NCBI GenBank assembly: GCA_002782005.1
Contig: PFGT01000074.1
Location: 56-64,055 of the forward strand
Direction: 5' to 3'
DNA: 64,000 bases
Origin: Hydrogenophilales bacterium CG12_big_fil_rev_8_21_14_0_65_61_21
GTDB lineage: Bacteria; Pseudomonadota; Gammaproteobacteria; Burkholderiales; Thiobacillaceae
The notes beneath the pieces were generated by a model. That model was given only the letters and a program-made list of their open reading frames with translations. It did no database searches and was not told the DNA's origin. The translations under genes were made by a program, and so were the position numbers. This document shows, one piece after another, positions 1 to 64,000 of this stretch. The stretch's first letter is position 1. Every line of letters starts with the position of its first letter.

Positions 1-23
1 AAGTTATGCTCGCGGTGGCTTCC

Positions 24-467
24 TTAGCGAGTGGGGTGATTTGGGGTTGTCGTTTTGCTTTCCGCCAGGGCGGTCGCGATCAGTATGCCGCCAACCGCGC
101 CGTAGGCCAACCCGGCGCCACCGCCCAACAATAGCAGCATGGGGCGCGCAGCATAAGCCAGCCCGGTGAAAATGGCACCGCTGATGCCGCCCACCAGACC
201 CAGCACCAGGCCTCCCAGCCACGGGTTGCCGGTGCGCTGGGCCGACCAGCCGCCGACCGCCCACAACATGATGGAGTAGATGGCAAAACCCGCCAGGTCG
301 ATACGGGCCGAGAAACTGTCGGTCAGGCCCGCGCCGGCGAGCGCCTCGGGCAGTACGGTGGCGGTCAGGCTCAGCCCGGCGAACCCACCCAGAAAGACCG
401 CGCCGGTGGGGCGCAGACGGATGCCCCAAATGCGTGAAACGATAAATTTATTGAACTGTTTAATCAT
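24..467 (-). CDS. Gly-rich integral membrane protein of unknown function
   Basis: Several hydrophobic Gly/Ala/Leu-rich segments (GGLVLGLVGGISGAIFTGLAYA, LLLLGGGAGLAYGAVGGILIA). The longest ORF would start at 536, but that codon lies inside the actP-operon terminator hairpin. I therefore prefer the ATG at 467 (MIKQFNKF...). Confidence 0.55.
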   Translation of the reverse strand: MIKQFNKFIVSRIWGIRLRPTGAVFLGGFAGLSLTATVLPEALAGAGLTDSFSARIDLAGFAIYSIMLWAVGGWSAQRTGNPWLGGLVLGLVGGISGAIFTGLAYAARPMLLLLGGGAGLAYGAVGGILIATALAESKTTTPNHPTR

Positions 468-497
468 GCCAGGGTTGCGCTCCAGGGTTGAATCCCA

Positions 498-536
498 AAG
501 ATAAAAATGGCGGCTACCGTGACCGGTAGCCGCCAT
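498..536 (-). terminator. Rho-independent terminator downstream of the symporter operon
   Basis: Perfect 13-bp stem (507-519 pairs with 524-536) with a 4-nt loop. Read on the minus strand it is followed by TTTTTATCTTT. It lies 29 nt after the symporter stop. Confidence 0.85.
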
Positions 537-564
537 CCGCCCATGCTACCTCAGGTTACGCTAA

Positions 565-2310
565 TCAATGACCGGTCGGCGCGGCAACCACGATCTTGCC
601 AGGGTAGCGCAAGTGACCGACCAAGTCCTGGATGTGCTCGGGTGGGGCCGGGGTGAACTTGCTGACCACATAGGTGACCGCGAAGTTCAGCATCGCGCCT
701 ACCGTGCCGATGCCTTCAGGCGAGATGCCCATCCACCAGCCATCAGCGTTGTTGGAGGCCGGATCGCCCCACTTGTACCACCAGATATAGGCGGCGGTGA
801 AGACGATGCCGACGATCATGCCGCTGATGGCCCCTTCCTTATTCACCTTCTTACTGAAGATACCCATCAGGATGGCAGGGAAGAAGGAGGCCGCCGCCAA
901 GCCGAAGGCAAACGCCACCACCTGCGCCACGAAGCCAGGCGGATAGATACCGAATAGACCCGCAATCACCACGGCCACACCCGCACCGCCGCGCGCCCAC
1001 CAGAGTTCTTCTTTTTCCGACATATCGGGTTTGACGATGCCCTTCATCAGGTCATGTGAGACCGCCGCCGAGATCACCAGCAACAAGCCAGCCGCCGTGG
1101 AGAGCGCCGCAGCCAGACCACCGGCGCCGATCAGGCCCACCGTCCAGTTGGGCAGTTTGGCGATTTCGGGGTTGGCCAGCACCATGATGTCCTGGTCGAT
1201 CTTGACTTCATTGGCGCTCTTGGGGTCATCCCATTTGCCTTTGCGGAGCTGCATGATGCCGTCGTCGTTCTTGTCCTTCCAGGCAACCAGCTTGGTTTTT
1301 TCCCAGTTCTTGAACCAGGAAGGGGCCTGTGCGTACTCCACGTTGTCAATCGACTTGATGAAGTTGGTACGAGCGAACACAGCAATCGCAGGCGCCGTGG
1401 TGTATAGCAAGGCGATGAAAAACAAGGCCCAGCCGGCCGATGCGCGGGCGTCGCGAATCTTGGGCACGGTGAAGAAACGGATCAGGATGTGCGGCAGACC
1501 GGCGGTGCCGATCATCAGTGACATAGTGATGAAGAACACATCGATCATCGGCCGCTGGCCGCTGGTATAGGCGGCAAAACCCAGGTCCGTGTTCAAGCTG
1601 TTCAAGACATCCAGCAGGTACTTGCCCTGCGTGCCAGGGTCGTTCAGCAGCGCCGCCCCCTCCGCCGTGATGGCTGAGCCATAACCCAGTTGCGGGATCG
1701 GGTTGCCGGTGAACTGCATCGAGATGAAGATGGCCGGGATCAGGTAGGCGGAGATCAGCACGGTGTACTGCGCCACCTGGGTGTAGGTGATGCCCTTCAT
1801 GCCGCCCAGGGTGGCATAGAAGAACACCAGCGCCATGCCGATGATCACGCCGGTATTGATGCCCACGTCCATGAAGCGGGAGAACACCACGCCGACGCCG
1901 CGCATCTGGCCCGCCACATACGTGAACGAGACGAAGATCGCGCACAATAACGCGATGACGCGGGCGGTGTTGGAGTAATAGCGGTCGCCCACGAACTGCG
2001 GGATGGTGAACTTGCCGTACTTGCGCAAGTACGGGCCAAACAGCATGGCCAGCAACACATAGCCGCCGGTCCAGCCCATCAAGTAGTACGAGCCGTCACG
2101 GCCGAGGAACGAGATCAGCCCGGCCATCGAAATGAACGAGGCCGCTGACATCCAATCGGCGCCGGTAGCCATGCCGTTGAAGTAGGGTGGAATCTGCTTT
2201 TCCGCGATATAAAAATCGCCGGTGGTTTTGGCGCGCGCCCAGTAGGCGATGTAGATATACAGGGCAAAACTGCCGCCGGTAAGGATCCAGGTCCAGGTAA
2301 GAATGCTCAT
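565..2310 (-). CDS. Sodium:solute symporter (SSF family), ActP-like cation/acetate symporter
   Basis: 581 aa with many TM segments. The N-terminus (DFYIAEKQIPPYFNGMATGADWMSAASFISMAGL) is typical of ActP/YjcG-type SSF permeases. It follows a DUF4212 small subunit gene. Confidence 0.85.
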   Translation of the reverse strand: MSILTWTWILTGGSFALYIYIAYWARAKTTGDFYIAEKQIPPYFNGMATGADWMSAASFISMAGLISFLGRDGSYYLMGWTGGYVLLAMLFGPYLRKYGKFTIPQFVGDRYYSNTARVIALLCAIFVSFTYVAGQMRGVGVVFSRFMDVGINTGVIIGMALVFFYATLGGMKGITYTQVAQYTVLISAYLIPAIFISMQFTGNPIPQLGYGSAITAEGAALLNDPGTQGKYLLDVLNSLNTDLGFAAYTSGQRPMIDVFFITMSLMIGTAGLPHILIRFFTVPKIRDARASAGWALFFIALLYTTAPAIAVFARTNFIKSIDNVEYAQAPSWFKNWEKTKLVAWKDKNDDGIMQLRKGKWDDPKSANEVKIDQDIMVLANPEIAKLPNWTVGLIGAGGLAAALSTAAGLLLVISAAVSHDLMKGIVKPDMSEKEELWWARGGAGVAVVIAGLFGIYPPGFVAQVVAFAFGLAAASFFPAILMGIFSKKVNKEGAISGMIVGIVFTAAYIWWYKWGDPASNNADGWWMGISPEGIGTVGAMLNFAVTYVVSKFTPAPPEHIQDLVGHLRYPGKIVVAAPTGH

Positions 2311-2367
2311 GGTTTGGTCACCTCAAAGTTTGGATGCAAGAGTGTGAGTGCGAGGGCAAGAACGCGA

Positions 2368-2637
2368 TCAGGTTTCATAGACGTCGTATTTCTTGTCCAG
2401 GGCATTCAGCCGCCACACATAAGTCCAGATCAGGACCACAAAGATGACCAGTGAGCCTTGGTTGGCAAACCAGAAACCTAACGGGAAGCCGCCGATTCTG
2501 TAGGCGTCGAGCTGATCGGCAAAGACGATGCCGCAAAGGTAAGCCACGGTGAACCAGATGGCCAGGTGATAGAAAATAATGAAAAGGTTTTCCTTCCAGT
2601 ACGCCTGCAATTCCGGGGTTGCATGTATCGACATCAC
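2368..2637 (-). CDS. DUF4212 small membrane subunit associated with solute:sodium symporters
   Basis: 89 aa with two TM helices, immediately upstream of the SSF permease. This is the YjcH-like/DUF4212 arrangement. Confidence 0.8.
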   Translation of the reverse strand: MMSIHATPELQAYWKENLFIIFYHLAIWFTVAYLCGIVFADQLDAYRIGGFPLGFWFANQGSLVIFVVLIWTYVWRLNALDKKYDVYET

Positions 2638-2800
2638 TATCTCCTTCGTTTAAACGGAATAAACCAAGTCAACCCAACCTGTTCATACGACGGCCATAAG
2701 GGTATGGCAAAAAACTTACAGTCAACTGACAGTAAAACCCCGTAGCACCGGGATGGCATCCCATCGGCGCAATTCGGGCCGCGTTATTGTTCGGTCGGGA

Positions 2801-3517
2801 TTACATGCCAGAGTGTGGCGTGGTTGCTCGGTACTGCGTCAGATAGGTGTCGCGCAGGCCATGAAAGTCGGCGATCTTTTTCGCCGCCAGGCGCGGCCGC
2901 AGGGCCAGCAGCAGTTCGGCCGTGGCCAGGGCGTCGGCCAGCGCGCTGTGACGTGCGAAGTTGCCGATGCCGAAGTGCTTCATCCACTGGTCCAGCGACC
3001 GGCACTGGTACCTGAGTTCCGGGTAAAGCGCCGGCGCGATGTAGGCCAAGTCGGCCCAGCCATGATCGAGCTTGAAGCCCAGTACTTTGCGGAGGGCCTT
3101 GCTGATCATGGTGTTGTCGAAGGCGACGTGAAAGGCTATGAGCGGATCCTTACCGACGTATTCAAGAAAGACCAGCAGGGCCTCGGCCGGCGGCACGCCG
3201 CCGCGTTGGACGTCGTCAGTGATGCCGTGGATCAGTATATTGTCCTTAGCGCTGATCGTTTCTTGTTTCAGGACGATCTCCAGGCCATCCGCCAGGTCGA
3301 TGCGACCGTGGTTTACGGCGATGGCACCGATGGCGATCAGACGGTCGCGGTTGACATTGAGGCCGCTGCTTTCGACATCGACGACCACATAACGCGCCTG
3401 GTCATGAGGTCGGCGGGGGGCGGGTGTTGGTAGCGCTCGCCAGGCTGCCAGCCGCCTTGCCTGTTCGGGCGTCAGTGGCGGCTTTTCGTTACCTAGCAGG
3501 CGGCTCAGCCAGTTCAT
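2801..3517 (-). CDS. DEDDh 3'-5' exonuclease (DNA polymerase III epsilon-like domain)
   Basis: Exo motifs are visible: VVVDVESSGL, IAFHVAFD and HSALADALATAELL. The preferred start is MNWLSRLL at 3517, 4 nt after the stop of the upstream DUF294 gene. Confidence 0.8.
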   Translation of the reverse strand: MNWLSRLLGNEKPPLTPEQARRLAAWRALPTPAPRRPHDQARYVVVDVESSGLNVNRDRLIAIGAIAVNHGRIDLADGLEIVLKQETISAKDNILIHGITDDVQRGGVPPAEALLVFLEYVGKDPLIAFHVAFDNTMISKALRKVLGFKLDHGWADLAYIAPALYPELRYQCRSLDQWMKHFGIGNFARHSALADALATAELLLALRPRLAAKKIADFHGLRDTYLTQYRATTPHSGM

Positions 3518-3521
3518 GGCG

Positions 3522-5411
3522 TCAGACCTGATAGTCCAGTTCCAGTTTGGTCTGGAGCTTGCGGGCCTGGCGGAAGGTCTCCTTGAGAATGCGGCGATCA
3601 AGTTGATTCAAGCTGTCCGGGTCGGCGTGATTGCTGAGTGGCAGGCCCTGGCCGCTTTGTTGGTGGTGCAGGCGCAGGCGCAGCAACTGGATGAACAGGA
3701 AAGCATCGATATAGGCGTCGGCATCCTGTGCGCGCAGACATTTCATTTCGGCCAGTTCGCGTAGCCGGCCGACCGTATTGGTCTGGCGTCCACCGTTGGC
3801 CAGGCTGAAGATGCGGGCGGCGTCGACGAAGGGGGTGATGCCGTTGATTTTGAGGTCCAGGGTATGGTCGTCGCCGGTGATGAAGTCGCGCACCAGGCCG
3901 AGCGGCGGCCGGTTTTTCAGGGCGTTGGCGGCCATCTGGTGGAGGAACCGGGTGTTTTGGCGCACCGCCTCGCGCAACCAGTCGCGCAACTCGCCGGCCA
4001 GGTGCTCGGCACCATAGAGCGGTCGAAAGTCGAAGAAGATAGTGGCGTGCATCAGGTCCATCGGCGCGCCGTGGTCGATCCAGTCGGCAAAGGTGTCCTG
4101 CCATTCCGCCTGCGACAGGCACCATTTCGGGTTGGCGGCCATCACCTGGCCATGGCAGAGCGGGAAGCCGCATTCGGCCAAGGCCAGGTTGACCCGCTTG
4201 GCGAAGGGCAGGATGGCTTCACGCAAGGCGCCGGCATCCTGTCCCGCCGCGACCTGAAACAGGATGCCGTTGTCCTGGTCGGTATTGAGCGTCTGTTCGA
4301 AGCGGCCCTCGGAGCCCAGCGCCATCCAGCAGAAAACGATCTCCCGCACCGGACTGTCCTTCAATTCCAGCTCGATGATGCGGGTGGTCAAGAGGTCGTT
4401 CAGGGTGGAAATGATCTGGGTCAACTGCTCGGCCGCAATCCCCTGGGCCATCATGTTGTGGGTCAACTGCCGGATGTCCTGGGCCGAGCGCTTCAGTGCG
4501 TCGAGGTTTTCGGCATTACGGATGTCGCCGCCGATATGACGCAGGCCGACCCGTTGCAGCGAGAACAGGTCTTTCTCTGAGATCAGCCCCTTCAATTGGC
4601 CGTTTTCCTCGACCAGGATGTGCCGGAAACCATGTTTAGCCATGACCAGTGCGGCCTCGTAGGCCAAGGCATTGGGCGGCATGGCATAGGGGTCCGGGGT
4701 CATCACCGTGGACAACGGCTGGTCGAGATCGGCCCCGGCGAGGGCGACCCGCGCCAGCACATCGTGCAGCGTCAGTATGCCGACCGCGCGGTGCGCCGCG
4801 TCCACCGCGACCATGGAGCCGATGCCATTCTTGTGCATGACCTCCAGCACCTCGCGCAGCGGCATGGCGGGCGTGCAAGTGATCGGCTCGCGGCGGATGA
4901 TCGCCGACAGCGGGCTCGACATCGATTGCTGGTCGCTACAGGACTTGGAGTACTGCGCCTGGATCACCTGCTTGGACTGCTCCAGCAGGTTGGCGATACG
5001 GCGGGTGCAAAAGTCGTAGAAGGCCGGGCTTTGTTGCAGCAGGTGATGAAAATCGTCGGCCGACAGCTCGTAGCAGAAGGTATCGGCCCCTGCCCGGTAG
5101 GTGCTGGTGACGCCACGTTTGGACAACAGCGCGCCGAGCGGAAAGCATTCGCCCTCGCGCAGTTCCAGCCAGGTGGCGTTTTCCTGCGCCTGGACCACAT
5201 CCTGCTCGCCCAGGATGACGCCTTGCTTGACGATGAAAAAAGTGTCGACCGGACTCGCTTGTGGGGCGAGGATGATCTCATTTTTGGCGTAATAGCCGAC
5301 CTTGAGCCGCTCGATCATCCAGACCAGGTGGTCGCGTTCCATCCGGCTGAAAGGGGAAAAGCGGGTGAGGTGGTCGAGGGTGGCGGCGAGCAGTGCGTAA
5401 GGTGTGGTCAT
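3522..5411 (-). CDS. Cyclic-nucleotide-binding / tandem CBS / DUF294 putative nucleotidyltransferase
   Basis: The N-terminus has a cNMP-binding-like fold (FFIVKQGVILGE...ECFPLGALL). Two CBS modules follow, then a Pol-beta-type NTase signature (ALGSEGRFEQTLNTDQDNGILF) and a C-terminal DUF294_C-like helical region. The start is chosen at MTTPYALL (ATG at 5411). Confidence 0.8.
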   Translation of the reverse strand: MTTPYALLAATLDHLTRFSPFSRMERDHLVWMIERLKVGYYAKNEIILAPQASPVDTFFIVKQGVILGEQDVVQAQENATWLELREGECFPLGALLSKRGVTSTYRAGADTFCYELSADDFHHLLQQSPAFYDFCTRRIANLLEQSKQVIQAQYSKSCSDQQSMSSPLSAIIRREPITCTPAMPLREVLEVMHKNGIGSMVAVDAAHRAVGILTLHDVLARVALAGADLDQPLSTVMTPDPYAMPPNALAYEAALVMAKHGFRHILVEENGQLKGLISEKDLFSLQRVGLRHIGGDIRNAENLDALKRSAQDIRQLTHNMMAQGIAAEQLTQIISTLNDLLTTRIIELELKDSPVREIVFCWMALGSEGRFEQTLNTDQDNGILFQVAAGQDAGALREAILPFAKRVNLALAECGFPLCHGQVMAANPKWCLSQAEWQDTFADWIDHGAPMDLMHATIFFDFRPLYGAEHLAGELRDWLREAVRQNTRFLHQMAANALKNRPPLGLVRDFITGDDHTLDLKINGITPFVDAARIFSLANGGRQTNTVGRLRELAEMKCLRAQDADAYIDAFLFIQLLRLRLHHQQSGQGLPLSNHADPDSLNQLDRRILKETFRQARKLQTKLELDYQV

Positions 5412-5498
5412 GGCGGTAGATAGGGTAGTTAAGCCAGCTTTCCAGCATAATAGCCGCTGGAGTTTGCGGCCAATCAACTTACATAACCCTGACGTCCT

Positions 5499-6164
5499 AT
5501 GCGCATTTTGATTGTCGAAGACGATGAAGTGCTGTCCGACAGCCTGATCCGGGCCATGGCCGCGGCGGGTTACGCCACTGACCACGTTGCCGACGGTGAG
5601 CAGGCGCTGGCCATGCTGCTCGATGGTTGCTACGACCTGGCCATCCTGGACCTCAGCCTGCCGCGCCTGGATGGTCTCATGGTGTTGCGCCAGTTGCGGG
5701 CCGCGAAAAAATCCCTGCCAGTGATCGTGCTGACCGCCCGCGACTCGGTCAACGACCGAGTGCTCGGCCTCGATTTCGGCGCCGACGATTATCTAACCAA
5801 ACCGTTCTCGCTGGTCGAACTGGAGGCCAGGGTGCGCGCCCTGCTGCGCCGGGGCCAAGGCGGCGGCGCAGCTACCCTGGTCTGCGGCAGCCTGGAATTC
5901 GACAGCGTTGGCCGCCGGGTCACCCTGGCCGGCGAACCGGCTGAGCTATCGGCCCGCGAACTGGCGGTGCTGGAGACGCTGTTGTTCCGGCAGGGCAAGG
6001 TGGTCAGCAAGGAGCAGTTGATCGAGAGTCTGTGCGCCTGGGGCGAGGAGGTGACGCCCAACGCCATTGAGGTCTACATGCACCGCCTGCGCAAGAAACT
6101 GGAGCCGGGCGGGGTCGACATTCGCACCGTGCGCGGCCTGGGCTATATGATGGACAAGGTATGA
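5499..6164 (+). CDS. OmpR/PhoB-family response regulator
   Basis: Receiver domain (MRILIVEDDE...ILDLSLPRLDG...LTAR) plus a winged-helix C-terminus (IEVYMHRLRKKLE...IRTVRGLGY). Confidence 0.9.
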   Translation: MRILIVEDDEVLSDSLIRAMAAAGYATDHVADGEQALAMLLDGCYDLAILDLSLPRLDGLMVLRQLRAAKKSLPVIVLTARDSVNDRVLGLDFGADDYLTKPFSLVELEARVRALLRRGQGGGAATLVCGSLEFDSVGRRVTLAGEPAELSARELAVLETLLFRQGKVVSKEQLIESLCAWGEEVTPNAIEVYMHRLRKKLEPGGVDIRTVRGLGYMMDKV

Positions 6165-7636
6165 GCGAGCCGTCCCTAGCCTATCCTTTACCGCATACCA
6201 GAGACGGGGCGAACGGGTCACTGGTGCAACGTCCCGGCCCGGCCAACGAAGAAGAAACCCTCTTCCTACGCCACCATCTGGTGAACTGGCTGTTCACACC
6301 ACTCTATCTGCTGCTGCTATTTTCCACCGTGACCGGCTACATCGCCGCGCTCAAGCTGTCCAACCAGCCCTATGACCTGGTGTTGTCCGAACGGGCGCGG
6401 CTAATGGCCAGCCGGTTCGACCTGGTCCCTGACGACGCGGCGCCGCGCGCGGCCGATTTGCTGCCCGATGGCGCCGGTCACCTGACCTTCACCCTGTTCG
6501 ATGCCAATGAGCGGCCGTTGCTGGGTAACGCCAACCTGCCACGTCCGCGCCCGCACGATCTGGCCGTGGACGGCCCCCGGTTGCGCAGCACCACGCTGGG
6601 CGGCGAAAAGGTGCGTCTGCTCACCTTGCGCTTCCATACCAGCCGGCGTACCCCCGGCGCCGAATACGCGCTGGTCATGGCGGAGCCGGTCAAGGACCGC
6701 CTGTTCCTCGGCCGCAGCATCCTGGGCAACATCGTCATCCCGCAATTCATCTTCATCCTGATTGCCGGTCTCGCAGTCTGGATCGGCCTAAAGCGCGGTT
6801 TCGAGCCGTTGGAGCGACTGTGCGGGGCGGTTGCGAAACGGCGCAGCGACGATCTCAGCCCGCTCGACGAGGCCATGGCGCCGGGCGAGGTCAGGCCGCT
6901 GATCCGCGAGGTGAATGCCCTGATCGAGCGGCTCAAGGCCATGATGGAACAGCAGAAACGCTTTGTCGCCAATGCCGCCCACCAGTTGCGCACCCCCTTT
7001 GCCGGCCTGCGCGCGCAAGCCGAACTGGCCAAACGGGAAACAGCGTCGCCGGCGGTGAAAACAGCGATGGAGGGTATCTGCGCCGGGGCCGGCCGGTGCA
7101 GTCGGCTGGTCAACCAGTTGCTTACCCTGGCCCGTAACGATCCCGGGGCGCGCAACGACGAGGCTATGTCCGATCTGAACCTGTACCGGATCGCTCAGGA
7201 AACGGCAATGAATTGGGTGCCGGAGGCGGTCAAAAAAGACATTGATCTCGGTTTCGAGGGCGCCAAAACCGAACTGCCGCTGTGCGGCGACGAGGGCGCC
7301 TTGCACGACCTGATCGATAATCTGCTCGATAACGCCATCCGCTACACGCCGTCTGGCGGTCACATCACCCTGTGTACCGGTGATGACTGCGGGGTCTGGC
7401 TGAGCGTCGAGGATAGCGGCCCGGGTATCCCGGCGCTGGAGCGGAGCCGGGTATTCAACCGTTTTTACCGAGTGTCCGGGTCTGGACAGCCGGGCAGCGG
7501 CCTGGGCCTGGCGATCGTCGACGAGGTGGCTCAGCGCCATGGCGCGACGGTGGCGATCGGCGATGCCGAGGGCGGCGGGGCCGTATTCATAATTCGTTTT
7601 CCACCACAATCCAGTAAAGACGCTGGATTTCCTTGA
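6161..7636 (+). CDS. Sensor histidine kinase (partner of the OmpR-type regulator)
   Basis: ATGA overlap with the regulator gene. H-box NAAHQLRTPFAGL, N-box DNLLDNAIRYTP, G1 DSGPGIP and G2 GSGLGLAIV are present, with two TM segments flanking a periplasmic region. Confidence 0.9.
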   Translation: MSEPSLAYPLPHTRDGANGSLVQRPGPANEEETLFLRHHLVNWLFTPLYLLLLFSTVTGYIAALKLSNQPYDLVLSERARLMASRFDLVPDDAAPRAADLLPDGAGHLTFTLFDANERPLLGNANLPRPRPHDLAVDGPRLRSTTLGGEKVRLLTLRFHTSRRTPGAEYALVMAEPVKDRLFLGRSILGNIVIPQFIFILIAGLAVWIGLKRGFEPLERLCGAVAKRRSDDLSPLDEAMAPGEVRPLIREVNALIERLKAMMEQQKRFVANAAHQLRTPFAGLRAQAELAKRETASPAVKTAMEGICAGAGRCSRLVNQLLTLARNDPGARNDEAMSDLNLYRIAQETAMNWVPEAVKKDIDLGFEGAKTELPLCGDEGALHDLIDNLLDNAIRYTPSGGHITLCTGDDCGVWLSVEDSGPGIPALERSRVFNRFYRVSGSGQPGSGLGLAIVDEVAQRHGATVAIGDAEGGGAVFIIRFPPQSSKDAGFP

Positions 7637-7688
7637 TCCAAGGCGTTGCGCTAAGATACAGCCATAATCGATAACTAAAGAAACCGAC

Positions 7689-8327
7689 ATGAATACCATC
7701 CAAGTCCTTATCGTCGACGACCACCCGCTGATCCGGCTGGGGGTCCGCCGCGCCCTGGAAAGCACGCCCGGACTTGCGGTCGCGGGCGAATGCGCCGATC
7801 TGGCCGCCGCCCGCGACTGGCTGAACAATAACGGCAAGGCCGACATCGCCATCCTGGATCGCAGCCTGCCGGATGGCGACGGCCTTGATCTGGCGCCATT
7901 GTTCAAGGCGGCCGGCATGAAGGTTATCGTCCTGACCGTCGAGGATGCCGATGAGGAAATCCGCTCGGCGATCGCGGCCGGCGTCGATGGCTATTTACTC
8001 AAATCGTCCGATACCGACCAGATCGGCCATGCCATCGGCATGGTGTTGCAGGATACCGGCGCCTTCCCGCCGCAGGTGCTGAAAAAACTCTATCGGCCCG
8101 GTGGCGAAGAGCCGCCGCCGTTAACCCGGCTCTCGCCGCGCGAGCTGGAAATCGCCGAATACGTGGCCCAGGGCTATAGCAACAAGGTGATCGGGGCGAA
8201 GCTCAACTTGAGCGACAACACCGTGCGTAACCACCTTGCCAACGTCATGCAGAAGCTCCATTTCCACAATCGGGTACAGGTAGCCACGTTGGTCCTGCAA
8301 TACATGAGAAAGACCCGCCGGATCTGA
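7689..8327 (+). CDS. NarL/LuxR-family response regulator
   Basis: Receiver domain (VLIVDDHPLIR...ILDRSLPDGDG) plus a LuxR HTH (LSPRELEIAEYVAQGYSNKVIGAKLNLSDNTVRNHLANVMQKL). Confidence 0.9.
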   Translation: MNTIQVLIVDDHPLIRLGVRRALESTPGLAVAGECADLAAARDWLNNNGKADIAILDRSLPDGDGLDLAPLFKAAGMKVIVLTVEDADEEIRSAIAAGVDGYLLKSSDTDQIGHAIGMVLQDTGAFPPQVLKKLYRPGGEEPPPLTRLSPRELEIAEYVAQGYSNKVIGAKLNLSDNTVRNHLANVMQKLHFHNRVQVATLVLQYMRKTRRI

Positions 8328-8360
8328 GCCCGCCCACCCGACCCGACCATCAGCACCATC

Positions 8361-8468
8361 ATGTCATGCCCCAAATGCGCGAGTCGAAAGCGTCGCCGCT
8401 GGCCCTGGCTCCTCGCCTTGCTGGCCTTGGCCGTCGTCCTGCTGGCGCTGGTGACCTACAGCGCGTAA
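8361..8468 (+). CDS. Speculative 35-aa small membrane protein (CxxC followed by a TM helix)
   Basis: ATG-to-TAA ORF below the track cutoff: MSCPKCASRKRRRWPWLLALLALAVVLLALVTYSA. There is no clear Shine-Dalgarno sequence, so it may be fortuitous. Confidence 0.25.
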   Translation: MSCPKCASRKRRRWPWLLALLALAVVLLALVTYSA

Positions 8469-9632
8469 TCAGTCTGCGCCCCAGTATGGGGTAGCGATCC
8501 CCTGGCCCAGATCGGCCTCTGCCAGACGGCGCCGGACTGCCAGCAGTTTCTCGATCAGCGCCGGTTCGGCGCGGCCATAGGCCTCGGCATCCGGGCTGCG
8601 CTTGACCACTACCCCGAGCACCTCGGTGATGGCATTGCCGATGGAATTCTGGCTGATGGTGACGATCAGCTTGCCGACATCATTGCGGTAAATGAGCTGT
8701 TTGAAGGCCGGTTGCCAACGGATCGAATTGGCATATTTGGCGTCGGTGATGCAGCGGTCGCGCACCCGCTTCGCGGTCTTCAGAAAATCGTTGTCAAACA
8801 GCAGCTTGTTCTCCACCAGATCGGGAAAGTAGACATCGCGCGGCATCGCCGAGTTGCGTGTCGATACCTGGCCGAAGAACACCCGGTAGAAATCCAGGAA
8901 GCCTTTCAGTATAGCGTCGTATTCCTGCCAGAAACGAACCTCCTTGAGCGCCGCTACCCCGCCCGTCACCTCCCAACTGGGCAGCCCTTGCGGATAGCCG
9001 GTCAGTGCGATCCGGCAGGAGCCGGATTGGCAAGGCCGCAGTATGCGCAGGTCCAGCTCGTTGAAAAAGTTGCGGTAGACCTCGCGCATATAGGCCTGGA
9101 ACAGGGAGTTCTGACCACCGTCAGTCAGGTTCGGGTTGTGCGGGTCGGCGCTGGGCGCGGCGCGCAACTCGGCCTTGTCGAAGGCCATGAAGTGGTTGTG
9201 CAGCATCCGGATGCTGGGCACACCAGGCGAGGTCAACGGCCAGGTCGCATCCAGACTGGCCTCGCCGGCCAGCAACAGGGCCTCGTCCGGGTCCGGGTAT
9301 TGTTCTAGCAGATACTCGATAATGATCTGATTCATCCGGTTCCAGACGTGCTTCACTGCGTCCGGCACCTGGGTGCGGCGCACCGGCCGACCGAGCGGGT
9401 CGAGTATGCTGCGGGAGGTGTTGTAGATGATTGAGGTGTCGAATGCGTTGCTGTGACCGAGCGCTTTCCGATACAGCAACAGACCCTCCGGGTTCTGCAA
9501 CAGGCCGTTGTTATGCACCAGGTCGTTCAGGTTCTCGGTGCTGTTGAAAAACTCGTTCGGCTTCATCCCGTCCGGGACCTCCAGCGGTATCGGACGGAAC
9601 GGGGTAACGATCTCTCTTGGGCAGGATTGCAT
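8469..9632 (-). CDS. Hypothetical protein, no family recognised
   Basis: 387-aa ORF with host-like codon bias and high GC3. No TM segment or signal peptide. I recognise no domain. Confidence 0.6.
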   Translation of the reverse strand: MQSCPREIVTPFRPIPLEVPDGMKPNEFFNSTENLNDLVHNNGLLQNPEGLLLYRKALGHSNAFDTSIIYNTSRSILDPLGRPVRRTQVPDAVKHVWNRMNQIIIEYLLEQYPDPDEALLLAGEASLDATWPLTSPGVPSIRMLHNHFMAFDKAELRAAPSADPHNPNLTDGGQNSLFQAYMREVYRNFFNELDLRILRPCQSGSCRIALTGYPQGLPSWEVTGGVAALKEVRFWQEYDAILKGFLDFYRVFFGQVSTRNSAMPRDVYFPDLVENKLLFDNDFLKTAKRVRDRCITDAKYANSIRWQPAFKQLIYRNDVGKLIVTISQNSIGNAITEVLGVVVKRSPDAEAYGRAEPALIEKLLAVRRRLAEADLGQGIATPYWGAD

Positions 9633-9696
9633 GGCTTACACCTTGTGGTATTCGTTGAAATAGGTAAATCTGTCTACCGAAAAGACAGAAACGCGG

Positions 9697-11166
9697 CTAT
9701 ACCGTCGTCTGCTGGTCGGCCTGTTTGCGCATTGTCCCCGCGACCAGCTTGTATTCGTATAGCCGACAGTCCAGGGGCCCGTTGTGGAGCGGGATGCGAC
9801 GGCTGGCCGCAAGCCGCATATGCTTGGGAAATTCAGGGTCGGCCGAGATGAAATAGGCAGACCAGCCAGAAAAATGCTGCTTCATTGCGCTGCCCAGATC
9901 GGCGTAGAAGGTGGCGTCAGCATCCAGGCGTACGCCATAGGGCGGGTTGCTGACGATGAACCCGGCAGCGGCCGGGGCCGGTATTTCCATGACGTTGCCT
10001 TCGCGCAGGGTGACGCAGTCCAGCAGGCCGGCCTCCTTGAGATTGAGGCCAGCGGCGCGGACCATATTCGGGTCGATGTCGCAGCCATAGATCGGTAGCC
10101 CGCGTTTTTCGCCTTGCGCGGCCTCAGCGTCCTTGCGTAACCGGGTCCATTCCACCTTGTCGAAGCCGATCAGGTTCTCGAAGGCGAAGTGCCGTTTCAG
10201 ACCCGGCGCCATGTTCAGGGCGATCATCGCGGCTTCGAGCAGTATCGTGCCGCCGCCCATCATGGGGTCCAGCAACGGCTGCTCTGGGGCCCAGCCAGAC
10301 AGTCGCAACAGGCCGGCGGCCAGGTTTTCATTCAGAGGCGCGGGCGAGGGTTCGACCCGGTAGCCGCGCCGGTTGAGCGGCTCGCCGGACAGGTCCAGGT
10401 ACAGGGTGTAGGCATCCCGGTCCAGGTACAGCAGGATGGGGACTTGCGGCGAGCGGGCGTCGACGTTTGGGCGCAGTTCCAGGTCTTCCCGAAAGCGGTC
10501 GCAGACCGCGTCCTTGATCCGCAACGTGGCAAAGTTGAGGCTCTTGAGCGGACTGATATGGGCAACCGTCCGGATGGCGATGGTGCGGTCCACCGCGAAC
10601 CAGTCCGACCAGGGCAACCGGTGCGCGGCTCGGTACAGGTCGTCTTCGTCGCGGTAACTGCCTTGATCCACCTGCCACAGTACCCGAATCGCCAGCCGGC
10701 TCCACAGGTTGACCTTCCAGGCCATGGCCAGGTCGCCGCTAAATTCGACGCCACTGGCGCCCGGGGCAACCTCTGTGGCGCCCAGTTCGGCCAGTTCCCG
10801 GGCCAGCTCGGCCTCCAGCCCGCGCGGGCAGGGGGCGAAGAATTTGAGCTGGGACGGCGCCGGGGGCGGACTGCGACGCCGGGGCGCAGCAGCACCAGGA
10901 CCGGCGTCCTTGCTTGATTTTACGGAGGTGGCGGGCGGGCGTTTCTCTCCCCGCCCTTTGGCGGCGGCCAAACTGGCTGGACCGCGCCGCTTGGCCTTCT
11001 CCTGGTCCGCCGGGGCCGGCTCGGCGGCGCTGGCGGCCGGCTTGCTCCTATCCCGCTGTAACTGGCTCCAACGGGCGGGCTTGTGTTTGCGGTCGGTCTT
11101 TTCGCCTTCGGGCTTGGCGCTCAGGGTGAGTTTTTTGCGTGCTGGTTTTTCTTCGGACGATGACAT
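9697..11166 (-). CDS. THUMP-domain class I SAM-dependent RNA methyltransferase (RlmL N-terminal half / YpsC-like) with a basic N-terminal extension
   Basis: The core starts at FFAPCPRGLEAELAREL (THUMP domain). The methylase motif IVSNPPYG is present. About 105 aa of K/R/P/A-rich low-complexity sequence precede the core. Confidence 0.8.
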   Translation of the reverse strand: MSSSEEKPARKKLTLSAKPEGEKTDRKHKPARWSQLQRDRSKPAASAAEPAPADQEKAKRRGPASLAAAKGRGEKRPPATSVKSSKDAGPGAAAPRRRSPPPAPSQLKFFAPCPRGLEAELARELAELGATEVAPGASGVEFSGDLAMAWKVNLWSRLAIRVLWQVDQGSYRDEDDLYRAAHRLPWSDWFAVDRTIAIRTVAHISPLKSLNFATLRIKDAVCDRFREDLELRPNVDARSPQVPILLYLDRDAYTLYLDLSGEPLNRRGYRVEPSPAPLNENLAAGLLRLSGWAPEQPLLDPMMGGGTILLEAAMIALNMAPGLKRHFAFENLIGFDKVEWTRLRKDAEAAQGEKRGLPIYGCDIDPNMVRAAGLNLKEAGLLDCVTLREGNVMEIPAPAAAGFIVSNPPYGVRLDADATFYADLGSAMKQHFSGWSAYFISADPEFPKHMRLAASRRIPLHNGPLDCRLYEYKLVAGTMRKQADQQTTV

Positions 11167-11184
11167 ATCGGTTTGCTTATTAAG

Positions 11185-11718
11185 TTATCTGGGTGCCTGG
11201 CGGGCCTCTTCCAGCAGCTTGTCCATCTCGCGCCGGTAGTAGACATAATCCATTTTCGGGCAAGGCGCCCCCAGACGAGTGGCGACGGCCGAGATCTGGC
11301 CGCGGTGATGGGCGTAATGGGTGTACAGGTGGGTCAGCAAATCGCGAATCCGCATGGTCCCGGTTTGGCCGTCGCTGCCGACGAGATTGACTTCGCCCTC
11401 GAAGAAACCATCCGACTGGGCTTCGAGCCATTCCTGCTGACGCCGGGTTTCGCGGCGCAGGGCGTTTTGCAGTTCGCGCCAGAGCGGGTGCCCGATCTCC
11501 CGCGAATTCACTTGCGGGCTTGCGCCTTGCAGGCGGGCAAACCAGAGTTGGCTGACCGCCAGCATGTGATCCACGGTGCCGTGGATACTCTTGAAGAACA
11601 ACCCCTCGTCCCGCTCCAATGCCTCCGGCTTGAGGTGCCCGAGCGCATCGAACAAGACGTTGTCGGCCCAGTTCTGGTAGTCGGCCTGGACCACGAAATA
11701 GCTTTTCCAACCATACAT
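11185..11718 (-). CDS. DinB-family protein
   Basis: Size and histidine pattern fit a DinB four-helix bundle (SIHGTVDHMLAVSQLW ... THLYTHYAHHRGQISA). Confidence 0.75.
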   Translation of the reverse strand: MYGWKSYFVVQADYQNWADNVLFDALGHLKPEALERDEGLFFKSIHGTVDHMLAVSQLWFARLQGASPQVNSREIGHPLWRELQNALRRETRRQQEWLEAQSDGFFEGEVNLVGSDGQTGTMRIRDLLTHLYTHYAHHRGQISAVATRLGAPCPKMDYVYYRREMDKLLEEARQAPR

Positions 11719-11730
11719 TTCGTTCTTCCT

Positions 11731-12789
11731 TCAGGGCTCGATGTTAGGCGGCGTCGACTTATCCGACCAGTCTAATCGGCCAGCCATGGCCTGGGTCAGG
11801 CTGGCCCGGCCTGCGGCGTCGATGCGTAGTGCCTCGACGATACCCATTTTACTGGCCAGCGCCCGCCACCCGCCCGCGCTGCCGATGAAGATCGGCTTGC
11901 TGGCCACATCCGACAAGACGCCCGCATGGGGACCGTGGGCGATGATGGTGACCGCCTGGGTACCCTGCGCCGGCCAGCCGGTGCGCGGGTCGATCAGGTG
12001 GCAATAACGCACGCCGGCCAACTCGAAATAGCGCTGGTAATCGCCCGATGTGCCGATCGCCTCGCCGTCATGAAGTTCCAGTGTAGCAATCGCGCCGGCC
12101 TGGCGGGGATGCTGGATGCCAACCTTCCAGGGCCGGTTGTCATGCTGGCCCAGAGCGATGATGTTGCCACCGATATTGATGAGTGCGTTGTTCACCCCCT
12201 GGCTGCGCAGATAAGTTGCTGCCAGGTCGAGGGCATAGCCCTTGGCATAGCCGCCCAGGTCGATGCGTAGCGCCGGGTTGAGAGCGCGGAAATGAGTGCC
12301 TTCGATGACCACATCGCTCATCCGTGGATTGGCTTTTATCAGGCGGGCGATCTGGGCCGGGTCAGGCCGATGCGGCACGAAGGTGTCCGACTGGAAACCC
12401 CAAAGCCGGATCAGGTTGCCGATGGCCGGGTTGAACAGCCAGTCGCCCTGGGCCGAATAGCGGCTCGCATCGCGCAGTATGGCCGCCAGCTCGGGCGACA
12501 GTGTGCCGGTGACAGGCGACTTCGCCAGTTGCTCATTGAGTCGTTGCAGATCGCCCGGCTCCCAGGCATGTAGCTCATGGTGCAGGCGGTCGAATTCGGT
12601 TAACACATGGTCGACGACCTGGCGGGCCTTGGCCTCCGGTTCGCCGGCGATGGTAATGTCGACCAGGGTGCCGAAGACATAGGCCTGTTGCTTGTAGGGC
12701 GGCGGATGGCCGCAAGAGGCAAGTAACAGCATGGCCAGTGAAAAGTGAAAAGTGACGAAAAACCGCCACCAATGCGAACAAGTCATCAT
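11731..12789 (-). CDS. apbE: FAD:protein FMN transferase (ApbE), lipoprotein
   Basis: Lipobox LLASCG. ApbE-like core (GGYAKGYALD, GTSGDYQRYF, HLIDPRTGWP). Confidence 0.85.
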   Translation of the reverse strand: MMTCSHWWRFFVTFHFSLAMLLLASCGHPPPYKQQAYVFGTLVDITIAGEPEAKARQVVDHVLTEFDRLHHELHAWEPGDLQRLNEQLAKSPVTGTLSPELAAILRDASRYSAQGDWLFNPAIGNLIRLWGFQSDTFVPHRPDPAQIARLIKANPRMSDVVIEGTHFRALNPALRIDLGGYAKGYALDLAATYLRSQGVNNALINIGGNIIALGQHDNRPWKVGIQHPRQAGAIATLELHDGEAIGTSGDYQRYFELAGVRYCHLIDPRTGWPAQGTQAVTIIAHGPHAGVLSDVASKPIFIGSAGGWRALASKMGIVEALRIDAAGRASLTQAMAGRLDWSDKSTPPNIEP

Positions 12790-13733
12790 GCCCCGCTCAC
12801 CGTTTGTTCCAGCGCATCGATGAACCGGGCCGCGACATCGAACCCAGTCTGGTTGGCGATCTCGCGGAAACAGGTCGGGCTGGTGACGTTGATCTCGGTC
12901 AGCCAGTCGCCAATCACATCCAGACCGACCAGCAGCAGACCTTCGCTCTTCAACAGCGGACCAAGCGTCTTAGCGATCTCGCGGTCGCGCCCGGTCAGCG
13001 GCCGGGCCACCCCGGCGCCACCCGCCGCCAGATTGCCACGCGTCTCGCCCAGCGCTGGAATGCGGGCCAGGGCATAGGGCGCCGGCTCGCCGTCGATCAG
13101 CAGGATGCGTTTGTCGCCATCGGCAATCTCCGGGATGAAACGCTGGGCCATGATCTGGCGTGCGCCCAGGCCAGTCGCCGTTTCCAGAATGGCGCTCAGG
13201 TTGGGGTCGCCGACGCGCAATCTGAAGATACCGCTGCCGCCCATGGCATTGAGCGGCTTCACCACGATGTCGCCCTGCTCGGCCAGGAACGCCCTAACCT
13301 CGGCGCCCTGGCAGGTCACCAGGCTCGGCACGGTAAATTGCGGGAAGCGGGCGATGGCCAGCTTCTCGTTGCAGTCGCGCAGGGCACGCGGCCGGTTGAA
13401 CACCCGGGCGCCGTCCCGTTCCGCCATTTCCAGCAGATAGGTGGTGTTGAGATAGGCCTCGTCGAAGGGTGGGTCCTTGCGCATCAACACGGCATCGAAG
13501 CCAGCCAGCGGCCGCCATTGCGGCTCGGCAGCGGCGAACCAGTCGGGCGAACGGCCGGTCAGGGCGACGGCCCGGGTCAGACCCGATACCCGACCGTTAC
13601 GCCAGATCAGGTCGGCCGGCTCACAGGCCCAAACGGCATAGCCCCGCTGAACCGCCGCCATCATCATGGCGTAGGTCGAATCCTTGTAGACCTTGAAGCT
13701 GACCAGTGGGTCGGCGACGAACAGCAGTTTCAT
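12786..13733 (-). CDS. gshB: Glutathione synthetase
   Basis: Typical GshB N-terminus (MKLLFVADPL...KDSTYAMM) with an ATP-grasp C-terminus (GDKRILLIDGEP...GNLAAGG). ATGA-type overlaps with both neighbours. Confidence 0.9.
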   Translation of the reverse strand: MKLLFVADPLVSFKVYKDSTYAMMMAAVQRGYAVWACEPADLIWRNGRVSGLTRAVALTGRSPDWFAAAEPQWRPLAGFDAVLMRKDPPFDEAYLNTTYLLEMAERDGARVFNRPRALRDCNEKLAIARFPQFTVPSLVTCQGAEVRAFLAEQGDIVVKPLNAMGGSGIFRLRVGDPNLSAILETATGLGARQIMAQRFIPEIADGDKRILLIDGEPAPYALARIPALGETRGNLAAGGAGVARPLTGRDREIAKTLGPLLKSEGLLLVGLDVIGDWLTEINVTSPTCFREIANQTGFDVAARFIDALEQTVSGA

Positions 13734-15028
13734 GGCGCGGGCGAGTGGAACTCAGGGTCGGTGTCTTCCAGCTCGATCGCCGCCGCCAGGGCGGCCAGGC
13801 GGGCCAGCACGCCGTAGGTGTAAAAACGGTTGACCGGGGCATCCGGCCGTGCACTGGCATCTGGCAGGGTACAGGCCGCCTCGAAGGCCAGCGGCACGAA
13901 GCTCATACCGGGGGCATTCAGGTTCTCGTCCATGCCGCGGCTGGTGTGAACCCGATAAAAGCCGCCGATAACGAAGTGGTCGATCATATAGATCACCGGC
14001 TCGGCTACCGCGTCATCAATCGATTCGAAACTGTAGACGCCTTCCTGCACCAGTACCTGATCGACTGACAGGCCCTCCTTGACCACGGCCATCTTGTTGC
14101 GGGTCTTGCGATTGAGATCGCGCACATCGTCCACGCTGCGGGCGGTCAGGATGCCCATGCCGTAGGTGCCGGCGTCGGCCTTGACGATGACGAAGGGCGC
14201 CTTGTCGATGCCATATTCCTGGTACTTCAACTTAATCCGTTTGAGTAGCGCGTCGACATTCGAGGCTAGGCACTCCTCGCCGTCGCGGGTCTGGAAATCC
14301 ACCGCACCGCAGACCGCGTAATAGGGGTCGATCAGCCACGGATCGATGCCGACCACCTGGCCAAAGGCCTGCGCCAGATCGGCATACGCCCGGAAATGGT
14401 TCGACTTGCGCCGCACCGCCCAGCCGGCATGAAGCGGCGGCAACAGGGTCTGGTCCGGGTCGAGACCTTTCAGTATGTCCGGAATGCCGCCCGACAGATC
14501 GTTGTTGAGCAGCACCGCGCACGGGTTGAAACCCTCGACCATGAGCCGGTCGTCGACCCGTTTGACCGGTTCGAGTTTCAGCACGCCGCCGTCCGGCAAG
14601 TCCAGTATCAGCGGCTCCTTGAGGTCCGGGATCAAGCTGCCGATGCGCACCGTGAGGCCGGTCTTGCGGATGATCTCGGCCAGGGCCGCGACATTCTGCA
14701 AATAGAACAGGTTACGGGTGTGGTTCTCCGGAATAATCAAAAACCGCTGGGCCGAGGCGCACATCTTTTCCACCGTCACCTGAGCGGCCTGCACCGCCAG
14801 GGGCAGAAAGGCCGGGTTCAGGTTGTTGAAGCCGCCGGGGAACAGATTGGTATCGACCGGCGCCAGCTTGAAACCTGAATTGCGCAGGTCGACCGAGGTA
14901 TAAAACGGTGTGGCGTGTTCCTGCCATTGAGTGCGGAACCAGTGTTCAATGGCCGGTTGAGCGTCGATGACCCGTTTTTCCAGGTCCAGCAGAGGACCGG
15001 ACAGCGCCGTGGTAAGGTGAGGAACCAT
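13730..15028 (-). CDS. gshA: Glutamate--cysteine ligase, compact ~430-aa lineage (Acidithiobacillus ferrooxidans-type, as I recall TIGR02049)
   Basis: Translationally coupled to gshB. The N-terminal block FYTSVDLRNSGFKLAPVDTNLFPGGFNNL matches my memory of this GCL family. Family assignment is from memory, not from a search. Confidence 0.7.
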   Translation of the reverse strand: MVPHLTTALSGPLLDLEKRVIDAQPAIEHWFRTQWQEHATPFYTSVDLRNSGFKLAPVDTNLFPGGFNNLNPAFLPLAVQAAQVTVEKMCASAQRFLIIPENHTRNLFYLQNVAALAEIIRKTGLTVRIGSLIPDLKEPLILDLPDGGVLKLEPVKRVDDRLMVEGFNPCAVLLNNDLSGGIPDILKGLDPDQTLLPPLHAGWAVRRKSNHFRAYADLAQAFGQVVGIDPWLIDPYYAVCGAVDFQTRDGEECLASNVDALLKRIKLKYQEYGIDKAPFVIVKADAGTYGMGILTARSVDDVRDLNRKTRNKMAVVKEGLSVDQVLVQEGVYSFESIDDAVAEPVIYMIDHFVIGGFYRVHTSRGMDENLNAPGMSFVPLAFEAACTLPDASARPDAPVNRFYTYGVLARLAALAAAIELEDTDPEFHSPAP

Positions 15029-15042
15029 AATGACTCGTTAAA

Positions 15043-15546
15043 ATGCCGTGTTCCGATTGTAATGCAAGGCCGGCCGCCGCTACCGTGTTCCATATCGTCC
15101 TGTTCCAACCCGAAATACCGCCCAATACCGGCAACATCATCCGCCTGAGCGCCAATACCGGTTGCCGGCTGCATCTGATCAAGCCGCTGGGCTTCGAATT
15201 GACCGACAGACACATGCGCCGCGCCGGACTGGATTATCACGAATATGTTGACCTCCATATTCACGACCACTGGGATGCCGCCAAGGCCATCCTGCCGCCG
15301 ACCCGCTATGCCTTCACCACCAAGGTGTCGCACCCCTATCACAAAGTCGTCTTCAAGCCAGGCGATGTCTTCGTGTTTGGGCCGGAAACACGGGGGCTAC
15401 CCGAAGACGTGCTGACCGACTTCCTGCCGGAGAACCGCTTGCGGCTGCCGATGCTGGCGGGCCAGCGCAGTTTGAACCTGTCCAATGCCGTGGCGGTGAC
15501 CGTGTTCGAGGCCTGGCGACAGTTGGGTTTCAGCGGTGGAATCTGA
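15043..15546 (+). CDS. trmL: tRNA (cytidine/uridine(34)-2'-O)-methyltransferase TrmL (SpoU family)
   Basis: [25 protein letters not shown] and the C-terminal knot region LNLSNAVAV. The true start may be the GTG at 15085 (VFHIVLF). Confidence 0.9.
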
Positions 15547-15711
15547 TCGTTAAAACGACCGTTGGACGAGGCCGCTGCTCGCAAAATTCGGCTGGGCGAG
15601 GACAGATTTTGCCGGTCAATAGTCGTTCTATTGACCAAAAAAAGCGGCGGAATATGGACCGTTCCGACGGTTTTGCAGCCGATTTTCTTAAGTCTGACAG
15701 ACTCCTAGAGG

Positions 15712-16692
15712 CTACTCGTCCTTGATGTCGCGGTTCAATAGCGCCGCGACCGCTTCCTTGGGCGGCTGCTCCTGTTCCAGGATGCCGCGCACGGCTTCGG
15801 CGATGGGCATGTCCACGTTCATTTCCCGCGCCAGTCTGGCGACTTCGCGCGCCGTGGTGACGCCTTCGGCGACGTGGCCGAGTTCGCGCAGGATACCTTC
15901 CAGGCTTTCGCCCTGGGCCAGTTTGAGTCCCACCTGGCGGTTGCGGGACAGGTCGCCGGTACAGGTCAGTATCAAGTCGCCCATGCCCGACAGGCCCATG
16001 AAGGTATCCAGCCGACCGCCCAGACGCAGGCCGAGCCGGGCGATCTCGGCCAGGCCACGGGTAATCAGCGCGGCCCGGGCATTGAGACCGAAGCCCAGGC
16101 CGTCGGAGATGCCGGCGGCGATGGCGATGACGTTCTTGACCGCGCCGCCGACCTCGACGCCGATCAGGTCGTTACTGGAGTAGAGACGCATCCGGAGACG
16201 GTGCAGATCGCGGGCGACCTGGCGGGCGAATTCGGCATCGAGCGAGGCCACGGTCAGCGCCACCGGCTGACCCGCCGCCACTTCCTGGGCAAAGCTGGGT
16301 CCGGACAGGGCCGCAGCGTCGGCATGTTCCGGCCATTCCTCGGCCAGGACCTCGTGGGGCAGCTTCATGGTGCCGGTCTCGAACCCCTTGCACAGCCAGA
16401 TCAACGGCGCGGCTGCGCCGTGACCACGCAACTGCCGTAACAGATCGCGATACCCCGAGGTTGGCACGGCGGCGATGAGATAGTCGGCGGCACGGATCGC
16501 GACCGATAAATCGGACTGGATGTCCAGTCCGGCCAACTGGGAGCCCGGCAGGTAGCGGTCGTTGGTCCCACTATGAACCATCCGCTCGGCCTGCTCGGGG
16601 TTGCGGGTCCACAATGTCACCTCGGCGCCGCCACGCAGTTGCATGGCCAGGGCTGTGCCCCAGGCGCCGGCGCCCAGAAGCGCTATTTTCAT
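15712..16692 (-). CDS. gpsA: NAD(P)H-dependent glycerol-3-phosphate dehydrogenase
   Basis: MKIALLGAGAWGTALA Rossmann N-terminus and GpsA core motifs. Canonical position after secB. Confidence 0.95.
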   Translation of the reverse strand: MKIALLGAGAWGTALAMQLRGGAEVTLWTRNPEQAERMVHSGTNDRYLPGSQLAGLDIQSDLSVAIRAADYLIAAVPTSGYRDLLRQLRGHGAAAPLIWLCKGFETGTMKLPHEVLAEEWPEHADAAALSGPSFAQEVAAGQPVALTVASLDAEFARQVARDLHRLRMRLYSSNDLIGVEVGGAVKNVIAIAAGISDGLGFGLNARAALITRGLAEIARLGLRLGGRLDTFMGLSGMGDLILTCTGDLSRNRQVGLKLAQGESLEGILRELGHVAEGVTTAREVARLAREMNVDMPIAEAVRGILEQEQPPKEAVAALLNRDIKDE

Positions 16693-16698
16693 GGCGAA

Positions 16699-17163
16699 TC
16701 AGTCGGTTTTTGGTTGAGCCTGAGCTTGAGCCTGCGCCCGTTGCTGTAGATAAATCGCCTCGAAATTGACCGGCTGTAGATAGAGGGCCGGGAAGCCGGC
16801 GCGGGCGGCGGCATCGGATACCGTCTCGCGCAGATAGGGAAACAGGATGTTCGGGCAGCCAACCGCCAGCATCGGCTCCAGCGCTTCCTGGGGCAGGTTC
16901 TGGACACGGAAGATGCCGGCCTGATGGGCCTCGACCAGGAAGGCGGTCTTGTCGCCGATCTTGGCATTGACCACGGCGGTCAATGTGGTCTGATAGATGC
17001 CTTCATCGACCGCCTCGCTTTGATTGCGCAACTGCACGTCGATCTGGGGCGGGGTTTGCTCCAGAAAGATTTGCGGGGCGTTGGGCACCTCGACCGACAG
17101 GTCTTTCAGGTAAATTTTTTCGATATTGAATCCAGGCGCGGCGGCTTGCTCTTGTTCGCTCAT
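16699..17163 (-). CDS. secB: Protein-export chaperone SecB
   Basis: FNIEKIYLKDLSVEVPNAP ... LFPYLRETVSD, plus an acidic/Q-rich tail. Confidence 0.95.
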   Translation of the reverse strand: MSEQEQAAAPGFNIEKIYLKDLSVEVPNAPQIFLEQTPPQIDVQLRNQSEAVDEGIYQTTLTAVVNAKIGDKTAFLVEAHQAGIFRVQNLPQEALEPMLAVGCPNILFPYLRETVSDAAARAGFPALYLQPVNFEAIYLQQRAQAQAQAQPKTD

Positions 17164-17208
17164 TTTGTCTTCCAGGTCAGTACGGGTGTAAACGTGGCAT
17201 TATACCGA

Positions 17209-17631
17209 TTACAGACGCTGCCGAAGCCAGGCGGCCAACTGCGGCCCGGCCAGGGCGCCGGATACTCGGTCCAGTTCGCGACCGCCCTTGAATATCGCCA
17301 GGGTGGGGATACTACGGATGTTGTAGCGCGCGGCCAGACTCTGCTCGGCCTCGGTGTCGACCTTCACGAAGCGCACCTGCCCGCCATATTGACCGGCCAT
17401 CTGGCTAAAGGTGGGGGCGAACTGCTTGCATGGACCGCACCAGGGCGCCCAGAAATCGACCAGCACGGGCAAGCCGTCTCGGGTGATAAAACGCTCGAAT
17501 GTCGCAGCAGTCAGTACGATCGGTGCGGCGGGCAGTACGGCGCCGCCGCACTTGCCGCATTTCGGGTTATCGCCGAGGCGCTCGGCCGGGACCCGATTGA
17601 CGGCGCCACAGTTAGGGCAAACCAGTTCCAT
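17209..17631 (-). CDS. trxC: Thioredoxin 2 (N-terminal zinc finger plus thioredoxin fold)
   Basis: CPNCGAVN...CGKCG zinc-finger pair followed by the WAPWCGPCK active site. Confidence 0.9.
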   Translation of the reverse strand: MELVCPNCGAVNRVPAERLGDNPKCGKCGGAVLPAAPIVLTAATFERFITRDGLPVLVDFWAPWCGPCKQFAPTFSQMAGQYGGQVRFVKVDTEAEQSLAARYNIRSIPTLAIFKGGRELDRVSGALAGPQLAAWLRQRL

Positions 17632-17684
17632 GATGCACTCCTGAAAAACGTATCAGAAGTGAAGTGGCGCCGAAGCGCCCGATT

Positions 17685-17942
17685 TCAAGCCGCCAGCAAG
17701 GGGTCGAGACCACCGCCCGAGTCAAGCGCCGAGAGATCGTCGAAGCCGCCGACATGACGATCGCCGATGAAAATCTGCGGCACGGTGCGGCGGCCGGTAA
17801 TTTCGATCATCGCGTCGCGTTGCGCCGGATCAAGGTCGATGCGGATCTTTTCGATCTCGGTTACGCCCTTATTGCCGAGTAACCGCTCGGCCATCTGGCA
17901 GTAGGGGCAGGTTGCGGTGCAGTACATCTTGACGTGGGGCAT
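17685..17942 (-). CDS. grxC: Glutaredoxin 3
   Basis: 85 aa with CPYC active site (YCTATCPYCQMAERLL) and the TVPQIFI motif. Confidence 0.95.
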   Translation of the reverse strand: MPHVKMYCTATCPYCQMAERLLGNKGVTEIEKIRIDLDPAQRDAMIEITGRRTVPQIFIGDRHVGGFDDLSALDSGGGLDPLLAA

Positions 17943-17943
17943 C

Positions 17944-18360
17944 TCAGCGCTCCTTGGGGAAACCAGCCTGTTCCCAGGCCATGATGCCGCCGCTCAGGTT
18001 GCTGACATCCTCAAACCCGGCCTTGCGCAATATGCCGCAGGCATGACCGGAGCGGTTGCCGCTACGGCAGACCGCGACGATGGGCTTGCCCTTGTACTTT
18101 TCCAGATCGGCCAGGCGGCCTTTCAACTGACTGAGCGGGATGTGTTTGGATTTCGGGATGTGGCCATCGGCGAATTCCGAGCTCTCGCGCACATCGAGCA
18201 TCAGCGCATCGTTGTTGAACAGCCTGACCGCATCCTGGGGACCAACCTGCTTGACGCCGGACAGGCGGCCCATCAAGCTGCCGCCGACCAGCATGTAGCC
18301 GGATACCAGCATCAACAGGATCAGCCAGATGTTTTGTTGGGCGAATTCCATCCCATTCAC
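17944..18360 (-). CDS. Membrane-anchored rhodanese-domain protein (YibN-like)
   Basis: N-terminal TM helix (IWLILLMLVSGYMLVGG), rhodanese fold and active-site loop AVCRSGNRS. It occupies the yibN position upstream of grxC-secB-gpsA. Confidence 0.85.
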   Translation of the reverse strand: MNGMEFAQQNIWLILLMLVSGYMLVGGSLMGRLSGVKQVGPQDAVRLFNNDALMLDVRESSEFADGHIPKSKHIPLSQLKGRLADLEKYKGKPIVAVCRSGNRSGHACGILRKAGFEDVSNLSGGIMAWEQAGFPKER

Positions 18361-18392
18361 CTCCAGGTAATTAAGAACGCAGGGATTCTACC

Positions 18393-18620
18393 CTAGCGGC
18401 TGCAAGTGCCGTCGCCGGACTTGAGGCCCAGCTTCTTGAACAGCAATGCCGGCGGGCAGAAGCCGGTGATGCCGGACTGGAGCAGGTTGAGGCCGATGAA
18501 GACGGTAAACCATAGCCAGGACAGATGGCCGAGGTCGATCTGGCCGCTGAAATGGGCCAAGGCCAGGGACAACAGGATCATGACCCCTGCCATGATGCGG
18601 ATCGCGCGTTCGACGGTCAT
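18393..18620 (-). CDS. DUF2892 (YgaP-like transmembrane domain) small inner-membrane protein
   Basis: 75 aa with two TM helices (RIMAGVMILLSLALA ... LLQSGITGFCP). Strong SD (GAGGAGAAACACC-ATG) at the ATG at 18620, 23 nt after the RND stop. Confidence 0.75.
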   Translation of the reverse strand: MTVERAIRIMAGVMILLSLALAHFSGQIDLGHLSWLWFTVFIGLNLLQSGITGFCPPALLFKKLGLKSGDGTCSR

Positions 18621-18643
18621 TGGTGTTTCTCCTCGCAAAAGAA

Positions 18644-21600
18644 TTATGTGGTTTGTTGACGGCGCTGCCACAAGTAATAGACCAGCGGGATCACCACCAG
18701 GGTCAAGGCCGTGGATGCGAAGGTACCGAAAATCAGCGAAACCGCCAAGCCCCCGAAGACCGGATCGGTAATCATGATGGCCGAGCCCAGGATAATCGCC
18801 AGGGCGGTCAACAGGATGGGCCGAAAGCGCACCGCGCCGGCCTCGACGATGGCCGTTTCCAGGTCGTAGCCGCGCTTGCGGTAATCCAGTATGAAGTCAA
18901 TAAGCAGCAATGAGTTACGGACCACGATGCCGGCCAGGGCGATGACGCCGATCATCGAGGTGGCGGTGAAGGCCTGGCCGGTCGCCCAGTGGCCAGGGAA
19001 TACGCCGACCAGGGTGAGCGGGATCGCGCCCATGACGATAAACGGCAAGGCGAAAGACTTGTAGTAGCCAACCAGCACCAGGTAGATCAGGACGATGGCG
19101 ATGATGAAGGCAGAACCCAGGTCGCGGAACACGTCCAGGGTCAGGCGCATCTCGCCGCCCCAGAGCAGGGTGTTTTCCACTACATCCTTGGGGCTGGCCT
19201 GGGTAAAGCCGAGGTTGCCGGTAGCGAAGCTGACGCCATTGGCCAGCTTCTGACCGTCGAGCCGCTTGTCCAGAGCCAGCACGGCATAGACCGGACTGGA
19301 CTTAAGCAACTCGCCGCCGACCATGACCATGGGATGCTGGTCGCGGTCATAGATCGGCTTGGCGACGGTCACTCTGGTCACCGTGGCAATGGCCGACAGC
19401 GGTACCTGCTTGCCTTGCGGGTTGGCGATTCGCAGGCTGAGCAGGGTATCGGGCGTGGTGCGCAATTCACGCGGCAGACGCACCTGGATGTCCACCGGCT
19501 CGCGCGCGTCGAGCGCGTGAAGGGCGCCAATATTGAAGCCCGAGACGTAGTTGCGCAGCAGCTCGGCTACCTGACCCGGCGCCACGCCGGACAGCAGTGC
19601 CTTCTCGGTATCGACCTTGACGTCGTAGCCGTCGGCGTTGGCGGTGACCGAATCGTCAGCATTGGTCATGCCGTAGACGGTCTCGAAATCCTGCTCGACG
19701 ATGGCCGCCGCCGCGCGCAGCCGGTCATAGTCTGGGCCATACAGCTCAGCCAGCACCTGGGCCTGAACCGGCGGTCCGGGCGGCGTTTCATAGAGCTTTA
19801 TTTTGGCCGAGGGGAAACGCTTGCGCAGCGCCATCAACTGGCCATTCAACTCGTTGGCGATCTCATGCGATGAGCTGTCACGCTCGTGCTTGTTGACCAG
19901 ATTAACCCGAATCTGGGCCAGATTCTGGCCCTTCTTTATCAGGTCGCCACGCACCAGGGCGGCGAAATCGATCGGCGCGGTCATGCCGAGGAAGGTCTGG
20001 TAGTCGGTTATATGGGGATGCACAGCCAATATCCGGCCGACCTCGCGCGCTACCTGGTCGGTTGCCGCCAGGGCCGTACCGGCCGGCATATCGACCTCCA
20101 GCAGCATGGTGTTGGTGTTGTCGTTGGGCAGCATCTTCAGCTCGACGCCCAACATCGACAACGGCCCGTTCAAGCCCGCCGGACGGATGAACTGCCAGGC
20201 CGGCATCAGCATGGCGCCAAGTAGCAACGCCGACACGACCAGGAAGATCAGGTTACGTTTGGCCGGCGACGCGATCAGCGGCGTTAGAACCGCGACATAG
20301 GCACGATGCAGTGCGTCCTGTGCCGATGCGCCTTCATCTTCCAGGCTGGGCTTGCGCGCGGCCTCTTCGCGGGCCGCCTTCTTGGCCAGCCACAGGTTGG
20401 CGGCCCAGGGTACAACCATGTAGGCGATGATAATGGAGGCGATCATGGCGACCGGCACGTTGAACGGGATCGGCGCCATGAACGGCCCCATCATGCCGGT
20501 CACAAAGGCCATGGGGATGAAGGCCAGGATCACGGCGACGGTGGCAACGTTGGTCGGGTTGCCGATCTCGTTGGTGGCCTCGATCAGCACGCTGCCGAAG
20601 TCCTTGCCACCCGTGCCGTGATGCAGATGGCGGTGGATGTTCTCGATTACCACGATGGCCGCGTCGACCAGCAAGCCGAGCGACAGGATCAGCGCGAACA
20701 GGGTGATGCGGTTGATCGTCTGACCGAAGGCCAGGCCGATTGCCAGGACCACGAACAGGATCAACGGCACCGTCAGGGTGACGATGCCGGCCTCGCGCCA
20801 ACCGAGGAAGATGACCAGGATGACCACCACCGAGCCGATGGCCAGCCCCAAGTGCGAGACCAGCTCGTTGACCGCCTCGTTGGCCTTCTCGCCGTCGTTG
20901 CGGGTCACGGCGACCTCGATGCCGGCCGGGATGGCCTGTTTTTTCAGGTCCGCCAGCTTGGCCAGTACCGCGTCGGCGACAACCACGGCATTGGCGCCGG
21001 CCTTCTTGGCGATGGCCAGGGTCACGGCCGGGTTCTCACCATGGCCGGACTTGCCCAGGGCCTGGCCCCAGGCGAAGCGCGTGGTCTCTTCCAGCTCGCC
21101 CGGCCCGTCTTCGATCTGCGCCACATCCTTCAGGTAGACCGGACGGCCCATCTGGGACACGCCCACCACGATCTTGCCAACTTCGTCGGCCGAGCCGAGA
21201 AACCCGGACAGCCGCAATGGCCGGGCTTGGTTATCCCGCACCAGATCGCCCAACGGCGCCGAGACATTGCTGCCGCGCAGCATTTTGTCGACCTTGTCCA
21301 GGGTCAGGCCGGCCGCGTCCAGGCGCTGGGCATCGAGCCAGACGTTGACCATGTGCTTACGGCCGCCGACCACCTGAGTGAACGAGACGCCTGGGACATT
21401 GCGCAACTGTTCCAGGATACGGTTGGCCACCTCGCGCAAGGTGTAATCGTCATAGGCTGATGCCGCCAGAGTCAGGGTCATGATCGGCACGTCGTCGACG
21501 TTGATCGGCTTGACCAGCGGCTGCGTGGCGCCCGGCGGGATGCGATCGATGTTTTGCATCAACTGGTTGTATAGCTTGACCAGGCTGTCTTCCTGCTTTT

Positions 21601-21931
21601 GTCCGACCTTGAACTGAATGGTCACGACGCCAAAGTCGTTGGTCGCATAGCCGAAGGTGTGATCGACCCCGGACTGGGCGTTCATGATCGCTTCCAGCGG
21701 CTTGACGATCAGGTTCTCCACCTCGGCCGGCGTTGCGCCCGGCTTGGCGACGATGATGTTGGCCGCCGGCACGACGATTTGCGGGTTGTATTCGCGCGGC
21801 GTAACCATCAGCGCCAGGGCGCCGGTCAGGGTCACGGCGACGATGGTCAGCAGGGTCAGCTTGGAGGTCAGAAAGGCTCTGGCCAGCTTGCCGGCGATGT
21901 TCATCGGGCTTTCGTGTCCGGTGTCGCTCAT
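18644..21931 (-). CDS. RND efflux transporter, inner-membrane permease (AcrB/AcrD/AcrF superfamily)
   Basis: 1095 aa with the 12-TM, two-large-periplasmic-loop architecture. Follows the MFP gene with a 3-nt gap. Confidence 0.9.
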   Translation of the reverse strand: MSDTGHESPMNIAGKLARAFLTSKLTLLTIVAVTLTGALALMVTPREYNPQIVVPAANIIVAKPGATPAEVENLIVKPLEAIMNAQSGVDHTFGYATNDFGVVTIQFKVGQKQEDSLVKLYNQLMQNIDRIPPGATQPLVKPINVDDVPIMTLTLAASAYDDYTLREVANRILEQLRNVPGVSFTQVVGGRKHMVNVWLDAQRLDAAGLTLDKVDKMLRGSNVSAPLGDLVRDNQARPLRLSGFLGSADEVGKIVVGVSQMGRPVYLKDVAQIEDGPGELEETTRFAWGQALGKSGHGENPAVTLAIAKKAGANAVVVADAVLAKLADLKKQAIPAGIEVAVTRNDGEKANEAVNELVSHLGLAIGSVVVILVIFLGWREAGIVTLTVPLILFVVLAIGLAFGQTINRITLFALILSLGLLVDAAIVVIENIHRHLHHGTGGKDFGSVLIEATNEIGNPTNVATVAVILAFIPMAFVTGMMGPFMAPIPFNVPVAMIASIIIAYMVVPWAANLWLAKKAAREEAARKPSLEDEGASAQDALHRAYVAVLTPLIASPAKRNLIFLVVSALLLGAMLMPAWQFIRPAGLNGPLSMLGVELKMLPNDNTNTMLLEVDMPAGTALAATDQVAREVGRILAVHPHITDYQTFLGMTAPIDFAALVRGDLIKKGQNLAQIRVNLVNKHERDSSSHEIANELNGQLMALRKRFPSAKIKLYETPPGPPVQAQVLAELYGPDYDRLRAAAAIVEQDFETVYGMTNADDSVTANADGYDVKVDTEKALLSGVAPGQVAELLRNYVSGFNIGALHALDAREPVDIQVRLPRELRTTPDTLLSLRIANPQGKQVPLSAIATVTRVTVAKPIYDRDQHPMVMVGGELLKSSPVYAVLALDKRLDGQKLANGVSFATGNLGFTQASPKDVVENTLLWGGEMRLTLDVFRDLGSAFIIAIVLIYLVLVGYYKSFALPFIVMGAIPLTLVGVFPGHWATGQAFTATSMIGVIALAGIVVRNSLLLIDFILDYRKRGYDLETAIVEAGAVRFRPILLTALAIILGSAIMITDPVFGGLAVSLIFGTFASTALTLVVIPLVYYLWQRRQQTT

Positions 21932-21934
21932 CGT

Positions 21935-23008
21935 TCAGCCCCGCACCAGGTCGCCGTTATTGACCGCCGAGGCATTGCGGGTGACCACCCGATCGCCGGC
22001 GGCCAACCCCGAGAGTATTTCGACCTGACCGTGGTCGGTCCGGCCGCTACGGACCATGCGATAGTCGGCCACGCCCTTGGCGTCCAGCACGAATACGCCG
22101 GTGATGCCGGCGCGATTCAAGACCGCCTCCTGGGGGACTTGCAGGACGGCCTGCCGACCGGTTGGAAACAGCACCCGGGCGAAGGCGCCGCTACGCAGAC
22201 TTGGCGCGCTCACGTCTAGTTTGACCAGATGGGTATGTGCGACCGGGTCGGCAGCAGGTGACAGACGAGCAACCGCGCCCTCGACCGGCTGCACCTGACC
22301 GTCCACCTCGATCTTGATCCTGGCGCCCAGCTTCAGGCCGGAATAGATCGCCTCGGACACTGCGGTCTGGACCTGCAAATGGGCCTGATTTTCCACCAGC
22401 AGGACCGGGTGGCCGGGGGCGGCGATGTCGCCCTGGTTGGCGAATTTCTGTACCACCACGCCGTTGATCGGCGAGACGACCACGGCATAGCGCAACTGGC
22501 CATGGGCGGTTTGCAGGCCGGCCTTGGCCTGGGCGGCGCGGGACGCAGCGATGTCATAGTTCAGCTTCATCTTTTCATATTGCTGACGGCTGACCACTTC
22601 GTCCTTGTACAGGGCATCGAAACGGGCATAGTCGGCCTTGGCGTCCTGCATGGCCTTTTCGGCCTGGTCGAGGCCCAGCCGCGCTTGCGCGACGCCACCC
22701 TCGATGTCCATCGGATCGATGGTGAACAGGCGCTGGCCGGCCTTGACCGACTGGCCTTCGGCCACCGCGATATTCTTGATGTAGCCCATCAGGCGCGAGG
22801 CCACCTGAACCGATTCCTGGGCCACCACGGCGCCCGGCAGCGGGCTGTAGATCACGCTCTCGACCGGTTGTAAGGTCACAACACCGGCATTTACTGTGCG
22901 CGCAGCAGCGGCCGCCGGCGCTTTTTCATGGCTGCCGCCGCAACCGGTCAGGCTCAGGGCAACGGCAAGTAGGATGGGGTTGAGCTTGTTCATCGGTTCA
23001 TTCCTCAC
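21935..23008 (-). CDS. RND efflux periplasmic adaptor (MFP), lipoprotein
   Basis: Lipobox LSLTGCGG. Coiled-coil hairpin plus lipoyl/beta-barrel segments typical of the HlyD/AcrA family. Confidence 0.9.
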   Translation of the reverse strand: MRNEPMNKLNPILLAVALSLTGCGGSHEKAPAAAAARTVNAGVVTLQPVESVIYSPLPGAVVAQESVQVASRLMGYIKNIAVAEGQSVKAGQRLFTIDPMDIEGGVAQARLGLDQAEKAMQDAKADYARFDALYKDEVVSRQQYEKMKLNYDIAASRAAQAKAGLQTAHGQLRYAVVVSPINGVVVQKFANQGDIAAPGHPVLLVENQAHLQVQTAVSEAIYSGLKLGARIKIEVDGQVQPVEGAVARLSPAADPVAHTHLVKLDVSAPSLRSGAFARVLFPTGRQAVLQVPQEAVLNRAGITGVFVLDAKGVADYRMVRSGRTDHGQVEILSGLAAGDRVVTRNASAVNNGDLVRG

Positions 23009-24396
23009 AATTGATCGGCGTCCAGTACACCCACGGCCAGTTTCAATGCCGCGCGCTGCACTGCCTGATCGTAGTCAGCGGCAACCAGGTCGGCGCGGGC
23101 CTTGTCCAGTTGAGCCTGGGCGGCAAGCAGCTCGATCAGCGTACCCAGGCCATTCTCATAGCGTTTCTTGACCAGCCGCTGCGCCTCGCTCGCCTCCGCG
23201 ACGGCGAGCGTCCGGGCCTTGACCTTCTCCTCCGCTTCCTGAGCCCGACGTTTAGCATCGCCCACTTTGTAGGCGATGCCGTTGCTGGCCTGATCGAGCT
23301 TGGCGACCGCCTCCAGGCGCTGGGCCTCGGCCCGATCCACCGCGGCCCGACTGCCGCCGCCGTCGAAGGCGGTCCACGACAACACACCCGCCGCAGTATA
23401 CGAACTGGAATCGAGGCCTAATGTCTTGCCGTTCCAGTCCTGGCGCAGCATGACGTTGAATTGCGGCAGTTTGCCGGCGCGCGCGGCGGCTACGGCGGCG
23501 GCGGCGCCATCGGCCTGATTACGCAAGGCTTGCAAACCCTGGTGATTAGCCAGGGCAGCCTGACGCAGGCTGGCGACATCGCCCTCCAGCGTGACCGGCA
23601 TGACCGGCGCGCCGACATCGAGCGGCTCAGCCAGCGGCTTGCCCAGCAGCAGATGGAGTTGGTCGAGCGCGGCGGCTTCGGCGTTGCCGGCCGAAACCGA
23701 TTTCAGTTTCATGTCCGCCAGATTGACCTCGGCGGACAACAGATCACTTTTCACCGCCATGCCCTGTTTAAAAAGCTGGGTGCTGATCCGCACAAACTCC
23801 TCGGCGGCAGCCCGCGCCTCACCGGCGACCTGAACGTAGGCCCGGGCGGTATGCACCCCCTGGTAGGCCATCAACACCTGCTTGACCAGTTGCTGGCGAG
23901 CCAGCCTATCCCCGGCCTGGGCCGCCTTGACATAAGACTGGGCCTGTTTGACATAGTCGGCCACCATGCCGCCGTTGTAGACCGGGATGAGCAGTTCGGC
24001 CCGCGGGTTGAAGTTGGTCACCGCGTCGGGGTGGTTGAGGTCGCGCGGAGCGACGCTCAGAATATTCGGATTGGTCGAATCGAAATCGCGAAAGCCGAAG
24101 TCGCCGAACGTGGCGCCGCGCTGCCCCAGTTTTAGGCCGAAGGCATTCAATGCGTCGTTGCTTTGGGTGGCGGTCACGGACAAATTCAATTTCGGCCAGT
24201 AATTGGCCTGCGCCTGACGCAGCCCCGCCTCGGCCTGTTTGACCTGGGCCTGGGCCATGGCCAGGTCGGGGTTTTGCGTCAGGGCGATGCCCACGCACTG
24301 CTTGAAATCCAGGGTTTCCGAGCAAGCGCCCGTTGTGGTCAAGGCAAGCGCAATGGCCAGGACTATGCGGCGCGGCATAAACAAAACCATATCCAT
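23005..24396 (-). CDS. TolC-family outer-membrane efflux protein
   Basis: 463 aa with a signal peptide and duplicated OEP repeats (e.g. PKLNLSVTATQSND...). First gene of the C-B-A-ordered operon, with a 4-nt overlap onto the MFP gene. Confidence 0.9.
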   Translation of the reverse strand: MDMVLFMPRRIVLAIALALTTTGACSETLDFKQCVGIALTQNPDLAMAQAQVKQAEAGLRQAQANYWPKLNLSVTATQSNDALNAFGLKLGQRGATFGDFGFRDFDSTNPNILSVAPRDLNHPDAVTNFNPRAELLIPVYNGGMVADYVKQAQSYVKAAQAGDRLARQQLVKQVLMAYQGVHTARAYVQVAGEARAAAEEFVRISTQLFKQGMAVKSDLLSAEVNLADMKLKSVSAGNAEAAALDQLHLLLGKPLAEPLDVGAPVMPVTLEGDVASLRQAALANHQGLQALRNQADGAAAAVAAARAGKLPQFNVMLRQDWNGKTLGLDSSSYTAAGVLSWTAFDGGGSRAAVDRAEAQRLEAVAKLDQASNGIAYKVGDAKRRAQEAEEKVKARTLAVAEASEAQRLVKKRYENGLGTLIELLAAQAQLDKARADLVAADYDQAVQRAALKLAVGVLDADQL

Positions 24397-24437
24397 GCTC
24401 CTTTGGGACTGTCTCCCGGTCCTGAACCCAGGCCCGG

Positions 24438-24459
24438 AATATTAGCGAATGCTAATATT
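24438..24459. promoter_or_regulatory. Perfect 9-4-9 inverted repeat AATATTAGC-GAAT-GCTAATATT (candidate ArsR-family operator)
   Basis: Read directly from the sequence. It lies between the ArsR-family gene and tolC and overlaps the predicted -10 of the efflux operon promoter. Confidence 0.65.
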
Positions 24460-24483
24460 ACACATTAGAAAAACTTATGTCAA
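24455..24483 (-). promoter_or_regulatory. Sigma70-type promoter of the tolC-MFP-RND operon
   Basis: Minus strand reads TTGACA (24483-24478), 17 nt spacer, TAATAT (24460-24455). It sits about 60 nt upstream of the tolC start. Confidence 0.55.
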
Positions 24484-24526
24484 TATAAGCCCCGCCGAGC
24501 AAGATACTAGAATTGCCTGTTTTTCG

Positions 24527-24853
24527 CTATTTGGTGAAACCGCAGAAAACGTCCCGCATGATGCTGATGAGCTGCAAGGTGCGGGTATCCGCCACGCGGT
24601 AGAACACGCGGTTGGCATCCTTGCGGGTGCGCAACACGCCTTTGTCGCGCAGGATGGCAAGGTGCTGGGAGATATTGCTTTGAGAGGTGCCGACACTATC
24701 CACGATGCCCTGGACGCTGACTTCATTGCCGCCCAGCACGCAGAGTATCTTGAGTCGAAGCGGATGCGACATCGCCTTCAGCGCACGCGAGGCCTGTTCG
24801 ATATGTTCGTCGTTTTCGATAAGCGCCGCGATGGGCTCCAAGGTCGTAATCAA
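24527..24853 (-). CDS. ArsR/SmtB-family transcriptional regulator, two-Cys YgaV/BigR/SqrR-like
   Basis: LKAMSHPLRLKILCVL...SQSNISQHLAILRDKGVL winged HTH. It has only two Cys, C38 in helix alpha2 and C104 near the C-terminus (RDVFCG). Confidence 0.85.
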   Translation of the reverse strand: MITTLEPIAALIENDEHIEQASRALKAMSHPLRLKILCVLGGNEVSVQGIVDSVGTSQSNISQHLAILRDKGVLRTRKDANRVFYRVADTRTLQLISIMRDVFCGFTK

Positions 24854-24965
24854 GTGTCTGTCTCCAAAACTGCAACGGATGCCGACGCCAATTCTATGAC
24901 GTATTCAAATATACTAAAATACTGGACGTGTAAAATGATAGCGTTTTCTAGGATAAAATCTCCTT

Positions 24966-26531
24966 ATGCCACCTAGTGTCCTGCCTGTACTACTCATTAT
25001 TCTGGACGGCTTCGGTTATCGCGAAGAGACCACCGACAACGCCGTCGCCGCTGCGCATAAGCCCAATTGGGACCGGCTTTGGGCGACTTGTCCCCATACC
25101 TTCATTCATGCCTCGGAGTCCGCCGTGGGCCTGCCCAAGGGCCAGATGGGCAATTCCGAGGTCGGCCATTTGAACATCGGCGCCGGTCGCGTCGTCTACC
25201 AGGAATTCACCCGCATCGACCGTTCGATCGAAGCCGGCCATTTCTTTGAGAACTACGTCCTGGTCGACTTGATCGACAAGGTCAAGGCCAACAATGCCAC
25301 TCTGCATGTGTTCGGCCTGCTTTCTGACGGCGGCGTCCATAGCCACGAGCGGCACATCCACGCTATGCTGGACATGGCGGTGCATAGCGGCGTGGAAAAG
25401 ATTTCGGTACACGCATTCCTGGATGGCCGCGATACGCCGCCGAAGTGCGCCGATGTTTACCTCGAACGCCTACAGGCCAAGCTGGATGCGCTCGGCAAGG
25501 GTTGCATCGCCACGATCAGTGGCCGCTACTTTGGCATGGACCGTGACAAGCGCTGGCCGCGGGTCCAGGTCGCCTATGACCTGATTACCCTGGGCGAGGC
25601 GGAATACCGCGCCCCAACCGCGCTGGAGGGACTGGCCATGGCCTACGCACGGGGTGAGACCGACGAGTTCGTCAAACCGACTGTAATTGCCGCCGCCGGC
25701 CAGCCGGCGCCGCGCATGGTGGATGGCGACGCCGTGGTCTTCATGAACTTTCGTTCCGATCGCGCCCGGCAATTGACCAAGGCCTTCCTGCAACCGGACT
25801 TCGATGGCTTCAAGCGCAAATACGTGCCCAAGCTTTCCAATTACTGCACGCTGACCCACTACGCGGATGAATTCAAGGTGCCGGTCGCCTTTCCGCCCGA
25901 ACGTATCCGCAACGGTTTCGGCGAATACATAGCCAGCCTCGGCTTGCGCCAATTACGCATCGCCGAGACCGAAAAGTTTCCCCACGTCACCTACTTCTTC
26001 AATGGCGGCGAGGAAACCGTCTACCCTGGCGAGGACCGCGTCCTGGTGCAATCGCCGCCGGTCGCCCACTACGACCAGCAACCGGAGATGAGCGCCTACG
26101 AGGTCACCGACAAGCTGGTCGCAGCGATCGAAAGTCGTAAATACGATGCCATCATTTGCAATTTCGCCAATGCCGACATGGTCGGTCATACCGGCAATTT
26201 CACCGCCGCCAGACAGGCCATCGAGGCCCTGGATGTCTGTCTGGGCAGGGTGTTGGAGGCCATGAAATCGACCGCTGGCGAGGTTCTCATAACCGCCGAC
26301 CACGGCAATGCCGAATGCATGCTGGACCTGGCCAATAAGCAGCCGCATACCGCCCACACGACCAATCTGGTGCCCTTGCTCTATGTCGGCCGCCCGGCGC
26401 ATCTGGCTGAGACCGGCGCCCTGGAGGACATCACGCCCACGCTGCTGGCGATGATGGGCCTGGCAAAACCGCGCGAGATGACTGGCCATCCACTGGTGCG
26501 CTTTGATGCGCCCGCCCATCCCGAGCCTTAA
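24966..26531 (+). CDS. gpmI: 2,3-bisphosphoglycerate-independent phosphoglycerate mutase
   Basis: LIILDGFGYRE...GQMGNSEVGHLNIGAGR...ADHGNAE motifs. Confidence 0.95.
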   Translation: MPPSVLPVLLIILDGFGYREETTDNAVAAAHKPNWDRLWATCPHTFIHASESAVGLPKGQMGNSEVGHLNIGAGRVVYQEFTRIDRSIEAGHFFENYVLVDLIDKVKANNATLHVFGLLSDGGVHSHERHIHAMLDMAVHSGVEKISVHAFLDGRDTPPKCADVYLERLQAKLDALGKGCIATISGRYFGMDRDKRWPRVQVAYDLITLGEAEYRAPTALEGLAMAYARGETDEFVKPTVIAAAGQPAPRMVDGDAVVFMNFRSDRARQLTKAFLQPDFDGFKRKYVPKLSNYCTLTHYADEFKVPVAFPPERIRNGFGEYIASLGLRQLRIAETEKFPHVTYFFNGGEETVYPGEDRVLVQSPPVAHYDQQPEMSAYEVTDKLVAAIESRKYDAIICNFANADMVGHTGNFTAARQAIEALDVCLGRVLEAMKSTAGEVLITADHGNAECMLDLANKQPHTAHTTNLVPLLYVGRPAHLAETGALEDITPTLLAMMGLAKPREMTGHPLVRFDAPAHPEP

Positions 26532-27705
26532 GGTCTGTGCCCTATTGCTGCTATGGCTGCTGCCGGGTATCGCCAACCCGGCCGGCGACGGCAAGCAACA
26601 GGAATTGGAGGATCTGCGCGGCCGCATCGCCAAACTCAAGGGCGAGGTGGAACGTGCCTCGGTCGACCGCTCGGAGGCCGCCGACGGGCTGCGCAACTCA
26701 GAACGCAAGATTTCCGACATCAACCGCGCCCTGATCGAGCTACAAAAGAAGGAACAGCGGCTGGGCCAATCCCTGGGCAAACTGGCTCAAGAACACCGCG
26801 CGACCAAGGCGCAATTGCACGCCGAGCGACAGCAACTGGCGGCCCTGCTTCGGCAACGCTATCGCCAGGGCAGCGACGACGCAACCCATCTGGCATTGAG
26901 CGGCCGCGACCCCGGCGAGATACAGCGCGACCTGGAGTATTACACCTACATCGGCCGGGCGAGGGCGAGATTGATCCGTGCCCACAACGCCTCGCTAGGT
27001 CGCCTGACGGCGGTAGAGAGCGAGACCCGGAGCCGAAGGTCCGACTTGGAACAGATCAAGCAAAACCAACTCACTCAACGCACAACCCTGGACAGGGAAA
27101 AACAAGTGCGTCAGGCCACCTATAACCAGTTGTCCGATCAGATACGCCAACAGCGTAAACAGATCGACAGTCTGGCTCGGGATGAGTCCCGGCTGAGCCG
27201 GTTGGTCGAACGTCTGCAACGTCTATCCGAGGCCAGAAAAACCACCAAGCCGCGTGAACCACGGGCTGGTAAAACAATCACTAACGTAGCCGATGCTAGC
27301 CTGGCAGGGCTCCGGTTCGCCGCGCTCAAGGGCAAGCTGGCGCTACCCGTGGCGGGTGAATTGTTGGCCCGCTTCGGCCAGGCCAGGGCCGGTGGCGGGC
27401 CAGCCTGGAAGGGCTTGTTCATCCGAACCAAGGCCGGCCAACCTGTCCGGACGGTGGCCAGCGGCGCGGTGGTATTCGCCGATTGGCTGAGGGGTTTCGG
27501 CAACCTGCTGATCGTCGACCATGGCGGCGGTTACCTCAGTCTGTACAGCAATAATGAAAGTCTGTATAAACAGGCGGGAGACACTGTCCACGCGGGCGAT
27601 GTCGTCGCCGCGACCGGCGACACCGGCGGCCAGGAAGAAACTGGCCTGTATTTCGAACTGCGCCGCCAAGGGCAACCATTCGACCCCATGAGTTGGGTCC
27701 GGTGA
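26503..27705 (+). CDS. envC: Murein hydrolase activator EnvC (coiled coil plus LytM/M23 domain)
   Basis: Long Q/E/R/L coiled coil followed by a degenerate M23 domain (GLFIRTKAGQPVRTVASGAVVFADWLRGFGNLLIVDHGGGYLSLY). Canonical position after gpmI. The start is uncertain because of a 29-nt overlap with gpmI. Confidence 0.85.
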   Translation: MMRPPIPSLKVCALLLLWLLPGIANPAGDGKQQELEDLRGRIAKLKGEVERASVDRSEAADGLRNSERKISDINRALIELQKKEQRLGQSLGKLAQEHRATKAQLHAERQQLAALLRQRYRQGSDDATHLALSGRDPGEIQRDLEYYTYIGRARARLIRAHNASLGRLTAVESETRSRRSDLEQIKQNQLTQRTTLDREKQVRQATYNQLSDQIRQQRKQIDSLARDESRLSRLVERLQRLSEARKTTKPREPRAGKTITNVADASLAGLRFAALKGKLALPVAGELLARFGQARAGGGPAWKGLFIRTKAGQPVRTVASGAVVFADWLRGFGNLLIVDHGGGYLSLYSNNESLYKQAGDTVHAGDVVAATGDTGGQEETGLYFELRRQGQPFDPMSWVR

Positions 27706-27724
27706 TCTATCAGAGAATGAACTT

Positions 27725-29107
27725 ATGACCAACAAATTCAAACAATTCGGACTCATCGGCCTCGGCGCTGCGGTGGGCGTGGCGCTCACCCTGAATTTCT
27801 CCGCCATCGCCGAGCGCCAACCCGAGCCGTTGCCCATCGACGACCTGCGCGCCTTCACCGAGGTCTTCGCCAAGATCAAGAGCGACTATGTCGAGCCGGT
27901 CGAGGACAAGAAACTCATCAACGAAGCGATCAACGGCATGCTCTCGGGGCTAGACCCCCACTCCACCTACATGGACCCGGAGGCCTTCAAGGAATTGCAG
28001 GTCGGCACCCAGGGCGAATTCGGCGGTCTGGGCATCGAGGTCGGCATGGAAGACGGCTTCGTCAAGGTCGTCTCGCCCATCGAGGACACGCCCGCCTTCA
28101 AGGCCGGCCTGAAAACCGGTGACCTGATCATCAAATTGGACGACACCCCGGTCAAGGGCATGACCCTCAACGACGCGGTCAAGCGGATGCGCGGCAAGCC
28201 CGGCACCGACATCGTCCTGACCATCGCCCGCAAAGGCGAGACCAAGCCCATCGTCGCCAAGCTGACCCGCGCCATCATCAAGATCAAGAGCGTCAAGCGT
28301 CAGTTGATCGAGCCTGGTTTCGGCTATGTCCGCATTACCCAGTTTCAGGAACACACTGGCGAGAACCTGGTCGCGGCCCTGAAATACCTGGAGGAGACCG
28401 ACAAGGCCCCGCTCAAGGGCCTGATCCTGGACCTGCGCAACGACCCGGGCGGTTTACTTAATACCGCAGTCGGTGTGGCCGGCGCGTTCCTCAAGGCCAA
28501 TGACCTGGTCGTCTATACCGACGGCCGCAGCGAGGACGCCAAGATGCGCCTGACCAACACGCCGCGCGACTACATGCAACGCGGCGATACGGATTACCTT
28601 GGGACGCTCCCGGCCTGGGTCAAGACCGTACCTATCGTGGTGTTGGTCAACGGCGGTTCCGCCTCGGCCTCGGAGATCGTCGCCGGCGCCCTGCAGGATC
28701 ACAAACGCGCCCTGATCGTCGGCACTCAGAGCTTTGGCAAGGGCTCGGTGCAGACCATACTGCCGCTCAACAACGGTAGCGCCATCAAATTGACCACGGC
28801 CCGCTACTACACGCCCAATGGCCGCTCGATCCAGAACAAGGGCATCACCCCGGACATTGCCGTCGCGGAAGCCACGGTGACGCAGGCCGATGAACAGAAA
28901 CTGGAAATCCACGAGGCCGATCTGGAAAAGCACCTCGCCAACGTGCAGGACAGCGGCGCTAATCCGGTTCCGAAGATCAAGAAGGATGAGAAGGCCAAGC
29001 CCGATGCCGAGAACGGCGACCCGAAAGAGATCGTGTCCAAAAAGGATTACCAGTTCAACCAGGCGCTGACCCTGCTCAAGGGCGTTGCGCTGCTGCAAAG
29101 CCGCTAA
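27725..29107 (+). CDS. Carboxy-terminal processing protease (S41 family, PDZ domain)
   Basis: PDZ domain (GGLGIEV...GDLIIKLDD) and S41 catalytic region (LVNGGSASASEIVAGALQD...GKGSVQ). Confidence 0.9.
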   Translation: MTNKFKQFGLIGLGAAVGVALTLNFSAIAERQPEPLPIDDLRAFTEVFAKIKSDYVEPVEDKKLINEAINGMLSGLDPHSTYMDPEAFKELQVGTQGEFGGLGIEVGMEDGFVKVVSPIEDTPAFKAGLKTGDLIIKLDDTPVKGMTLNDAVKRMRGKPGTDIVLTIARKGETKPIVAKLTRAIIKIKSVKRQLIEPGFGYVRITQFQEHTGENLVAALKYLEETDKAPLKGLILDLRNDPGGLLNTAVGVAGAFLKANDLVVYTDGRSEDAKMRLTNTPRDYMQRGDTDYLGTLPAWVKTVPIVVLVNGGSASASEIVAGALQDHKRALIVGTQSFGKGSVQTILPLNNGSAIKLTTARYYTPNGRSIQNKGITPDIAVAEATVTQADEQKLEIHEADLEKHLANVQDSGANPVPKIKKDEKAKPDAENGDPKEIVSKKDYQFNQALTLLKGVALLQSR

Positions 29108-29143
29108 GCGGCGGCGGTCAGGATCGCCGCCGGCTTGTGGCTT

Positions 29144-29734
29144 TCAGCGAGGCGCCGTCAGGCCGCCCAGCAGTAAGTCCCATTGGGCAGGCCAACTGTC
29201 CAGCGGGGTACGGCTAAAACCGCTTTTCACGAATTGCTGCCAGCGGCCCTGGACCATGGCCATGATCAGGTTGGCAGCAACGCCGGCATCCAGGCCTTCG
29301 GCCACGCCGCCCTGGCTGACGGCGATGCGCAATGACTGGCGCAGGCTAGCCTCCACCCGGTCCAGCAACTGATTGACCCGCGCTTGCAGACGGGGGTTCT
29401 CGTTTACCAGTACCTCGCCGGTGAGAACCCGGCTCATGCCGCGATTCTTCTCGACGAAACCGATCAGTAGTTGGGCAATGCCCCGGGCTTGTTCAAGGCC
29501 CGCCGTGCCGTCCGCAGAAATCCGGTTAATCAGCGAAAACAGGGTCGTTTCGATGAACTCGATCAAGCCTTCATACATCTGGGCCTTGCTGGCGAAATGG
29601 CGGTACAAGGCCGCCTCGGACACGTCAACACGAGCCGCCAGCGCCGCCGTGGTGATCTTTTCCGCCTGCGGCGCCTCAAGCATTTCCGCCAGTATCTGGA
29701 GGATTTGCTGTTTGCGCTCGCCCGGCTTGCTCAT
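29144..29734 (-). CDS. slmA: Nucleoid occlusion factor SlmA (TetR family)
   Basis: ITTAALAARVDVSEAALYRHFASKAQMYEGLIEFIE closely parallels the E. coli SlmA HTH region. Confidence 0.8.
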   Translation of the reverse strand: MSKPGERKQQILQILAEMLEAPQAEKITTAALAARVDVSEAALYRHFASKAQMYEGLIEFIETTLFSLINRISADGTAGLEQARGIAQLLIGFVEKNRGMSRVLTGEVLVNENPRLQARVNQLLDRVEASLRQSLRIAVSQGGVAEGLDAGVAANLIMAMVQGRWQQFVKSGFSRTPLDSWPAQWDLLLGGLTAPR

Positions 29735-30771
29735 GCCGCCGACCCCGCAACCGGGTAGGGCAGCGGCCTGAATACCAGGGGCGCCCCATCGACTGTAGCT
29801 AGTCGCACATCACCGCCTTCGTAACTGCCGATCTGCATGACCGCCAACAGATCGGAGCCACCCCCTGGAGCCGGCGCCGCATTGACCACCTGGCCTGCGG
29901 CCTGACCGCCGAACTCGGGACTAAACAGCGGGTCGCCAGCCTTGGCATCGGCCGCGACGTGGGCCAGGTACATGCGCCGTTTCTGTTTACCCAGATATTG
30001 AGTCCGGGCCACGATCTCCTGGCCGGGATAGCAACCCTTGGTGAAGCTGACGCCATGTAGGTCGACCATGTTGGCCATCTGCGGCACGAACTGATCCTGG
30101 GTCTCGGGCAGTATGACCGGGATGCCGGCGGTAACCATCAGCCAATCCCAGGCAACTGCGCCGACTGGCCTGGCCCTGGCGCTCAGCTTCAGCCAAGCGG
30201 CCGACGCCGCAGTCGAAGCGACCAGGATATCGAACCGGTCGCCACCCAGTCGTACCGCGAAGGCCGCCTCGCCCTGGGCCACGGCCATGATCTCCGGCGC
30301 CGGCGCGAGGTTCAGCGCCTCGGCCAACAATGCACCCGCGCCGGGACCGGATAAGCCAAGCCGTAACCACTCGTCGCTGGCATTACGGACCTTGGCCTTG
30401 GTGCGCAGGATAAACATGGCCAAGCGTTTCTGAATCGACTCGCGCAGCGCCTGGGGCAGCATCAGCAGCAGGTTATCGCCGCGCTTGAAGACCAGGAAAT
30501 TCGCCAACATTCGACCCTTGGCCGAACAGTAACCCGCGAATATCGCCTGTCCTGGCGTGAGGCCGCGTAGATCGTTGGTCACTTGACCATGCAGAAAGGT
30601 CTGGGCTTCTTCGCCTGCGAAGCCGATCAAGCCCCAGTGCGACAGATCAGCTACCACCAGGCCGGCTTTCGCCGCCGCCAGCTCGCCGGGCAAGTCGCCG
30701 AAATCACTCAGCTTAGCGTCGACCAGTCGGGCGCCTTGGGTTTGCAGAAATTCAATCCAGTGGTTACTCAT
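29731..30771 (-). CDS. ygfZ: Folate-binding Fe-S cluster repair / tRNA-modifying protein YgfZ
   Basis: GcvT-like fold with the signature TKGCYPGQEIVART. Confidence 0.85.
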   Translation of the reverse strand: MSNHWIEFLQTQGARLVDAKLSDFGDLPGELAAAKAGLVVADLSHWGLIGFAGEEAQTFLHGQVTNDLRGLTPGQAIFAGYCSAKGRMLANFLVFKRGDNLLLMLPQALRESIQKRLAMFILRTKAKVRNASDEWLRLGLSGPGAGALLAEALNLAPAPEIMAVAQGEAAFAVRLGGDRFDILVASTAASAAWLKLSARARPVGAVAWDWLMVTAGIPVILPETQDQFVPQMANMVDLHGVSFTKGCYPGQEIVARTQYLGKQKRRMYLAHVAADAKAGDPLFSPEFGGQAAGQVVNAAPAPGGGSDLLAVMQIGSYEGGDVRLATVDGAPLVFRPLPYPVAGSAA

Positions 30772-30870
30772 GGTCTGCTTACAGTGGAAATCAGGAAATT
30801 CGGTAAGTTAATGGTCACTTCGCCAATTGGCAAGGCTGACCGGGGTTGCTGCACCTGGCTTGGACCAGCC

Positions 30871-31710
30871 CTAGGGCTGGTCGGGCTGCACCAACCGCTC
30901 CACCGCCAGGGTGTGCAGCCGGCGGCTGTCGGCGCGGTTGACCCGGAAGCGATAGCCGTCGATCACCACGCTCTCGCCCCGCTTGGGCATGTGGCCGAAG
31001 GCGTGGGTGACCAAGCCACCGACGGTATCGAATTCCTCGTCCGAGAAGTGCGTCCCCAGGACGGCATTGCAGTCCTCGATCTCGGTCTGGGCCTTGACCC
31101 GCCAGGTGTCATGTTTTTCCAGCAGGATATTGTCTTCGTCCTCGTCGTAATCGTATTCGTCCTCGATGTCGCCGACGATCTGTTCCAGCACGTCCTCGAT
31201 GGTGACCAGACCCGCGACGCCGCCATATTCGTCGGCGACGATGGCGATGTGGTTGCGCGATGCGCGGAACTCCCGCAACAAGACATTGAGTCGTTTGGAT
31301 TCGGGCACGAACACCGCCGGACGGAGGATTTCCCGCAGGTTGACCGCCTCGTCGTTGCACAAGCGCAGCAGGTCCTTGGCCAACAGGATACCGACCACGT
31401 TGTCGCGGTCGCCGTCGACGGCGGGAAACCGTGAATGGGCGGTCTCGATAACGAAGGGCAACAGCTTGTCCGGGCTGTCGTTGATGTCCACCATGTCCAA
31501 CTGGGCACGCGGGATCATGATCTCGCGCACCTGCATCTCGGATACCTGCATGACCCCTTCGATCATGGACAGAGCATCGGCATCCAGCAGGTTGTTATCG
31601 TAAGCGGCATGGAGCAGTTCGAGAAGCTCCTCGCGGGTCTCCGGCTCGGGCGAGAGCCAGGCGGTCAAACGTTCTATCAAACTAGGTCGTGGACTACTGT
31701 CGTCACTCAT
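30871..31710 (-). CDS. corC: Magnesium/cobalt efflux-associated protein CorC (CBS pair plus CorC_HlyC domain)
   Basis: CBS pair (VREIMIPRAQL..., HIAIVADEYGGVAGLVTIEDVLEQIVG) and transporter-associated C-terminal domain. Start taken at MSDDSS (ATG at 31710). Confidence 0.9.
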   Translation of the reverse strand: MSDDSSPRPSLIERLTAWLSPEPETREELLELLHAAYDNNLLDADALSMIEGVMQVSEMQVREIMIPRAQLDMVDINDSPDKLLPFVIETAHSRFPAVDGDRDNVVGILLAKDLLRLCNDEAVNLREILRPAVFVPESKRLNVLLREFRASRNHIAIVADEYGGVAGLVTIEDVLEQIVGDIEDEYDYDEDEDNILLEKHDTWRVKAQTEIEDCNAVLGTHFSDEEFDTVGGLVTHAFGHMPKRGESVVIDGYRFRVNRADSRRLHTLAVERLVQPDQP

Positions 31711-32171
31711 GGTTCTAAATATGGATCGGGATATCCCAGCCGCATCATAACAAAACTTTCTAACGCCTCCATGACCGCCGCCTCGGACTCGGTTTGGTGA
31801 TCGTAACCTTGCAGGTGCAACATGCCATGCACCACGAGGTGAGCGTAGTGCGCCACCAGCGGCTTGCCTTGCTCGGCCGCTTCCCTGGCCACCACCGGCG
31901 CGCACAGGACGATGTCGCCGCTCATCGGTGTCCCTTCGAGGGCCTCGTCCGGACCGTACTCGAAGGTCAGCACGTTGGTGGGGTAATCCTTATTGCGGAA
32001 ATCGCGGTTGAGTTGCCGGCCTTCCTGCGCGTCGACAATACGCAGGGTCGCCGCAGCGTCACCCGCCAGGGCGGCCTTGGCCCACTGCCTGAACTGGGCG
32101 CGATTCGGCAGACCCTCCGTGCCGCAGGCATACTGCACGGTCAGGTGCAGCCGGTTCGCCGCACTCCTCAC
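31707..32171 (-). CDS. ybeY: Endoribonuclease YbeY (16S rRNA maturation)
   Basis: Zinc motif HLVVHGMLHLQGYDH. The GTG start at 32171 forms a GTGA overlap with the phoH stop. The longer track ORF extension overlaps phoH and is unlikely. Confidence 0.9.
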   Translation of the reverse strand: MRSAANRLHLTVQYACGTEGLPNRAQFRQWAKAALAGDAAATLRIVDAQEGRQLNRDFRNKDYPTNVLTFEYGPDEALEGTPMSGDIVLCAPVVAREAAEQGKPLVAHYAHLVVHGMLHLQGYDHQTESEAAVMEALESFVMMRLGYPDPYLEP

Positions 32172-33115
32172 TCCGCACTCCTCGAATAGGCATCGTAGGC
32201 GTCGATGATGCGGGCCACCAAGGGATGGCGCACCACGTCGTCGTTCTGGAACTCGGTGAAGGCAATGCCCCGGACCGCCTTCAACACCAACCGCGCTTCG
32301 ATTAGGCCGCACTTCTGGCCGCGCGCCAGATCGATCTGGGTGACATCGCCGGTGACCACGGTCTTGGCGCCGAAACCGATCCGGGTCAGGAACATCTTCA
32401 TCTGCTCCGGCGTGGTGTTCTGCGCCTCATCCAGGATGATGAAGGCGTTGTTGAGCGTCCGGCCGCGCATGAAGGCCAGCGGTGCCACTTCGATTACGCC
32501 CTTTTCGAACAGCCGGGTAGCCTTCTCGAAGCCCATCAGGTCATAAAGCGCGTCGTACAGCGGGCGCAGGTAAGGGTCGACCTTCTGCACCAGATCGCCA
32601 GGCAGGAAACCAAGCCGCTCGCCGGCCTCAACCGCCGGCCGGACCAGGACGATGCGTTTGACCAGATCGCGTTCCAGGGCATCCACCGCGCTGGCAACGG
32701 CGAGGTAGGTTTTGCCGGTGCCGGCCGGACCGATACCAAAGGTGATGTCGTGTTCCTGTATCTGTCGAATGTACTGATTCTGGCGCGCGGTGCGGCCATG
32801 CAAGCCAATACGCCGGGTCATCAGTACCGGCATATCGCTCTCCGCATCCGGGGCCGCAGCCGGTTTGTGCGCCACTTCCACCAGGGCCAACTGGATGTCG
32901 TCGATATCCAGTGGCTTGTGTGCCCGCTGGTAGAAATCCTTGAGTAGTTTCGCGACCTGCTCGACCAGGCGATCCGGACCGGTGATGTTGAATACCTCGC
33001 CCCGGCGGGCGATGTTCACGTTGAGTGCGGTCTCCATCTGGCGCAGGTTCTCGTCCAGCGCGCCGCATAGATTGCCCAGCCGATGGTTGTCGGCTTCGGG
33101 AAAGGTGACTTGCAT
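32168..33115 (-). CDS. ybeZ: PhoH-family ATPase (YbeZ)
   Basis: Walker A GPAGTGKTYLAV and Walker B IILDEAQN. Start taken at MQVTFPEAD (ATG at 33115), 8 nt after the miaB stop. Confidence 0.9.
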   Translation of the reverse strand: MQVTFPEADNHRLGNLCGALDENLRQMETALNVNIARRGEVFNITGPDRLVEQVAKLLKDFYQRAHKPLDIDDIQLALVEVAHKPAAAPDAESDMPVLMTRRIGLHGRTARQNQYIRQIQEHDITFGIGPAGTGKTYLAVASAVDALERDLVKRIVLVRPAVEAGERLGFLPGDLVQKVDPYLRPLYDALYDLMGFEKATRLFEKGVIEVAPLAFMRGRTLNNAFIILDEAQNTTPEQMKMFLTRIGFGAKTVVTGDVTQIDLARGQKCGLIEARLVLKAVRGIAFTEFQNDDVVRHPLVARIIDAYDAYSRSAE

Positions 33116-33123
33116 CGTCTCGG

Positions 33124-34467
33124 CTAAGTGCCTCGGTATCCCGAGGTTAGCACTTCGCCGCGCATGCTGTTGGGTAATGCGCGGCTGATGGTCACAGCGA
33201 CAAAATGACCGATCAGGCTGGCGGGACCGGCAAAGTTCACCACCCGGTTGTTCTCGGTGCGGCCCATCATCTCGTTCGGGTCTTTTCGTGATGGCCCTTC
33301 CACCAGCACCCACTGTACGGTGCCGACCATGGCCTCGCCGTGGGCCTTGACCTGCTTGTCGAGCTGGGCCTGAAGCCGATAAAGCCGTTGCAACTTCGCT
33401 TCATGAGACAGGTCGTCGGCCATGCCGGCGGCCGGGGTGCCGGGGCGCGGGCTGTAAACGAAACTGAATGAATGGTCGAAGTCGAGCTCCTCGACCAGGC
33501 GCATCGTGGCCTCGAAATCGGCATCGGTTTCGCCGGGAAAGCCGACGATGAAATCGGTGGCCAGCGCGATGTCAGGCCGGACCTCGCGCACCTTGCGGAC
33601 GATGCTCTTGTACTCCAGCACCGTGTAGCCGCGCTTCATGGCCGCCAGGACGCGATCCGAGCCGGACTGCACCGGCAGATGCAGGTGTGACACCAGCTTG
33701 GGCACTTTGACATAAACATCGATCAGACGCTGGCTGAATTCACGTGGGTGCGAGGTGGTGTAACGGATGCGCTCCACCCCCGGCAGCTCGGCGACCAGTT
33801 CGATCAACAAGGCGAAATCGGCGATCTCGCCGTCATCCATGACGCCTCGGTAGGCGTTCACGTTCTGGCCCAGCAGGGTGATCTCCTTGACCCCCTCCGC
33901 CGCCAGGTGGGCGACCTCGGCCAGCACGTCGGCGAGCGGCCGCGAGACCTCCTCGCCACGGGTAAAGGGCACCACGCAATAGGTGCAGTACTTGCTGCAC
34001 CCTTCCATGATCGAAACAAAGGCGGTAGCGCCGTCCACCCGAGCCGGTGGAATATGGTCGAACTTCTCGATCTCAGGAAATTCGATGTCTACCTGCGGCC
34101 GGCCGGTCCGCTTGCTCTTCTCGATCATGGCCGGCAGGCGATGCAAGGTCTGCGGGCCAAAGACCAGATCGACATACGGTGCACGGCGCACGATGGCTGC
34201 GCCTTCCTGGCTGGCGACGCAACCGCCAACGCCGATCACCAGGTTCGGGTTGCGCTCTTTAAGATGTTTGACCATACCCAGGTCGGTGAACACCTTCTCC
34301 TGGGCCTTTTCCCGCACCGAGCAGGTGTTGAACAGGATGACGTCTGCCTCTTCCGGGTTGTCGGTGGTCTCATACGGTTCCGCCGCGCCCAAGACGTCGG
34401 CCATCTTGGCCGAGTCGTACTCGTTCATCTGGCAGCCGAAGGTCTTGATAAATACTTTGCGGGTCAC
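33124..34467 (-). CDS. miaB: tRNA-2-methylthio-N6-dimethylallyladenosine synthase MiaB (radical SAM)
   Basis: [14 protein letters not shown] (UPF0004 cysteine), radical [11 protein letters not shown] and a TRAM C-terminus. GTG start. Confidence 0.95.
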
Positions 34468-34497
34468 TGTGAGTTGGGATGGCGGGAATCGGGGGGG

Positions 34498-34574
34498 TGG
34501 TGGTGATGGGCGGAATCGAACCGCCGACCTGAGGGTTATGAATCCTCCGCTCTAACCGACTGAGCTACATCACC
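34498..34574 (-). tRNA. tRNA-Met (anticodon CAT; elongator Met versus lysidine-modified Ile2 not distinguishable by eye)
   Basis: Minus strand reads GGTGATG-TA-GCTC-AGTCGGTT-AGAGC-G-GAGGA-TTCATAA-CCCTC-AGGTC-GGCGG-TTCGATT-CCGCC-CATCACC-A-CCA. Full cloverleaf, encoded CCA, T-loop TTCGATT. Confidence 0.95.
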
Positions 34575-34639
34575 ACGCTGGTCTCGTCTGTCGCGACCGG
34601 CCTTGCTGGCAAGGCTACACAGCTAAAAACGAGCCGTGC

Positions 34640-34669
34640 ATTATCCGTTTGTGGCCGTCTTAATGTCAA
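34640..34669 (-). promoter_or_regulatory. Candidate sigma70 promoter for tRNA-Met (and possibly miaB)
   Basis: Minus strand reads TTGACA (34669-34664), 18 nt spacer, GATAAT (34645-34640). It overlaps the 3' end of gluQ. Confidence 0.45.
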
Positions 34670-35568
34670 GAATTACAAGGGGTTGGCCGATAGCCGCGCA
34701 CCGGTCGCGCAATGCGCGACGGCCAGGCTGCAACAGCCCAGCGCCAGAATTCGTCCGGGTTGGCGAGGCCAGCAGGCGGCATCAAGCCCAGGAAGCAGGC
34801 CGCTATCTTCAGCGCAGGCAGCGGGTCGGCAGCGTCGATGGCGGTGGCCAGGGTTTGCTTGGATAGCTTGTCGCCATGCTCGTCCAGGGCGACGGGCAGA
34901 TGGGCATAACGGACTGCGGGCAGACCTAGCGCCTGTTGCAAGGCGATCTGGCGCGGGGTGGAGGTCAGCAGGTCGGCGCCGCGAACGACATGGCTAATAC
35001 CCTGTTCGGCATCGTCTACCGTTACCGCCAATTGATAGCTGTATACGCCGTCGGCCCGTTGTAGGATGAAATCGCCGCATTCAGTGACCAGGTCGCAGGC
35101 CACCCGGCCTTGAATGGCATCGTCGAAAATCGCTCGGCCTGCCGGCATCCGAAAACGCATGCCGGCGTGCTTGGTATCCAGATTCAGCGCCCGGCAGGCG
35201 CCGGGGTAAACCAGCCCGTCCACGCCGCGCCGGGCATTTTCCGTCAACGTCTTGCGGCTACAGATACAGCGGTAGACCTGGCCGAGTCGTTGCAACTCCG
35301 CGAGCGCCGCACAGTAGGCCGCGCCGCGCCGGCTCTGGTACATAACCGGGCTGTGCCACTGGAAGCCATACAACTCAAGGGTATGCAATATCCGATCGGC
35401 CGCGCCTGGCGCAACGCGGGGCGGATCGACGTCTTCCATGCGCACCAGCCATTCGCCGCCATGGGCACAAGCATCCAGATAACTGGCCATGGCCGCCACC
35501 AAGGAGCCAAAGTGCAGTGGGCCGCTAGGCGTGGGGGCGAAGCGGCCGCGATAGAGCGGAGGCGCCAT
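34666..35568 (-). CDS. gluQ: tRNA glutamyl-Q(34) synthetase (GluQRS/YadB)
   Basis: RFAPTPSGPLHFGSL (HIGH-like) in a truncated GluRS catalytic domain of about 300 aa, with the conserved zinc-site cysteines. Confidence 0.9.
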   Translation of the reverse strand: MAPPLYRGRFAPTPSGPLHFGSLVAAMASYLDACAHGGEWLVRMEDVDPPRVAPGAADRILHTLELYGFQWHSPVMYQSRRGAAYCAALAELQRLGQVYRCICSRKTLTENARRGVDGLVYPGACRALNLDTKHAGMRFRMPAGRAIFDDAIQGRVACDLVTECGDFILQRADGVYSYQLAVTVDDAEQGISHVVRGADLLTSTPRQIALQQALGLPAVRYAHLPVALDEHGDKLSKQTLATAIDAADPLPALKIAACFLGLMPPAGLANPDEFWRWAVAAWPSRIARPVRGYRPTPCNS

Positions 35569-37313
35569 CAGATGGCATCCTTCTCCTCGTGGAATTGCAG
35601 GGCGTGCAGGCGGGCATAGATGCCGCCCCGCGCCAGCAGTTCGGCATGGCTGCCGACCTCGGCGATGCGGCCCTGGTCGAGGACCACGATGCGGTCAGCG
35701 TTTTCGATGGTCGACAGACGATGGGCAATCACCAGCGTGGTGCGACCTTGCATGAGGTTATTTAGCGCGGCCTGGACCTGATGCTCGGATTCGCTATCCA
35801 GGGCTGAGGTCGCCTCGTCCAGGATCAGGATCGGGGCGTTCTTGAGGATGGCGCGGGCGATGGTGATACGCTGGCGCTGGCCGCCGGACAGCTTGACGCC
35901 GTTTTCGCCGATCATGGTGTCGAGGCCGGCCGGCGATTCGCGGATGAAGTCCAGCGCATAAGCGGCCTCGGCAGCGCGTTCGATCTCGGCCCGCGTGACC
36001 TTTTCCAGTCGGCCGTAGGCGATGTTGGCGGCGATGCTGTCGTTGAACAGGGTGGTCTCCTGCGAGACCAGGGCGATATTGGCGCGCAGGCTATCGAGCC
36101 GGATGTCATTCAGATCGACGCCATCGAGCAATATGCGGCCCTGGCTGGGGCTATAAAAACGCGGGATCAGATTGACCAGGCTGGTCTTGCCGCCGCCCGA
36201 GCCGCCCACCAGCGCCACCGTCTCGCCGGCATGAATCTCCAGATTGATGCCGGTCAGGGCCGGGCGCGGCTTACCTGGATAGGCCAGGCCCACCGCCTCG
36301 AAGCGCAACTCGCCGTGCGCCCGCTCGATGGTCACCGTGCCGGTGTCCGGCTCGTCTTTCAGATCGATCAGGGCGAATACCGCCTCGGCGGCGGCCAGTC
36401 CGCGTTGCAAGGCGGCGTTGACCGACGACAGCCGCTTGAGCGGCGCCGAGAGCAACAGCATGGCAACCATGAACGACACAAAGCCGCCCACGGTGGTCTG
36501 GTCGGCCTCCGCCTGGCGGGTGGCGATATAGACGATGATGGCCAGGGCGACCGCCGCCAGCAGTTGGGTAATCGGGTTATGGGCCTGGTCGGCGGCGGTC
36601 TGCTTCATGGCGAAGCGCCGGGCGTGCTGGATGACCGCCTCGAAACGGCGGTGCTCATATTGTCGGCCATCGAACACCTTGACGATCTTCTGACCGGCGA
36701 TGCTCTCGTCCAGGACATGGGTGATGTCGCCTAGATTGCGTTGCAACTCCCGGCTGGTATAGCGCAGACGGCGACTGGCATAACGGAACACCCACAAGGC
36801 CGGCGGGGCAATGGCGAAGGTCACCAGGGACAGCCGCCAGTTGAGGTAGAGCAGCCAGCCGAGCAGCCCCGCCACCGACAGTATGTCGCGCACCAGCGTG
36901 GTCAGCACATTGGTGGCGGCATCGGTCAGTTGGCTGACGTTGTAGGCGGCGTTGGCCACCAGTTGGCCCTTGTTGGCATCGTCGAAGAACGGCACCGGCT
37001 GGGCCAACAGCTTGTCGAACATGCGCCGGCGCAGGTCCATCACGACATGGTTGCCGACATAGGCCATGCTGTACACCGAGATGAACGAGGCGATGCCGCG
37101 CACCACGAACAAGGCCACCAGGGCGATGGGAATCCAGCGGATGACAGCGACGTCCTTGGCGATGAAACTGCCGTCCAGCATCGGCTTCATCAGGGCCGGC
37201 AACACTGGCTCGGAGGCCGCAGTCAGCACCATGGCCGCCACCGACAGGGCGAACATTCGCCAGTGGGGTTTGACGTAGCCAAGCAGGTTCAGATAAAGGG
37301 TTTTCGAGTCCAT
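35568..37313 (-). CDS. msbA: Lipid A export ATP-binding/permease MsbA
   Basis: Six-TM ABC exporter domain plus NBD (GGSGGGKTS, LSGGQRQR, ILILDEATSALD). Start taken at MDSKTLYL (ATG at 37313). Confidence 0.85.
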   Translation of the reverse strand: MDSKTLYLNLLGYVKPHWRMFALSVAAMVLTAASEPVLPALMKPMLDGSFIAKDVAVIRWIPIALVALFVVRGIASFISVYSMAYVGNHVVMDLRRRMFDKLLAQPVPFFDDANKGQLVANAAYNVSQLTDAATNVLTTLVRDILSVAGLLGWLLYLNWRLSLVTFAIAPPALWVFRYASRRLRYTSRELQRNLGDITHVLDESIAGQKIVKVFDGRQYEHRRFEAVIQHARRFAMKQTAADQAHNPITQLLAAVALAIIVYIATRQAEADQTTVGGFVSFMVAMLLLSAPLKRLSSVNAALQRGLAAAEAVFALIDLKDEPDTGTVTIERAHGELRFEAVGLAYPGKPRPALTGINLEIHAGETVALVGGSGGGKTSLVNLIPRFYSPSQGRILLDGVDLNDIRLDSLRANIALVSQETTLFNDSIAANIAYGRLEKVTRAEIERAAEAAYALDFIRESPAGLDTMIGENGVKLSGGQRQRITIARAILKNAPILILDEATSALDSESEHQVQAALNNLMQGRTTLVIAHRLSTIENADRIVVLDQGRIAEVGSHAELLARGGIYARLHALQFHEEKDAI

Positions 37314-37376
37314 GAAAGCGCAGTCGTGCGTAAACACATGTTGACGCAACAAAAATTAGCCAATTATAGTGCTGGA

Positions 37377-37568
37377 ATGTTGGAAGAACTGGATGCTCTG
37401 GAAGCAAAACTCGCGCAACTGCTGGAACGCAATCAGTTTGTGCGCGCCGAAAACGCCAGGCTGCGTCAACAGGTGGTCGCCACGGAAAACGCCAACAAGC
37501 TGCTGTCTGAACGACTGGCCGAGGTCCGCCGCCGGATGGAAGACCTGTCCGACAAATTGCCCAACTAA
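37377..37568 (+). CDS. Small coiled-coil protein (TIGR02449-like, usual upstream partner of zapA)
   Basis: 63 aa of heptad-like sequence, MLEELDALEAKLAQLLERNQFVRAENARLRQQV... It sits immediately upstream of zapA. Confidence 0.7.
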   Translation: MLEELDALEAKLAQLLERNQFVRAENARLRQQVVATENANKLLSERLAEVRRRMEDLSDKLPN

Positions 37569-37587
37569 CAGACACTCACTGGAAACC

Positions 37588-37899
37588 ATGCCACCGGCCA
37601 AAAACGTCAGTCTGGATGTCACCATCATGGGCCGTGAATTTCGGGTTTCCTGCCCGGAAAACGAGAAGTTGAGCCTTATGGAGGCCGCCGGTTATCTAGA
37701 CAAGAAGATGCGCGAGATCCGCGACTCCGGCAAGGTGATCGGCATCGAGCGCATCGCCATCATGGCCGCGCTCAATATCGCCCACGATTACCTCAACGCC
37801 CAGCCAGCCGACCCCGACAGCGCGGAAGTGCGCTCGCGCATTGAACGAATCGGCGGACTGCTTGATAAAGCGCTGGCCCAGCAAGATAATCTGTTCTGA
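37588..37899 (+). CDS. zapA: Cell division protein ZapA
   Basis: VSLDVTIMGREFRVSCPENE...LNIAHDYL and a C-terminal coiled coil. Start is the ATG at 37588. Confidence 0.9.
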   Translation: MPPAKNVSLDVTIMGREFRVSCPENEKLSLMEAAGYLDKKMREIRDSGKVIGIERIAIMAALNIAHDYLNAQPADPDSAEVRSRIERIGGLLDKALAQQDNLF

Positions 37900-38078
37900 G
37901 CCCTGCCGCGTTCGCGAGGTGGGCGTATTCTTTGAACCGATGCGTAAACCGCGTGGCGGCGGCAATCATCCGGCGGGTGTGCGCGTGGCCTGGTCCATGT
38001 ACCCGAAGCCGGTATGCTGCGGCCCTCTTGAACCCTGGGTTCAGGATTGCTAACCGGACGACGCACGCGGGGCTCACT
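37899..38078 (+). ncRNA. ssrS: 6S RNA (ssrS)
   Basis: Canonical position between zapA and the 5-formyl-THF cyclo-ligase gene. The ends pair (GAGCCCUGCCGCG with CGCGGGGCUC). The 3' arm CUUGAACCCUGGGUUCAGGAUUGC mirrors E. coli 6S ACCUUGAACCAAGGGUUCAAGGGUUAC. Ends are good to about 5 nt. Confidence 0.85.
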
Positions 38079-38083
38079 CATCC

Positions 38084-38692
38084 ATGACCGCCAACACCCC
38101 TTCCAGCAAGGCCGAAATCCGGCGCCAACTGCGCCGCTCGCGTAATGCAGTACCCGCCACATTGCGGATTCTGGCCGCTCGCCAAGCGCTGCGCATCGCC
38201 TTGCATCGACGTCTGCTGGGCAAAAAAAACCGGGTCGGTTTCTACATCCCGGCCAAGGGCGAGTTCGACTGCCTGCCGCTGATCGAGCAGGCCATGGGTA
38301 TGGGCATGGCCTGCTATCTGCCCGTGGTACCGCCGGCGCGGCAAAAAAAACTGTGGTTCTCGCTGTTAGGCGATGGTCCGCACTGGGCGCTCAACCGCTA
38401 TGGCATTCCGGAATACGTCCGACATGCTGGCCGGGTACGCGCCGCCGGCCTGGATACCCTGTTTTTACCCTTGCTCGGCTTCGACCGGCGGGGTTATCGC
38501 ATGGGTATGGGCGGCGGCTATTACGATGCCAGTTTGGCCTTCCTATCCAGACGCCGGCATTGGCGCAGGCCCTTACTGGTCGGCCTTGCCTTCGAGGCGC
38601 AGGGCGTCGAGCGCCTGCCTGATGACCCCTGGGATATACCGCTGGACGCGGTCATCACCGAGCGGCGTTATTGGCGTTTCAAACACCGTTGA
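38084..38692 (+). CDS. ygfA: 5-formyltetrahydrofolate cyclo-ligase
   Basis: Canonical gene downstream of ssrS. Motifs LPLLGFDRRGYRMGMGGGYYD. Confidence 0.9.
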   Translation: MTANTPSSKAEIRRQLRRSRNAVPATLRILAARQALRIALHRRLLGKKNRVGFYIPAKGEFDCLPLIEQAMGMGMACYLPVVPPARQKKLWFSLLGDGPHWALNRYGIPEYVRHAGRVRAAGLDTLFLPLLGFDRRGYRMGMGGGYYDASLAFLSRRRHWRRPLLVGLAFEAQGVERLPDDPWDIPLDAVITERRYWRFKHR

Positions 38693-38699
38693 CCAGCGC

Positions 38700-38867
38700 T
38701 CAGGTCAGATGCCAGACCAGTGCAGAGGTGGCGCACCCGCCGCCCACGCCTTGATCGCAACCCAGTATCGCGGTCAAGGTAATAGCGGCAATGCTGGCAA
38801 CAACGAACAGGGTGCTCAAAACGACGCCCATCATTTCCTTGGCAAATTCGGTATCTCGTAATTTCAT
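38700..38867 (-). CDS. 55-aa small membrane protein (hypothetical)
   Basis: Below the track cutoff. Strong SD (GGAGGTACGCAGC-ATG). Sequence MKLRDTEFAKEMMGVVLSTLFVVASIAAITLTAILGCDQGVGGGCATSALVWHLT has one clear TM helix. Confidence 0.5.
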   Translation of the reverse strand: MKLRDTEFAKEMMGVVLSTLFVVASIAAITLTAILGCDQGVGGGCATSALVWHLT

Positions 38868-38940
38868 GCTGCGTACCTCCTGAAGTAAGTGAAGGCCGCA
38901 GTCTAGGACCGCTAGATTAACTAAAGCTTAAGCGGAATAT

Positions 38941-39648
38941 TCACTCGCCCAGGTAGGCCGCCTTGACCATGGGGTCGTCGGCCAGCGCCTGGCTGGCGCC
39001 GGTCAGCACTACACTGCCGCTCTCCATGACATAGCCGCGCTGGCTGACTTGCAGCGCCAGATGGGCGTTTTGTTCCACCAGCAGGATGGTGACGCCGTCG
39101 CGGGCGATTTCGGCGATGGTTTGGTAGATTTTTTGCACCATGATGGGCGCTAGGCCCATGCTGGGTTCGTCCAGCAATAGCAGCCGGGGCCTGGCCATGA
39201 TGGCGCGACCCAGAGCCAGCATCTGCTGCTCGCCGCCGGACAGGGTACCGGCCAGTTGCGCCCGGCGCTCGGCCAGACGTGGGAACAGGTCATACACCCG
39301 GTTCAGGTCCAGCCGCACCGGCCCGACATCGCGCCGGGTATAAGCGCCCATGTCGAGGTTCTCGGCCACCGAGAGGCGGGCGAAGATGCCGCGTCCTTCG
39401 GGCACCAGGGTCATGCCTTTGGCGACGATGGCGTGGGTTGGCAGACCATTCAGCCGCTCGCCAGTGAAGCGGACCTCGCCGTGGTGCTGGACCAACCCGA
39501 TCAGGCCCTTGAGCGCGCTGCTCTTGCCGGCGCCGTTGGCGCCGATCAGGCAGACCAGTTCGCCTTGCTCGATGACAAGGTCGATGCCGCGCACCGCCTG
39601 GATGCCGCCATAGGCGACCTTCAGGCCTTTGACTTCAAGCAGGCTCAC
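38941..39648 (-). CDS. livF: Branched-chain amino acid ABC transporter ATP-binding protein LivF
   Basis: GANGAGKSS Walker A, LSGGEQQM and LLLLDEPS. Last gene of the liv-type operon. Confidence 0.9.
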   Translation of the reverse strand: MSLLEVKGLKVAYGGIQAVRGIDLVIEQGELVCLIGANGAGKSSALKGLIGLVQHHGEVRFTGERLNGLPTHAIVAKGMTLVPEGRGIFARLSVAENLDMGAYTRRDVGPVRLDLNRVYDLFPRLAERRAQLAGTLSGGEQQMLALGRAIMARPRLLLLDEPSMGLAPIMVQKIYQTIAEIARDGVTILLVEQNAHLALQVSQRGYVMESGSVVLTGASQALADDPMVKAAYLGE

Positions 39649-40412
39649 GATACCGCCCCGCCCAGGTAGGCCTCGATCACCGCCGGGTTGCGGCGGACTT
39701 CATCGGGCACACCCTCGGCGATCTTCTTGCCGTAGTCGAGCACCGCGACCCGGTCGCAGACGCCCATGACCAACTTCACGTCGTGCTCGATCAGGAGCAA
39801 GGTGATGCCGGCGTCGCGCAGTTTGCGGAACAACTCGCTCATCTCACGCCGTTCATTCGGGTTCATGCCGGCCACCGGCTCGTCCAACGCCAGCAATCTA
39901 GGTTCGGTGGCCAGGGCCCGGGCGATCTCCAGCCGGCGCTGATCGCCGTAGGACAGATGACCGGCTAGGCTGCGGCTGCGATCCTTCAGGCCGACGAATG
40001 CCATGAGCGACTTGGCCCGTTGGCGGCTGTCGCGCTCCTCGGCCAGGCAGCGCCGACTGTGCAGAACCGCCCCCAGCACGCCGGTCCGGGTGCGCGCGTG
40101 GCGGCCGACCATGACGTTCTCCAGGGCGGTCATGTTGGCGAACAGGCGAATATTCTGAAAGGTGCGGGCGAAGCCCCGGCCGACGATCTGGTGCGGCTTG
40201 CGATTGTGGATCGGCACTCCGTCCAGCCGGATGACGCCCGCGCTGACCGTGTAGAGGCCGGTCATGCAGTTGAACAGAGTGGTCTTGCCGGCGCCGTTGG
40301 GGCCGATCAGGCCATAGACCTCGCCGGCGTTCACGGTCAGGCTGACCGCCTCCAGAGCGCTCAGGCCGCCGAAGCGCTTGGTCACATTTTCTACCGTCAG
40401 CAACGTGGTCAT
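39645..40412 (-). CDS. livG: Branched-chain amino acid ABC transporter ATP-binding protein LivG
   Basis: GPNGAGKTT, LSYGDQRRLEIARAL and LLALDEPVAG. Confidence 0.9.
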   Translation of the reverse strand: MTTLLTVENVTKRFGGLSALEAVSLTVNAGEVYGLIGPNGAGKTTLFNCMTGLYTVSAGVIRLDGVPIHNRKPHQIVGRGFARTFQNIRLFANMTALENVMVGRHARTRTGVLGAVLHSRRCLAEERDSRQRAKSLMAFVGLKDRSRSLAGHLSYGDQRRLEIARALATEPRLLALDEPVAGMNPNERREMSELFRKLRDAGITLLLIEHDVKLVMGVCDRVAVLDYGKKIAEGVPDEVRRNPAVIEAYLGGAVS

Positions 40413-40418
40413 GGCGCG

Positions 40419-41531
40419 TCAGGCCTTGGCGTCATAAAGGCTGGCGGCTTCCTGCTCGGCCGCCCCATCCTCGGCCCGGAATTCGCGCCGGCGCTGACGC
40501 GAGGGCAGTAGGCCGGCCGGCCGATAGAGCATCATAGCCACCATGGCCAGGCCAAACAGCAACATCCGCAGGTCGTTGGGATCGACCACCACATGGCCCA
40601 GCGCCGCCCGCTGCCAGGCGCCGAGGTAGCGCAGCGCCTCGGGCAGCACGGTGAGCAGCACCGCGCCCAGGATCACGCCGGGGATATTGCCCATGCCGCC
40701 CAGCACGATCATGCACAGGATCATGACCGATTCCATCAAGTTGAAGCTCTCCGGACTGATAAAGCCCTGGAAGGCGGCGAACAGGCCGCCGGCCAGGCCG
40801 CCAAAACTGGCGCCCATGGCGAAGGCCAGCAGCTTGATATTGCGGGTGTCGATGCCCATGGCGGCAGCGGCGACCTCGTCCTCGCGGATCGCCGCCCAGG
40901 CCCGGCCGATGCGCGAGTCCTGCAAGCGCATGGCGACCAGGATGGTGAACAGGGTGAAGAACAGGAACAGGTAATAATAAAAAGTGGGCGGGAAGACATG
41001 GACACCGAGGATGGTGTGGCGCGCGCCGAGCGAGAAGCCGCCGATGCTGATTGGGTCGATCAGGTTGATGCCCTGCGGCCCGTTGGTGATGTTCACCGGC
41101 GCGTCCAGGTTATTCATGAAGATGCGCACGATCTCGCCGAAGCCCAGGGTGACGATGGCCAGGTAGTCGCCGCGCAAGCGCAGGGTCGGCGCCCCCAGCA
41201 GCACGCCAAAGCCGCCGGCCAGCAGGGCGCCCGACGGCAGGACCAGCCAGAACGGCAGGTGCAGGCCGAACTGAGGGCTGCTCAACCAGGCGAACAGATA
41301 GGCGCCCAAGGCGTAAAAGGCGATGTAGCCGAGGTCGAGCAGGCCGGCGTAACCGACCACGATGTTCAGGCCGAGGGCCAGTATGGCGTAGAGCAGAGCA
41401 AAATCGAGCACCCGGACCCAGCCCCGGCCCAGCCCGATGCTGACGATAAAGGGCAACACCGCCAGGAGAACCGCGAGCAGACCAAAGGCGAGGCCGGGAT
41501 GCCGGCGCAACCAGTCAGGCACGCTGCGCAA
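40419..41531 (-). CDS. livM: Branched-chain amino acid ABC transporter permease LivM
   Basis: Multi-TM permease of the HAAT family, positioned between livH and livG. Confidence 0.9.
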   Translation of the reverse strand: MRSVPDWLRRHPGLAFGLLAVLLAVLPFIVSIGLGRGWVRVLDFALLYAILALGLNIVVGYAGLLDLGYIAFYALGAYLFAWLSSPQFGLHLPFWLVLPSGALLAGGFGVLLGAPTLRLRGDYLAIVTLGFGEIVRIFMNNLDAPVNITNGPQGINLIDPISIGGFSLGARHTILGVHVFPPTFYYYLFLFFTLFTILVAMRLQDSRIGRAWAAIREDEVAAAAMGIDTRNIKLLAFAMGASFGGLAGGLFAAFQGFISPESFNLMESVMILCMIVLGGMGNIPGVILGAVLLTVLPEALRYLGAWQRAALGHVVVDPNDLRMLLFGLAMVAMMLYRPAGLLPSRQRRREFRAEDGAAEQEAASLYDAKA

Positions 41532-42444
41532 CGCGCTCTCCCAGCAAGCCGGAGGGTCTGAACACCAGGACCAGAATCAGTACCATGAAGGCGAACACGT
41601 CCTGGTAATTGCTGCCCAGGAAACCGCCAGTCAGGTCGCCGATATAGCCGGCCCCCAAGGCCTCGATGACGCCCAGCAGCAACCCGCCCAGCATCGCCCC
41701 GGCGAGGTTGCCGATACCGCCCAGCACCGCCGCCGAGAAGGCCTTTAGGCCGAGCATGAAGCCCATGTAGTAATGGCCCAGGCCATAGTAAGCGCTAACC
41801 ATGACGCCGGCGATGGCGGCCAGCGCCGAGCCGATGATGAAGGTAGCGGAGATCACCGTATTGACGTTGACCCCCATCAGTTCGGCCACTTCGCGCGATT
41901 GCGCGGTGGCCCGCATGGCGCGGCCCAGCCGGGTGCGTTCGACCAGCAGGGTGAGGCCCAGCATAATCAGGACCGAGAGCGTGACGATGACTATTTGCAG
42001 ATCGGTGATTACCGCGCCCAATATCGGGTGCGAACCGTGGGGCAGGATGGCCGGAAACGAGATGTAGCTACGGCCCCAGATCAGCATGGCGGCGTTTTGC
42101 AGGACGATGGACACGCCGATCGCGGTTATCAGCGGCGCTAGGCGCGGTGCGCGGCGCAGGGGCCGATAAGCGACCCGTTCGATGACATAACCCAAGGCCA
42201 TGCAGACCATGATCGCGGCCAGCACGCCGGCCGGCAAGACCAGCAGCGCGGGCGCCTGTGGGTAAGCGCCAAGCAGTGCGCCGATCACCGCCAGGGCGCT
42301 CATGGCACCAACCATGGTCACCTCGCCGTGGGCGAAATTGATGAGTTCCAGGATGCCGTAGACCATGGTGTAGCCCAGGGCGACCAGAGCGTAGATGCTG
42401 CCCAGGACCAGGCCGTTGATAAGCTGCTGGACAAAAATATCCAT
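41515..42444 (-). CDS. livH: Branched-chain amino acid ABC transporter permease LivH
   Basis: MDIFVQQLINGLVLGSIYALVALGYTMVYG is a typical LivH N-terminus. Confidence 0.9.
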   Translation of the reverse strand: MDIFVQQLINGLVLGSIYALVALGYTMVYGILELINFAHGEVTMVGAMSALAVIGALLGAYPQAPALLVLPAGVLAAIMVCMALGYVIERVAYRPLRRAPRLAPLITAIGVSIVLQNAAMLIWGRSYISFPAILPHGSHPILGAVITDLQIVIVTLSVLIMLGLTLLVERTRLGRAMRATAQSREVAELMGVNVNTVISATFIIGSALAAIAGVMVSAYYGLGHYYMGFMLGLKAFSAAVLGGIGNLAGAMLGGLLLGVIEALGAGYIGDLTGGFLGSNYQDVFAFMVLILVLVFRPSGLLGERVAQRA

Positions 42445-42483
42445 GGTGTTACGCCCCTCCCCGGCGGGGGAGGGTGAGGGTCA

Positions 42484-43680
42484 TCATTTAACGGTTTCCA
42501 GAACCACCCAGGCGCCGTTCTTGACCCGATACAAAGTGACTGAGCCGCCGGCGATGTCGCCTTTGGCGTCGAACCGCAATGGTCCGGTGACGCCCGATTG
42601 ATCGGTCTTGGCCAGTTCCGCCAGGACCTTGGCCGGCTCGGCTGAGTCGGCCCGCTTCATAGCCGCTGCCAATACATTCACTGCGTCATAGGCATATGGC
42701 GCGTAGACCTGGATGGGGCCGAACCGAGCTTCGAACTTTTGCTTGAATGCCGGGCCGCCCGGCATGGCGGCGAGCGGCAGACCGGGCGACGAGGCGATAA
42801 CCCCTTCGGCATCAACGCCCGCGAGCTTCAGGAAGTTGATATTCTGCAACCCGTCACCACCCAGCAACTGGGCGCGCAGGCCCAAGCGCTTCATCTGTTG
42901 GGCCATGGGGCCGCCCTGCGGATCCATGCCGCCGAAAAAGACCAGGTCGGGGGTCTTGCCCTTGATACTGGTCAGAATCGCGGTGAAATCGGTGGCCTTG
43001 TCGCTGGTGTACTCACGCGCGGTAATGCTGGCGCCGGCGGCCTTGACCGCCTTCTCGAATTCATCCGCCAGACCCTGACCGTATGCAGTCCGGTCATCGA
43101 TGACGGCGATCTTTTTCGCTCCCAGCTTGGTCACCGCGTACTGGCCCAACGCGCGGCCTTGCTGGGCATCGTTGGCCATCACCCGATAGGCGGTGTTATA
43201 GCCTTGCGCCGTGTAGGCGATGGCGGTTGCCGAAGGCGATATTTGGGGGATGCCGTTGTCGTGATAAATCCTGGAAGCCGGGATCGTGGTACCGGAATTG
43301 AGATGGCCGATGACCGCCTTGGCGCCATCGTCAACCAGCTTCTGGGCGACCGTGGCGGCGGTCTTGGGGTCGGCGGCATCGTCCTCGCTGACGAGTTCGA
43401 GTTTGACCGGTTTGCCGGCCAATTTCAGTCCCTGGGCGTTGATCTCGTCAACCGCCAGACGGGCGCCATTGTCGTTGTCCTTGCCGATGTGCGATTGCGG
43501 GCCGGTGAGCGGCGCCACTGAGCCGATGCGGATGGTAGCCTCATTTGCGGCCGTGCTTTTGCCCTGGCCGCAACCGGCCAGCAGCGTCGCAACCGCAATG
43601 GAAACAATAGGTAAACCCAGATAAGCCCAGCGCACGATCAGCCCCCGATGCAACAACGAATTGGCTGATTTATACCACAA
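42484..43680 (-). CDS. Branched-chain amino acid ABC transporter substrate-binding protein (LivJ/K family), predicted lipoprotein
   Basis: Type I periplasmic binding fold (IRIGSVAPLTGPQSHIGKD...). Lipobox LLAGCG. The track start at 43680 is a TTG without an SD. The GTG at 43635 (VRWAYLGLPIV...) is preceded by GGGGG and is more plausible. Confidence 0.85.
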   Translation of the reverse strand: MWYKSANSLLHRGLIVRWAYLGLPIVSIAVATLLAGCGQGKSTAANEATIRIGSVAPLTGPQSHIGKDNDNGARLAVDEINAQGLKLAGKPVKLELVSEDDAADPKTAATVAQKLVDDGAKAVIGHLNSGTTIPASRIYHDNGIPQISPSATAIAYTAQGYNTAYRVMANDAQQGRALGQYAVTKLGAKKIAVIDDRTAYGQGLADEFEKAVKAAGASITAREYTSDKATDFTAILTSIKGKTPDLVFFGGMDPQGGPMAQQMKRLGLRAQLLGGDGLQNINFLKLAGVDAEGVIASSPGLPLAAMPGGPAFKQKFEARFGPIQVYAPYAYDAVNVLAAAMKRADSAEPAKVLAELAKTDQSGVTGPLRFDAKGDIAGGSVTLYRVKNGAWVVLETVK

Positions 43681-43705
43681 GGAGCGGAGCGTCTGGACCA
43701 GAAAC

Positions 43706-43734
43706 GAACAAGGCCGGTTAAACCGGCCTTGTTC
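43706..43734 (-). terminator. Hairpin terminator after the cytochrome c551 gene
   Basis: GAACAAGGCCGGTT-A-AACCGGCCTTGTTC (14-bp arms), followed on the minus strand by GTTTCTGG. The T-tract is weak. Confidence 0.55.
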
Positions 43735-43749
43735 AGCGTTGCGACAGGC

Positions 43750-44064
43750 TTACAGGGACATGATCCACTTAGCCAGGGCCTTGGCGTCATCGGACTTGAC
43801 CTGAGACTGGGCCGGCATGGGCATGGCGCCCCAGACGCCCTTGCTGCCGTTGTGGACCACGCCGGCGATGTGCTCCTCGGCCTTGGCGTTGCCCTTGTAC
43901 TTCTTGGCGACGTCCTTGAAGGCGGGGCCGACCACCTTCTTGTCGACCTGGTGGCAACCCAGGCAGCCACTCTTCTGGGCCAGGCTCTGGCTGGCCGAGG
44001 CGGTGCCGGCAAAGGCCAGCAAGGCGGCAGCGATAATCAATGCGGTTTTCATAGTGTTCTCCAA
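43750..44064 (-). CDS. Class I c-type cytochrome (c551/c552-like)
   Basis: Signal peptide, CLGCH heme site and distal Met region (GVWGAMPMPAQ). 104 aa. Confidence 0.85.
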   Translation of the reverse strand: MENTMKTALIIAAALLAFAGTASASQSLAQKSGCLGCHQVDKKVVGPAFKDVAKKYKGNAKAEEHIAGVVHNGSKGVWGAMPMPAQSQVKSDDAKALAKWIMSL

Positions 44065-44135
44065 AAGTAATAAGTGCCAGTTGCGCGATGTGCATGACCG
44101 TTAACCCAGTCACAAATAACATCTTAATACATAGA

Positions 44136-46184
44136 TTAGCTGGATAACATAGCTTTCAAGTCAGACATTTGGACTACCTCGGGTAGGCAATTCACGCCGG
44201 CGCAAACGAACCCGGTCGCTTGTTTCCGTTCCGGTTTGGTCAACGCCGCCGGCAAACCCGCCGTGCCGTTCGGAATGGCGCATATCAGCGTCCGGTCGGC
44301 GCCGGTCATGGCAATCTGCCGCAACCAGTCTTTCGTTTCGCCATCCGGACCTCGCAAGACCACGATGGTGGGTGGCGCGAGGTACTCAGCCAGGGCGGTC
44401 AACAGGCTTGGCGCCGGGGCTGGTTGACTGGCTAGCACCGACTGGAAGCAACGCAAGGCGCGCTCGCCGGCGGCCAGGTAGCGCGGCTCGCCGATCAAAT
44501 GCCCCAGCCGGAGCAGGGCCAGGGCGGCCATGCCGTTGCCGGAGGGCGTGGCCTGGTCTTGCCACGGCTTGGGGCGATGGATGAGCGGCTCGTGATCGTG
44601 GCTGGTGAAGTAGAAGCCGCCCTGTTCGGCATCTTCGAAGCGGGCCAGCAGGACATCGGCCAGCGCCTGCGCCCAGGTCAGGTCTGCGGGCCGGAACTCG
44701 GCCTGCAACAGCTCCAGCAGGGCGGCGAGCAGGAAGGCATAATCGTCCAGGTAGGCGTCGAGGTGGGCGCGTTCCCCCTGGTAGCTGGCGCGCAACCGAC
44801 CGTCGAGCCAGACCCGTTGCCTGAGTGCCTCGGCGGCCTGACGGGCCATCGCCAGCCAGTCGGGTCGATCCATGCGCCGCGCGGCACGGGCCAGGCCACG
44901 GATCGTCAAGGCATTCCAGCCGGTCAGCCGCTTGTCGTCGAGACCGGGCCGGGGCCGGCCGGCACGCGCCTCGAACAGCCGGGCGCGGGCATCATCAAGG
45001 CGGCGTTCGGCCTCGGCCAGCGAAATTCCAAGTTGTTCCGCAACCGCCGACAAGGGCTTGGCCACCGCCAGGTGCCAGTGTCTTCTCTCGAAGTTGGCGG
45101 CCTGGTCCAGGCCCCAATGCGGCGCGGCTACGGCGTATTCGTCCGCACTCAGCCGCGCCCGCGCCTGGTCAGGGGTCCAGACATAGAACCGGCCTTCTTC
45201 ATGCTCGGAATCGGCATCCAGCGCCGAGTAAAACAACCCTTCCGGCGAGCGCATCTCGCGCGCCAGCCAGGCCACGGTCATTTCCGCCGTTCGCGCGAAC
45301 AGCGGCTCCCGGGTTTGTGCCCAGGCATCGGCATAGAGGCCGAGCAGCGGGCCGTTGTCGTAGAGCATCTTCTCGAAGTGCGGGATGAGCCACAGGTCAT
45401 CCACCGAATAACGGTAAAAGCCGCCGCCGATCTGGTCGAAAAGGCCGCCCTGGGCCATCTGGGTCAAGGTGAACAGGACCTGATCGCGCGCCTCGGCATC
45501 GCCCCGGTGCAGCATGAACTCCAGTTCGGCCGGGCGCGGAAACTTGGGTGCGCCGCTATAGCCGCCCCGCACGGTATCGAAACCGGACTTGATAGTGGCC
45601 ACGGCAGCGTGGATGGGGCGATCGGTCAGGTCCAGCGGCGGCGGTGCGCCAGGCGTCAGATCGGCCAGCACCCGACGCACCTCGGCATTCTGTTGCTCGA
45701 TCTCGCCGCGTCGCGCCTGCCAGGCGTGGGCCACGTCTTCCAGCACCTGGGTAATACCGGGCAGGCCGAAGCGCGGCTCGCGCGGAAAATAGGTGCCGCC
45801 AAAAAACGGCGTCTGGTCGGGCGCCAGGAACAGGGTCAGCGGCCAGCCGCCGGCTCGCCCGGTCAACACCTGCAAGGCAGCCTGATAGATCTGGTCAAGG
45901 TCCGGGCGCTCTTCGCGGTCCACCTTGATATTGACGAACAGGCGATTCATTTGCGCGGCGACATCTGCGTTCTCGAACGATTCGTGAGCCATGACATGGC
46001 ACCAATGACAGGACGAATAGCCGATCGATAGCAGAATGGGCTTGCCCTCGCGGCGAGCCAGGGCCAACGCCGCCGGCCCCCAGGGATACCAATCGACCGG
46101 ATTATCCTGGTGCTGAAGCAGATAAGGGCTGGTTTCGTGGGCGAGTGCGTTGACCATGGCAGACATCGATAGTGAAAGGCCCAC
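44136..46184 (-). CDS. Thioredoxin-domain (DUF255) protein of the YyaL/SSP411 family
   Basis: N-terminal DUF255 region ([20 protein letters not shown]...[16 protein letters not shown]) followed by an (alpha/alpha)6-barrel-like region. Confidence 0.85.
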
Positions 46185-46226
46185 AGTTTAGGGCTAATCG
46201 GTCAATCCCGACAAATTTAATCGGGT

Positions 46227-46664
46227 TTATTTGCCTTTTGCGACCAGCCTAAAACTAGCATGGCAGGCATTGCAGTTTTGCAGGGTCTCACTCAACTGCT
46301 GCAGGCTGTGGCCGGTATCGCCCAGGCCCTCGGCATCGATGGCCAGGTTGTCGAAACCCATATGCGTGGCATGGCCCATTTGCTTGAACGCCATGGGGAA
46401 TTTCTTGCGCAGGCTCATCGGCACATGGTTGGCGCCGGCCATACCCAAGGCGCGCGCGGCCTTGGCCACCGCCTTCATATCGTTGTCGGCAAGACCTCGG
46501 CTGATTTCCTGGACGCCTTCGAGAAAACCGCGCATTTCTTCATTCACTGCCGCCGCCTCGGTAGCGCTGAGGGTTAACGGCGTGCGGGCATCCTCGGCGT
46601 GGGCAGGGAGGACGGCGAGACAGAGTGCGGTGCAGAGCAGATAGCGCATGGCGGGGGCTTTCAT
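46227..46664 (-). CDS. Class II (four-helix-bundle) c-type cytochrome, cytochrome c'/c556-like
   Basis: Signal peptide and a helical protein with a single heme site very near the C-terminus (LQNCNACHASFR). The start is either 46664 (ATGA overlap with bioA) or 46649 (MRYLL). Confidence 0.75.
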   Translation of the reverse strand: MKAPAMRYLLCTALCLAVLPAHAEDARTPLTLSATEAAAVNEEMRGFLEGVQEISRGLADNDMKAVAKAARALGMAGANHVPMSLRKKFPMAFKQMGHATHMGFDNLAIDAEGLGDTGHSLQQLSETLQNCNACHASFRLVAKGK

Positions 46665-47977
46665 AGTGTTTGCAAAATATTGAGCGTGACGTCGGCCATC
46701 AGCCGCATCTCCGGCGCCTCGATAACATAGGGTGGCATGAAATAGACTGTGCTGCCGATGGGCCGGATGAACAGGCCTTGGGCCAGCGCCAGGCGATGGC
46801 AGTTCCGGCCGAACCCGGGCGGCGCATCGGCGACGTCGAAGGCCCAGATCATACCGGTCTGGCGGAAATGGCGCACCCTGGGGTGACTACGCACCTCGGC
46901 TAACAAGGAGGTGAGATGTTCCGCACGGACCCGGTTGGCCTCGATCACGCTGTCCTGCTCGAAGATGTCCAGCACCGCCAGCGCCGCCCGGCAGGCCAGC
47001 GGGTTGCCGGTGTAGGAATGGGAATGGAGAAAACCCTGCGCACTGTCATCGTGGTAAAAGGCGGCGTAGACCTGATCCGTGGTGAGCACGGCGGACAGCG
47101 GCAGATAGCCGCCGGTGATGCCTTTGGACAGACAGATGAAATCGGGCCGGATGTCGGCCTGCTCGCACGCGAAAAATGTCCCGGTGCGGCCGAAGCCGAC
47201 CGCGATCTCGTCAGCGATCAGGTGGACGCCATGGCGGTCGCACACCTCGCGCGCCGTGGTCAGATAGACCGGGTGATGCATGGCCATCCCGGCCGCGCCT
47301 TGCACCAGGGGCTCAACGATGACGGCGGCCGTGGTATCGGCATGGGCGGCGAGATAGCCATCCAGATCGGCGGCGGCGCGCAGGGCATAAGCCTCGGCCG
47401 ACTCGCCCGGCTCGGCCAGCCGCCAGTCGGGCGACATGGCCTGATGGCTGGGCCGCAGCAGCGGCGCATAGGTTGCCTTGAACAGGGCGACATCGGTGAC
47501 CGACAGCGCGCCCAGGGTTTCGCCGTGATAAGCATGCTGCAGGCTGACGAAGCCGGTCTTTGCCGGCTGGCCGGAATTGCGCCAGTAATGGAAGCTCATC
47601 TTCAGGGCGATCTCGGTCGCCGAGGCACCGTCGGAACCGTAGAAGGCGTGACCCAGCCCGGTCAGCCAGGCCAGGCGCTCCGACAATTCCACCACCGGGG
47701 CATGGGTGCAACCGGCCAGCATGACGTGCTCGATTTTGCCGAGCTGATCGACGATGGCGGCATTGATGCGCGGCTCGGCATGGCCGAACAGGTTCACCCA
47801 CCAGGACGAAATGGCATCGAGATAGCGCCGGCCGTCATAGTCGATCAGCCACGGCCCTTCGCCCCGCTCGATCGGCAACGGTGGCGTCGCGGCCAACTGC
47901 TTCATCTGGGTACAGGGGTGCCAGAGGGCGGCTTGGGTACGGTCTAGCCAGGCAGTGTTACTGGTGCAAGCGTTCAT
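46661..47977 (-). CDS. bioA: Adenosylmethionine-8-amino-7-oxononanoate aminotransferase
   Basis: Class III PLP aminotransferase with BioA-like blocks (HPCTQMK, LIADEIAVGFGRTG, CLSKGITGGYLPL). Confidence 0.9.
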   Translation of the reverse strand: MNACTSNTAWLDRTQAALWHPCTQMKQLAATPPLPIERGEGPWLIDYDGRRYLDAISSWWVNLFGHAEPRINAAIVDQLGKIEHVMLAGCTHAPVVELSERLAWLTGLGHAFYGSDGASATEIALKMSFHYWRNSGQPAKTGFVSLQHAYHGETLGALSVTDVALFKATYAPLLRPSHQAMSPDWRLAEPGESAEAYALRAAADLDGYLAAHADTTAAVIVEPLVQGAAGMAMHHPVYLTTAREVCDRHGVHLIADEIAVGFGRTGTFFACEQADIRPDFICLSKGITGGYLPLSAVLTTDQVYAAFYHDDSAQGFLHSHSYTGNPLACRAALAVLDIFEQDSVIEANRVRAEHLTSLLAEVRSHPRVRHFRQTGMIWAFDVADAPPGFGRNCHRLALAQGLFIRPIGSTVYFMPPYVIEAPEMRLMADVTLNILQTL

Positions 47978-48134
47978 TTTTCGTCTTGTAGCCTTGGGGT
48001 TAATGCTGATTTGATTCGCCGCCGAAATTGTGGGCCAGTTCGCCGTTATGACGCCGAATAGTCCGTTGCGGGATGTTGCATCAGCGAAATTATGTAGCTA
48101 TTTGATTTTTCGCGACAAAAAAATTTACAACGTT

Positions 48135-48169
48135 AAACCATGGATGGTTTCTTGCAACAAAGTGCAACA
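48135..48169. promoter_or_regulatory. Candidate upstream activator sites: palindrome AAACCAT-GG-ATGGTTT and direct repeat TGCAACA-N3-TGCAACA
   Basis: Palindrome at 48135-48150. The TGCAACA copies start at 48153 and 48163, one helical turn apart. They lie 55-90 nt upstream of the sigma54 -24 element. Confidence 0.35.
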
Positions 48170-48221
48170 TTAAGCAGCACTGATTCGAACGCTATAAACA
48201 TATAAATCAATTAGATACAGA

Positions 48222-48237
48222 TGGCACGGGGTTTGCC
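48222..48237 (+). promoter_or_regulatory. Sigma54 (-24/-12) promoter
   Basis: TGGCAC-GGGGT-TTGCC gives an exact GG-N10-GC geometry and a near-consensus match to TGGCAC-N5-TTGCW. It is intergenic, on the correct strand, and about 160 nt upstream of the Gly/Trp-repeat gene. Confidence 0.7.
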
Positions 48238-48397
48238 AGGGGTTAAAACGTGGGTTTGCCCAACATAGCGACAAAACCCGTCATTTACCCGAGTCGAACG
48301 AGCGCCTGGAAACGGCCGGTCGCCGGCATCGAGTAAGTGAATAGGCTGCTTGATAGTGAGCAGAAGAAAGGCCATTCAACCTTGAAAGGAGAAAAAA

Positions 48398-48844
48398 TTG
48401 AAATTCAATATTCTTGGCAAACAGAAATTGCTGGTTCTTGCCATGCTTGCCGGGCTCTCATACGGCGGTCTGGCAGCCGCCGCTCCCTGGGGTGGCCCGG
48501 GTTGGGGCGGTCCGGGATATGGCTACGGCCCCGGCTGGGGCGGACCTGGCTATGGCAATGGCTGGAACAACGGCTGGGGCAATAACGGCTGGGGCAACGG
48601 CTGGGGCAACGGCAACGGCTGGGGCAACGGTCGAGGTTGGGGCAACGGGCGCGGCTGGGGCAACGGCAACGCCAATTTCGGTTTCAACATGGGCGGCGAC
48701 GGCTGGGGTTGGGGTAACGGCAACGGCAATACCTGGGATGGCTGGAACGGCAACAACGGTTGGGGCAACGGCTGGAACAATGGCTGGGGCAACAATGGCT
48801 GGGGTGGGCCGGGCTGGGGACCCTGGCGTAGCGGCTGGTGGTAA
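48398..48844 (+). CDS. Secreted Gly/Trp/Asn-repeat protein (no family recognised)
   Basis: TTG start 5 nt after AGGAGA. Signal peptide MKFNILGKQKLLVLAMLAGLSYGGLAAAA. The mature part consists of GWGNG/GWNNG/GRGWGNG repeats capped by GGPGWGGPGYG-type segments. Confidence 0.7.
   Translation: MKFNILGKQKLLVLAMLAGLSYGGLAAAAPWGGPGWGGPGYGYGPGWGGPGYGNGWNNGWGNNGWGNGWGNGNGWGNGRGWGNGRGWGNGNANFGFNMGGDGWGWGNGNGNTWDGWNGNNGWGNGWNNGWGNNGWGGPGWGPWRSGWW
48490..48835 (+). repeat. Imperfect in-frame tandem repeats (GGCTGGGGCAAC[GGC] units) encoding the GW(G/N)N(G) repeats
   Basis: Visible directly, e.g. ggctggggcaacggctggggcaacggcaacggctggggcaacgg at about 48590-48635. This is a coding low-complexity repeat, not a CRISPR array. 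Confidence 0.85.
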
Positions 48845-48855
48845 TCACCCAGCGT

Positions 48856-48884
48856 CCTATTGGGCGGCGCTGCCGCCCAATAGG
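48856..48884. terminator. Perfect 13-bp hairpin between convergent genes
   Basis: CCTATTGGGCGGC-GCT-GCCGCCCAATAGG. There is no flanking T- or A-tract, so it may be a rho-independent-like or REP-like element. Confidence 0.45.
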
Positions 48885-48924
48885 ACAATGTGAGTCGCCT
48901 GCTGCATCAGGATCAGAAGCCGCC

Positions 48925-49842
48925 TTACCGGCTCTGGGTGACGTCGGTCGCTAAGCCATCCTGGCGCTGTATCGCCTCAATTGTGCGCGGCCAGTCGATC
49001 CGGTCTGCCAGTCCATAGTCGCGCGCCTGCCTCCGTATTTCATCCAGCGGCACGATGCCCCGTTTATAGACATCGGGATGGACCTCGACGTACACCCTGC
49101 CGTCCTGGGTTTCCGCGAGCAAGGTGGTGCGGTATGCCAATGCCACGTCGGCGCCAACCTCGGCCCCTTGGGAAAGTGTCTCGATGTCGTCCGGGTGGGC
49201 GCGAATGCAGCCGTGACTCTGGAAGCCATAGACGCTGGCCGGCGAGATGGTGCCGTGGATGCCATAGCCGACGGCGCTCAAACTGATCCAGTGCCGGCCT
49301 AGCGGATTTTTTGGCCCAGGTGGCACGCGAGTAATGACCTCCTTGCCCTCCTCCCGCATTTCTTCTTGTATCGAGAGCGGCACCAGCCATGACTTATCGG
49401 TTTGCAAGTCGACCACTTTGAAATTCCCCGTCGGAGTTGGCCAATCGGGCTTGCCTACCCCGACGGGGAATGCGGCGGCCAGCGCACCTTTCTGGAAAAA
49501 GAACAACATACGCTGCGGTAGATTGATGACTATCCCGTTCTCGCGCCATTCCGGGACGATATGCAGGTTGTCGATCCAGAGCGCGTCGCCGGCTGCGAGC
49601 GGCACCTTGCGATCCAGGTTGTTGGCCTTGGCCAGGATGGTTGCGGAAACGCCGAAACGAGCGCCGACCCGGCTCAGCCGGTCGCCCGATTGCGCGACAT
49701 ACGGAAAGACTCCACCAACGATTGCATGTGAAAACGCGCTACCCTCTTCGGCAAGGACATTCGATCCGAAGACCAATAGAGCGAGGCTAACAAGGATGCT
49801 TGAGGATTTCATGGTGGGCGTAAGTTCATTCAATGCGGGCAT
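48925..49842 (-). CDS. L,D-transpeptidase (YkuD domain) with a LysM domain
   Basis: LysM region (GDRLSRVGARFGVSATILAKANNL) and YkuD catalytic region (YGIHGT...SHGCIRAHPDD). Signal peptide present. Confidence 0.85.
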   Translation of the reverse strand: MPALNELTPTMKSSSILVSLALLVFGSNVLAEEGSAFSHAIVGGVFPYVAQSGDRLSRVGARFGVSATILAKANNLDRKVPLAAGDALWIDNLHIVPEWRENGIVINLPQRMLFFFQKGALAAAFPVGVGKPDWPTPTGNFKVVDLQTDKSWLVPLSIQEEMREEGKEVITRVPPGPKNPLGRHWISLSAVGYGIHGTISPASVYGFQSHGCIRAHPDDIETLSQGAEVGADVALAYRTTLLAETQDGRVYVEVHPDVYKRGIVPLDEIRRQARDYGLADRIDWPRTIEAIQRQDGLATDVTQSR

Positions 49843-49891
49843 TATCCGATGGACCGATAGTCCGAGCTGGCAAACCTTAATAAGTTCACCT

Positions 49892-49921
49892 CTTGAAATT
49901 CCCTGACTCAGTCCCTATTAT
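49892..49921 (+). promoter_or_regulatory. groESL promoter (fits both sigma32 and sigma70 patterns)
   Basis: CTTGAAA-N14-CCCTATTAT resembles the sigma32 pattern CTTGAAA/CCCCATNT. The same DNA reads TTGAAA-N17-TATTAT for sigma70. Confidence 0.55.
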
Positions 49922-49948
49922 CTAGCACTCAAAGCGCCAGAGTGCTAA
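49922..49948 (+). promoter_or_regulatory. CIRCE operator (HrcA binding site)
   Basis: CTAGCACTC-AAAGCGCCA-GAGTGCTAA against the consensus TTAGCACTC-N9-GAGTGCTAA (one mismatch). It lies 64 nt upstream of groES. Confidence 0.85.
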
Positions 49949-50011
49949 CAGTCTGGTCCGTTTGTTAACCCCGATTTATGTATCCAGCAAATCTCAGTCA
50001 AGGAGGAATCG

Positions 50012-50302
50012 ATGAAAATCCGCCCTTTGCATGACCGCGTCATCGTCAAGCGCATGGAAGAAGAACGTAAGACCGCTTCCGGTATTGTCATACCCGACAC
50101 CGCCGCCGAGAAGCCCGACCAAGGCGAAGTCGTCGCCGTTGGCCCCGGCAAGCGCGACGACAGCGGCAAGCTGATCGCCATGGAACTGAAGGTCGGCGAC
50201 CGCGTGCTGTTCGGCAAGTATGCCGGCCAGACCGTCAAGGTCAAAGGCGACGAGCTTCTGGTCATGCGTGAAGAAGACATCATGGGCGTGGTCGAGAAGT
50301 AA
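50012..50302 (+). CDS. groES: Co-chaperonin GroES
   Basis: [14 protein letters not shown]...[11 protein letters not shown], with SD AAGGAGG. Confidence 0.98.
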
Positions 50303-50349
50303 TTTTCGCGCCCTTAACACCTGGATTCCCGCCAGCGCGGGAATGATGA

Positions 50350-52026
<1,677 letters not shown>

Positions 52027-52054
52027 GCGCTCGTCAGCACGGCTTCAGTAAGCA

Positions 52055-52090
52055 AAAAGCCCCAAGGCCTACCGGCCTTGGGGCTTTTTT
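52055..52090. terminator. Bidirectional rho-independent terminator (groEL / dsbA)
   Basis: AAAAGCCCCAAGGCC-TACC-GGCCTTGGGGCTTTTTT. The stem is about 11 bp, with an A-tract upstream and a T-tract downstream. Confidence 0.9.
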
Positions 52091-52121
52091 GTGCGTCCGA
52101 GATTCAGACTGGCTCGAAGGT

Positions 52122-52781
52122 TTATTTCCGCTTCTTGGCCTTGTTAGTCTTAGCCGGCGTGGATTCCATCTTGATTAACGCATCGACCACCGCCAGGGTC
52201 TTCTCATGGCTGCCGGTCATGGAGGCGGAGGTCAGGTATTTGCCATTGACCGCCAGGGCCGGCACACCCTCAAGCTTGTAGGCCCGGGCTAATGCCTTGG
52301 CCCGGGCAATGTCGGCGTTGACGGTAAAGGACTCATAGGCGGCCTTCAGCTTGGCTCGATCCAGACCATGCTTTGCGCCCCAGTCGAAGAAGGTGTCGGG
52401 GTCCATCAGCTTCTTGTCCTCGACGTGGATGGCGTTAAAGACATCATCGTGCAGCTTGTCGACCGCACCCAGCGCCTTCAGGGCGAAATAGACCCGGGCC
52501 ATGGGTTCCCAACTATCGGAAAAGATGACCGGCTGACGTTTGAGGACGACGTTTTTGGGTAATTTTCTGGCCCAGGCGTTGAGCGTCGGCTCTAAAACGA
52601 AGCAATGCGGACAGGTGTAGGCGAAAAACTCGATTACCTCGACCTTGCCCTTGCTATCGGTCGGCTGTGCCGGCGATAGAAGCTGGTAATCCTTACCGGC
52701 GTCCAGCGCCGCAGCGGTCATCGGCAGGGTAGCCAAGGGCAGGGCAATCGCGAGGGCGGCGACTAAATTGGCAAAACGCAT
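52122..52781 (-). CDS. dsbA: Thiol:disulfide interchange protein DsbA
   Basis: Signal peptide and CPHC active site (FFAYTCPHCF). Confidence 0.9.
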   Translation of the reverse strand: MRFANLVAALAIALPLATLPMTAAALDAGKDYQLLSPAQPTDSKGKVEVIEFFAYTCPHCFVLEPTLNAWARKLPKNVVLKRQPVIFSDSWEPMARVYFALKALGAVDKLHDDVFNAIHVEDKKLMDPDTFFDWGAKHGLDRAKLKAAYESFTVNADIARAKALARAYKLEGVPALAVNGKYLTSASMTGSHEKTLAVVDALIKMESTPAKTNKAKKRK

Positions 52782-52790
52782 GTGTATCTC

Positions 52791-53378
52791 CTATGGGTTA
52801 ACGGCTTCTTTGAGTGGTCTGGCCTCGAATTTGTTCTCGGCTAGTTTTTTTTGCGCCGAATCGGCGGCTGCCTGGTCGCTGAATGGGCCGACCCGGACCC
52901 GGTAGAGCATGGTCTCGTTCTGGGTCGTTGGCTCAACCACGACGCTGAAATTGAGCAGGGCCAGCTTGGCCCGCAGCGCATCGGCATCACTGGCATTCTT
53001 CAAGGCTGCAACCTGCAACCACCAGCGTTCGACATTCGGTTTTGCCGGCAAGGGCTTGGGTGCCCGATCACCGGGCAGAATGTCGTAGAAGGTATAGTTC
53101 GGGGCATCGGCCTTATCTGGCCCGGCGGGCGTGTCCAGGCCGGCATCGGCTGGCTTGGCCGGGGTGACGATCGCGGCCGGCGGCGGCTGCAACTCGGGGG
53201 CGGACGCCGCCGGTTTGAAATCCTGCGACCGGGGCCACAAGAGCCAGAGCAGCGCGCCGGCCAGCAGCAGACTTAGCAAGATGCCGAGCAGCACGCCCTT
53301 GAATAGACCGCCGCTCTTGCGCCCGTGTTGGGCATAGCCGCCCCGCCTGGATTCGTTGTCTTTATAGTCGCGCGCCAC
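52791..53378 (-). CDS. SPOR-domain cell-division protein (DedD/FtsN-like)
   Basis: N-terminal TM anchor, Pro/Ala-rich linker and C-terminal SPOR domain (WWLQVAALKNASDADALRAKL...YRVRVGPF). Confidence 0.8.
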   Translation of the reverse strand: MARDYKDNESRRGGYAQHGRKSGGLFKGVLLGILLSLLLAGALLWLLWPRSQDFKPAASAPELQPPPAAIVTPAKPADAGLDTPAGPDKADAPNYTFYDILPGDRAPKPLPAKPNVERWWLQVAALKNASDADALRAKLALLNFSVVVEPTTQNETMLYRVRVGPFSDQAAADSAQKKLAENKFEARPLKEAVNP

Positions 53379-53387
53379 GTCACCCTC

Positions 53388-55121
53388 CTACATCTTGTCC
53401 GGCGCGCTAACGCCGAGCAGCGCCAAACCGCTGCGCAGGGTCTGGCGAGTCGCGGCGATCAACGCCAGCCGGGCCAGTTTCAGCGCTTCGTCGGCAACCA
53501 GGAACTGGCAAGCGGCATACAGGCCATGCAGGTCGGCGGCCAAGTCTTTCAAATAGTAGGCGACCAGATGGGGTGAAAATTCCCGCGCGGCGGAGGCGCA
53601 AATCTCCGGGAATTCAGCCAGACAATCGAGCAAGGCCAACTCCTGCGGCTGGCTCAGTTGGGTCGGGTCGGCGTCCTGGAGGTCGGCCATATCGCCGCCC
53701 CAGGCCTCCAGCACCCGGCTGATGCGGGCGTGGGCGTACTGGATGTAATAGACCGGATTGTCGTTACTCTGACTCTTGGCCAGGTCCAGGTCGAAGTCCA
53801 GATGCTGATCCGATTTACGCAACACATAGAAGAAGCGGCAGGCATCATTGCCCACTTCTGTGCGCAGCTCGCGCAGGGTGACGTACTGGCCGGAGCGAGT
53901 GGACATGGATTTTTTCTGGCCGCCTTCCCAGAGCACGGCGAATTGCACCAGGGTCACGGTTAGCCGGTCCGGGTCGGCGCCAGCGGCCTTGAGCGCGCCC
54001 TTGACCCGCGAGATGTAGCCGTGATGGTCGGCGCCCCAGACATCAATGACCTGTTCGAAGCCGCGTTCGAACTTGTTCAGGTGATAGGCGATGTCGGCGG
54101 CGAAGTAGGTGTAGATGCCGTTGTCGCGCTTGACCACCCGGTCCTTTTCGTCGCCGAAGTCGGTGGAGCGGAACCACAGCGCACCGTTCTGTTCGTAGAT
54201 GTGGCCGTTTTTTTGCAGGGCCGTGACGGCCCGGTCGATCAGCCCGGCATCGTGCAGGGTCCGTTCCGAGAACCAGTGGTCAAAGACCACCCCGAATTCG
54301 GTCAGGTCGTTGCGGCCGTCGCCCAGTTGCTCCTCCAGGGCGTAACCGTGGATATAGGCATAGTCGGGGCCGAGCAGCGCCTTGGCGTTGGCGATCAGGG
54401 CATCAAGATGGCCCTCTGGATCGCTAACGGCATCCGGCGCATTGGCCACCACCTCGGCCGCAGCACGTTTGTAACGCCCGCCATGGAGTTCAGCTACGGC
54501 CTGCGCCATGGCCTTCACGTAATCGCCCTGATAGGCGTTGCCGGGGAAGGCCACGATCTCGCCGTTCAGTTCCAGATAGCGCAGCCAGGTCGATAGCGCC
54601 AGTATGTCCATCTGTCGGCCGGCATCGTTGACGTAGTACTCGCGATAGGCGTTGTAGCCGACAAAGGCCAGGCAATTGGCCAGGCTGGCGCCGAACGCGG
54701 CGCCCCGGCCATGACCGACATGTAACGGCCCGGTCGGGTTGGCCGAGACAAACTCGATCTGTACCTTGCGGCCGTGGCCCAGGTCGCTACGGCCATAATC
54801 CGCGCCGGCGGCCAGGACGTGGCCGACCAGGGCCTGTTTCGCGGCCGGCTTGATGAATACGTTGATGAAGCCCGGCCCGGCGATCTCGGTTTTTGCCACC
54901 AGTTGCGAGGCCGGCAACGCGGCCACGATCTGCGCCGCGACTTCGCGCGGATTCTTTTTCAGGGCGCGTGCCAGTTGCATGGCCGCATTGCAAGCGTAAT
55001 CGCCGTGGCTGGCCTGCTTGGGGCGTTCCAGCTCGATGGCGATGGCGCTGCCAGGCGCGACTTGGGCGACGGCCTGACCAAATAGGTCGGCTAGATGGGT
55101 TTTGGGCTCGATGTAATTCAT
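53388..55121 (-). CDS. argS: Arginine--tRNA ligase
   Basis: HIGH-type motif (SANPTGPLHVGHGR), MSTRSG (KMSKS equivalent) and DALR anticodon-binding C-terminus. Start taken at MNYIEPK (ATG at 55121). Confidence 0.95.
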   Translation of the reverse strand: MNYIEPKTHLADLFGQAVAQVAPGSAIAIELERPKQASHGDYACNAAMQLARALKKNPREVAAQIVAALPASQLVAKTEIAGPGFINVFIKPAAKQALVGHVLAAGADYGRSDLGHGRKVQIEFVSANPTGPLHVGHGRGAAFGASLANCLAFVGYNAYREYYVNDAGRQMDILALSTWLRYLELNGEIVAFPGNAYQGDYVKAMAQAVAELHGGRYKRAAAEVVANAPDAVSDPEGHLDALIANAKALLGPDYAYIHGYALEEQLGDGRNDLTEFGVVFDHWFSERTLHDAGLIDRAVTALQKNGHIYEQNGALWFRSTDFGDEKDRVVKRDNGIYTYFAADIAYHLNKFERGFEQVIDVWGADHHGYISRVKGALKAAGADPDRLTVTLVQFAVLWEGGQKKSMSTRSGQYVTLRELRTEVGNDACRFFYVLRKSDQHLDFDLDLAKSQSNDNPVYYIQYAHARISRVLEAWGGDMADLQDADPTQLSQPQELALLDCLAEFPEICASAAREFSPHLVAYYLKDLAADLHGLYAACQFLVADEALKLARLALIAATRQTLRSGLALLGVSAPDKM

Positions 55122-55226
55122 GTTCCACAACTGGCTGCAAGTCGGCGGATTATAGCCGACTGGCAAGCCGTCCGATCAGGCGACGGCGGCAAACCCGACG
55201 AGTCGCATGGCGTTTGTCGATGGCCG

Positions 55227-57353
55227 TCAGCAGGCCGTGAGCTTGACATAGTCGAGGATGAACCATTTGTCACCGACCTTGGGAAAACCGACCCGGATCT
55301 CGGCCTCGGCGCCCTGGCCCTGGTAGCCGGACACTACGCCCTCGCCGTAGCGCGGGTGGCTGACGCGGGCGCCGATCTTGTAGGGCAGGGCGCGGGAAGG
55401 CGGCGGGGCATGGATGGCAACCGACTGGGCGGCCGGTGCGGCATAGGTCGGCGACGGTCTCAGGTTGAGCGTATGCACCAGCGCCGCCGGTATCTCCTCC
55501 AGAAAGCGCGACGGCAGGCCATAGCGCAACTGACCGTGCAACATGCGCTGCTCGGCGTGGCTGATGAATAGTCGGCGGCGGGCGCGGGTGATGGCGACGT
55601 ACATCAGCCGGCGTTCTTCTTCCAGACCACCCGCTTCGTTCAGGGCGTTCTCGTGCGGGAACAGGCCCTCCTCCAGGCCGGTGATGAACACGGTGTGGAA
55701 CTCCAGACCCTTGGCGGCATGGACGGTCATCAACTGCACCGCATCGGCGCTGGCGCCGGCCTCGTGGTCGCCGGCCTCCAGCGCGGCATGGGCCAGGAAG
55801 GCGGTCAGGCTCGGGTCGTCCGATTCGCTGGCAAAGGCCGAGGCCGCATTGGTCAGCTCGTTCAGGTTCTCGATCCGGCTCTCGCCTTCCTTTTCGGTCT
55901 GGTAGTGGGCGAGCAGACCGGAGCGCTCGACGACGATTGCGGCCGCTTCCGGCAGCGGCAGATTGGCCGTCTCGGCGCGCAGCGCTTCGATCAACTGCAC
56001 AAAACCGGCCAGGCCCTTGTGCCTGCCGCCGCCGGCGCAGGCCGCCTGCCACAAGGTAACCCCGCCCTGACGCGCGGCGGCGTCAAGCATTTCCAGGGTG
56101 CGGGTGCCGATGCCACGGGTGGGGAAGTTGGCCACCCGCAGTAAGGCGTTGTCGTCCTCGGGGTTGGCCACGAGACGCAGGTAGGCCAGGGCGTGCTTGA
56201 TCTCGGCGCGCTCAAAGAAACGCTGGCCGCCGTAGACCCGATAGGGCAGCCCGGCGGTGAACAGGGCGTGCTCGATGGCCCGCGACTGGGCGTTGGCGCG
56301 ATACAGCACGGCCATGTTCGAATAGCCGAGGCCATCCCGGTACAGCTCGCGGATGGCCTCGACCACAAAGCCGGCCTCCTCGCGGTCGTCGTTGGCCTGG
56401 TAATGGCGGATCGGCTCGCCCACCCCGGCGTCGGTCCACAAGTCCTTGCCGAGACGATTCTCATTGCCCGAAATCACCGCGTTGGCGGCGTCGAGGATGG
56501 TCGAATGGGAACGGTAGTTCTGGGTCAGTTTGATCGGCTCAGTCAGCCCCAGGTCGCGCATGAACACGGCCATGTTGCCAACATCGGCGCCCCGGAAGGC
56601 GTAGATCGACTGGTCGTCATCGCCGACCGCGAACAACGCCGTGTCCGGCCCGGCCAACAGCCTCAGCCAGGCATATTGCAGCTTGCTGGTGTCCTGGAAT
56701 TCGTCCACCAGGATATGCCGGAACCTTGTTTGATAGTGCTCGCGTAACAGGGCGTTGCGGACCAAGAGCTCGTAGGAGCGCAGCAGCAGTTCGGCGAAAT
56801 CGACCGCCCCCTCGCGGTTGCACTGCGCGTCGTACTCGGCAAACAGCTCTACCAGACGGCGGCTGTAGGGGTCCCATGCCTCGACCCGGTCGGCGCGCAG
56901 GCCGGCCTCCTTGTTCTGGTTGATGAAGGCCTGGACCTTGCGCGGCTGGTACTTGTCGGTGTCGATGTTGAGCGCCTTCAGCAGACGTTTGATCGCCGAG
57001 AGCTGGTCGGCCGAGTCGAGTATCTGGAACAGTGACGGCAACCCGGCGTCGCGGTGGTGGGCGCGCAGCAGGCGGTTGCACAGGCCATGGAAGGTGCCCA
57101 CCCACATACCCCGGGTGTTGATCGGCAGCATGGCGGAAAGCCGGGTCAGCATCTCCTTGGCCGCCTTGTTGGTGAAGGTGACCGCCAACAGGCCCATGGG
57201 CGAAACCTGGGCCGTCTGAATCAGCCAGGCGATGCGCGTGGTGAGTACCCTGGTCTTGCCCGATCCGGCCCCGGCCAGGACCAGGGCGGAACCATTAGCG
57301 GTGACGGCGGCGAGCTGGTCAGGATTGAGGCCGCCAAGCAAATCGGAGGACAT
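55227..57353 (-). CDS. uvrD: ATP-dependent DNA helicase II (UvrD)
   Basis: LNPDQLAAVT...VLAGAGSGKTRVLTTRIAWL...AVTFTNKAAKEM closely parallels E. coli UvrD. SF1 motifs run throughout, and the C-terminal Tudor-like tail is present. Confidence 0.9.
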   Translation of the reverse strand: MSSDLLGGLNPDQLAAVTANGSALVLAGAGSGKTRVLTTRIAWLIQTAQVSPMGLLAVTFTNKAAKEMLTRLSAMLPINTRGMWVGTFHGLCNRLLRAHHRDAGLPSLFQILDSADQLSAIKRLLKALNIDTDKYQPRKVQAFINQNKEAGLRADRVEAWDPYSRRLVELFAEYDAQCNREGAVDFAELLLRSYELLVRNALLREHYQTRFRHILVDEFQDTSKLQYAWLRLLAGPDTALFAVGDDDQSIYAFRGADVGNMAVFMRDLGLTEPIKLTQNYRSHSTILDAANAVISGNENRLGKDLWTDAGVGEPIRHYQANDDREEAGFVVEAIRELYRDGLGYSNMAVLYRANAQSRAIEHALFTAGLPYRVYGGQRFFERAEIKHALAYLRLVANPEDDNALLRVANFPTRGIGTRTLEMLDAAARQGGVTLWQAACAGGGRHKGLAGFVQLIEALRAETANLPLPEAAAIVVERSGLLAHYQTEKEGESRIENLNELTNAASAFASESDDPSLTAFLAHAALEAGDHEAGASADAVQLMTVHAAKGLEFHTVFITGLEEGLFPHENALNEAGGLEEERRLMYVAITRARRRLFISHAEQRMLHGQLRYGLPSRFLEEIPAALVHTLNLRPSPTYAAPAAQSVAIHAPPPSRALPYKIGARVSHPRYGEGVVSGYQGQGAEAEIRVGFPKVGDKWFILDYVKLTAC

Positions 57354-57484
57354 GGGCTGGTCGTGGAAAGAATGGGGCGATTATAACCGGCGCCGCCGCC
57401 TCATCGCGGGGCCGCCATGCACCGGCGCGGTGCGTTTCAGGGACGAAACGAGGCGATTTGTGTCCTATCTCCAAGGAATCAGGC

Positions 57485-57500
57485 TGGCATGGCGCTTGCT
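57485..57500 (+). promoter_or_regulatory. Sigma54-like -24/-12 element
   Basis: TGGCAT-GGCGC-TTGCT with exact GG-N10-GC spacing. Intergenic, on the plus strand. Confidence 0.45.
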
Positions 57501-57544
57501 GTAGTTAAAGTGCGGGCGCAAGTCCGTGTTAGGGACTTCTTCAT

Positions 57545-57582
57545 GCGGCGACTTTCCGGGCGGAAGGCCGCCGTTTTTTTTT
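57545..57582 (+). terminator. Intrinsic terminator with no upstream plus-strand gene
   Basis: GC-rich hairpin (GGCGG-AAGG-CCGCC, or the alternative longer pairing CGGCG...CGCCG) followed by nine T (57574-57582). Confidence 0.7.
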
Positions 57583-57639
57583 CAGCGTCGGGCTGAACCG
57601 GTAGAATGGCCGCATCGAAACGATGTACTGGAGTCCTTG

Positions 57640-57900
57640 ATGAACCCGATCACCGTGCTTTACTTCGGCGATCTCATGGCCAGGCTGCAAATCGGCCGCG
57701 AGAGCCTGCGCCTGCCGATGAGCGTGAAAGACGTGGCCGGCCTGATGAAGCTGCTGGCGATGCGCGGCGGCGACTGGCGGGCCGCCTTTAGCCAGGCGCG
57801 CGCCACCCTGCGCGTCACCGTCAACAAGCAGGACGCCGGTTTCGACGCCGCACTGCAAGGCGGCGACGAGGTGGCGTTCATCGAATCGGTGTCGATCTGA
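57640..57900 (+). CDS. MoaD/ThiS-like beta-grasp protein lacking the C-terminal Gly-Gly
   Basis: It aligns along its length with E. coli MoaD (VLYFG...L...VN.Q....D..L..GDEVAF) but ends ...DEVAFIESVSI-stop instead of ...FPPVTGG. GGAG lies 6 nt before the ATG. Confidence 0.6.
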   Translation: MNPITVLYFGDLMARLQIGRESLRLPMSVKDVAGLMKLLAMRGGDWRAAFSQARATLRVTVNKQDAGFDAALQGGDEVAFIESVSI

Positions 57901-58134
57901 GGTAAACGGCGGCCATGGGCCACCCTATCGTTTTAAGGGCTATTTGCAAAAGTCGGCTTGGGGTTCTTTGCAGACTTCCAGACAAGAAATCTAACCAACA
58001 TTACCTTTCGATCGGGGTAGTCGCAAAGACAAATTCCAAGCAGGGCAACACTTCTTGAATCAGCCTAGTTCAACCGCAAAAATAGTCTGATCCAACCCCA
58101 GAATGCACTTAGCCGTTTTAAGTCCGACTGGCTC

Positions 58135-59010
58135 CTAGCCTTTTTTCTTCGCCCTGGGATGCGTCTGGTCGTAGACCTTGGCCAGGTGCTGGAAGTCGAG
58201 ATGGGTATAGATCTGCGTGGTCGATAGGCTGGCATGGCCCAGCATCTCCTGCACCGCGCGCAGGTCACCGGAGGATTGCAGGACGTGCGAGGCGAAGGAG
58301 TGGCGCAGCATGTGCGGGTGAACGTTCTGGCGGATGCCTTGGTTGAAGGCCATGGCCTTCAACCGCGCCTGCACCACCCTGGGCGAGATGCGTGCGCCGC
58401 GCGCGCCGACAAATAACGCCCGGTCATCCTTGGTGATCGCCTCTCTGACCGCGAGCCAGTCGGCCAGCGCCGCCAACGCCTGGGTCCCGACCGGCACGAT
58501 GCGCTCCTTGCTACCCTTGCCGAGCACCCTGACCTCGCCGCTTTGCCGGTCAACGCTGGTGAGGTCCAGCCCGACCAACTCGGCCAGGCGCAGGCCGGAT
58601 GAGTAGATCAGCTCGAACATCGCCCGGTCCTGGATGGCCAGCGGCTCATCGCCGGCGCTCTCCAGCAGTTGCGTCATCTCGTCCGGGGACAGTGCATGAG
58701 GCAGCCGGTTGGGCCCTTTGGGCGGGCGGATGCCGGTGCAGGGGTTGGCCTCGACCCGACCTTGCCGGGCCAGATAGCGGTACAGGGCGCGCCAGCCGGA
58801 CAACGTGCGGGCCAGACTGCTGGCGGCATAGCCCCGGCCATGCAGGACAGCCAGATAATGGCGGACGTCGTGACCGGTCAGGCATTCCAGCGCCTGCTCT
58901 CCGGCCAGTTGGCTCAGGTGACCCAGGTCTTCGGCATAGGCCTCGACGGTCCGGGCGCTATAGTGGCGGGCGCGCAGATGGTCGAGGAATTCGCCGACCG
59001 GCCCGATCAT
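58135..59010 (-). CDS. xerC: Tyrosine recombinase XerC
   Basis: Core-binding N-terminal domain and the catalytic R..H-x-x-R..Y set ([33 protein letters not shown]). dapF-DUF484-xerC synteny. Start taken at MIGPVGEF (ATG at 59010). Confidence 0.9.
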
Positions 59011-59014
59011 GGTT

Positions 59015-59668
59015 TCAGACGAACCGACTGAGCGCCGCCGAGGTGAGTTCACCCAGCCAGTTCAGGTATAGCGTGCCCATCTCGGGGTAAAACCGTTTGG
59101 CATCTTCCGAGGCCATGACCAGCAACCCCTCGACCCCCTCGTCCTTGAGCGGGGTCAGGGCGAACGAGCCGAGGCGGCCGCCGGCCTCGCCAAACCAGCT
59201 CAACATTTCCCTTGGGGCTTCATGGCCGCATTGGGGTTGGGCCAGGCCGGCGCTCAGGATGCGAATGTCCTCGCTGACCGGGGCAAATTCCGGCAGGACT
59301 TGATGGCAACTCCAAACCCGTAGCGCGATATGGGGAATGGCGAACTGCTCGGTCAAACTGAGGTAAAGCGATTCCAGCGCCGCCGGCAACGTCCTGGCGC
59401 GCATCAAGGCCAGCGACAGGCGGTGCATCTTGTCGCCGATGGCGTCGTTTTCCTCGGCGAACTGGATAAACTCCTTGAGCTTGTTCTCCAGGTTGCGCGC
59501 CCGGTCGCGCAGCAGCACCACCTGACGCTCGCCGATCGAGATGGCCTGGCCGCCGTAGGGATGGGGCACATTGAGCTGGGATAGCAGCTCGGTGTGATGG
59601 CTGAAGAACTCGGGGTTGTCCGTGAGAAACTGGGCGACCTGGTCGTGGGTGAGGATGTCGATGCTCAT
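59015..59668 (-). CDS. DUF484-family protein (YigA-like)
   Basis: [22 protein letters not shown] is a typical DUF484 N-terminus. Canonical position between dapF and xerC. Start is the ATG at 59668. Confidence 0.85.
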
Positions 59669-60492
59669 AGTTCTAACTCGCCTTCGAAAACGCTGACCGC
59701 CGGGCCGGTCATGAACACGGAATGGCCCTCGCCATCCCAGCGTATGGTAAGCGGGCCGCCCCGCATTTGCACGACCACTCGATGGTCCAGCAGACCGCGC
59801 ACCATGCCGGCGACGGCGGCGGCGCAGGCGCCGGTGCCACAGGCCAGGGTCTCGCCGGCGCCGCGTTCGAACACCCGGAGCTTGATCGCCCGGCGATGCA
59901 GCAACTGCATGAAGCCGACGTTGACCCGCTCCGGGAAACGTGGGTGACGCTCGATTAGCGGCCCCCATTCGGCCACCGGCGCGGTATCGACATTGCAGGT
60001 CTCCAGCACCGCGTGCGGGTTGCCCATCGACAGCACGGCAATCTCCACCGGCTGGCCGATGTCGAGCACATAAGTGACGGCGCGGGCGTCAGCGACAAAG
60101 GGAATCTCGGCCGGCTCGAAACGGGGCGGCCCCATGTCGACAGTGACCTCGCCGTCCGCTTCCAGACGCGGGACGATGATGCCGGCGACGGTCTCGACCC
60201 GAATCTCGCGCTTGGTCGTCAGCCCATGGTCATGGACGAAGCGGACAAAGCAGCGGGCGCCGTTGCCGCACTGCTGTACCTCGCCGCCGTCGGCGTTGAA
60301 GATGCGATAGCGGAAATCGGCATCCGGCCGGGCGGCCTTTTCCACCAGCAATATCTGGTCGCAGCCGACGCCGAAATGGCGGTCGGCCAGGAAGCGGAAT
60401 TGTTCCGGGCTGAGTTCGACCCGTTGGTCGATCCCGTCGATGACTACGAAATCATTGCCCAGGCCGTGCATTTTAGTGAAGCGCAGTTTCAT
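59665..60492 (-). CDS. dapF: Diaminopimelate epimerase
   Basis: [31 protein letters not shown] and ACGTGACA catalytic cysteines. Start is the ATG at 60492. Confidence 0.95.
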
Positions 60493-60908
60493 GCCGTCAT
60501 CAATGCCACGTAATCCCGATAAATGCAACGGTCCATCACCACGGTCAAGCCTGCGGCGCAGGCCTGTAGCGCGGCCGCTTTATGAACGATGCCCTCCTGT
60601 ATCCAGAGCGCCGGCGCTGGAATCGCCAGACATTCATCGACCACGGCCGGGATCTGTTCGGCGGCGCGAAACACGTCAACCAGATCGACCGGAAACGGGA
60701 TCTCGGCTAGGCTGGCATAGGCCCTTTCGCCCAGCACCTCAGCGACCGCCGGGCGCACCGGCACGATGCGGTAGCCGAAGCGCTGCATGGCCAGCGCCAC
60801 GCCATGACTCGGGCGACTCGGCTTGGGCGACAGACCGACTACGGCGATGGTCTTTACCCGTTTCAACAGGGCGAGTATTTCGTCGGGGGGTGGGTTACGG
60901 AAGTTCAC
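60489..60908 (-). CDS. CoA-binding domain protein (YccU/YneT family)
   Basis: [17 protein letters not shown]...GYRIVPVRP is a Rossmann-like CoA_binding_2 pattern. Confidence 0.8.
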
Positions 60909-61411
60909 GACGCTGCTAATTCCTTCGTCATCACATAGTCATCCATCATAAAGCCGCCGCCTATATCTTCCATGTAGATCGTCGCCACCGTGAAGCCCTG
61001 CTTCAGATAGGCGTCGATGGCCCACTGGTTGTGCCGGTTCACCCGCAGCAATAGCCGATTGCATGAGTGCCTCTGCGCTTGGCGGGCGACTTCGGCAATC
61101 AGCCGACCGCCGATGCCGTGGCGCTGCCAGTCCGGGTGGATGTAGAGCTTGTCCAGCTTGCAGTCGCCATCCTGCAAGGGGTGGCCGTGGGCGAAACCGA
61201 CCAGTTCGGTGCCGGCCAGGGCCGCCAGCCACAGGTCACCACGAGCAATGAGCTGCTTCACCAGGCCGGGTTTGTAGCGCTGGGCCAGCATGTACTCGAT
61301 CTGTGCGGGCGGGATGATGCCGGGATAACAGGCGCGCCATATCTGACCGGCCAGTTCGACCAAGGCCTCGGCCTCAACCAGGCGCAGCGGACGGATTTCG
61401 ATCTCAGTCAT
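60905..61411 (-). CDS. GNAT-family N-acetyltransferase
   Basis: Acetyl-CoA binding motif A (LYIHPDWQRHGIGGRLI) in a 168-aa protein. Confidence 0.85.
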   Translation of the reverse strand: MTEIEIRPLRLVEAEALVELAGQIWRACYPGIIPPAQIEYMLAQRYKPGLVKQLIARGDLWLAALAGTELVGFAHGHPLQDGDCKLDKLYIHPDWQRHGIGGRLIAEVARQAQRHSCNRLLLRVNRHNQWAIDAYLKQGFTVATIYMEDIGGGFMMDDYVMTKELAAS

Positions 61412-62273
61412 ACAGGCCTGATTCTCCCTCCGGCCTGGTCTTGAAGCGCCGGTGCAACCAGAAATATTGCTCCGGCCGCTCGCGGATGCGGTCCTCGATG
61501 AAGGCGTTCATGCGCCGGGTGTCGGCGCTGACGTCGGCGCTGGGGAAGTCGGTCCAGGCCGGGTAGAAACGGGTGACGTAGCCGCCATCCTGCCAGCGGG
61601 TGATGCAGGGCACGACCGTCGCGCCGGTGGCCTTGGCCAGCCGGGCAAGGCCGGTGATGGTGGCGGCGGGGACGCCGAAGAAAGGCACGAACACGGCATC
61701 GCGAGCGCCGAAGTCCATGTCCGGCAGGTAATAGAATGGCAGCCCTTTTTTAATGGCGCGCAGCACCGGCTTGATGCCGTCACGCCGGGAGATCAACTCG
61801 GAACCGCCGAACCGGGTCCGGGCATGGAGCATCAGCCGGTCCAGGTGGGGATTTTTGATCGGCGAATACATGGACACCAAAATAGGCGGCAGCAGACTCA
61901 GGCGCACGCCGCCCAGGTTGAGGCCGACGAAGTGGGGCGCCAGCAGGATCAAGGGCTTGCCGACCAGGGCATCGTAGTGTTCCTGGCCTTCGATATGGAC
62001 CAGTTTTTCCACCTCGGCCCGGCTGCCCCACCACGATACGGTCTCCAGCAGGCTGGCGCGGCCCACGGCGCGGAAGTGGGCCTTGGCCAGACGTTCCCGT
62101 TCAGCCGCGTCGAGTTCGAGAAAGCACAGGCCCAAGTTGGTCAGGACCACCCGGCGCCGGCTGGCCACCAGGACATAGAGCAGCGCCCCCAGCCCCTCGC
62201 CCAGGCGGGCCAGCGCGCGCGCGGATAGCAGCCGCCAGAGCAGCCAGAGCAGGGCGATGCCGAGCCGGCTCAT
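61404..62273 (-). CDS. Lipid A biosynthesis late acyltransferase (LpxL/LpxM family), copy 2
   Basis: N-terminal TM anchor and the HX4D-type motif region (LLAPHFVGLNLGG). Start taken at MSRLGIALL (ATG at 62273), giving an ATGA-type junction with the upstream paralog. Confidence 0.8.
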   Translation of the reverse strand: MSRLGIALLWLLWRLLSARALARLGEGLGALLYVLVASRRRVVLTNLGLCFLELDAAERERLAKAHFRAVGRASLLETVSWWGSRAEVEKLVHIEGQEHYDALVGKPLILLAPHFVGLNLGGVRLSLLPPILVSMYSPIKNPHLDRLMLHARTRFGGSELISRRDGIKPVLRAIKKGLPFYYLPDMDFGARDAVFVPFFGVPAATITGLARLAKATGATVVPCITRWQDGGYVTRFYPAWTDFPSADVSADTRRMNAFIEDRIRERPEQYFWLHRRFKTRPEGESGLYD

Positions 62274-63118
62274 AGCGCCGGCCCCTCTGGCGGCCGCTGG
62301 TTGCCGCTGATGCGGTGCAGGCGATAGCTCCACAGATACTGCTCGGGCCGTTGCCTGATGCGCTCCTCCAGCGTTCGGTTGACGATCCGGCAGGCCGATG
62401 CGGTATCGGTCGGCAGGTCGGGCAGGGCCTCGATGACCAGGCGATAACCCCGGCCCCAGGACAAACGTTCGCACTGGAACAGCAGCAGCGCGGCCTGGGT
62501 CTTGTCATGCAGACGATAAAGCAAGGTCGGCATGTAGGCCCAGCGGCCGAAAAACGGCGTCCAGATACCATCACCGTCGGTGGCGTGTTGGTCGGGCAAG
62601 ACCCAGGCCGCCCGGTTTTGCTTCAACGCCTTGAGCAGGGCGCGCACGCCCGCCAGGTTGGGCTCTACCGCCCGCCCCAGGGTGCCGCTGCGACCTTGCT
62701 GCATCAACTCGTGAAACCATGCCTGACGTGGTCGGCGATAGAGGGCGATCATGGGTATACGGCTGGCCAGATACAGGCCGGCCAGTTCCAGACAGCCCAG
62801 ATGAGGGCCCAGGACGATCAGGCCGTTGCCTCGTTGTAGTCCGGCCTCGACGTGTTCCCAGCCGCTAACGGCACGCACCCAGCCGGTGACTTCATCGAGC
62901 GGGCGCAACCAGATGGCCGGCATCTCGACCAGCATCTTGCCTAGTTCCATGCCGACCCGCATCAGCCTGAGCGGGGAATACAGCCCGGCCTGGCGCAGAT
63001 TGTCGACGATGACCCGGCGGTGACGACCGCGCAGCAAGGCCAGCAGGCCCAGCGCCGCCCCCAGTAGATGGAGCAGGGGCAAGGGCAGACGGGCAACGAG
63101 GCCCAGAAAGGTCAGCAT
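62270..63118 (-). CDS. Lipid A biosynthesis late acyltransferase (LpxL/LpxM family), copy 1
   Basis: Same family (VLGPHLGCLELAG...). Tandem with copy 2. Confidence 0.8.
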   Translation of the reverse strand: MLTFLGLVARLPLPLLHLLGAALGLLALLRGRHRRVIVDNLRQAGLYSPLRLMRVGMELGKMLVEMPAIWLRPLDEVTGWVRAVSGWEHVEAGLQRGNGLIVLGPHLGCLELAGLYLASRIPMIALYRRPRQAWFHELMQQGRSGTLGRAVEPNLAGVRALLKALKQNRAAWVLPDQHATDGDGIWTPFFGRWAYMPTLLYRLHDKTQAALLLFQCERLSWGRGYRLVIEALPDLPTDTASACRIVNRTLEERIRQRPEQYLWSYRLHRISGNQRPPEGPAL

Positions 63119-63292
63119 GGAAAGTGGATTGACAGAAAACAGGCCGGAAGACTAGCATGTCGTCACCGCCGAGTTAACGGACAACTTGCAGGGCGGCCGG
63201 GCAAAAGCCCGAAATACTGCTAAAGCGTCACCGCTTCCAGGTCCCCGAAGCCGGTCACGCCGGTTAAAGTATGGGGACGACAAGGAAGCATC

Positions 63293-64000
<708 letters not shown>

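Follow-up and report, generated by a model that had tools for sequence, protein, structure and literature searches.

A two-cysteine ArsR-family regulator and a predicted palindromic operator at an RND efflux cassette within a yibN-type gene cluster

One of the questions raised by this locus is what connects a small ArsR-family regulator having two cysteines with the tripartite efflux pump encoded beside it. Does the regulator control the pump, and what signal would it sense? The features that bear on the answer lie in a 64,000-nt stretch of DNA (the window) from a betaproteobacterium of sulfur-oxidiser type and are collected in Table 1; the assignments of the regulator, OMF, MFP, RND, DUF2892, rhodanese, grxC and trxC genes were confirmed by Pfam and NCBIfam. 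The first-pass annotation had described the gene positions and strand, with a 4-nt overlap between MFP and OMF, a 3-nt gap between MFP and RND and 23 nt between RND and DUF2892, and all of these hold.

Table 1. Features of the regulator-pump locus, in window coordinates.
Feature	Position	Strand	Details
secB and gpsA, end of the yibN-grxC-secB-gpsA block	15712..17163	-	Pfam/NCBIfam, E. coli orthology
Thioredoxin 2 (trxC)	17209..17631	-	Extra gene, pump-bearing lineages only
Glutaredoxin 3 (grxC), backbone gene	17685..17942	-	Pfam/NCBIfam
Membrane-anchored rhodanese, YibN orthologue	17944..18360	-	CRSGNRS active-site loop
DUF2892/YgaP-like two-TM protein	18393..18620	-	YgaP-like_TM; two conserved Cys (FCP motif, C-terminal tail)
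RND permease, distinct clade	18644..21931	-	ACR_tran; Cys-free; Arg at AcrB K940 position; D-A in TM4
Periplasmic adaptor (MFP), lipoprotein-type signal sequence (LTGC)	21935..23008	-	HlyD_D23/RND_mfp, TIGR01730 209 bits
TolC-like outer-membrane factor (OMF)	23005..24396	-	OEP, PF02321, 183 bits
Predicted operator, perfect 22-bp palindrome	24438..24459		Core ATTAG-N6-CTAAT; overlaps -10 box
Predicted pump operon promoter, sigma-70 type	24455..24483	-	TTGACA-17-TAATAT, 10/12 match
Two-Cys ArsR-family regulator, BigR/YgaV/HlyU/SqrR group	24527..24853	-	C38 in alpha2, C104 in alpha5
AT-rich conserved element GTATTTTAGTATATTTGAATAC	24901..24922	-	Upstream of regulator; kept in type-A relatives
gpmI-envC, divergent arm of backbone	24966..27705	+	E. 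coli orthology

The regulator ORF encodes 108 aa from a TTG start, with GGAG 7 nt upstream of it. Its only cysteines are C38 and C104, as had been claimed, and in the alignment these fall in invariant columns with the pairs of BigR, YgaV, HlyU and SqrR. With no further cysteine there can be no CXC motif, and the C-terminal helix lacks histidine (none occurs past residue 64), which bears out the earlier claim that a metal site is missing. The winged-helix ArsR fold is indicated by PF01022 (HTH_5; 43 bits) and by NF033788 (82.6 bits; cut-off 55), and the phmmer matches in the PDB are BigR (1.2e-17), YgaV (7e-17), HlyU (7e-16) and SqrR (5e-13). The proposed likeness of the HTH region to YgaV is supported by 41% identity over 87 aa. 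The regulator represents a separate subfamily, with 28-40% identity to these four proteins and with orthologues in 80 genomes that are 72-90% identical; its score of 77.4 bits does not reach the 155-bit cut-off of the equivalog for BigR sensu stricto (NCBIfam NF040642). The sequence similarity network (SSN) cluster 4 that contains BigR, SqrR, YgaV and HlyU is defined by one cysteine in alpha2 and one in alpha5 (PMC10054925). Judged by its sequence, through fold, cysteine pair and lack of a metal site, the regulator belongs to this persulfide-sensor group of the ArsR/SmtB family.

The RND permease is neither a typical HAE1 nor a typical HME protein, a placement that the first-pass annotation had set out to be checked. 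Against the HAE1 model of AcrB and MexB it scores 305 (TIGR00915, cut-off 940), with 22% identity to AcrB, and it lacks the D407-D408/K940 proton relay. Against the HME model of CusA and CzcA it scores 272 bits (TIGR00914, cut-off 701), with 24% identity to CusA, and the CusA Met triad is absent, M573, M623 and M672 being replaced by E, L and A. The pump genes come in two non-orthologous types at this locus, the RND proteins of which are 40% identical to each other, and the RND gene is followed by the DUF2892 gene in all 12 type-A and 13 of the 16 type-B loci. The DUF2892 protein has 75 aa when counted from ATG, and every homologue starts with MTVER. The most plausible guess for the cargo is a sulfur-containing or thiol-reactive compound taken from the periplasm or membrane.

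By orthology, the block rhodanese-grxC-secB-gpsA, with gpmI-envC transcribed divergently from it, corresponds to the conserved yibN housekeeping cluster of E. coli. The first-pass annotation had read the rhodanese as part of a split YgaP and had let the efflux operon run on into the rhodanese and glutaredoxin genes; neither a split YgaP nor a pump-specific gene set is upheld, for rhodanese, grxC, secB and gpsA belong to the housekeeping block and the rhodanese is nearer YibN (62 bits) than YgaP (48 bits). The genes gshA-gshB are also found near the locus. In other betaproteobacteria the regulator stands immediately upstream of a YibN-like rhodanese with no pump intervening. The pump and DUF2892 genes are a mobile cassette inserted, in two non-orthologous versions, between regulator and yibN-like rhodanese, and the lineages that carry it are sulfur oxidisers, among them Thiobacillaceae, Gallionellaceae, Sulfuriferula and Hydrogenophilales. 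Thioredoxin 2 follows the pump's distribution, with trxC present at 17 of 24 pump loci and at none of 32 pump-less loci. The same gap between regulator and rhodanese also holds unrelated inserts (a PglL-like ligase, Uma2, IS200), and at such a hot spot for insertion the mere proximity of two genes says little about a regulatory link.

Between the stop codon of the regulator and the start codon of the OMF gene lie 130 nt, which contain the predicted pump promoter, and the palindrome reported by the first-pass annotation is confirmed in place there. This sequence, AATATTAGC-GAAT-GCTAATATT, can be written with its arms as ATATTAG-N6-CTAATAT; in the form AATATTAGC-N4-GCTAATATT it has a single copy in the window, against a chance expectation of 0.01. 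Across 80 related loci (1.275 Mb) the exact core is found 23 times, with 22 copies lying 53-300 nt past the regulator gene and preceding the pump and the 23rd preceding a displaced pump. The operator is present in 39 of 42 pump promoters, in 33 with no more than one mismatch and in 6 as an AT-rich variant with N14 spacing, and is missing from three (loci L003, L016 and L036). Its arms are constant and its centre is free to vary, even among loci with 94% identical RND proteins. In the gammaproteobacterial Halothiobacillaceae the pump occupies a different locus and still keeps the operator, which there neighbours a LysR gene and no ArsR gene. The operator travels together with the pump, including to this other locus, and the palindrome is very likely the operator of the regulator.

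At 29 pump-less loci the orthologues of the regulator have an identical recognition helix and no ATTAG palindrome lies nearby; the regulator must therefore have other targets or bind its own promoter differently. The element GTATTTTAGTATATTTGAATAC is probably the regulator's own promoter, or possibly a degenerate autoregulatory site, and pump-less loci carry a related AGTATTCTATAATATT at the corresponding position. The idea of the first-pass annotation that the regulator heads one operon with the pump is not upheld, as a separate promoter and operator precede the OMF gene and the regulator gene of sister (type-B) loci ends in a strong terminator. For the same reasons it is highly improbable that a single transcript starts at the regulator promoter and extends across the pump to rhodanese-grxC-trxC-secB-gpsA, leaving the pump without separate control. 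The genes are co-directional, the gaps downstream of the pump are only 1-53 nt and no strong terminator lies within the window cluster, as such a transcript would have it; against it stand the near-consensus match of the internal promoter, an additional promoter-like site at 18643-18671 and the improbability of a repressed promoter driving secB and gpsA, which are essential housekeeping genes.

The regulator very probably controls the adjoining efflux pump through the conserved palindromic operator, and that it does so as a two-Cys repressor sensing sulfane sulfur is a reading to which slightly better than even credence is given, on the evidence of sequence comparison. In this scheme the reduced regulator, as a dimer, would bind ATATTAG-N6-CTAATAT over the -10 box of the pump's own strong promoter, and its occupancy would repress the OMF-MFP-RND-DUF2892 cassette. 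Sulfane sulfur, as persulfide or polysulfide, would then bridge C38 and C104, releasing the repressor from the DNA and allowing synthesis of the pump. Return of the sensor to its starting state may be aided by the products of the downstream trxC and grxC genes; the SqrR polysulfide link is reduced by TrxC (PMC10044876). Counting against this explanation are the BigR equivalog score, the three operator-less pump loci, the Halothiobacillaceae operator without ArsR gene, the 29 pump-less loci that have the identical recognition helix and no palindrome, the insertion hot spot and the possibly broader signal of the family. A more ambitious and quite unlikely proposal is that the Cys-free RND clade that accompanies two-Cys ArsR sensors in alpha-, beta- and gammaproteobacteria is a dedicated sulfane-sulfur exporter, through which polysulfide, elemental-sulfur-like or organic persulfide species would leave the periplasm or membrane of sulfur oxidisers. 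The two-Cys DUF2892 protein and the membrane rhodanese would act as a sulfur relay to feed or protect the pump. If true, this would represent a previously unrecognised route for reactive-sulfur disposal or extracellular sulfur deposition.

Could the signal be something else? The regulator might be a general thiol-stress sensor of oxidants, electrophiles, quinones or organometals, with the pump as a general detoxification exporter for them, and this is unlikely but has points in its favour. The genes that it ancestrally accompanies serve general thiol-redox functions (rhodanese and grxC, with gshA-gshB close by), and because family members respond to peroxide in vivo and YgaV is reported to be organotin-responsive, the signal may be broader than sulfane sulfur. 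The peroxide effect is a fall in HlyU-dependent transcription in V. cholerae cells, which is indirect; in vitro HlyU and SqrR are reactive only with persulfides, and the cysteine geometry of the regulator is that of SSN cluster 4, unlike the alpha3 dithiol arrangement of H2O2 sensors (PMC10054925). The limitation of the cassette to sulfur-oxidiser lineages also speaks against a general thiol-stress role.

Alternatively the adjacency may be incidental, with another regulator binding the palindrome and the reach of the ArsR protein confined to the yibN cluster and the gene that encodes it. The unrelated cargo inserted at the identical spot, the gammaproteobacterial operator copies lacking an ArsR gene alongside and the absence of the palindrome from pump-less loci would fit such an arrangement. 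It is distinctly unlikely, however, given that both pump types occupy the same spot with the same operator, that the operator arms match a proven HlyU site while the recognition helix of the regulator is HlyU-like, and that SqrR and rcc01451 provide a precedent. Scarcely credible at all is heavy-metal efflux of the HME type under a metal-sensing ArsR/SmtB repressor. Weak CzcB/CusB-type matches of the MFP and the D-A in TM4, as in CusA, point that way, but the regulator has neither CXC nor alpha5 metal ligands and the RND protein has neither the Met triad nor the score of the CusA/CzcA family. These sequence features largely refute the heavy-metal reading.

How, then, does the proposed sulfane-sulfur control of the pump by a two-Cys repressor compare with known systems? 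The window backbone is identical in order and strands to yibN-grxC-secB-gpsA and gpmM-envC of E. coli, including trmL past gpsA, with identities of 33% for YibN, 54% for GrxC, 40% for SecB, 44% for GpsA, 57% for GpmM, 30% for EnvC and 52% for TrmL. Unlike that of E. coli, the betaproteobacterial yibN cluster has an ArsR regulator upstream of the rhodanese; further additions in the window lineage are the pump cassette, DUF2892 and trxC. The ygaV-ygaP adjacency of E. coli, noted in the first-pass annotation, was verified, the YgaP TM region and the DUF2892 protein showing 33% similarity (E 1.7e-4). Both systems have rhodanese and DUF2892 functions near a YgaV-like regulator; YgaP is a single rhodanese-DUF2892 polypeptide, whereas in the window each has a gene of its own and the order is reversed, DUF2892 then rhodanese. 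An apparent rhodanese-DUF2892 fusion in loci L005 and L006 is an artefact, a stop codon separating the two.

Among PDB and NCBIfam entries the regulator matches BigR (Xylella, Agrobacterium, Acinetobacter) best, and the two have the same cysteine pair. BigR represses from an AT-rich operator within a promoter, as proposed here, but its targets are the persulfide dioxygenase-rhodanese (Blh) and the YeeE-type PmpAB transporters, with no RND pump. HlyU of Vibrio shares the cysteine pair and a recognition helix (SQSxxSQHLAxLRxxG) similar to the TSQSNISQHLAILRDKG of the regulator, and its mapped exsBA site in V. parahaemolyticus has arms, ATATTAG/CTAATAT, identical to those of the window operator; the N14 AT-rich spacing of that site recurs in the Sulfuriferula/Thiobacillus subgroup. 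HlyU acts as an anti-silencer/activator of toxin genes, whereas the window target is an efflux pump and overlap of the operator with the -10 box implies repression.

A further parallel is with SqrR. In Rhodobacter capsulatus the SqrR operator rcc01451 lies immediately upstream of a homologous MFP-RND pair, the RND of which is 35% identical to that of the window (564 bits, where the top-scoring RND of solved structure reaches about 230 bits). In R. capsulatus the regulator is convergent with the pump, and the locus lies outside the yibN cluster and has no OMF or DUF2892 gene; SqrR and the window regulator are about 34% identical, and the SqrR box is ATTC-N8-GAAT as opposed to ATTA-N8-TAAT. Common to both are a two-Cys ArsR sensor and a 4-N8-4 palindrome directly upstream of MFP-RND, and the two RND proteins fall in the same clade, both Cys-free and with Arg at the AcrB K940 position. 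The pairing had been put forward as undescribed; given this precedent and a 2025 neighbourhood survey that places RND pumps beside two-Cys ArsR regulators in many bacteria (PMC12423496), it is already in the literature. By homology, and by the sensor-type operator predicted upstream, the window RND is of the SqrR-linked MFP-RND type, which has no curated family, within a pump clade that is repeatedly linked to two-Cys ArsR sensors, including the SqrR-controlled rcc01451 pump.

The regulator adjoining the efflux genes contains exactly two cysteines, C38 and C104, as a residue count confirms, and its closest solved relatives are BigR (1.2e-17), followed by YgaV, HlyU and SqrR. In every alignment with these four proteins C38 and C104 align with the sensing cysteines, the equivalence that the first-pass annotation had proposed, and both residues are invariant in an eight-sequence alignment whose characterised members each share 28-40% identity with the regulator. 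An alpha2/alpha5 cysteine pair is the defining trait of the persulfide-sensor cluster of the ArsR superfamily (PMC10054925; PMC12423496). Since the cysteine pair aligns and the closest solved relatives agree, the regulator belongs to the two-Cys persulfide-sensor group, as had been assigned. It is not a strict BigR orthologue, its 77 bits falling below the cut-off of 155. The earlier statement that it has no metal site also holds, no metal ligands having been found in the protein, and a reading of the locus as a metal-efflux system is rejected on the residues of both the regulator and the RND permease.

The earlier description of the cluster is sound at the level of its genes, in that all of the coordinates hold on re-examination of the ORFs and the junctions are correct, with a 4-nt overlap, a 3-nt gap and a 23-nt gap. 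What, then, belongs with the pump and what does not? In E. coli the order is trmL, then cysE-gpsA-secB-grxC-yibN, then gpmM-envC; this backbone recurs in the window, every protein of it as the reciprocal match, so the rhodanese (yibN), grxC, secB and gpsA form a conserved housekeeping block, and the view of the rhodanese and grxC as cargo of the pump is not borne out. Among 80 genomes with a regulator orthologue at 72-90% identity, rhodanese-grxC-secB-gpsA directly follows the regulator in 29 loci with no pump (Rhodocyclales, Burkholderiales and others), and in three more pumpless loci the regulator and the rhodanese are separated by a PglL-like ligase gene. The OMF-MFP-RND arrangement of the window, termed type A, occurs in 16 loci; 22 carry a type-B pump, MFP-RND without an OMF, whose RND is only 40% identical to that of type A, and the other 10 are rearranged. 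In several loci (L020, L027, L037, L045 and others) unrelated genes in which no functional hint was found follow the regulator, and these look like rearrangements. The regulator-rhodanese gap is an insertion hot spot. Some loci have there a membrane protein of 590-620 aa resembling O-antigen ligases (PglL/Wzy_C), others a nuclease of the Uma2 family, and others a Y1 transposase of IS200 type accompanied by a pair of small HTH_3 genes. The position of trxC follows the pump, being after grxC in 17/24 pump loci versus 0/32 no-pump loci, between grxC and secB and in pump-bearing lineages only. Conservation of the regulator is far above that of its neighbours (in L057 its identity is 77%, that of the rhodanese 47% and that of GpsA 53%), and the comparison shows that a very highly conserved regulator of redox-sensor type stands at the head of the betaproteobacterial yibN-grxC-secB-gpsA cluster. 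With gshB and gshA just past trmL and gpsA, the wider neighbourhood constitutes a thiol-redox island (gshB, gshA, grxC, trxC, rhodanese), whose order is the same in L088. Across the window Rfam matches only a 6S RNA gene and a single tRNA gene, and three long ORFs have no NCBIfam match at E<=1e-10, of which that at 3522-5585 may be a wrong-strand ORF.

Features of the window and of related loci (L-numbers) from other genomes
Feature	Position	Strand	Basis or remark
ArsR-family regulator, 108 aa	24527-24853	-	ORF and family profiles
TolC-like OMF	23005-24396	-	ORF and family profiles
MFP	21935-23008	-	ORF and family profiles
RND permease	18644-21931	-	ORF and family profiles
DUF2892/YgaP-like-TM protein, 75 aa	18393-18620	-	ORF and family profiles
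TM-anchored rhodanese	17944-18360	-	ORF and family profiles
grxC	17685-17942	-	ORF and family profiles
trxC	17209-17631	-	ORF and family profiles
gshB and 'ferrooxidans-type' gshA	12786-15028	-	gshA: TIGR02049, 622 bits
Pump palindrome	24438-24459
AT-rich element upstream of regulator	24901-24922	-
Weak promoter-like site	18643-18671	-	GTGGCA-17-CATAAT (9/12)
6S RNA gene	37897-38077	+	59.5 bits
tRNA gene	34501-34574	-
Long ORF	3522-5585	-
Long ORF	8469-9632	-
Long ORF	44136-46184	-
Hot-spot inserts	L049, L052, L059; L004, L067; L010, L031; L088 2498-4391		first three after regulator; L004, L067 after DUF2892
Displaced type-B pump	L027 about 18484-20273 (also L045)		directly after Rrf2-family gene, operator kept
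Retained operator, Thiofaba	L086 5448-5463; L087 about 5409-5424

The description of the cluster as a single operon headed by the regulator was overstated, for the pump has a promoter and palindrome of its own and the type-B regulator genes are followed by obvious GC-hairpin/T-run terminators. The pump promoter, TTGACA-17-TAATAT (10/12), lies within the 130-nt gap between regulator and OMF genes, and its -10 box is overlapped by the palindrome AATATTAGC-N4-GCTAATATT, confirmed as perfect and present as a single copy in the window (chance expectation 0.01). The ATTAG-N6-CTAAT core has 23 copies in 1.275 Mb of related loci, 22 of them just after the regulator and ahead of the pump, and the 23rd ahead of a pump that is displaced by ~9 kb and adjoins an Rrf2 regulator gene. 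No more than one operator mismatch is found in 33/42 pump promoters, and six further promoters of the 42 have an ATTA(G/A)-N14(AT-rich)-CTAAT variant; the arms are constant and the centre is free, as holds even when the window is compared with L088 (RND proteins 94% identical). In the Halothiobacillaceae, which are gammaproteobacteria, a type-A pump of 75% identity sits at another locus, after mrdA-rodA-mltB-rlpA and followed by a LysR gene, and this pump (Thiofaba) has neither ArsR gene nor DUF2892 and keeps the operator. Retention of the operator with a relocated pump makes it part of the pump cassette, and the Thiofaba locus suggests that cassette and operator were transferred horizontally together. 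A weak promoter-like site also occurs where the RND gene ends, immediately ahead of DUF2892, and could allow pump-independent expression of DUF2892, the rhodanese and grxC.

The RND protein was placed against the HME and HAE families, and its scores fall far short of the cut-off of every curated family; among solved structures the best matches, OqxB-like, MdtB and MexK, give only about 200-230 bits, and the protein is 22% identical to AcrB and 24% to CusA. Type A, type B and R. capsulatus pumps share 35-43% mutual identity, have an Arg at the position of the AcrB proton-relay Lys940 and are missing the Met triad of CusA. Every RND examined in this clade is devoid of cysteine over more than 1060 aa (the window, L081 2548-5766 and type-B genes), and in TM4 type A has D-A and type B and the R. 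capsulatus pump have D-D. By these sequence comparisons the clade is distinct, neither classical HAE1 nor HME. A DUF2892 gene comes after the RND gene in 12/12 type-A loci and in 13/16 of type B, and every copy has a Cys in an F/L-C-P motif closing TM2. A second Cys, absent from E. coli YgaP, is likewise kept throughout, in the short C-terminal tail. The protein is missing from three type-B loci, the gammaproteobacterial loci and R. capsulatus, and is therefore not needed everywhere. An apparent DUF2892-rhodanese fusion in L005/L006 is rejected, as MAFFT had dropped the stop symbol, and a TAA stop, RBS and TTG start lie between the two genes. No mention of DUF2892 was found in the top-ranked papers of a limited literature search.

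The pairing of such a sensor with an RND pump had been taken as novel, a claim that goes too far. The standard probe for high-affinity SqrR binding is the 26-bp rcc01451 operator, and it maps directly upstream of an MFP-RND pair in R. capsulatus that adjoins and is convergent with sqrR and whose RND is homologous to that of the window; the tightest natural SqrR operator is the promoter of an RND pump neighbouring the sensor. Two-Cys ArsR regulators are often encoded beside RND pumps, as in R. capsulatus (SqrR), Halorhodospira, Rhodoplanes, Hyphomicrobium, Acidithiobacillus thiooxidans and others (PMC12423496), so that, with the SqrR precedent, the sensor-pump concept is not new. The same survey scores the Thiobacillus denitrificans regulator, which may or may not be the orthologue of the window locus, as "alone" (PMC12423496). 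PigS/pmpABC, considered as a further RND precedent, is rejected, PmpAB being YeeE-family transporters in the literature. In the literature examined, no substrate or phenotype was found reported for sensor-adjoining RND pumps. The locus is a version of a sensor-pump pairing that is known though uncharacterised, with good comparative support for its operator.

In the mechanism that we propose, the reduced regulator dimer would occlude the -10 box of the pump promoter, and sulfane sulfur would bridge C38 and C104 to release the repressor, upon which the pump and DUF2892 would be expressed. Read-through may raise the rhodanese, GrxC and TrxC, and TrxC would reset the sensor; the polysulfide link of SqrR is reduced by TrxC (PMC10044876). 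Membership of the regulator in its family, the tie between operator and pump and the overlap with the promoter are demonstrated; regulator binding, inducer and pump substrate are all putative here. Persulfide-sensing repressors are well studied and their neighbouring RND pumps uncharacterised, and this locus offers a version that is clean and open to test: its 22-bp operator is defined and sits on a promoter close to consensus, the two pump types are interchangeable and have that operator in common, the two-Cys DUF2892 partner is conserved, and the system is confined to sulfur-oxidising lineages. The identity of the substrate would reveal how reactive sulfur is carried across the Gram-negative envelope and could bear on sulfide-linked antibiotic tolerance.

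Does the regulator itself bind the operator? Counting against this, no-pump loci have no such palindrome near the regulator, and gammaproteobacterial pump loci have no adjoining ArsR gene. Nor was an ATTAG palindrome found as an autoregulatory site upstream of the regulator or in no-pump loci. A conserved AT-rich element unlike the pump operator, GTATTTTAGTATATTTGAATAC, does lie upstream of the regulator in the window, and no-pump loci have AGTATTCTATAATATT about 40-100 nt upstream; the element could be a promoter, an autoregulatory site, or both. The regulon is probably wider, with the pump one member where present. That the regulator is the candidate binder is a reading of sequence likenesses. 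Its recognition helix, TSQSNISQHLAILRDKG, is identical in type A, type B and no-pump loci and resembles that of HlyU, and the experimentally dissected HlyU exsBA site of V. parahaemolyticus has arms, ATATTAG/CTAATAT, that are exactly those of the operator here, around an AT-rich centre of 14 nt that resembles the N14 variant among the pump promoters. The SqrR box, ATTC-N8-GAAT, has in common with this operator a 4-N8-4 geometry.

What the first reader, a model, noticed from the sequence alone, without database searches (positions are those of the whole stretch)
48398..48844. Secreted protein made almost entirely of Gly/Trp/Asn repeats
The 148-aa ORF has a good RBS (AGGAGA, 5 nt, TTG) and a classical Sec signal peptide ending in AAAA. 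The mature ~118 residues are almost only G, W and N. I count about 22 Trp. The motifs are GWGNG, GWNNG and GRGWGNG, with Pro/Tyr-containing caps (GGPGWGGPGYGYG ... GWGGPGWGPWRSGWW) at both ends. There is no hydrophobic core and only two acidic residues, so it cannot be an ordinary globular protein. By composition it recalls Gly/aromatic-repeat structural proteins. The closest bacterial analogy I know is the Gly/Tyr-repeat sulfur-globule envelope proteins (SgpA-C) of purple sulfur bacteria, which are also Sec-exported. A Trp/Asn-based repeat of this kind is not a family I can name. Other possibilities are an amyloid or matrix protein, a mineral or metal-surface binding protein, or a Gly-rich bacteriocin-like peptide.
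Basis: partly seen in the sequence, partly recalled or inferred. Interest (0 to 1): 0.75.

Follow-up and report, generated by a model that had tools for sequence, protein, structure and literature searches.

The report
Secreted Gly/Trp/Asn coat-like protein, sigma-54 controlled
This is a real gene for an exported, unstructured protein made almost only of glycine, tryptophan and asparagine; it belongs to a small unannotated family that resembles the proteins coating bacterial sulfur globules and appears to be co-regulated with a conserved, uncharacterised envelope gene cluster.

Summary
ORF 48398-48844 (+) has a TTG start, an AGGAGA ribosome-binding site and a Sec-type signal peptide. The mature part is 82% Gly/Trp/Asn with 22 Trp. 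The gene is real: this is the only frame open in all nine homologous genes examined, and differences from the homologue P0008 concentrate at third codon positions. No Pfam, NCBIfam or PDB relative was found, and AlphaFold2 predicts disorder.

It belongs to a rare, unannotated family. Members share an N-terminal WGGPG cap, GXG/GRG repeats, a single (N/H)FGFNM motif and a C-terminal GPWR(R/S)GWW. In Azonexus, Sulfuriferula and Rhodoblastus, members lie inside a conserved cluster: an MFP (RND periplasmic adaptor), a long-tailed RND exporter, other secreted low-complexity proteins and a membrane-anchored TPR protein; a sigma-54 activator gene (Azonexus, Sulfuriferula) and SCP2-like and ParA-like genes (Azonexus, Rhodoblastus) were seen in two of the three. 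In equivalent clusters elsewhere, a Pfam-type sulfur-globule protein lies downstream of the RND gene, after other secreted low-complexity proteins.

The window copy stands alone but carries the same promoter architecture as those clusters: a tandem TGCAAC element followed by a perfect -24/-12 promoter.

Formal membership of the sulfur-globule family PF17228 fails. The similarity there is compositional and the module order differs.

Best reading: a sulfur-globule-protein-like envelope coat or matrix protein. A sulfur cargo is plausible but unproven.

The parts
48153..48168 (+). Putative upstream activator site: tandem TGCAAC-N4-TGCAAC, starting 69 bp before the start of the -24 element
   Evidence: It is the only occurrence in the 64-kb window, where 0.01 is expected. 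The same element occurs once in each Azonexus locus, 59 bp before the cluster's sigma-54 promoter. An N5 variant lies 62 bp before the Sulfuriferula cluster promoter. Function as an activator-binding site is inferred.
48205..48217 (+). IHF-like site AATCAATTAGATA between the upstream element and the promoter
   Evidence: AATCAA-N2-AGATA lies at the same relative position in the window and in Azonexus L005. The IHF assignment rests only on resemblance to the consensus as I recall it.
48222..48236 (+). Sigma-54 promoter TGGCACGGGGTTTGC (-24 GG / -12 GC), 176 nt before the start codon
   Evidence: It is the only TGGCAC-N5-TTGC match in the window on either strand, where 0.18 is expected over the whole window, and it scores 11/11 against the consensus.
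48387..48392 (+). Ribosome-binding site AGGAGA, 5-nt spacer
   Evidence: Read directly from the sequence.
48398..48481 (+). TTG start and Sec-type signal peptide (residues 1-28, probable cleavage AAA|AP)
   Evidence: The n/h/c regions were read from the sequence. AlphaFold2 predicts a helix at residues 5-24 as the only structured element. Homologues carry ASA|QWGG at the same place. No SignalP tool was available.
48482..48844 (+). Mature low-complexity protein (about 120 aa) plus stop codon. Modules: N-cap WGGPGWGGPGYG (48488-48523); (Gly-X)14 run (48587-48670); central NANFGFNMGGD motif (48668-48700); GWGNNGW repeats; C-terminal WGPWRSGWW (48815-48841)
   Evidence: Family alignments are, DNA tandem repeats of period 12/15/18/33, and the disorder prediction.
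48854..48886 (+). Perfect 15-bp GC-rich hairpin 9 nt after the stop codon, between this gene and the convergent L,D-transpeptidase gene; probably a bidirectional terminator
   Evidence: Folding energy is -32.6 kcal/mol with z = -5.4, and 0 of 200 shuffles fold as well. There is no T-run, so the simple terminator scan missed it.

Best explanation
The ORF encodes a Sec-exported, intrinsically disordered Gly/Trp/Asn protein of a small unannotated proteobacterial family. The family architecture is: signal peptide, WGGPG cap, GXG/GRG repeats, one (N/H)FGFNM motif, aromatic-Gly-Asn repeats, and a C-terminal GPWR(R/S)GWW.

In other bacteria, family members are encoded inside a conserved cluster. That cluster holds an MFP (RND periplasmic adaptor), an RND permease with a long Lys/Pro/Ala tail, several other secreted low-complexity aromatic proteins and a membrane-anchored TPR protein. 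A PAS-type sigma-54 activator gene was seen in the Azonexus and Sulfuriferula loci, and SCP2-like and ParA-like genes in the Azonexus and Rhodoblastus loci (the Sulfuriferula locus ends before that region). The window copy is a stand-alone, monocistronic gene, but it has the same promoter architecture as those clusters. It is therefore most likely switched on by the orthologous activator encoded elsewhere in this genome.

Inferred mechanism: after export, the protein self-associates through Trp stacking and Asn/Gly backbone contacts. The (Gly-X)n stretches would put Trp, Asn and Arg on one face of an extended chain. The assembly would form a coat or matrix on a hydrophobic extracytoplasmic deposit or surface. 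In other words it works like a sulfur-globule envelope protein. In this organism, labelled Hydrogenophilales, the deposit may be zero-valent sulfur, but that step is not shown.

Shown: the gene is real; it has export-type features; it belongs to the family; family members and SGP-type proteins both lie downstream of orthologous RND genes; the promoter elements are shared. Inferred: co-regulation, coat or matrix function, and cargo identity.
For: The gene is real and the frame is conserved.

Family membership:
- P0001 matches at E = 3e-15 and the P0002-P0006 group at about 1e-10 to 1e-11 in a database of 5.8 billion sequences. P0008 from Azonexus matches at 2e-4.
- Family alignments show the colinear modules.
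- The only Phe-x-Phe-x-Met in the mature protein is the 9-mer NFGFNMGGD, identical to that in the Azonexus paralogue and the L010 protein.
- Against an HMM built from the other family members (cluster-encoded and paired ones), the real sequence beats the reversed one (-10.0 vs -23.8 bits). It also beats 298 of 300 block-6 shuffles.

No globular fold: mean pLDDT is 40.6, with only the signal helix predicted. PDB matches are limited to weak RGG/GR tails.

Cluster context:
- Azonexus L002-L005.
- Sulfuriferula L019, including an uncalled family member at 14850-15365.
- Rhodoblastus acidophilus L021.
- A conserved pair of family member plus membrane-anchored TPR protein in L010, L013, L016 and L018.

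Link to sulfur-globule proteins:
- The same RND subfamily (54-77% identical among these loci, against 36% to the window's own RND) is followed by secreted low-complexity proteins and then the PF17228-positive protein P0010 in L006.
- In L024 it is followed by the W/N-rich near-threshold SGP protein P0030.
- A. vinosum sgpD is reported to lie next to a hydrophobe/amphiphile exporter (PMC10386293).
- The N-cap is identical to that of SGP protein P0047.

Regulon link:
- The perfect sigma-54 promoter is unique in the window.
- Sigma-54 promoters also head the Azonexus and Sulfuriferula clusters.
- The tandem TGCAAC element is unique in the window, in each 20-kb Azonexus locus and, as an N5 variant, in Sulfuriferula. 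Measured start to start, it lies 59-69 bp before the -24 element in each case.
- The two cluster activators are 64% identical with near-identical HTH regions.

The gene forms a monocistronic unit closed by a strong hairpin, as described for the sgp genes.
Against: - No experiment bears on localisation or function.
- The window gene is solitary, and neither the activator nor the RND cluster lies in the 64 kb.
- Other solitary family members (L011, L012, L009, L010) show no sigma-54 promoter, so the regulatory link is not universal.
- Scores for such low-complexity sequences are fragile. After HMMER's bias correction the window protein scores below zero against the family HMM, and 14 of 300 block-12 shuffles reach its score.
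- The cluster occurs in Rhodoblastus acidophilus and Azonexus, which to my knowledge do not form sulfur globules, so the cargo may not be sulfur. The cluster's function is unknown.
- The sulfur-oxidiser status of the source organism rests only on its taxonomic label.
Confidence: 0.5

Rival explanations
1. It is specifically a sulfur-globule envelope protein: a betaproteobacterial functional counterpart of SgpA/SgpB. It would coat periplasmic or cell-attached zero-valent sulfur made during sulfide or thiosulfate oxidation. This is a narrower version of the best explanation with the cargo fixed as sulfur.
For: - SGP-type N-cap, Sec export and Gly/aromatic composition.
- The family profile reaches the PF17228 members P0032, P0034 and P0010.
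- P0034, a PF17228 member, matches the family HMM colinearly: 33.9 bits against 8.5 reversed, with 0 of 200 block shuffles reaching it.
- Pfam-positive or near-threshold SGP proteins lie downstream of the same long-tailed RND gene.
- The cluster is present in Sulfuriferula, whose cultures precipitate elemental sulfur (PMC12285272). RND orthologues occur in Thiorhodospira and in a Solemya sulfur symbiont.
- The source organism is labelled Hydrogenophilales.
Against: - PF17228 gives no hit even at E <= 10.
- The SGP HMM does not beat block shuffles for most family members (z up to 2.2; 2 of 200 shuffles reach the window protein's score). Reversed family sequences score up to 46 bits, so the module order differs.
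- The same cluster with family members occurs in the purple non-sulfur bacterium Rhodoblastus acidophilus and in Azonexus.
- No sulfur-oxidation genes lie in the annotated part of the window (about 1-58.4 kb).
- The reviewed literature places sgp genes in Gammaproteobacteria.
Confidence: 0.28
2. It is a periplasmic sacrificial or sequestering sponge: a Trp-rich protein, alongside Met-rich cluster partners, that scavenges oxidants or binds soft metal ions such as Cu(I), rather than building a structure.
For: - Cluster partners include Met-rich repeat proteins: GGMNPMM in Sulfuriferula and GSPMGMG in Azonexus.
- Trp, Tyr and Met are the most oxidisable residues.
- Precedents recalled from memory and not tested here: the Met-rich periplasmic peptide MrpX of perchlorate reducers, and Met/Trp Cu(I) sites in CusF.
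- An RND/MFP pair heads the cluster.
Against: - The cluster RND scores far better as a multidrug or hydrophobe type than as a CusA/CzcA heavy-metal type (453.7 vs 220 bits).
- No methionine sulfoxide reductase or copper genes were seen in the clusters.
- The window protein has one Met and no His or Cys in its mature part.
- The TPR, ParA-like and LysM partners suggest assembly or positioning rather than chemistry.
Confidence: 0.1
3. It is a secreted Gly-rich bacteriocin or antimicrobial peptide.
For: Small size, Gly-rich composition, export signal, and a stand-alone gene.
Against: - It has a Sec signal, not a double-glycine leader.
- No immunity gene, C39-peptidase ABC exporter or modification genes lie nearby. 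The neighbours are bioA, a cytochrome-like protein, an L,D-transpeptidase and groESL.
- Homologues sit in structural-looking clusters.
- There is no PADLOC, Pfam or NCBIfam hit.
Confidence: 0.03
4. It is not a functional gene: an ORF that stays open only because the DNA is a GGC/TGG/AAC-type repeat.
For: Several other frames across the repeat are also largely open in the window, with 1-3 stops each.
Against: - Frame +1 is the only frame open in all nine homologues.
- Third-position differences are in excess.
- The ribosome-binding site, signal peptide, promoter and terminator hairpin are all correctly placed.
- Non-repeat motifs are conserved across classes.
Confidence: 0.02

Closest known systems
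SgpA/SgpB-type sulfur globule envelope proteins (Pfam PF17228 'SGP'; Allochromatium, Thiocapsa, Thioalkalivibrio and others)
   Same: - Small and Sec-exported, with Gly plus aromatic low-complexity composition.
- An aromatic-Gly-Pro cap directly after the cleavage site. WGGPGWGGPGYG is identical to that of SGP protein P0047.
- GRG-type repeats and one short Phe/Met hydrophobic motif.
- A monocistronic gene closed by a terminator hairpin.
- Both kinds of protein can lie downstream of the same long-tailed RND exporter gene.
   Different: - Not detected by the PF17228 model.
- Trp/Asn replace Tyr as the dominant partners of Gly.
- Module order is inverted. SGP has the F-x-M motif, then GRGYGRG, then a Tyr/Pro tail. 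This family has cap, GRG/GXG repeats, FGFNM, aromatic repeats, then a C-terminal RGWW.
- It has no acidic or Gln-rich tail.
- It is found in Beta- and Alphaproteobacteria, including non-sulfur species.
- The promoter is sigma-54 type, whereas a sigma-70-type promoter is predicted for sgpD and, according to the paper, for the other sgp genes (PMC10386293).
SgpD (Alvin_2515) locus of Allochromatium vinosum
   Same: An exported, repetitive structural protein of the globule envelope, whose gene lies next to a hydrophobe/amphiphile (RND-type) exporter and a transcriptional regulator (PMC10386293). This parallels the activator-MFP-RND-secreted-protein clusters found here.
   Different: SgpD is described as helical or coiled-coil with regularly spaced prolines, not Gly/Trp/Asn. 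Whether the A. vinosum exporter belongs to the same RND subfamily could not be tested with the data available.
Unnamed cluster-encoded relatives: Azonexus P0008 and its 177-aa paralogue, the Sulfuriferula L019:14850-15365 product, and the Rhodoblastus 187-aa protein
   Same: The same family: signal peptide, cap, GRG/GXG repeats, (N/H)F(G/S)(F/M)NM motif, and C-terminal (GP)(W/F)RRGW(W).
   Different: Most relatives are Tyr/Arg-rich in the first half. The window protein is the most extreme Trp/Asn version. It is also a stand-alone gene rather than a cluster member.
Gly/Asn/Tyr/Trp-rich adhesive coacervate proteins such as mussel foot protein 3, and eukaryotic RGG/FUS-like low-complexity domains (physical analogy only)
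   Same: Disordered Gly-rich chains with aromatic and Arg or Asn 'stickers'. The only PDB sequence matches are RGG/GR tails.
   Different: There is no evolutionary relationship and the biological setting is different. The mussel-protein comparison comes from memory and was not tested.

Membership tests
Pfam PF17228 SGP (SgpA/SgpB-type sulfur globule proteins) | Scores above the family's curated HMM threshold (26.7 bits) | tested here: not met
   The window protein gives no hit even at E <= 10. The relatives P0008, P0001, P0007, P0021, P0026, the Sulfuriferula protein and the Rhodoblastus proteins also give none. Positive controls pass: P0010 38.9, P0034 34.8 and P0032 31.8 bits.
Pfam PF17228 SGP (SgpA/SgpB-type sulfur globule proteins) | Colinear similarity of the mature region beyond composition | tested here: not met
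   The window protein beats residue shuffles against an SGP HMM (z = 6.7) but beats block-6 shuffles only weakly (z = 2.2; 2 of 200 reach its score). Its reversed sequence scores the same (-13.1 vs -12.9 bits), and other family members score higher when reversed, up to 46 bits. hhalign aligned only the signal peptide and cap.
Pfam PF17228 SGP (SgpA/SgpB-type sulfur globule proteins) | Sec signal peptide followed directly by an aromatic-Gly-Pro cap (A|WWGGPG(Y/W)G) | tested here: met
   The window protein has ...AAA|APWGGPGWGGPGYG, against P0047 with ...AQA|WWGGPGWGGPGYG.
Pfam PF17228 SGP (SgpA/SgpB-type sulfur globule proteins) | Physical presence in the envelope of sulfur globules | not testable with these tools
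   This needs proteomics of purified globules or fluorescent-fusion localisation.
Pfam PF17228 SGP (SgpA/SgpB-type sulfur globule proteins) | Host is a sulfur oxidiser that deposits zero-valent sulfur (sox without soxCD, sqr/fcc, dsr or hdr) | tested here: inconclusive
   No such genes lie in the annotated part of the window, about 1-58.4 kb. The organism is known only as 'Hydrogenophilales bacterium CG03_land_8_20_14_0_80_62_28', identified through an identical GroEL.
Unnamed 'FGFNM...RGWW' family (defined here) | Signal peptide or membrane anchor, Gly-aromatic cap, GRG/GXG repeats, a single (N/H)F(G/S)(F/M)NM motif, and a C-terminal aromatic end (R)GW(W) | tested here: met
   All modules are present and colinear. 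Database matches run from E = 3e-15 to 2e-4. The real sequence beats the reversed one and 298 of 300 block-6 shuffles against an HMM that excludes the window protein.
Unnamed 'FGFNM...RGWW' family (defined here) | Encoded in, or co-regulated with, the activator-MFP-long-RND-secreted-protein-TPR cluster | tested here: inconclusive
   The gene is not in a cluster in the window. It does share the tandem TGCAAC element, the IHF-like site and the sigma-54 promoter with the Azonexus and Sulfuriferula clusters. The activator gene of this genome was not seen.
Gly-rich bacteriocins/microcins | Double-glycine or other dedicated leader, with adjacent immunity, export or modification genes | tested here: not met
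   The leader is Sec-type and the neighbours are housekeeping genes.
Curli/functional amyloid subunits (CsgA-like) | Curlin repeats and csgBEFG-type partner genes | tested here: not met
   There is no Pfam hit of any kind and no such neighbours.

The most novel reading that the evidence does not exclude
The protein may be one building block of a previously undescribed extracytoplasmic organelle-like system found in Alpha-, Beta- and Gammaproteobacteria.

In this reading, a sigma-54-controlled module exports or organises a hydrophobic cargo. The module combines an SCP2-like protein, an MFP and an RND pump with a histone-like cytoplasmic tail. A set of disordered Trp/Tyr/Met/Gly-rich secreted proteins condenses around that cargo. 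Membrane-anchored TPR proteins tether the assembly. A ParA-like ATPase positions it from the cytoplasmic side. Classical sulfur-globule proteins would then be the specialised, Tyr-rich branch of this wider class. The biogenesis of sulfur globules, which is still unexplained, would become testable through this gene set in cultivable Rhodoblastus and Sulfuriferula.
Probability: 0.3. Interest if true: 0.85.

Novelty: new variant of a known kind. Interest (0 to 1): 0.62.

Why it matters
How bacteria build and bound extracytoplasmic sulfur globules is poorly understood. The only known components are a handful of low-complexity Sgp proteins in Gammaproteobacteria.

This finding does three things:
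- It defines a Trp/Asn-based relative in Betaproteobacteria and Alphaproteobacteria that current family models miss.
- It shows that such proteins, like bona fide SGP proteins, lie downstream of one specific long-tailed RND exporter gene in a conserved cluster, with membrane-anchored TPR proteins and, in two loci, ParA-like partners.
- It provides a candidate regulatory code (tandem TGCAAC element plus sigma-54 promoter) linking scattered genes to that cluster.

Together these give a concrete, genetically tractable gene set for asking how periplasmic deposits are made, coated and positioned. The family is also a natural example of a bacterial exported protein built from aromatic 'stickers' and glycine 'spacers'.

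Tried and rejected
- Pfam, NCBIfam and PADLOC scans of the ORF returned nothing.
- Rfam on 47900-49000 returned nothing meaningful.
- The simple terminator and sigma-70 promoter scan found nothing on the gene's strand. The hairpin was found by folding instead.
- hhalign of the family against SGP gave 98% probability but aligned only the signal peptide and cap, so I discarded it as evidence of homology.
- Residue-shuffle z-scores of 4.5-6.7 for the Trp-rich members first looked like support for SGP homology. Block shuffles and sequence reversal removed that support, so I do not claim membership.
- AlphaFold2 gave a low-confidence, disordered model. I therefore ran no fold search, because it would have been meaningless.
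- The PDB profile search found only RGG/GR tails.
- Pattern scans for the FGFNM motif found few confirmed loci: 2 in 185,579 species genomes and 6 short ones in the metagenome contigs. The pattern misses variant motifs such as HFGMNM and NFSFGG, so the family's distribution is underestimated.
- I searched the window for the cluster partners (membrane-anchored TPR, ParA-like, SCP2-like, long RND). Only a generic RND at 36% identity turned up.
- I looked for the sigma-54 promoter and TGCAAC element upstream of the other solitary homologues and of the Rhodoblastus and Thiorhodospira clusters, and found none.
- Literature searches for a described Gly/Trp-rich periplasmic family, or for this cluster, found nothing.
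- I considered and rejected curli, bacteriocin and spurious-ORF readings (see rivals).
Full report
**1. Observation**

The ORF at 48398-48844 (+) exists as described.
- It starts with TTG five bases after AGGAGA (48387-48392).
- It encodes 148 residues.
- It opens with a typical Sec-type leader: K2, K8 and K10, then the hydrophobic core LLVLAMLAGL, then ...GLAAAA.
- Counted from Pro30, the mature part has 51 Gly, 25 Asn, 22 Trp, 7 Pro and two Asp, with no Glu.
- Gly+Trp+Asn make up 82% of the mature sequence (counted from Ala29). Residues 64-91 have Gly at every second position.
- Because Pro at +1 blocks signal peptidase I (my own knowledge), cleavage is probably AAA|AP.
- It is the only ORF of this composition in the window.
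- The DNA is a mosaic of imperfect 12-, 15-, 18- and 33-bp repeats.

**2. Is it a gene?**

The repeat keeps other frames partly open in the window. Across nine homologous genes from different lineages, only frame +1 is always free of stops. Against the Azonexus homologue P0008, differences fall 42/40/69 on codon positions 1/2/3. Of 82 conserved residues, 35 use different codons. The identical protein was called in 67 assembly blocks.

**3. Transcription unit**

- The only TGGCAC-N5-TTGC match in the whole window lies at 48222-48236 on the correct strand, 176 nt before the start codon.
- Nine nucleotides after the stop codon there is a perfect 15-bp hairpin at 48854-48886. Its folding energy is -32.6 kcal/mol with z = -5.4. 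It sits between this gene and the convergent LysM/YkuD L,D-transpeptidase gene.
- The gene is therefore a monocistronic, sigma-54-type unit.
- The neighbours are housekeeping genes: bioA, a 145-aa CxxCH protein, a DsbH-like thioredoxin and groESL. No sox, dsr, sqr or fcc genes occur in the annotated part of the window, about 1-58.4 kb.
- An identical GroEL identifies the source as 'Hydrogenophilales bacterium CG03_land_8_20_14_0_80_62_28'.

**4. Family**

Pfam, NCBIfam and PADLOC give nothing. AlphaFold2 predicts only the signal helix, with mean pLDDT 40.6. A PDB profile search finds only weak RGG/GR tails.

A search of 5.8 billion proteins finds a small set of relatives: P0001 at E = 3e-15, P0002-P0006 at about 1e-10 to 1e-11, and P0008 from an Azonexus MAG at 2e-4. 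A profile search of 1.84 billion representatives returns only 24 proteins at E <= 1e-3.

Members share one colinear plan:
- a signal peptide, or in some members an N-terminal membrane anchor;
- a Gly-Pro-aromatic cap;
- GRG/GXG repeats;
- one (N/H)F(G/S)(F/M)NM motif followed by Asp;
- aromatic-Gly-Asn repeats;
- a C-terminus of the type GPWR(R/S)GWW.

In the window protein, the only Phe-x-Phe-x-Met of the mature chain is this motif. Its 9-mer NFGFNMGGD is identical in an Azonexus paralogue and in an uncultured betaproteobacterium. Against an HMM built without the window protein, the real sequence beats its own reversal and 298 of 300 block-6 shuffles. It beats only 286 of 300 block-12 shuffles, so the statistics are supportive but not overwhelming.

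**5. Relation to sulfur-globule proteins**

The family profile retrieves proteins that pass Pfam PF17228 'Sulphur globule protein': P0010 at 38.9, P0034 at 34.8 and P0032 at 31.8 bits. The window protein's cap WGGPGWGGPGYG is identical, at the same position after the leader, to that of SGP protein P0047.

Strict controls do not support homology of the whole chain. An SGP HMM beats residue shuffles but not block shuffles for most family members. Reversed family sequences score higher than forward ones, up to 46 bits. This happens because the modules come in the opposite order. The hhalign match covers only the leader and cap. Only P0034 bridges the two groups colinearly: 33.9 bits against 8.5 reversed, with 0 of 200 block shuffles reaching it. 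I therefore do not file the protein under PF17228.

**6. Genomic context of relatives**

This was the most informative result.

In four Azonexus contigs, P0008 and a Tyr-rich 177-aa paralogue lie in one cluster. The cluster contains:
- a divergent PAS-type sigma-54 activator and a sigma-54 promoter;
- an SCP2-like protein, an MFP and a 1337-aa RND permease with a long Lys/Pro/Ala tail;
- a secreted protein ending ...PPPPLW;
- the two family members;
- a membrane-anchored TPR protein;
- further secreted Gly/Pro and GSPWGG-repeat proteins;
- a ParA-like ATPase;
- two more TPR proteins, one of them with LysM.

The same cluster occurs in a Sulfuriferula MAG. It is headed there by a perfect sigma-54 promoter and includes an uncalled family member at L019:14850-15365. 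It also occurs in the isolate genome of Rhodoblastus acidophilus, with a 187-aa family member and a Trp-rich GSPWGG protein. A minimal pair of family member plus membrane-anchored TPR protein recurs in four further loci.

The RND permeases of these clusters form one subfamily, 54-77% identical among themselves but only 36% identical to the window's own RND. In other loci the same subfamily is followed by secreted low-complexity proteins:
- in L006 these end with the PF17228-positive P0010;
- in L024 they include the Trp/Asn-rich, near-threshold P0030 (21.5 bits);
- in Thiorhodospira sibirica there are two Pro/Tyr/Trp-rich proteins.

The literature notes that A. vinosum sgpD lies beside a hydrophobe/amphiphile exporter and a regulator (PMC10386293). 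So family members and SGP-type proteins both lie downstream of orthologous RND genes in equivalent clusters. This supports 'works like an Sgp' even though 'is an Sgp' fails.

The named RND orthologues include sulfur oxidisers: Sulfuriferula, Parasulfuritortus, a Solemya symbiont and Thiorhodospira. They also include Rhodoblastus, Rhodovulum, Roseiarcus, Hyphomicrobiales and Azonexus. The system is therefore not confined to known globule formers.

**7. Regulatory link of the solitary window gene to the cluster**

- The motif TGCAAC-N4-TGCAAC occurs once in the window, at 48153-48168, where 0.01 is expected. Measured start to start, it lies 69 bp before the -24 element.
- It occurs once in each 20-kb Azonexus locus, 59 bp before the cluster promoter.
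- An N5 variant lies 62 bp before the Sulfuriferula promoter.
- The window and Azonexus also share AATCAA-N2-AGATA between the two elements. By my recollection of the consensus this resembles an IHF site.
- The two cluster activators are 64% identical with nearly identical HTH regions.

I infer that the window gene is driven by the orthologous activator encoded elsewhere in this genome. No such elements were found at the other solitary homologues or at the alpha- and gammaproteobacterial clusters.

**8. Interpretation**

Shown:
- the gene is real and exported-type;
- the protein is disordered and low-complexity;
- it belongs to an unannotated family;
- family members lie in a conserved RND-centred cluster, in a downstream position where SGP-type proteins are found in equivalent clusters;
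- promoter elements are shared.

Inferred:
- the protein self-assembles, with Trp, Asn and Arg displayed on one face of the (Gly-X)n stretches;
- it forms a coat or matrix on a hydrophobic extracytoplasmic deposit or surface;
- the deposit may be sulfur in this organism, which is plausible but unproven.

Sulfuriferula cultures do precipitate elemental sulfur (PMC12285272). Rhodoblastus and Azonexus argue for a broader cargo or role. The rival readings (redox or metal sponge, bacteriocin, spurious ORF) are less well supported; see the rivals section.

**9. Novelty**

The composition is extreme. The family and its cluster are unannotated: no Pfam or NCBIfam models match the low-complexity, SCP2-like or small secreted partners. 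The connection between Sgp-type proteins, a specific RND subfamily, TPR and ParA-like partners and a sigma-54 regulon was not found in the literature I searched. I rate it a new variant of a known kind (Sgp-like envelope proteins). There is a real possibility that the cluster represents a new extracytoplasmic organelle-building system.

Noticed in passing
L005:1295-15612 (Azonexus); L019:7079-16572 (Sulfuriferula); L021:8277-17641 (Rhodoblastus acidophilus): A conserved, unannotated gene cluster. Its parts are a sigma-54 activator (Azonexus and Sulfuriferula loci), an SCP2-like protein (Azonexus and Rhodoblastus), an MFP, an RND permease with a long Lys/Pro/Ala-rich C-terminal tail, a small secreted protein ending ...W(D/N)WW...PP(P)(L/F)W, several secreted low-complexity proteins (Gly/Tyr/Arg, Gly/Trp/Asn, and Met-rich GGMNPMM or GSPMGMG/GSPWGG repeats), membrane-anchored TPR proteins sharing a 'GELGNV' domain, and a ParA-like ATPase (Azonexus and Rhodoblastus; the Sulfuriferula locus ends before that region). 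Its function is unknown.
   Followed up: partly
L019:14850-15365 (+): The Sulfuriferula MAG GCA_013140765.1 has an uncalled 171-aa gene between two called genes. It encodes a family member (...GRGNGHFGMNMDMADFFGGNGFGNGWGNGNGNGWGNNWGP...WGPFRRGW).
   Followed up: yes
L014:1279-1602; L017:825-1358; proteins P0020, P0022, P0024: Some family members are not secreted. They are anchored by an N-terminal transmembrane segment ('TPKWV..VP') that is homologous to the anchor of the cluster's TPR proteins. They sit directly downstream of a secreted family member.
   Followed up: partly
L005:7875-8738 (C-terminal ~290 residues of the RND permease) and equivalents in L024:13-1128: The RND permeases of this subfamily carry a long cytoplasmic tail of Lys/Pro/Ala-rich repeats (GGRPPRLAKK..., with Pfam HC2/histone-H1-like hits). 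Encoded next to a ParA-like ATPase, this suggests nucleoid-based positioning. That is pure speculation.
   Followed up: no
P0012 (183 aa) and P0010 (86 aa): Two database artefacts. P0012 is an acyl-CoA dehydrogenase fragment fused to the last 25 residues of the window protein at 100% identity, and is probably a chimeric short contig. P0010 ends in ...VSYTHLTLPTS at a contig end; from memory, this reads like translated sequencing-adaptor sequence.
   Followed up: no
window 46227-46664 (-): A 145-aa exported protein with a single C-terminal CNACH haem-binding motif (cytochrome c'-like or b562-like layout) and no Pfam hit on record. It lies between bioA and a DsbH-type thioredoxin gene.
   Followed up: no
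window 17700-24400 (-): An ArsR-type regulator, an outer-membrane factor, an MFP and an RND permease (18644-21931). Immediately downstream on the same strand come a YgaP-like membrane protein, a rhodanese, a glutaredoxin and a thioredoxin. The RND is only 36% identical to the cluster-type RND.
   Followed up: partly
L010:5000-6000 and L015:303-668, compared with window 50012-52026: groES/groEL lies within a few kb of the family gene both in the window and in the uncultured betaproteobacterium MFD04716. This may be loose synteny or coincidence.
   Followed up: no
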